A stretch of DNA of 20,000 bases from an uncultured virus (IMG/VR IMGVR_UViG_3300031555_002574) (taxonomy: Duplodnaviria > Heunggongvirae > Uroviricota > Caudoviricetes), in the IMG/VR virus record IMGVR_UViG_3300031555_002574; one strand, written 5' to 3'. The notes under the pieces were generated by a model. It had not been told where the DNA came from, ran no database searches, and was given only the letters and a program-made list of their open reading frames with translations. Of the stretch, positions 1-20,000 are shown piece by piece. How positions within the stretch are numbered: position 1 is the stretch's first letter; each line of letters begins with the position of its first letter. A program made the position numbers and the translations under genes.

Positions 1-2953
1 TTCTTATTTTATTAGCCGATATTATCTCAACATCTTTTTTAACTAATTTTCTACCATTTAAATAAATATCGTACCAATTAAAATCAAATGGTTTATCTAT
101 TTTACCAGATAGATCTATAATTTGATCCCTAGGTATTGATTCTAAATAACAAACTTGTCTCATCATATAAGGCATACATTCAGAAACTAATTTATCACCA
201 GGTTCACTTACGAAACCAGGATAAATTGTCATTTCAGTATATCTATTAGTATATTTATTTGCAAATTCAACCATACCTAAATGTCTAGGTACTAATAAAC
301 CGTTTCTATATAGTCTAAAGTATCTTTGATCACCTTTACTTATACCAAAAGATTGTATAGAGGTCATATTATCTGCAAGATCATCCATTGAAAAAGATTT
401 AATATTATGGTTCTTCTTAACCATAAGTGTCAACTCTTTATTAAGTAACGACTGGTCTATTAATCTTATTTTTATATTTTGTGTACAAGGTAAGAATATT
501 TCACCAAGTTCCAATAAATCTAAACCACCATAACCTACAAAATCATCCTTAGGTATTTGGTCCGCATTTATAACATTAATTTTAACTATTCCATTAACGA
601 TGTTGAATTCATAAACTAAACTCTTATCTTCTGCAGATCTTAATTTGTTTATTATGTTACCATATTCATTAGTTTTCTTAAATATTAACCCATCTTCATC
701 AACATCAAATTGATAGACAGCCCTTTCATTTTCATCTTCCGCTTTTAAATAATAAACATTACTTCCATCTTCAATATTTTCTTGTTTAACAAAATCGATT
801 TTATCGTTTTCTAATTCTTTTATATAATAGTAACCGTTATCAGTTTCTGATAAAATATAATCAAGTACAATATTCGTTTCATTATCTTCAAGATGAATAT
901 CTACTGGAAGAATTATTTGATATAAACTTGGATCTATAACTTCACCTGTAGATTCATCTATTATAAATAAATCATTATATAAAGTTTTATTTCTAACAGC
1001 AAATTCTCCTAAATCTACATTTAATATATCTGATATTCTTTCAGATTTTATTTTATATTCTTTTAATACTGGAGTTAATTTTTCTATTTCTAATACAGTA
1101 TCAGGTTTTACTAAATTACATGGTATGTATAAATAATCTAACATATCAGTTTTGAATACTTGTAAATCATGATATCTGATACCATCAACATGAATTATTA
1201 ATTGATCGTACATCCCTCTAAAGTCGTTTCTAAAAACGAACATATACATGTCTTGATCGAATTCATATGATTTTAATTTTGTATCAGCGTTATTTCTACG
1301 TATTCTGTTAGATAAATCTATTTTAGATACATCCACATAATAATAATTATTACATAAACCTAAATTACGTAAATATCTTCTAAAGTTATTAACGTCCGCA
1401 TGAATAAATTCTTTCATTTTATTTATTTTATATCTAAAATGATCTTCGCAACGTATATGATCAAATATAGCTATAATATCATTTTCTGTTCCGATTTTAA
1501 TATGAGATTGACTTCCTTTATCATATACATACACAGTGTCATTACTCATTCTATTGTATATTATTTCACTATTTAACTGGTCATTTTCTATAAATATTTT
1601 ATGACAGTTAAAATTAACGTCATCATAAATATACCATGCTGTAGGTATACTTTCATCGTATATAGCATCTACTTTTTCAGATTGTAATTGATAATTAGAA
1701 ACGGATATAAGATAAACTTCACCTTTTTCATTTTTAATATATACACCAGGTATATCTTCTGATAGATTTATATTTTTTTGATAATCTTTAATACTATATT
1801 CAACCATTTTAGGATTAAAATTTTTAATTAAATCTGGTATATCGTTATTTTTATATCGTTCTAAATAATCAGGTACATATTTATGATATGATGCTAACAT
1901 GTCTAGGTGTTTTAACTGGTTTAATTTATTTTCATAATAAAATACATATATAAATATATCTTTTTTATTTATTATATCATCAACACCTTCTATATGATAT
2001 ATATTAGGATAATGATGACGTATTTTCGCTTCATGTAAATAAATACCATCACTATCAACAACTAAACAGTTATCTATGGCTACAGGATAGTCTTGCATAG
2101 GAATTTCAAACCAAGCATTACCTTTTTCATTATGTAATTTGAATAAAAGATTTCTTAAAGGTATTACTTGTAAATCTACCGCACTATTATCAGGATATTT
2201 AGTTAATACATAGTCAATTGTACGTTCATTGACGTATAAACCTCCATCTTTCATCACAAATGACGTAGGGATAGATTCTATATTATTAACGTGTGTTATA
2301 TATGCTAGAGCATTATTATAATCAACACCATCATTTAAACCTATTACTCTTTCAGGTATTCCTGTAGTTTTATTTAGTGTTCTTAATCTGTAAGCATTAG
2401 TAGAAATAGATTTTATACCTGTATTAGGTATAATATACAATGTTACATTAACATTCTCCTCAATATAACGTTTCATTTCATCAATCGAAAATCCTTCATC
2501 GGTAGGTACTTCGCAGCAATTTAATATAATGTAAGTTTTATCTTCTTTACATAGTAGCTTTACACCCTTAGTATATAATCTACCTTCAATGAATAATAAA
2601 AATGACGAGTCGAATAAATCAGGTCGTTTATTTATTTCGTTAAAACTTAACTCTTTTTCATATAATTTTGAACGTTTATACATTAAACGCTTACCGACAT
2701 TTATAAATTCATGTTCTATAAAGAATACCCAACGTCTAGGTAATAATACGGAATTATGATTAACGTTATTAGTTTTATATATTTCTTGCATTTTAAAATC
2801 AAAACGTTTATAACCCGTAGAATCTAATTGAAATTCTCTTAGATATTTATAAGCTGACATTTTGGATTCTTGTAGCGTATCTTCAACAACACGTAAATTA
2901 AATGTGTTATTTTTATAGGCGTTGTATCTAAATTTATATCTTTCAGTATCCAT
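1..2953 (-). CDS. Large hypothetical protein (>984 aa, 3' end outside window), probable jumbo-phage virion structural protein
   Basis: Minus-strand ATG at 2953 preceded by SD GGAGG (2961-2965). Read by hand, the frame stays open from MDTERYKFRYNAYKNN... to ...FDFNWYDIYLNGRKLVKKDVEIISANKIR at the window edge. It is absent from the ORF track, consistent with having no stop in the window. Beta-rich with recurring F/Y-x-(D/N)-G-x-L type motifs; structural role is inferred from this, the context and the late-type promoter. Confidence 0.8.
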   Translation of the reverse strand, partial: MDTERYKFRYNAYKNNTFNLRVVEDTLQESKMSAYKYLREFQLDSTGYKRFDFKMQEIYKTNNVNHNSVLLPRRWVFFIEHEFINVGKRLMYKRSKLYEKELSFNEINKRPDLFDSSFLLFIEGRLYTKGVKLLCKEDKTYIILNCCEVPTDEGFSIDEMKRYIEENVNVTLYIIPNTGIKSISTNAYRLRTLNKTTGIPERVIGLNDGVDYNNALAYITHVNNIESIPTSFVMKDGGLYVNERTIDYVLTKYPDNSAVDLQVIPLRNLLFKLHNEKGNAWFEIPMQDYPVAIDNCLVVDSDGIYLHEAKIRHHYPNIYHIEGVDDIINKKDIFIYVFYYENKLNQLKHLDMLASYHKYVPDYLERYKNNDIPDLIKNFNPKMVEYSIKDYQKNINLSEDIPGVYIKNEKGEVYLISVSNYQLQSEKVDAIYDESIPTAWYIYDDVNFNCHKIFIENDQLNSEIIYNRMSNDTVYVYDKGSQSHIKIGTENDIIAIFDHIRCEDHFRYKINKMKEFIHADVNNFRRYLRNLGLCNNYYYVDVSKIDLSNRIRRNNADTKLKSYEFDQDMYMFVFRNDFRGMYDQLIIHVDGIRYHDLQVFKTDMLDYLYIPCNLVKPDTVLEIEKLTPVLKEYKIKSERISDILNVDLGEFAVRNKTLYNDLFIIDESTGEVIDPSLYQIILPVDIHLEDNETNIVLDYILSETDNGYYYIKELENDKIDFVKQENIEDGSNVYYLKAEDENERAVYQFDVDEDGLIFKKTNEYGNIINKLRSAEDKSLVYEFNIVNGIVKINVINADQIPKDDFVGYGGLDLLELGEIFLPCTQNIKIRLIDQSLLNKELTLMVKKNHNIKSFSMDDLADNMTSIQSFGISKGDQRYFRLYRNGLLVPRHLGMVEFANKYTNRYTEMTIYPGFVSEPGDKLVSECMPYMMRQVCYLESIPRDQIIDLSGKIDKPFDFNWYDIYLNGRKLVKKDVEIISANKIR

Positions 2954-2986
2954 CGCTTATCCTCCTTTTCAATTTAAATCAATCCT

Positions 2987-2998
2987 TAATAACTTGTT
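2987..2998 (-). promoter_or_regulatory. Putative phage late promoter AACA-N6-TA (AACA agttat TA)
   Basis: Minus-strand motif ending 34 nt upstream of ATG 2953; matches the AR9 nvRNAP late consensus AACA-N6-TA/G. Confidence 0.65.
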
Positions 2999-3031
2999 TT
3001 CCCTGATCTTATTAAAAAATATATTCAACAT

Positions 3032-3043
3032 AACAAATTGATA
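3032..3043 (+). promoter_or_regulatory. Putative phage late promoter AACA-N6-TA (AACA aattga TA)
   Basis: Motif ending 27 nt upstream of ATG 3070; divergent partner of the 2987-2998 motif. Confidence 0.65.
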
Positions 3044-3069
3044 GAAATAAAATATAGGAGGTAAATGCA

Positions 3070-3828
3070 ATGAAAAAAGATAAAAAAGAGGCTTTAAAAA
3101 ATAAAATAGATGAAGTATTACAAGAGAAATTAGCTAAAATTAGAAATAGATTAGTTGAAGAAGAATTAGAAGAGGAAGAGGAAAAAGTAATAGAACCTTT
3201 TTTAATGTTAGATCCAGATGAAGTTGATTTGGAAGCATTAATTGAATATTGTAAAGAAGAAGGGTTAGAATTACATTTTATGGATGAAGTTGGTGAATTA
3301 CATCAATTTGAAGATTTAAATGATGTTTTACATCCAGAAGCTTGCCCTTCAGAAGAACCTTATATAAATGAAGAAGAAATAGAATATATACCAATAAATG
3401 AAGTCGAATTAAATGAAGAAGAACTACATGAATTGAATGAAGTTACAAAAGACATTGAGGCTATAGATGATTTATTAGCTATACCTTGTGAAGTAAATGG
3501 TAAAGCTGAAGTATTAGTTGATATGGTTAATTGTAATGTAAAACCTATTCCTTTATTAGGAATATATTTAATAGCACCAATTAATATTAAATTTGTAAAA
3601 GTAACATTAGATGCAGATATGCAATCGGACGAAGAGATCGAAATTGAATTCATATTTAAAAGTGGAGATCAACAGGTTATATTAAAAATGGATTTACACA
3701 CATTAGTAAATGCAGGATTAATATCGTTAGCTTGTATTGATGCTGATGAACCATTGAGAGTTTCACCAGCTGAGTTCAGAGGAATGACTCTTCCTGCGGA
3801 TATATCAGAAATAAATAAATTATTTTAA
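3070..3828 (+). CDS. Highly acidic hypothetical protein (252 aa)
   Basis: ORF track; SD GGAGG upstream; basic N-terminal helix followed by a very Glu/Asp-rich body; no family recognised. Confidence 0.85.
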   Translation: MKKDKKEALKNKIDEVLQEKLAKIRNRLVEEELEEEEEKVIEPFLMLDPDEVDLEALIEYCKEEGLELHFMDEVGELHQFEDLNDVLHPEACPSEEPYINEEEIEYIPINEVELNEEELHELNEVTKDIEAIDDLLAIPCEVNGKAEVLVDMVNCNVKPIPLLGIYLIAPINIKFVKVTLDADMQSDEEIEIEFIFKSGDQQVILKMDLHTLVNAGLISLACIDADEPLRVSPAEFRGMTLPADISEINKLF

Positions 3829-3843
3829 AAGGAGTGAATTGAT

Positions 3844-4053
3844 TTGTTTGAATTATTATTAATTGTTGTTTTTGCAGTAATATGGGGATGGGCTGGTTAT
3901 AAATTTGCAATGATGATGAATGAATATAGTCAAGCGAAAGTACATCCTAAAATATCTGCAGCTATAGGTGTTTTCTTAGGTGTTAAAGGATTAGCATTAG
4001 TATTATGTTATTATATCGTAATGGGAGTTATATTTAAATTAAAAAATAAATAA
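3844..4053 (+). CDS. Small membrane protein with two predicted TM helices (69 aa, TTG start)
   Basis: SD AGGAG upstream; two hydrophobic stretches (LLLIVVFAVIWGWAGY; AAIGVFLGVKGLALVLCYYIVMGVIF) and a basic C-terminus. Confidence 0.75.
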   Translation: MFELLLIVVFAVIWGWAGYKFAMMMNEYSQAKVHPKISAAIGVFLGVKGLALVLCYYIVMGVIFKLKNK

Positions 4054-4055
4054 TT

Positions 4056-4099
4056 AAATAATCTATCATATAACCAGTTGGTTATATGATAGATTATTT
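4056..4099. terminator. Bidirectional intrinsic terminator between convergent genes
   Basis: Perfect 20-bp inverted repeat aaataatctatcatataacc-agtt-ggttatatgatagattattt between the stops at 4053 (+) and 4101 (-). Confidence 0.85.
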
Positions 4100-4100
4100 G

Positions 4101-4469
4101 TTAATCTTCGTTATAGTATTCATCTAATCCCTCATTTATTTCTTTTTGAGCATTATTTTCATATTCGCGTATTTGTTTAGATTTCTTAGTTTCTGGTATA
4201 ATATTATTCATAATATCATCTCTTAATTTTTTCAATTCACATAAATATTTTTTATTGTTAGTTAATCTTATTAGACTTTCAATAAAATATAGATCATTAT
4301 TCTTTGGTAATTTATGTTTAGCTGCCAATTTACATAATGCTTTACCAGCCTGAACTGATTTAACATGTGAATGACATTCATAACTAGACTTTGTATTAAC
4401 AACAACAAAACCACCGTCTGTTGTTTTTCTAACTACAAATTGATCGTATCTATAAACATAGTTATTCAT
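4101..4469 (-). CDS. Hypothetical phage protein (122 aa) downstream of endolysin
   Basis: ORF track; SD AAGGAG upstream; motifs FVVVNTK...HSHVKS...ESLIRL recall uncharacterised clostridial phage proteins (from memory, not searched). Confidence 0.8.
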   Translation of the reverse strand: MNNYVYRYDQFVVRKTTDGGFVVVNTKSSYECHSHVKSVQAGKALCKLAAKHKLPKNNDLYFIESLIRLTNNKKYLCELKKLRDDIMNNIIPETKKSKQIREYENNAQKEINEGLDEYYNED

Positions 4470-4498
4470 ACTAACTCTACTCCTTAAAATATTTATGC

Positions 4499-4520
4499 AG
4501 GACGTTCTAGTGAACGTCCT
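4499..4520. terminator. Stem-loop downstream of endolysin (terminator or stabiliser)
   Basis: aggacgttc-tagt-gaacgtcct, 9-bp stem; only a weak U tract on the minus strand. Confidence 0.55.
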
Positions 4521-4536
4521 TTATAATTTAATATTT

Positions 4537-5424
4537 TTATACTAATTTTACATAATCTCCAGATATAAATCCTTGTTTTCCGTTAAAAATTACTCCAAAC
4601 CAACCATTTAAACAATAACCTACAGTTACTACTTGGTCTTTTTTAAGTTGACCTAATATCGTATTATATTTAGCATCATTTGGTCTTCCTGCTCTTACAT
4701 TTAAACTACTAGCAGTTACTTTAACTTTAGCATTATAAGTTCCATTTTTCCATGGTTTTCCTGTAGATGGAAGATTTACTGGTTGTGTAACTTCTTGTAC
4801 AGGTTGTTTAACTGGTGCACTTGGTGCTTTATAAGCCACACCAAAATGTTCACATATTCCTTTTAATGTTGCTTCACATAATAAATCTCTTTTGTTTTTT
4901 AATAGAGCAACACCATCTTTGTTGCTATAGAATTCATATTCAATTAATATTGCAGGTGAATTTGTATTCTTAACAACATAAAAATTATTTGATTTATGTC
5001 CTCTATTTTTAAATCCTTTATCTATAGCATATACATCTTTATATATAGCATTACAAACTTTTTTAGCTGCATCAGCTGATTTAGATGAACATCCAACAGA
5101 TGTGTAAACTTCTACACCTCTGGCAGTTGACCATCCTCCTGTACCGGCAGCGTTTGCGTGTAAACTAACATAAAGACAATTCTTTTTACCTATTTTATTA
5201 TAATATTTATTAGCTAAACTACATCTAGTTGCTAATGATACTTCAGCACCTTTTTCTGGAGTTGGGTTAACAAGATAAACTGTAAAGCCTAACTGTTCTA
5301 ATCTAGCTTTTAGTTTATATTGCATATCATTATTGAATTCCCACTCCTTTAAACTGCTATCAGGTGAACGTTTCCCTGCAGTTACAGACGCATGTCCTGC
5401 ATCTAATATTATATAATTCGCCAT
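4537..5424 (-). CDS. Endolysin: N-acetylmuramoyl-L-alanine amidase (Amidase_3) with C-terminal SH3b cell-wall-binding domain
   Basis: Zn-amidase motifs IILDAGH, LKEWEFN, VSLHANA, AILIEY; P/V/Q-rich linker; SH3_3-like C-terminus VTASSLNVRAG...NGWFGVIFNGKQGFISGDYV; no signal peptide. Confidence 0.95.
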   Translation of the reverse strand: MANYIILDAGHASVTAGKRSPDSSLKEWEFNNDMQYKLKARLEQLGFTVYLVNPTPEKGAEVSLATRCSLANKYYNKIGKKNCLYVSLHANAAGTGGWSTARGVEVYTSVGCSSKSADAAKKVCNAIYKDVYAIDKGFKNRGHKSNNFYVVKNTNSPAILIEYEFYSNKDGVALLKNKRDLLCEATLKGICEHFGVAYKAPSAPVKQPVQEVTQPVNLPSTGKPWKNGTYNAKVKVTASSLNVRAGRPNDAKYNTILGQLKKDQVVTVGYCLNGWFGVIFNGKQGFISGDYVKLV

Positions 5425-5471
5425 TAATATCTACTCCCTTCAAATTTGACAATTGAATTTCTTATTCAATT

Positions 5472-5483
5472 TAATTAGTTGTT
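5472..5483 (-). promoter_or_regulatory. Putative phage late promoter AACA-N6-TA (AACA actaat TA) for the endolysin
   Basis: Minus-strand motif ending 48 nt upstream of ATG 5424. Confidence 0.65.
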
Positions 5484-5490
5484 CCACCTC

Positions 5491-5502
5491 AACAAATATT
5501 TA
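5491..5502 (+). promoter_or_regulatory. Putative phage late promoter AACA-N6-TA (AACA aatatt TA)
   Basis: Motif ending 31 nt upstream of ATG 5533; back-to-back with the endolysin promoter, 7 bp apart. Confidence 0.65.
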
Positions 5503-5532
5503 ATAAAACTAAAATAAGGAAGTGAAATTCTA

Positions 5533-5862
5533 ATGTATAAAATACGTTTGATAAGGGACAAACTTAAACGTAAAAAAATGAAATCACATAGTAGAACAAG
5601 TAAATTCATAATAGTGTTTGTAATATTATCTTTATTTACTTATACTACTGCTGCAATTTGGTTACAATTAAGAATAGGAGTGGAAATATCACCAACACTT
5701 ACTACTTGCTTTTACGCATTTTGTACTGGAGAGCTTTGGTTACTTGCTTCTATTAAGAAGTCTAAAATTGCTAATGGGCAAAAATCTAGAGCGTATGATA
5801 CTGAAATAGATAATTACAAAGGCGAGTCTACCGTCAATAATGATGAAGAACCTAAAGGATAA
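5533..5862 (+). CDS. Membrane protein, putative holin (109 aa)
   Basis: Basic N-terminus, two hydrophobic segments (FIIVFVILSLFTYTTAAIWL; LTTCFYAFCTGELWLLASI), charged tail; adjacent to endolysin. Holin function is inferred. Confidence 0.65.
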   Translation: MYKIRLIRDKLKRKKMKSHSRTSKFIIVFVILSLFTYTTAAIWLQLRIGVEISPTLTTCFYAFCTGELWLLASIKKSKIANGQKSRAYDTEIDNYKGESTVNNDEEPKG

Positions 5863-5889
5863 AAAGAAAAGGACAATGTCCTTTTCTTT
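5863..5889 (+). terminator. Intrinsic terminator
   Basis: aaagaaaaggac-aat-gtccttttcttt immediately after the stop at 5862, followed by a T-rich tract. Confidence 0.85.
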
Positions 5890-5950
5890 ATTTTTTATAT
5901 TGTAAATTGAATTTCTTTTGTTTTATAGTAAGGAGATTTTTTCAGAAAAA

Positions 5951-5985
5951 AACAATGTAATAAGTCAATAAATAACAGACTAATA
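5951..5985 (+). promoter_or_regulatory. Two tandem putative late promoters (AACA atgtaa TA at 5951-5962; AACA gactaa TA at 5974-5985)
   Basis: Both match AACA-N6-TA and lie upstream of SD AAGGAG and ATG 6008. Confidence 0.6.
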
Positions 5986-6007
5986 ATTTAATAAAGGAGT
6001 TGAATAT

Positions 6008-7021
6008 ATGAGTAAAAAATATAATGAAGAGAACTTATTAGGTATTCATTCATTACTTATTGGTGACGGAATACCTGAAAATAATCGATACTATCGTAAA
6101 GGTTGTATAATTGTAAATGTAGGGGAAAAAAGAGAAACTGAACCTATATACATGTGTGTAGAAGATGGATACCCTGGTAAATGGATAGTTGTAGGTGCTG
6201 GAGGTGGATCTGGTGAAGGCGGTGTAGGACCTCAGGGACCTAAAGGTGATAAAGGAGAACAAGGTGAAGTTGGACCTAAAGGTGATAAAGGAGAACAAGG
6301 TGAAGTTGGACCTAAAGGTGATAAAGGAGAACAAGGTGAAGTTGGACCACAAGGACCTCAAGGTGAAAAAGGAGAACAAGGACCTAAAGGTGATAAAGGA
6401 GAACAAGGTGAAGTTGGACCTGCTGGTAAAGATGTTGATCCTGAAGTATTATTAGGAATAGAATCAAGATTAACTGAATTAGAACAACCTAAACATTCTG
6501 TAACAGGATTACCTAAAGGTGCTGTTGTTGAGTATAAAGATAATGAAATAAGAATAATGTGTCCTAATAATGCTGAATTCAAACAACAAGAAGTTGGTGA
6601 AGGAGGAAGTCCTAACATATATTATATGGCTATGACTACTCAAGCTCCAGAAGGTGCTGTTGCTTTCAATGAGGGTGATAGAGGAGTTATTGCTGAAAGA
6701 AACGTTTCACTAGAAGGTAAAAAATCAAAAACTATATGGTTAGCACTTGCTAGTCTAAGTGGTGGTGTATGGAATTACTATGGAAAAGGTTCTGCTGGAG
6801 CAAACTTAATAGGTTGGGATTATATAATAGAATGGTTAGATGCTGAAGGTAATATTATAGAAACTAACTCTATAAGAATAAATTTAACAAATGAAAATTG
6901 TCATGGTGTAAGTTTATTTACTGCTGTTAAAGAATTATCTAAGATGTTTAAGTTCAATGCTAATGGTGAACTTGAAGTAACTATAGATGGAATAACTAAA
7001 ATATTTGTACCTAAAGAATAA
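6008..7021 (+). CDS. Collagen-like phage fibre protein (337 aa)
   Basis: About 23 consecutive G-X-Y triplets (GPKGDKGEQGEV units), an N-terminal module ending MCVEDGYPGKW, and a globular C-terminal domain. Confidence 0.88.
   Translation: MSKKYNEENLLGIHSLLIGDGIPENNRYYRKGCIIVNVGEKRETEPIYMCVEDGYPGKWIVVGAGGGSGEGGVGPQGPKGDKGEQGEVGPKGDKGEQGEVGPKGDKGEQGEVGPQGPQGEKGEQGPKGDKGEQGEVGPAGKDVDPEVLLGIESRLTELEQPKHSVTGLPKGAVVEYKDNEIRIMCPNNAEFKQQEVGEGGSPNIYYMAMTTQAPEGAVAFNEGDRGVIAERNVSLEGKKSKTIWLALASLSGGVWNYYGKGSAGANLIGWDYIIEWLDAEGNIIETNSIRINLTNENCHGVSLFTAVKELSKMFKFNANGELEVTIDGITKIFVPKE
6236..6415 (+). repeat. 36-bp direct repeats encoding GPKGDKGEQGEV
   Basis: ggacctaaaggtgataaaggagaacaaggtgaagtt is exact at 6236, 6272, 6308 and 6380, with a variant unit at 6344. 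Confidence 0.95.
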
Positions 7022-7025
7022 AAAA

Positions 7026-7037
7026 AACAAGTCAATA
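7026..7037 (+). promoter_or_regulatory. Putative phage late promoter AACA-N6-TA (AACA agtcaa TA)
   Basis: Directly after the stop at 7021; implies a leader of about 115 nt before ATG 7153. Confidence 0.55.
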
Positions 7038-7152
7038 ACCTTGAATATGAAAGGCGATGAACTTGCAAATAGATAATTGAAAATAATTATAAGTAGAGTT
7101 ACTAAAATATTCTGTCTAAAGAATAGACTAAACATAGAAAGGGAGTGTAAAT

Positions 7153-7461
7153 ATGCATGAGGAAAATATAAATGAATTAATAATAGAACTTAAAGACTAT
7201 ATAGATCAAGTATTAGATAGTAATGAAATGGTTATGAATGATTCATTAAAAAATGCTATAGATCATATAAATACGTTAAGTTATACACTGAACCAACGTT
7301 TAAATGAACTTGAAAACAATAAAGGTTCCGGAGGAAATGAAGAAATAGAAAATGGTATAACTGAAATAAATGTTAATATAGATATTTTAAACCAACGTTT
7401 AAATAATATAATAACAAATGAGGAAATTAATAACATTTTCACAGATATTTTTGAGGAATAA
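7153..7461 (+). CDS. Acidic coiled-coil hypothetical protein (102 aa), possible fibre or decoration component
   Basis: SD GGGAG; heptad-like I/L/N pattern; internal repeat LNQRLN x2; C-terminal ITNEEINNIF. Confidence 0.8.
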   Translation: MHEENINELIIELKDYIDQVLDSNEMVMNDSLKNAIDHINTLSYTLNQRLNELENNKGSGGNEEIENGITEINVNIDILNQRLNNIITNEEINNIFTDIFEE

Positions 7462-7467
7462 TCACAT

Positions 7468-7511
7468 GTTGTAAGGTTCTTAAATAAATTATATTTTAAG
7501 AATCTTACAAC
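7468..7511 (+). terminator. Stem-loop / probable terminator
   Basis: gttgtaaggttcttaaa...tttaagaatcttacaac, a 17-bp inverted repeat with one G-U pair, just after the stop at 7461. Confidence 0.7.
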
Positions 7512-7515
7512 TTAA

Positions 7516-7527
7516 AACAATCATTTA
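7516..7527 (+). promoter_or_regulatory. Putative phage late promoter AACA-N6-TA (AACA atcatt TA) for the 7589/8359 operon
   Basis: Immediately downstream of the 7468-7511 hairpin and upstream of the next gene. Confidence 0.6.
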
Positions 7528-7588
7528 AGTATATAAAATATACAATAAATTAATATAATTAATTACTAAAAGGTAGGTGATATTTGAA

Positions 7589-8338
7589 ATGTCTTCTTTA
7601 ATAAATAAAGAAAAGCTGGAGTATGTAATTAGAAAATTAAAAGAAAAGTTTGTAACTCGTAAAGAGTTTATGAAGGTTACAGACGCTATAGATACACCAC
7701 CAACATATGTAAAACCATCATGTTCAATCACACTAAATGCGAGTCTATTAAAACATAATGTTTCGACAGCATTAACAATTAAACCTAATTTTGTAAAAAA
7801 TGATGCAGGAAATGTTGTGGAGTATATATTAAAAAAAGGAGAAGAAGAATTAGTTTCTTCTGCTACTTTATGTGATTATGTTGACACTGTTCAAATCGCA
7901 CATAATAGCACTATAACATACAATATAACTATCAAATATGCTGATGGTGTTATAAAGCAGACATTATTAGGATTAGACTATCCTGAAACAAGTATTAAAG
8001 CTGGTAGTGTAAATTCTAATAAATCAATAAAAGCTTACGCTAATAGCTATTATGGAGTTATAACAGGTAATTCAATAACTGAGGAAGAAGTAAAAAATTT
8101 AACTAGTAGTACTAATACTAGTAAATCATATACAGCTACATTTAATTTAACAAATCAAAGATCTGTATTTTTATACCCTGCTAGTTTTGGTATATTAAGT
8201 ACTATAAAAGATGCTAACAACTTCGATTATATAAACAGTTATACCAGATCAGAAATGGTTATAGATGGCGTAGATTACTATGTTTATATATTAACAGATC
8301 CTGTTACAATTAGTAATTTTAAACAAATTTTTAATTAA
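7589..8338 (+). CDS. Putative virion structural protein with Ig-like beta domains (about 249 aa)
   Basis: ORF track starts at GTG 7577, but the in-frame ATG 7589 has a well-spaced SD (AGGTGA). Ser/Thr-rich beta sequence; C-terminal YYG...FLYPASFGILSTIKDANNFD...YYVY module. Only 20 bp from the giant gene. Confidence 0.8.
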   Translation: MSSLINKEKLEYVIRKLKEKFVTRKEFMKVTDAIDTPPTYVKPSCSITLNASLLKHNVSTALTIKPNFVKNDAGNVVEYILKKGEEELVSSATLCDYVDTVQIAHNSTITYNITIKYADGVIKQTLLGLDYPETSIKAGSVNSNKSIKAYANSYYGVITGNSITEEEVKNLTSSTNTSKSYTATFNLTNQRSVFLYPASFGILSTIKDANNFDYINSYTRSEMVIDGVDYYVYILTDPVTISNFKQIFN

Positions 8339-8358
8339 AAAGAAGAGGTGGAAAAATT

Positions 8359-11300
8359 ATGTCAATTAATACAGGTGATAACTTTAATTATTTAGGTAAA
8401 AAATTCCTAGATTCAAGACAATCATTTGATACGGTAGAACAAATGGTAATGTGTTCAGACGTTCCAGATGGATTTATAACATATTGTAAATCAGATGGAT
8501 TAAGATATGAATATTTATCTTCAAATGAAAATGATGAGTTATTAGGTAAATGGCGTATACACAATGGTGGTATGTCAGATGAAGAAAAAGAATTATTAAA
8601 TTTAAAATTCGATGACGTTGAAACGAATAATGAAGCCGATGAACTAGGTAACGTGTTCACAGTTATGAGATTTTTATCTAACGGAGAAGTTGTAAAAACT
8701 GTAAAATTCCAAGGTGGTGGAGGAACTGGTATGCTGGGAGGTACATTAAGCACTTCTTTACCAGAATCTTCATCAATAAACGAAAATGATAAATTAACTA
8801 TACCTTTCACATTCACATCTAACAACTGGGGTGAAGGGACTATACATATAACTATAGTTAACGGTGATACATCAAGAGAATTAATATATAGTGTTAAAAA
8901 ACAAGGTACTAGTACTGTAAATATAGGATATTTAGCTAAAGGTACTAACTATATATCTATGTACGTAGTCGATGCATTACAAAAAATGACAAATGTTGTA
9001 ACTATTACAGTAGTTTGTGGAGCTTTAGAGCTTTCATCTACTTTTGATGCTTCTAGAGACTTTGCATCATACGAAACTATAACTATACCTTTTAGAGTAA
9101 GTGCACTTAATGCTGATGAAGAACTTACATTAAATGTAGTTATAGATGGTGATGTTATATCTCAAGTTGTAGGAAATGGATATGGAAATTTCATTATACC
9201 TGAAAAATATAAAACAATAGGTGTTCATAAAGTATCAATGCAAATCGTTACAGCTACAACAATGTCAAAAGAATTGAATTATACAGTAATAGTAGTTGAT
9301 AATGCGCATATATTCTTAAGTTCTGAACAAGAAAGATACGAAGTAGAATTAGGATATGACATCCAAATACCTTATAGACTTTCTACTACAAGAATAGATT
9401 CTTATGTTGCAAAAGTGTTTATAAATGATGAATTACATCTATCAAATGAAGTTGAAGTTGGAGTTAATAAAATTTCTCTATCATATAGAATGTTCTCAAC
9501 TGGTACGTATTCAATATTAATAGATGCAGCTAATGGTGACGGAACTATAACAGATCAATTAGAGTTAACATTGGTAATAAAAGCATCATCGTTCTCAAGA
9601 ATAGAACCAGTTGAAATCGGTCTTGAAGCATTCTTTGATATGAGTACAGGAGATAATACTAGTACAACTAGAGATGTATTAGAATCTATAGTTCCAAACT
9701 CTAAGAAAGAATATTATAAAATGTACTTACATGATTACAACTATGCTACAAATGGTTGGCTAAATGGTAGACTTGTAAGTAACGGTACTGCATGGGCAGA
9801 AATAGATTATAAACCATTAGAAAACAACGTAAAAGAAGGATTTACATTTGATATCCTATTTAAAAACTATAATGTTGGTTTAAATGATGCTAAAGTTGTA
9901 AACTGTATAAGTACAGAAGCTAATAGTGTTGGGTTTGCTATAGACTCAGAGAAAGCTATAGCTGCAACAGATGCCAATACATTAAAAACATATTATACTG
10001 ATAGAGAAGATATGAGGGTAACATTTGTTGTCAATAGAGCTAGTGTTTACTACAAAGAATTTATTATAGATGAAAACGGACATTCAGTTCCAAATCCAAA
10101 TCCAACATATGAACCAAACCCTATGATACAAACTTATTTAAATGGGGTTTTAACAGATGTTGCGATGTTATCAGATACTGGAAGTGGATCTAATAAAGTA
10201 TACGAAATGTTCCAAAATGGTGAAAAAATACTTATAAATACAGATAAAATTAAATCATGTTTCGGGAACTGTGAAATAAGATCTATATTAATATATAGTA
10301 GACCATTAGAACATGAAGAAGTATTAAATAACTACATGTCAGGATTTGACGATTTAAATACTCAAAGAGAATTATATAATAAAAACTATATAACAATAGA
10401 TAACGATATGCCTACAGTTTATATAAACGATAGTGAAATAGGCGATTATAATCTAATGACTAAAGATAATAAACAATGGATGATAATTCAATATGTATCA
10501 CCAGATAAAGATAGATTCGGTGACAGTTTTGAATTAATGGGTCAAACAACATGGCAAGGTACATCATCACTTGCTTACCCAATTAAAAACTATAAATTTA
10601 AGTTATATGATTGGGCTAGAGATGAAAATGGTGAAATTATAGAAGCAACTAAATGGGATACTAGTACTTATACTAAGAAAAAAATAGATATGTATCCTAC
10701 TTCAGGCAATGGGTATAAAGAAAACGTATTCTGTTTAAAAGCTGACTATATGGATAGTTCACACTGTAGAAATACAGGTACAGCTAGAATATGTAATGAC
10801 TTCCTATTTGATGGATATCCTAACCCTGCAAAACAAATAGATCCTAAAACAAGGGATACAATCAACGGACATCCATGTCAAGTATATGTTAACGGAAGAT
10901 GGATGGGTGTATATAACTTCAACCATGATAAATCATGTACTAAATCATTAGGATTAGAAACTGTAGAACATACTGTTCGTTGGGAAATAAAAGCGAACTC
11001 AAATACATCTGCAGGGGCATTCTTTAAAACATGGAGTAATATAGAAGAATGTTATGCAGCAATAACTGCTGACTTTGAAATAGTATACGATGAAGATGCT
11101 TATGAAGGTAAAACTGGTGAGTACGATTTAACTAAATATTATGATGAGTTAGGATTCGCTTATGATGGTGATTCAGTTAAAGGTACTTACTATGATTATG
11201 CTATATTATCACTTGCTAGATTTGTAAACTTCGTTGCTACAGCAGATGAAGAAACTTGGTTAGCACATAGTGATGAATATTTTAATAAAATTCAAGCTTG

Positions 11301-14300
11301 TCGTTATTACTTAAACGTTATGACATTAGGTATGATAGACAACTTTGCTAAAAACTGTATAATCAACATGTATGGAGATGATATATGGTGGTTCAGTTTC
11401 TATGATATGGACTCCTCTTTAGGATTAGATAATACAGGATATAATAAATTTGATTGTGATATCGAACCTAGATTCGAAGGTATTTATAACTGTTCTACTT
11501 CTAATATGTGGGTTAAATTAAATGAGTGGAATCAAAATGATTTATTTGATCAATTCAAAACTATACGTGAAGATAAATATACTTATGAAAACGTATTAAA
11601 TTATCTTATAAATAATCAAATAGATCTTATACCTGCAAGACTTTATAATAAGGATATGTATAGTAAGTATATAAGTCAAGGTAGACAATATCTTCATATG
11701 TTACACGGTAATAATAAAGACCACTTAAAACGTTGGTTATATAATCGTTTCTTATATGTAGATAGTTTATTCTTACAACAAAACAGTCCATATACAAAAC
11801 AAAATATAACAGTTCGTTCTTGTGCACCAACATGGGCGGCACCAAAATATAATAGTGCAGGTGAGGTTATATCTTCTTATACTGCTAGATTCGAAATTCA
11901 AACTTATACACCACAATACGTTACTGTATGTTGGAGAAAAAATACATATGAAACAAAACGTGTTGGATGGGGAGAAACTGTAGTATTTGAACGTGATATG
12001 GTTAATGACCAAGATAATGAACTTATCATATACAACGCAACAGGTTTAAAATCATTAGGGGATATGAGTTGTAATAACCCAACATCAATAGATATAGGGG
12101 CAGCAACAAGACTTATTGAATTTAAATGTGAAAACTGTAATAAACTTGTAAAAACTGATATATCTAAAAATACTTATATGAGAAAAGCATCATTTAAAAA
12201 CTGTTCTATTTTAGGTACAGTATCAGGTGGTTCAAATGTTATAGATATTTCAACTTGTACTAACTTAACAGAAATAGATATTAGGGGTACACAACTTACT
12301 TCAGTTGTTACAGGAGGATATGGAGGTAACTTAATTAAAATACTATATCCTGAATCTATTCAAAGTATAGTTTTAGAAAATCAAGCTAACTTAGAAATTG
12401 TCGGTATACCTTATGGGTATGATAACTTATTAGAGGATAATAATTTCTTCAATATGCAAAGAAGTACGACAAATATTAGTATAGACAGTGATTTTGTATC
12501 AGTTATCGCAGGTGAGCCATTAAGATTAGGTTTATATGACGGTTACACTGTAAAAGATTGGTACACTATGAAATCAGAAATTGAAATGGTATATAGCTTA
12601 CACGTAGAAGAATATGATTTTTATCATAATTTATTAAATTCTTCTTGCTTAATAGATAAAGCATCAGTAACATATGATGTTGAAAATATCGGTTTACATG
12701 ATTTTTCTCCAAGAAGTAATACATGTTTTGTAAAACTTAAATTTGTTTGTGAAAATTTACCATTAGGAACAACTGCTATAAAAACTGCTAATGAAATAGC
12801 AAGAACGTTTAGATTATTCTATGTGGATAAATGGGAAGATTTATTATTAGCAAATAATTTAATAACTTTCAGTGCTACTGAATGTAATAAACTTAAACAA
12901 ATTAAGTACCCATATAAAGAAACTGATGAATTATCATTACAACCAGTATTAGCAGTACAAAACTTAACAATAGAAGATGCGTTCCCTAATTTAACTGAAT
13001 TTAATATTAGTGGATTTAACAATTTAGGTTACTTAACAATAATTGATATGCCTAATCTAACAAATATCAAATTCAATGACCTTATTCCTTATGGTGGGGA
13101 AAGAAAACTTAAAACTATAACTATAGGTAATACACCTAATATAACACATGTTGAATTTAACGTTTCATCTAGTGATTATGAAGTTTCATTTGCAGATGGA
13201 GCTGTAATAGATTTAGGTGCCGTTACATCAATACAAAAAATCGAATGTAATACTTTCATAAAAGGACTTTCTAAATTAATAGTTCCTACATCAATGAAAA
13301 AATTCGATTTCAACGGTACTTATGGTGACGGTATATCTAGTATAACAAATATCTGGAGTTATAATGGTATACATAGTGAGTTAGAAGGATTTGAAGGTAT
13401 AGACTTTAAAGACTTAGAACTAGAATATTTCGATATGAAAGGTATAAGTAATATAACTAATGCTATAAACTTCAATATCAGACCTACAGATACACATCCT
13501 AACTTAAATACTTTAAGGGATGGAAGTATATATAAACCATATTTTAGACCACAAGGTATATTAAATCTAGATGATTATACAGGCGATTTTGCTTATATGT
13601 GTAAAGGACTAGATTTATCTAAAATGCAAATAATATTAACTAAAAACAAACCAGACATTGTTAATTTTACTAGTTTATTTGAAGGTGCTATTGTACCTGT
13701 AGAAAGTAAACTCGACGCTCTTGTAAGAGTGAATAATTTTATCGCAAGATGTCCGAATGTACGTTATTATTCATCTATGTTTAAAGGAGCAGATATTTCA
13801 TTTGAACCTGATGAAATAGTATTAAATACTGAGCAATATATAATGATGGATAGCATGTTTGAAAACAGTAGTGTTTCTAGAGATATTGTTATACCAATAA
13901 ATGCAACTGATGTTACACACATGTTTAAAGGTTGTAAAAATATGGTTGAATATGTTAACAACTGGGAAAATCCTGAATACGATAAAGTTCCTCATGAAGA
14001 CTGTTATGCTGAAACAGGTGGAGATATGCGATTAATCGAACCTGACTGGGGAGGATTAGGATTAACAGCTAAAAACGTGAGTATATTTACAATAACTATA
14101 CCTACAGATAATTATGTTTGTCAATTAGTTCCTGAAAGTTATGAATTTACTACAGATTACGCATATATCGATTGGGGTGATAAATCAACATCGAATGGTA
14201 CTAGAGTACATACATATGCTTATGCAGGAGAATATACAGTTACTGCACAATTATCTATATTAAATCGTACTGATAGAGCTAAATTCTTAGAAGAAAATTT

Positions 14301-17300
14301 AATTTCTATTTCTCAATTAGCATATAAAACACATAGTGGTGGTTTCCGTTATTATAATGCATTAAGAGATATACAACTATCTGAAAAAAATAAATTCATC
14401 GGTAGTTGTGATTACAAGTTCTCTGGTTTAAAATTAAATTCATGGGATTTCTTAAGCAAGTTAGACACTTCAGCAATAACTAGTATGTATAGTCTATTCT
14501 ATAGAAGTAATATAACATCATTAGAACCATTAACTAATTGGAATGTTGATAATGTAACTAATATAGCTAATATGTTCGGTGGTTGTTCAGGAATAACATC
14601 GATAGAACCATTAACTAATTGGAATGTTGATAAAGTAACTAGTATGATTGAGTTGTTCAGTGGTTGTGATAAATTAACATCATTAGAACCTTTAAGAAAT
14701 TGGAATGTTGGTAAAGTAACTAATATGAATGGTATATTTGTTGGTTGTAAATCATTAACATCATTAGAACCTTTAACTAATTGGAATGTTGGTAATGCAA
14801 CTAATATTGCTAATATGTTCCGAGAATGTTCAGGATTAACATCAATAGAAGCTTTAACTAATTGGAAAGTTGATAATGCAAAAGATATGAGTTATATGTT
14901 CCAAGATTGTAAAGCAATAACATCATTAGAACCATTAACTAATTGGAAAGTTGATAATGTAACTAATATAAGTTTTATGTTCCAAGGTTGTTCAGGAATA
15001 ACATCATTAGAACCATTAACTAATTGGAAAGTTGATAAAGTAACTAGTATGGCTCATACGTTCAATAGTTGTAAAGCAATAACAACATTAGAACCTATAG
15101 CTAATTGGAATATTGATAATGTAAAAGATATGAATAATACATTCCAAGGTTGTTCAGGAATAACATCATTAGAACCTATAACTAATTGGAATGTTGATAA
15201 TGTAAAATATTTGACTAGTACGTTCGGTAATTGTACAGGATTAACATCATTAGAACCTTTAAGAAATTGGAATGTTGATAATGTAGAAGATATGCAAAAT
15301 ACGTTCATGAATTGTACAGGAATAACAACATTAGAACCATTAACTAATTGGAATGTTGATAAAGTAACTGCTATGAGTCATATGTTCGATGGTTGTAAAG
15401 CAATAACATCATTAGAACCTATAGCTAATTGGACTGTTGATAATGTAACTAATATGAAAAATATGTTCGGTTATTGTACAGGATTAACATCATTAGAACC
15501 TATAGCTAATTGGACTGTTGATAATGTAACTACTATGAATGCTATGTTCAATGGTTGTTCAGGATTAACATCATTAACAGGATTAGAAAATTGGAATGTT
15601 AGTAAAGTAGAGGATATCTCACATTTATTCAACGGTTGTACAGGATTAACATCATTAGAACCTTTAACTAATTGGAATGTTAGTAAAGTAACGTTTATGC
15701 TTAGTATGTTCAATGGTTGTTCAGGATTAACAACATTAGCAGGATTAGAAAACTGGAAAACAACTAACTTGAAAACGTTATATGCTACGTTCATGGGTTG
15801 TACTTCTTTAACATCAGCAGAAGCGATAGGTGGTTGGGATGTTAGTAATGTGTCGGATATTTATTGTCTATTCTATAATTGTACTGCATTAAAAACGTTA
15901 GAAGCTTTATCTAATTGGAACCTTAGTAATTTAAATAGTGCTCTTAATTTCCTTTCAGGATCAGGTGTAAAATATTTAAATTTAGCAAATACAACTTTAT
16001 CTAAATCTAGTGCAATGGATTTAAAAGACTATACGTATATAGAAGTAATAAGAGCTGATTATATAACAGATAAAGTAAAATTACAAGAATTAATAAATTC
16101 ATTACCAGTATCAAATAAGGATAGATATATATTTACTCCACTAGATGTAACACCTAAACAAGGATGGGTTATAAAAGACCCTAGAGTATTAGCTGTTTAT
16201 ACTTGTAGTAGACCTAATCAAGTACCTCAATGTACAGCTAACTTCACTAAAACAGAAGTAGACAATGGTGATGGAACATATACAACTACACTAAGAGTAG
16301 AAACTATGGATGATATACAAGATGTTATTTTCACTGGTATGGAATATTTGGTATCAGTAGATCTTGTAAATACTACAAATATGACTAATATGACTAATAT
16401 GTTCAAAGATTGTGTTAATTTAACTAGAGTGGATGGTAGTACTTGTAGTACTAAAAATGTAACTAATATGAATAGGATGTTTGAAGGATGTAAATCGTTA
16501 TTATCATTAAATACATTAAGTAATTGGAATACTTACAATGTAACTGATATAGATTATATATTCAGTGGTTGTTCGAAATTAACTTCATTAGTAGGACTAG
16601 AAAATTGGACTTTTACTAATATAACTAGTTTGTTAGGTATGTTCCAAAATTGTACAGGATTAACTTCATTAGAACCATTAAGAAATTGGGATGTTGATAA
16701 TATAGTTAGTTTACAAAGTTTATTCCATAGATGTAATTCAATAACTTCATTAGAACCATTAAGTAATTGGAATGTTAGTAAAGTAACTAGTATATCATAT
16801 TTATATTATGAGTGTTCGAAATTAACTTCATTAGTAGGATTAGAAGAATGGAATGTTGGTAATGCAACTGCTATAGGTTATATGTGCTATGGTTGTAAAG
16901 CATTAACTTCATTAGAACCATTAAGAAATTGGGATGTTAGCAATGTAAATAGCATGTACGGTACGTTCCAAGGTTGTTCAGGATTAACTTCATTAGAAGG
17001 ATTAGAAGAATGGGATGTTGGTAATGTAACTACTATGGAATATGCATTTATTGGTTGTAGTTCAATAACTTCATTAGAACCATTAAGAAATTGGAATGTT
17101 AGTAATGTAACTAATATGACTTATACGTTCAGTGGTTGTAAAGCATTAACTTCATTAGCAGGATTAGAAGAATGGAATGTTAGTAGCTTATCTGCTACGG
17201 CTTATACATTCTACCATTGTGATAATATAACTTCAATCGATGCATTGAGTGGATGGGATACTAATAGTTTAACTAATATAGGTTATGCATTCAATGCTTG

Positions 17301-20000
17301 TGGTTCAATAACTTCATTAGAACCATTAAGAAATTGGAATGTTAGTAAAGTAACTAGTATGTTTGGTGCATTTAGTAGTTGTAGTTCAATAACTTCATTA
17401 GAACCATTAAGTGAATGGGAAACAATAGCATTAAAAAATATGGAAGGTACGTTCACAAATTGTTCGAAATTAACTTCATTAGAAGGATTAGAAGAATGGA
17501 ATGTTGATAATGTAACTAATATGAAAGGTACATTCCAAAATTGTAAAGCATTAGCATCATTAGAATCTATAACTAATTGGAATGTTGATAGTGCAACTAA
17601 TATAAGTAATATGTTCCAAGGTTGTGAAGCATTAACAACATTAGAACCTATAACTAATTGGAATGTTGGTAGTGCAACTAATATAAGTAATATGTTCCAA
17701 GGTTGTGAAGCATTAACAACATTAGAACCATTAAGAAATTGGGATGTTAGCAATGTAAATAGCATGTACGGTACGTTCCAAGGTTGTTCAGGATTAACTT
17801 CATTAGAACCTATAGCTAATTGGAGTATTGAAAATGTAGCTAATATATCACATTTATTCACTGGTTGTACAGGATTAACTTCAATAGAACCTATAGCTAA
17901 TTGGAATATTGAAAATGTAAAAAATATGTCTAGTACATTCAACGGTTGTTCAGGATTAACAACATTAGAACCTATAGCTGATTGGACTGTTGAAAATGTA
18001 ACTACTATGAGTGCTATGATCAGTGGTTGTACAGGAATAAGTTCAGTAGAGCCATTAAGAAATTGGAATGTTAGTAAAGTAGAGGATATCTCACATTTAT
18101 TCAACGGTTGTACAGGATTAACATCGTTAGAAGGATTAGAAAACTGGAATGTTGGTAAAGTAACTACTATAAATGCTATGTTCACTAATTGTAATTCGTT
18201 AACATCATTAGAACCTATAGCTAATTGGAAAGTTGATAAAGTAACTACTATGAATACTACGTTTAGTGGTTGTAGTTCATTAACTTCATTAAAAGGATTA
18301 GAAAAATGGATTACTGTTTCTTTAACTGATATGGCTAGCGCATTCATTAATTGTGTAGGATTAACTTCATTAAAAGGAATAGAAAACTGGAATGTTGAAA
18401 ATGTAACTACTATGAATTTGACGTTCTCTGGTCTAAAAAAAATAACTTCATTAGAACCATTAAGTAATTGGAAGACTACTAAGTTATCTGATATGTTTGG
18501 TATGTTATATCAATCTTCTAATTTATCTTCAATAGAAGGATTAAGAAATTGGAATGTTAGTAATGTAACTAATATGGGTTATTTGGTATCTAGTTGTGGC
18601 TCATTAGATTCGTTAGATCCATTAACTAATTGGAACATGAACAAGGTAAATAATGTACAAGAGATGCTTGGAGGATGTACTAAGGTAAGATTCTTAAATC
18701 TAAGTAAAACTGTTTTACCTAATAGTGTATCATTACCACTTGGAAGTCTTACAGGATTACAAGTATTAAGATTAGACAACAGAACTAATAGAAGTGAAGT
18801 TCAAGAATTAATCAACGCACTACCTGCAGGCAATGATGCGATGAATCATATTTACACACCATTAGAAAACGTTGCTCCTAAACAAGGATGGACTATTAAA
18901 GACCCTAGAGTAATAGCTGTATATACTTGTACTAAAACTGGTGTGATACCTGATAATGCTCCTGCAAATGGTATTTACGAAGAAGTAGATAATGGTGATG
19001 GTACTTACACAATTACATTAAGAGTAGAATCGATAGCAGATGTAACAAATGTTTGTTTTATCGGTGATTATCGTAATGATATAAAATCTATAGAATATTT
19101 AGATATAGTTAATAGAAATTCACTTAAAGGTATATTCTATAACTGTACTTACATTAAAGATATAAATACTATAGGATGGGATGTTAGTCATATAACTGAA
19201 TTAGCTGAACTATTCTGGAATTGTTGGGAAGTGAATCCAATAGGAATAGAAGAATGGAATGTTAGTAATGTAGTTACTACATACTATATGTTCTTCAATA
19301 ATTTTAACTTAAATCTAAGTCTATTAAAAAATTGGGATGTTAGTAATGTAACTAATATGGGTGAGATGTTCAGTGGTTGTACAGGAATAACATCATTAGA
19401 ACCTATAGCTAATTGGAATGTTGAAAATGTAACTAATATGAAATATTTATTCGCTGGTCATAATGCGATAAGTTCATTAGAACCTTTAGCTGATTGGAAT
19501 GTTAGTAAAGTAACTGATATGTTTGGTATTTTCCGTGATTGTCATGGAATAAGTTCAATAGAACCTATAGCTAATTGGAATACTGATAGTGCAACTAATA
19601 TAGGTAGTTTATTCTATAATTGTGCACTAATAACATCATTGGAACCTATAGCTAATTGGAATACTGATAGTGTAACTGATATAAGTGAGATATTCTATGG
19701 TTGTACAGGATTAACAACATTAGAACCAATAAGAAATTGGAATGTTGAAAATGTAACTACTATGGGTAATACGTTCTTTAATTGTACAGGAATAACATCA
19801 TTAGAACCTATAGCTAATTGGAATGTTGGTAGTGTAAATGATATGGGTGGTATGTTCAAAGGTTGTTCAGGATTAACATCATTGGAACCTATAGCTAATT
19901 GGAATACTGATAGTGTAACTGATATAAGTGAGATATTCTATGGTTGTACAGGATTAACAACATTAGAACCAATAAGAAATTGGAATGTTGAAAATGTAAC
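8359..20000 (+). CDS. Giant multidomain protein (>3880 aa, runs off window): Ig-like / LamG-like / CotH-family kinase / LRR / PKD-like / multiple BspA(DUF285)-type LRR arrays
   Basis: SD GAGGTG and ATG at 8359 (MSINTGDNFNYLGKKFLDSRQ...). No frame +1 stop was found in the stretches translated by hand, up to ...RNWNVENV at 20000, and its absence from the ORF track fits a stop outside the window. No signal peptide. Domains are listed separately. Confidence 0.92.
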   Translation, partial: MSINTGDNFNYLGKKFLDSRQSFDTVEQMVMCSDVPDGFITYCKSDGLRYEYLSSNENDELLGKWRIHNGGMSDEEKELLNLKFDDVETNNEADELGNVFTVMRFLSNGEVVKTVKFQGGGGTGMLGGTLSTSLPESSSINENDKLTIPFTFTSNNWGEGTIHITIVNGDTSRELIYSVKKQGTSTVNIGYLAKGTNYISMYVVDALQKMTNVVTITVVCGALELSSTFDASRDFASYETITIPFRVSALNADEELTLNVVIDGDVISQVVGNGYGNFIIPEKYKTIGVHKVSMQIVTATTMSKELNYTVIVVDNAHIFLSSEQERYEVELGYDIQIPYRLSTTRIDSYVAKVFINDELHLSNEVEVGVNKISLSYRMFSTGTYSILIDAANGDGTITDQLELTLVIKASSFSRIEPVEIGLEAFFDMSTGDNTSTTRDVLESIVPNSKKEYYKMYLHDYNYATNGWLNGRLVSNGTAWAEIDYKPLENNVKEGFTFDILFKNYNVGLNDAKVVNCISTEANSVGFAIDSEKAIAATDANTLKTYYTDREDMRVTFVVNRASVYYKEFIIDENGHSVPNPNPTYEPNPMIQTYLNGVLTDVAMLSDTGSGSNKVYEMFQNGEKILINTDKIKSCFGNCEIRSILIYSRPLEHEEVLNNYMSGFDDLNTQRELYNKNYITIDNDMPTVYINDSEIGDYNLMTKDNKQWMIIQYVSPDKDRFGDSFELMGQTTWQGTSSLAYPIKNYKFKLYDWARDENGEIIEATKWDTSTYTKKKIDMYPTSGNGYKENVFCLKADYMDSSHCRNTGTARICNDFLFDGYPNPAKQIDPKTRDTINGHPCQVYVNGRWMGVYNFNHDKSCTKSLGLETVEHTVRWEIKANSNTSAGAFFKTWSNIEECYAAITADFEIVYDEDAYEGKTGEYDLTKYYDELGFAYDGDSVKGTYYDYAILSLARFVNFVATADEETWLAHSDEYFNKIQACRYYLNVMTLGMIDNFAKNCIINMYGDDIWWFSFYDMDSSLGLDNTGYNKFDCDIEPRFEGIYNCSTSNMWVKLNEWNQNDLFDQFKTIREDKYTYENVLNYLINNQIDLIPARLYNKDMYSKYISQGRQYLHMLHGNNKDHLKRWLYNRFLYVDSLFLQQNSPYTKQNITVRSCAPTWAAPKYNSAGEVISSYTARFEIQTYTPQYVTVCWRKNTYETKRVGWGETVVFERDMVNDQDNELIIYNATGLKSLGDMSCNNPTSIDIGAATRLIEFKCENCNKLVKTDISKNTYMRKASFKNCSILGTVSGGSNVIDISTCTNLTEIDIRGTQLTSVVTGGYGGNLIKILYPESIQSIVLENQANLEIVGIPYGYDNLLEDNNFFNMQRSTTNISIDSDFVSVIAGEPLRLGLYDGYTVKDWYTMKSEIEMVYSLHVEEYDFYHNLLNSSCLIDKASVTYDVENIGLHDFSPRSNTCFVKLKFVCENLPLGTTAIKTANEIARTFRLFYVDKWEDLLLANNLITFSATECNKLKQIKYPYKETDELSLQPVLAVQNLTIEDAFPNLTEFNISGFNNLGYLTIIDMPNLTNIKFNDLIPYGGERKLKTITIGNTPNITHVEFNVSSSDYEVSFADGAVIDLGAVTSIQKIECNTFIKGLSKLIVPTSMKKFDFNGTYGDGISSITNIWSYNGIHSELEGFEGIDFKDLELEYFDMKGISNITNAINFNIRPTDTHPNLNTLRDGSIYKPYFRPQGILNLDDYTGDFAYMCKGLDLSKMQIILTKNKPDIVNFTSLFEGAIVPVESKLDALVRVNNFIARCPNVRYYSSMFKGADISFEPDEIVLNTEQYIMMDSMFENSSVSRDIVIPINATDVTHMFKGCKNMVEYVNNWENPEYDKVPHEDCYAETGGDMRLIEPDWGGLGLTAKNVSIFTITIPTDNYVCQLVPESYEFTTDYAYIDWGDKSTSNGTRVHTYAYAGEYTVTAQLSILNRTDRAKFLEENLISISQLAYKTHSGGFRYYNALRDIQLSEKNKFIGSCDYKFSGLKLNSWDFLSKLDTSAITSMYSLFYRSNITSLEPLTNWNVDNVTNIANMFGGCSGITSIEPLTNWNVDKVTSMIELFSGCDKLTSLEPLRNWNVGKVTNMNGIFVGCKSLTSLEPLTNWNVGNATNIANMFRECSGLTSIEALTNWKVDNAKDMSYMFQDCKAITSLEPLTNWKVDNVTNISFMFQGCSGITSLEPLTNWKVDKVTSMAHTFNSCKAITTLEPIANWNIDNVKDMNNTFQGCSGITSLEPITNWNVDNVKYLTSTFGNCTGLTSLEPLRNWNVDNVEDMQNTFMNCTGITTLEPLTNWNVDKVTAMSHMFDGCKAITSLEPIANWTVDNVTNMKNMFGYCTGLTSLEPIANWTVDNVTTMNAMFNGCSGLTSLTGLENWNVSKVEDISHLFNGCTGLTSLEPLTNWNVSKVTFMLSMFNGCSGLTTLAGLENWKTTNLKTLYATFMGCTSLTSAEAIGGWDVSNVSDIYCLFYNCTALKTLEALSNWNLSNLNSALNFLSGSGVKYLNLANTTLSKSSAMDLKDYTYIEVIRADYITDKVKLQELINSLPVSNKDRYIFTPLDVTPKQGWVIKDPRVLAVYTCSRPNQVPQCTANFTKTEVDNGDGTYTTTLRVETMDDIQDVIFTGMEYLVSVDLVNTTNMTNMTNMFKDCVNLTRVDGSTCSTKNVTNMNRMFEGCKSLLSLNTLSNWNTYNVTDIDYIFSGCSKLTSLVGLENWTFTNITSLLGMFQNCTGLTSLEPLRNWDVDNIVSLQSLFHRCNSITSLEPLSNWNVSKVTSISYLYYECSKLTSLVGLEEWNVGNATAIGYMCYGCKALTSLEPLRNWDVSNVNSMYGTFQGCSGLTSLEGLEEWDVGNVTTMEYAFIGCSSITSLEPLRNWNVSNVTNMTYTFSGCKALTSLAGLEEWNVSSLSATAYTFYHCDNITSIDALSGWDTNSLTNIGYAFNACGSITSLEPLRNWNVSKVTSMFGAFSSCSSITSLEPLSEWETIALKNMEGTFTNCSKLTSLEGLEEWNVDNVTNMKGTFQNCKALASLESITNWNVDSATNISNMFQGCEALTTLEPITNWNVGSATNISNMFQGCEALTTLEPLRNWDVSNVNSMYGTFQGCSGLTSLEPIANWSIENVANISHLFTGCTGLTSIEPIANWNIENVKNMSSTFNGCSGLTTLEPIADWTVENVTTMSAMISGCTGISSVEPLRNWNVSKVEDISHLFNGCTGLTSLEGLENWNVGKVTTINAMFTNCNSLTSLEPIANWKVDKVTTMNTTFSGCSSLTSLKGLEKWITVSLTDMASAFINCVGLTSLKGIENWNVENVTTMNLTFSGLKKITSLEPLSNWKTTKLSDMFGMLYQSSNLSSIEGLRNWNVSNVTNMGYLVSSCGSLDSLDPLTNWNMNKVNNVQEMLGGCTKVRFLNLSKTVLPNSVSLPLGSLTGLQVLRLDNRTNRSEVQELINALPAGNDAMNHIYTPLENVAPKQGWTIKDPRVIAVYTCTKTGVIPDNAPANGIYEEVDNGDGTYTITLRVESIADVTNVCFIGDYRNDIKSIEYLDIVNRNSLKGIFYNCTYIKDINTIGWDVSHITELAELFWNCWEVNPIGIEEWNVSNVVTTYYMFFNNFNLNLSLLKNWDVSNVTNMGEMFSGCTGITSLEPIANWNVENVTNMKYLFAGHNAISSLEPLADWNVSKVTDMFGIFRDCHGISSIEPIANWNTDSATNIGSLFYNCALITSLEPIANWNTDSVTDISEIFYGCTGLTTLEPIRNWNVENVTTMGNTFFNCTGITSLEPIANWNVGSVNDMGGMFKGCSGLTSLEPIANWNTDSVTDISEIFYGCTGLTTLEPIRNWNVENV
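9601..10335 (+). other. LamG / concanavalin A-like beta-sandwich domain within the giant ORF
   Basis: Motifs GLEAFFDM, EGFTFDILFK, RVTFVVNR, QTYLNGVL and EIRSILIYSRPLEHEEV match the Laminin_G_3 pattern. Confidence 0.7.
10405..11766 (+). other. CotH-family atypical protein kinase domain within the giant ORF
   Basis: Ordered motifs: MPTVYI, WQGTSSLAYPIKNYKFKL (10552), FCLKADYMDSSH (about 10730), VYVNGRWMGVYNF, DNFAKN (11338), FYDMDSSLG (11398), LKRWLYNRFLYVD. Confidence 0.8.
12000..14055 (+). other. Degenerate LRR solenoid region with an inserted non-LRR segment (about 12420-12850)
   Basis: Repeats such as IDISTCTNLTEIDIRGTQLT and PNLTEFNISGFNNLGYLTI, later SMFKGA/HMFKGC units, ending in an IEPDWGG cap-like motif. 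Confidence 0.6.
14080..14255 (+). other. PKD-like domain
   Basis: YIDWGDKSTSNGTRVHTYAYAGEYTVT matches the PKD signature WGD...HTY..G.YTV. Confidence 0.75.
14460..15960 (+). repeat. LRR array 1: 18 tandem 81-bp / 27-aa BspA/DUF285-like repeats
   Basis: Trp codons every 81 nt from 14539 to 15916; consensus TSLEPLxNWNVxxVTxMxxMFxGCxGL. Confidence 0.93.
16370..18680 (+). repeat. LRR array 2: 27 regular 81-bp repeats plus about 2 degenerate leading units
   Basis: Trp codons every 81 nt from 16525 to 18631; same consensus as array 1. Confidence 0.93.
19120..20000 (+). repeat. LRR array 3 (at least 11 repeats, truncated by window end)
   Basis: Trp codons at 19177, 19255 and 19333 (78-nt spacing), then every 81 nt to 19981. 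Confidence 0.92.

What the first reader, a model, noticed from the sequence alone, without database searches (positions are those of the whole stretch)
14460..20000. LRR repeats have a fixed scaffold with hypervariable positions, like an antibody or VLR repertoire
Seen: scaffold codons (aca/act tca tta gaa cc. ... aat tgg aat gtt ... gta act ... ttc ... tgt) are nearly constant even at silent sites. The positions in xMxxMFxx differ in almost every repeat: NIANMFGG, SMIELFSG, NMNGIFVG, DMSYMFQD, SMAHTFNS, YLTSTFGN, AMSHMFDG, DISHLFNG, FMLSMFNG. Changes fall mostly at codon positions 1-2 with a retained third-position T (aat/agt/gat/tat/gct/act/ttt/cat/ggt). Inference: strong diversifying selection on one face of the solenoid, producing variable ligand-binding surfaces for host-range adaptation.
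Basis: partly seen in the sequence, partly recalled or inferred. Interest (0 to 1): 0.7.

Follow-up and report, generated by a model that had tools for sequence, protein, structure and literature searches.

The report
Fast-diversifying repeat array in phage fibre
A giant gene of an uncultured animal-gut jumbo phage, related to the tail-fibre gene that a Bacteroides phage mutates with a retroelement, instead carries more than 50 copies of a 27-residue repeat whose probable binding residues have changed faster than silent DNA positions, which suggests a retroelement-free way of varying an adhesion protein.

Summary
Observation largely confirmed. Window 14512-19953 holds 52 in-register 81-bp DUF285/PARCEL units in three capped blocks, inside a >3880-aa ORF cut by the contig end. 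Unit positions 19, 20 and 23 (the x of xMxxMFxx) carry 13, 11 and 15 amino acids while silent bases mostly keep one letter; whole-unit pN 0.34 exceeds pS 0.27. Neutral simulations never reach this diversity; pooled omega is 2-2.6 under conservative settings (p 0.005-0.09) and 7-12 under others. The scaffold is not fixed: units share only 46% amino-acid identity and scaffold omega is about 0.8-1.8, so the silent baseline is uncertain. This is not a DGR: no reverse transcriptase, no template, silent adenines spared. The N-terminal CotH core is homologous to the hankyphage DGR-target tail fibre. Homologous CotH-DUF285 proteins with 99-100% identical cores differ by whole 26-residue units and new face residues. 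The AlphaFold model is an internalin/SDS22-like LRR solenoid; the one-face mapping is inferred, not measured. Best reading: unit copying plus diversifying selection on an adhesin, all variants displayed in one chain, as in fungal NLR repeats rather than antibodies or VLRs. The scan earlier noted giant LRR fibre genes in another jumbo phage.

The parts
8359..20000 (+). Giant ORF, at least 3880 aa, open at the 3' end (the window ends at the contig end); CotH core followed by DUF285/PARCEL LRR modules; probable fibre or adhesin
8761..12408 (+). Conserved core (aa about 135-1350) shared with the hankyphage DGR-target tail fibre (24%, E 5e-41), Bacillus phage G gp353 (27%, E 4e-119) and loci L001-L005
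10555..11355 (+). CotH-like domain (Pfam PF08757, 25.6 bits, cut-off 23.8)
14512..15969 (+). Repeat block A, 18 units of 81 bp / 27 aa
15970..16497 (+). Spacer A/B: probable C-cap, linker domain with NGDGTY motif, and N-cap of the next block; 39% identical to spacer B/C
   Evidence: cap roles inferred
16498..18684 (+). Repeat block B, 27 units
18685..19386 (+). Spacer B/C with irregular first units
19387..20000 (+). Repeat block C, 7 full units and a partial one, cut by the contig end
15588..15653 (+). 66-bp exact in-register copy of 18060-18125 (unit A14 and B20, across blocks, covering the variable codons)
16910..16998 (+). 89-bp exact in-register copy of 17720-17808 (B6 and B16)
17589..17648 (+). 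60-bp exact copy of 17670-17729 (B14 and B15, adjacent duplication)
19631..19757 (+). 127-bp exact copy of 19874-20000 (C4 and C7); runs into the contig end, so it may be a recent three-unit duplication or an assembly effect
6008..7021 (+). Upstream collagen-repeat gene, tail-fibre-like; context only

Best explanation
The ORF encodes a very large, probably virion-borne fibre or adhesin: a CotH-type core shared with other phage fibre proteins, followed by capped DUF285/PARCEL leucine-rich-repeat modules. In this lineage the 27-codon unit was expanded and is still copied in register within and between blocks (unequal crossover or gene conversion; the phage encodes a UvsX-like recombinase). Ordinary point mutations at codon positions 1-2 of the residues around M-F-x-x-C (unit positions 19, 20, 23, 26, less so 17, 24, 27) were favoured, so nearly every turn shows a different polar/aromatic strip (S, N, Y, G, Q dominate). 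The result is many different binding patches along one chain, with array content turning over between strains. Shown: repeat anatomy, copying, excess amino-acid change, LRR fold of the model, core homology, absence of an RT in the records searched. Inferred: that the sites form one exposed face, that the protein is on the virion, that the ligands are host surface molecules or gut glycans, and that the selection concerns host range.
For: pN 0.60-0.69 at positions 19, 20, 23 against four-fold silent difference 0.205 (saturation 0.57), and whole-unit pN 0.342 > pS 0.266. 46 of 55 minority four-fold codon boxes keep the site's third base (p 2e-7 against 0.5), so variant codons are as young as the scaffold; Thr21 is ACG in 11 of 15, one step from ATG. 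Site omega with one silent rate: 5 (CI 4-6.5) at 19 and 23, 2.5 at 20, 3 at 26 under conservative frequencies. Neutral simulations at the observed silent divergence give at most 6-9 amino acids at these sites against 13, 11, 15, 10 seen, and stay below even near saturation. Exact in-register copies of 127, 89, 66 and 60 bp. Homologues P0086/P0217: 12 mismatches in 1400 N-terminal residues, two 26-aa indels, 29 of 49 units of P0217 match no unit of P0086 exactly, differences at F-3, F-2, F+1, F+2, F+4, F+5 in 16-20 of 49 units against 0-2 of 49 at M, M, F, C. P0113/P0215/P0216: 0 differences in 1300 N-terminal positions, 26-aa indels, 8 of 37 units new. Strain contigs differ by 1.0-1.4% (X7) in the N-terminal half but 6-10% in listed pieces of the repeat region. 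Model pLDDT 97, LRR solenoid, best matches Roco LRR Z 14.1 and internalin A Z 12.4. Core homologous to the hankyphage gene annotated as tail fibre with a variable repeat at its 3' end.
Against: With a free silent rate per site, only position 20 (p 0.009) and the scaffold position 1 (p 0.014) show beta > alpha in 52 units, and no variable site does in the 40-unit subset; silent rates at 19 and 23 are also raised. Scaffold and hydrophobic-core omega come out at 0.8-1.8, higher than a constrained core should give, so the silent baseline may be too low and all omegas inflated. Recombination between units breaks the tree the site models use. The simulations cap each site at the amino acids observed, which biases them downwards. 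In the L001-L005 lineage the same positions show 0 of 85 changes between near-identical strains (silent difference about 5%) and pN about equal to pS between species: not hypervariable there. No close strain sequence of the window's own array could be read site by site. The model shows a 3-10 helix and one bridge per turn, no regular strand at the variable sites. No virion proteomics or binding data; P0086 and P0113 are not shown to be phage proteins.
Confidence: 0.6

Rival explanations
1. Relaxed constraint, not positive selection: the exposed positions of any PARCEL repeat tolerate most polar residues, and the apparent omega above 1 comes from an underestimated silent rate (strong AT bias, selection to keep DNA homology) and from recombination artefacts.
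For: PARCEL repeats are generally variable at these positions and the describing paper leaves neutral drift open (PMC2996958, section 6). Scaffold omega 0.8-1.8. Weak single-site tests. Face pN about equal to pS between relatives.
Against: Neutral simulations with the AT bias built in, with and without conversion, do not reach the observed residue numbers even at silent divergence 0.52, 2.5 times the observed. Variant codons keep the ancestral third base (46 of 55). Face beta is 3-7 times scaffold beta in the pooled fits.
Confidence: 0.22
2. Selection for divergence between units, for folding fidelity or to stop the array collapsing by recombination, rather than for new ligands.
For: Excess amino-acid change extends to non-face sites such as 1, 7, 8, 14, 21, 27; 48 of 52 units have a unique 19/20/23 triplet.
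Against: Silent sites, the cheapest way to lower DNA homology, stay conserved (344 of 364 third-base A in seven scaffold columns). The residues chosen (S, N, Y, G, Q) are typical of binding surfaces (recalled). The homologous gene's C-terminus is the diversified part in hankyphage.
Confidence: 0.1
3. Templated mutagenesis: a diversity-generating retroelement or similar mutator, encoded elsewhere in the phage or host, rewrites the variable codons (AAT to NNT).
For: NNT codons dominate at 17, 20, 24 (141 of 156); homologues of the core are known DGR targets; G000 is a 69.7-kb fragment, so unseen DNA remains.
Against: No PF00078 match in G000 or in 5 of 5 related records, two of them 94-100% complete. 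No template-like copy on the contig (listed outside hits at most 28 bp, E 0.047 or worse). Third-base adenines in the scaffold are kept in 344 of 364; non-A positions do change (27 of 104 third bases at 19 and 23 are A; GTT to ACT at 12).
Confidence: 0.04
4. The protein is not a virion adhesin but a host-surface or intracellular phage product (for example superinfection exclusion, or a decoy binding host defence proteins), and the arms race is with those partners.
For: No direct tail-fibre profile hit for the ORF (PHROG matches are of unknown function); DGR 'group 3' CotH proteins have no established function; no ligand known.
Against: The hankyphage homologue follows the tape-measure, baseplate and minor tail genes and is annotated as tail fibre; the window gene follows a collagen tail-fibre-like gene.
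Confidence: 0.15

Closest known systems
PARCEL / DUF285 / TIGR02167 repeat proteins (Roske et al. 2010, PMC2996958; abstract, section 6 part 1 of 2 and passages read), including phage copies such as vB_VhaM_pir03 ORF200 (PMC7765460, two table passages read)
   Same: Same repeat family (19 Pfam and 41 TIGR02167 stretches); conserved hydrophobic scaffold with variable polar positions, nearly every unit unique.
   Different: 27 rather than 25-26 residues, with LEPLxNW in place of LDLSNW; recent homogenisation visible at silent sites; the paper has no occurrence of 'synonymous' or 'gene conversion' and leaves selection against drift open; no dyad signal seen here by folding (mean z -0.27 over 49 two-unit windows).
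CotH-core giant phage proteins: hankyphage tail fibre / DGR target (PMC6199706, PMC12135933, passages read), DGR 'domain group 3' (bioRxiv 10.1101/2024.11.15.621889, two passages read), phage G gp353, phrog_9915
   Same: About 1200 aa of homologous core with a CotH-like domain; a variable C-terminal region; phrog_9915 spans both the core and the DUF285 repeats.
   Different: Hankyphage diversifies one C-type-lectin tip by adenine mutagenesis with RT, TR and Avd next to the gene; here there is no RT or template, and diversity is spread over more than 50 tandem units.
Fungal NLR repeats with high internal conservation (Podospora HET-D/E WD40, ANK, TPR; Dyrka et al. 2014, PMC4986451, passages read)
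   Same: Repeat shuffling, repeat-number polymorphism and positive selection on 3-5 positions per unit.
   Different: Different fold and organism; no NOD domain; units here are far older (best 108-aa identity 67%, below the 85% criterion); surface mapping not demonstrated here.
Lamprey/hagfish VLRs and antibodies (recalled)
   Same: LRR solenoid with variable x positions in an LxxLxLxxN-like segment; hagfish VLR is among the fold matches (Z 9.9).
   Different: VLRs are assembled somatically from donor cassettes, one receptor per cell; here all variants lie in one germline ORF and no cassettes were found on the contig.

Membership tests
DUF285 / PARCEL repeat proteins | Match to PF03382 and TIGR02167 above curated cut-offs | tested here: met
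   1044.5 bits (cut-off 25); 916 bits, 41 stretches (cut-off 30)
DUF285 / PARCEL repeat proteins | Tandem units with conserved hydrophobic and variable polar positions | tested here: met
   per-position table
DUF285 / PARCEL repeat proteins | Dyad symmetry of the coding repeat | tested here: inconclusive
   DNA folding of 49 two-unit windows against mononucleotide shuffles: mean z -0.27, minimum -3.0; not the motif method of the paper
CotH-core giant phage proteins (hankyphage fibre, DGR group 3, phrog_9915) | More than 2000 aa with a CotH-like domain and a homologous core | tested here: met
   PF08757 25.6 bits; blastp E 5e-41 and 4e-119; phrog_9915 E 7e-69
CotH-core giant phage proteins (hankyphage fibre, DGR group 3, phrog_9915) | Component of the virion tail | not testable with these tools
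   annotation and gene context only
Diversity-generating retroelement target | Reverse transcriptase gene in the element | tested here: not met
   0 of 1 own record and 0 of 5 related records; the own record is a fragment
Diversity-generating retroelement target | Template repeat differing only at adenines | tested here: not met
   no unit-length copy outside the array on the contig
Diversity-generating retroelement target | Variation confined to template adenines | tested here: not met
   344 of 364 scaffold third-base A kept; T and G positions vary
Fungal NLR-type highly conserved repeats | At least 85% identity over 100 aa between repeats | tested here: not met
   best four-unit identity 67%, mean unit identity 46%
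Fungal NLR-type highly conserved repeats | Concerted evolution (repeat exchange, copy-number change) | tested here: met
   exact copy tracts; 26-aa indels in homologues; no alleles of the window gene itself
Fungal NLR-type highly conserved repeats | Positive selection at a few positions per unit | tested here: met
   moderate strength,
Fungal NLR-type highly conserved repeats | Selected sites map to the binding surface | tested here: inconclusive
   register inferred from SDS22 alignment and DSSP; coordinates not available to me
VLR / antibody-type repertoire | Donor cassettes and somatic assembly or hypermutation | tested here: not met
   no cassettes on the 69.7-kb contig; DUF285 matches only inside this ORF
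LRR solenoid fold | Structural match to solved LRR proteins | tested here: met
   model pLDDT 97; Z 14.1, rmsd 2.1, 133 of 162 aligned to 5il7; Z 12.4 to 1o6s

The most novel reading that the evidence does not exclude
One family of giant CotH-core phage fibres has evolved two interchangeable ways to vary its business end: a DGR-mutated lectin tip in temperate Bacteroides phages, and, in lytic jumbo phages, an RT-free LRR array that is rewritten between strains by in-register unit copying plus positive selection, displaying dozens of different binding patches on one virion protein and setting host range or gut adhesion.
Probability: 0.35. Interest if true: 0.72.

Novelty: new variant of a known kind. 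Interest (0 to 1): 0.5.

Why it matters
DUF285/BspA-type repeats are common in gut phages, giant viruses and mycoplasmas but have no known ligand, and whether their variability is selected was left open in 2010. This locus gives quantitative, if moderate, evidence for selection and names the positions to test. The homology to the hankyphage DGR target ties an unannotated jumbo-phage gene to a fibre family and suggests how phages without a retroelement diversify the same protein. The evolutionary pattern itself (repeat exchange plus positive selection) is known from fungal NLRs, so the novelty is the fold, the host and the link to DGR targets. Literature searches found no paper on it: DUF285 + phage (22 papers, 21 listed, none on this by title or abstract start), BspA + leucine-rich repeat + jumbo phage (2), phage G + gp353 (0), leucine-rich repeat + tail fiber + CotH + phage (1 listed), (0 each); most subscription journals are not in the library.

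Tried and rejected
DGR: rejected. Codon usage or next-base context as the cause of T retention: rejected. 'Old variable codons in a homogenised scaffold': rejected by third-base concordance. My first M1a/M2a fit did not converge (mixture weights stayed at their starting values) and is not used. A full codon tree search timed out; it was redone on a fixed topology. Searches for close strains of the array failed: exact pattern in viral contigs 0 hits; blastn of the core against GenBank phages no match; spacer and pre-array queries gave only unrelated DUF285 proteins or nothing; protein searches found nothing above 58% identity; the ORF is not in the protein collection. The one read-laying run (31) used 4 of 23 listed runs, all assembled contigs; it showed 40 of 526 variant sites and 32 of 2489 pieces, repeat bins are inflated by cross-mapping, so it gives piece-level divergence only, and the divergent pieces could be further modules beyond the contig end. 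No solved DUF285 structure by sequence (only SDS22, TpLRR, internalin, F-box LRR hits). No model of the spacer was obtained. Antisense ORFs over the array (15054-15308, 15471-15794, 17283-18347) are treated as shadows of the repeat. The ESM Atlas call returned DUF285 clusters only. Supplements of the papers were not read; the DGR preprint's supplement might list group-3 proteins with DUF285 arrays.

Full report
Setting. The window is the last 20 kb of a 69,712-base virus record with 27% G+C. Of 16 proteins from the rest of the contig that I scanned, several match RNA polymerase beta subunits, a UvsX-like recombinase, topoisomerase II, a DnaB helicase and a virion protein; split multi-subunit RNA polymerases point to a phiKZ/AR9-type jumbo phage (recalled), and related records reach 231-266 kb, so the record is a fragment. 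Runs holding the DNA are animal faeces and bovine gut metagenomes. An amidase-SH3 endolysin upstream suggests a Gram-positive host (inference).

Anatomy. One ORF runs from 8359 to the contig end, 3880 codons without a stop. The C-terminal half matches DUF285 (1044 bits) and TIGR02167 (41 stretches). I cut 52 complete 81-bp units in three blocks, separated by two spacers that are 39% identical to each other; similar spacers occur in other giant DUF285 proteins such as P0010 and P0086, so the protein is a chain of capped modules. The N-terminal half has a CotH-like domain and aligns over about 1200 residues with phage G gp353 and with the Bacteroides hankyphage gene that is annotated as tail fibre and carries a DGR variable repeat at its 3' end, next to TR, RT and Avd. 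Papers describe that gene as the DGR target with a C-terminal C-type lectin (PMC6199706, passages) and as the tail fibre (PMC12135933, passages); a preprint groups such proteins as large CotH-containing variable proteins (10.1101/2024.11.15.621889, two passages). phrog_9915, of unknown function, spans both core and repeats.

Checking the observation. All nine quoted motifs are present. Positions 19, 20 and 23 of the unit hold 13, 11 and 15 amino acids; 24 and 26 hold 10 each; 48 of 52 units have a unique 19/20/23 triplet. Silent codon choice is position-specific, and third-position T at the variable sites exceeds what codon usage and context predict. But the scaffold is not fixed: mean identity between units is 46% in amino acids and 67% in bases.

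Is it selection? Tree-free counts give pN 0.342 against pS 0.266 for the whole unit and pN 0.60-0.69 at 19, 20, 23, while four-fold sites differ by 0.205 against a saturation level of 0.57. 46 of 55 minority four-fold codon boxes keep their site's third base, so variant codons arose from the local codon by changes at positions 1-2, faster than silent change. Codon models with one silent rate give omega 5, 2.5, 5 and 3 at 19, 20, 23, 26 under conservative base frequencies and 6.5-17 under others. Neutral simulations with the AT bias reach at most 6-9 residues per site at the observed silent divergence and 9-12 near saturation; 36 runs with gene conversion reached at most 10. Against this: single-site tests with free silent rates are significant only at position 20 and scaffold position 1; scaffold omega is 0.8-1.8, so the baseline may be low; recombination disturbs the tree; the simulations cannot exceed the observed residue sets. 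I judge positive selection likely, its size uncertain.

How the array changes. Exact in-register copies of 127, 89, 66 and 60 bp link units, one pair 2.5 kb apart in different blocks, and the silent base of codon 2 switches from ACA throughout block A to ACT in the first half of block B: local and long-range copying. A DGR is not involved on present evidence: no RT in the record or in 5 of 5 related records, two nearly complete, no template copy, scaffold third-base adenines kept in 344 of 364.

Between strains. No allele of this array could be read in full. Assembled contigs of run X7 differ from the window by 30 of 2991 and 37 of 2691 bases in the N-terminal half but 21 of 202 and 28 of 463 in listed pieces of the repeat region; X10 and X9 show the same trend (27 of 327; 26 of 538), X2 shows no differences; such pieces might also be unseen modules. 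Two clusters of homologous CotH-DUF285 proteins (27-34% identical to the window core; not shown to be viral) give clearer evidence: cores 99-100% identical, arrays differing by whole 26-residue units, and 29 of 49 units of P0217 without an identical unit in P0086, the changes falling on the x positions and sparing M, M, F, C. Against generality: in five IMG/VR relatives (65% identical in the core) about 17-19 older units stand in fixed order; near-identical strains show 0 of 85 face changes, and between species face pN (0.33-0.49) only equals saturated pS, though it is 6-14 times the core's pN. Fast turnover is thus a state of some lineages.

Structure. A six-unit model (pLDDT 97, pTM 0.90; alignment of 8 window segments) has a 3-10 helix at positions 5-7 and one bridge at 17 per turn and matches internalin/Roco/SDS22-type LRRs (Z 12-14) and many viral BspA-like models. 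The profile alignment to SDS22 puts V-T-N-M-x-x-M-F-x-x-C on the L-x-x-L-x-L-x-x-N segment, whose x positions line the binding side of LRRs (recalled). This places the selected sites opposite the helix, but exposure was not measured.

Comparison and verdict. The repeat is a DUF285/PARCEL member, and its scaffold-plus-variable pattern was described in 2010 without a test of selection. It works like fungal NLR repeats (exchange plus positive selection; PMC4986451, passages) but fails their 85% identity criterion, and it is not an antibody- or VLR-like system. I took the fungal comparison from earlier notes of this scan and checked it against the paper; another note reports giant capped LRR fibre genes in a different jumbo phage. 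What is added here is the selection analysis, the strain-level unit turnover in homologues, and the link to the hankyphage DGR target. New variant of a known kind; interest 0.5.

Noticed in passing
proteins P0132-P0137, P0139, P0140, P0143, P0147, P0157, P0158, P0165: Thirteen 394-aa DUF285 proteins, several from contigs of about 250 kb, have the same length but three of them show the inner units shifted by one repeat, a sign of unequal exchange at constant length.
   Followed up: partly
window 4056-4099: Perfect 21-bp inverted repeat with a 2-base loop between the convergent ORFs 3070-3828 (+) and 4101-4469 (-); probably a bidirectional terminator.
   Followed up: no
window 6008-7021: Collagen-repeat gene with 36-bp tandem units, tail-fibre-like by PHROG; lies with two small unknown genes directly upstream of the giant ORF.
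   Followed up: partly
window 4537-5862: Amidase_3-SH3 endolysin on the minus strand, divergent from a 109-aa ORF with a hydrophobic stretch that may be a holin (holin is my guess).
   Followed up: no
G000 whole record: The record is rated 100% complete although it is a 69.7-kb piece that ends inside a gene and whose relatives exceed 230 kb.
   Followed up: partly
L011 7207-13374 (phage G gp353): The same core is followed by a different, TpLRR-like repeat region, a third C-terminal type for this family.
   Followed up: partly
P0010: 3607-aa protein with no CotH core but the same 27-residue unit type and similar spacers, ending in unrelated domains; modules seem to move between genes.
   Followed up: partly
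window 2-2953 (-): 1120-aa ORF with no Pfam or PHROG match in the part scanned.
   Followed up: no
L007 125-5960: A 20% G+C contig encodes a 1945-aa DUF285 protein with a membrane-like C-terminus that looks eukaryotic.
   Followed up: no
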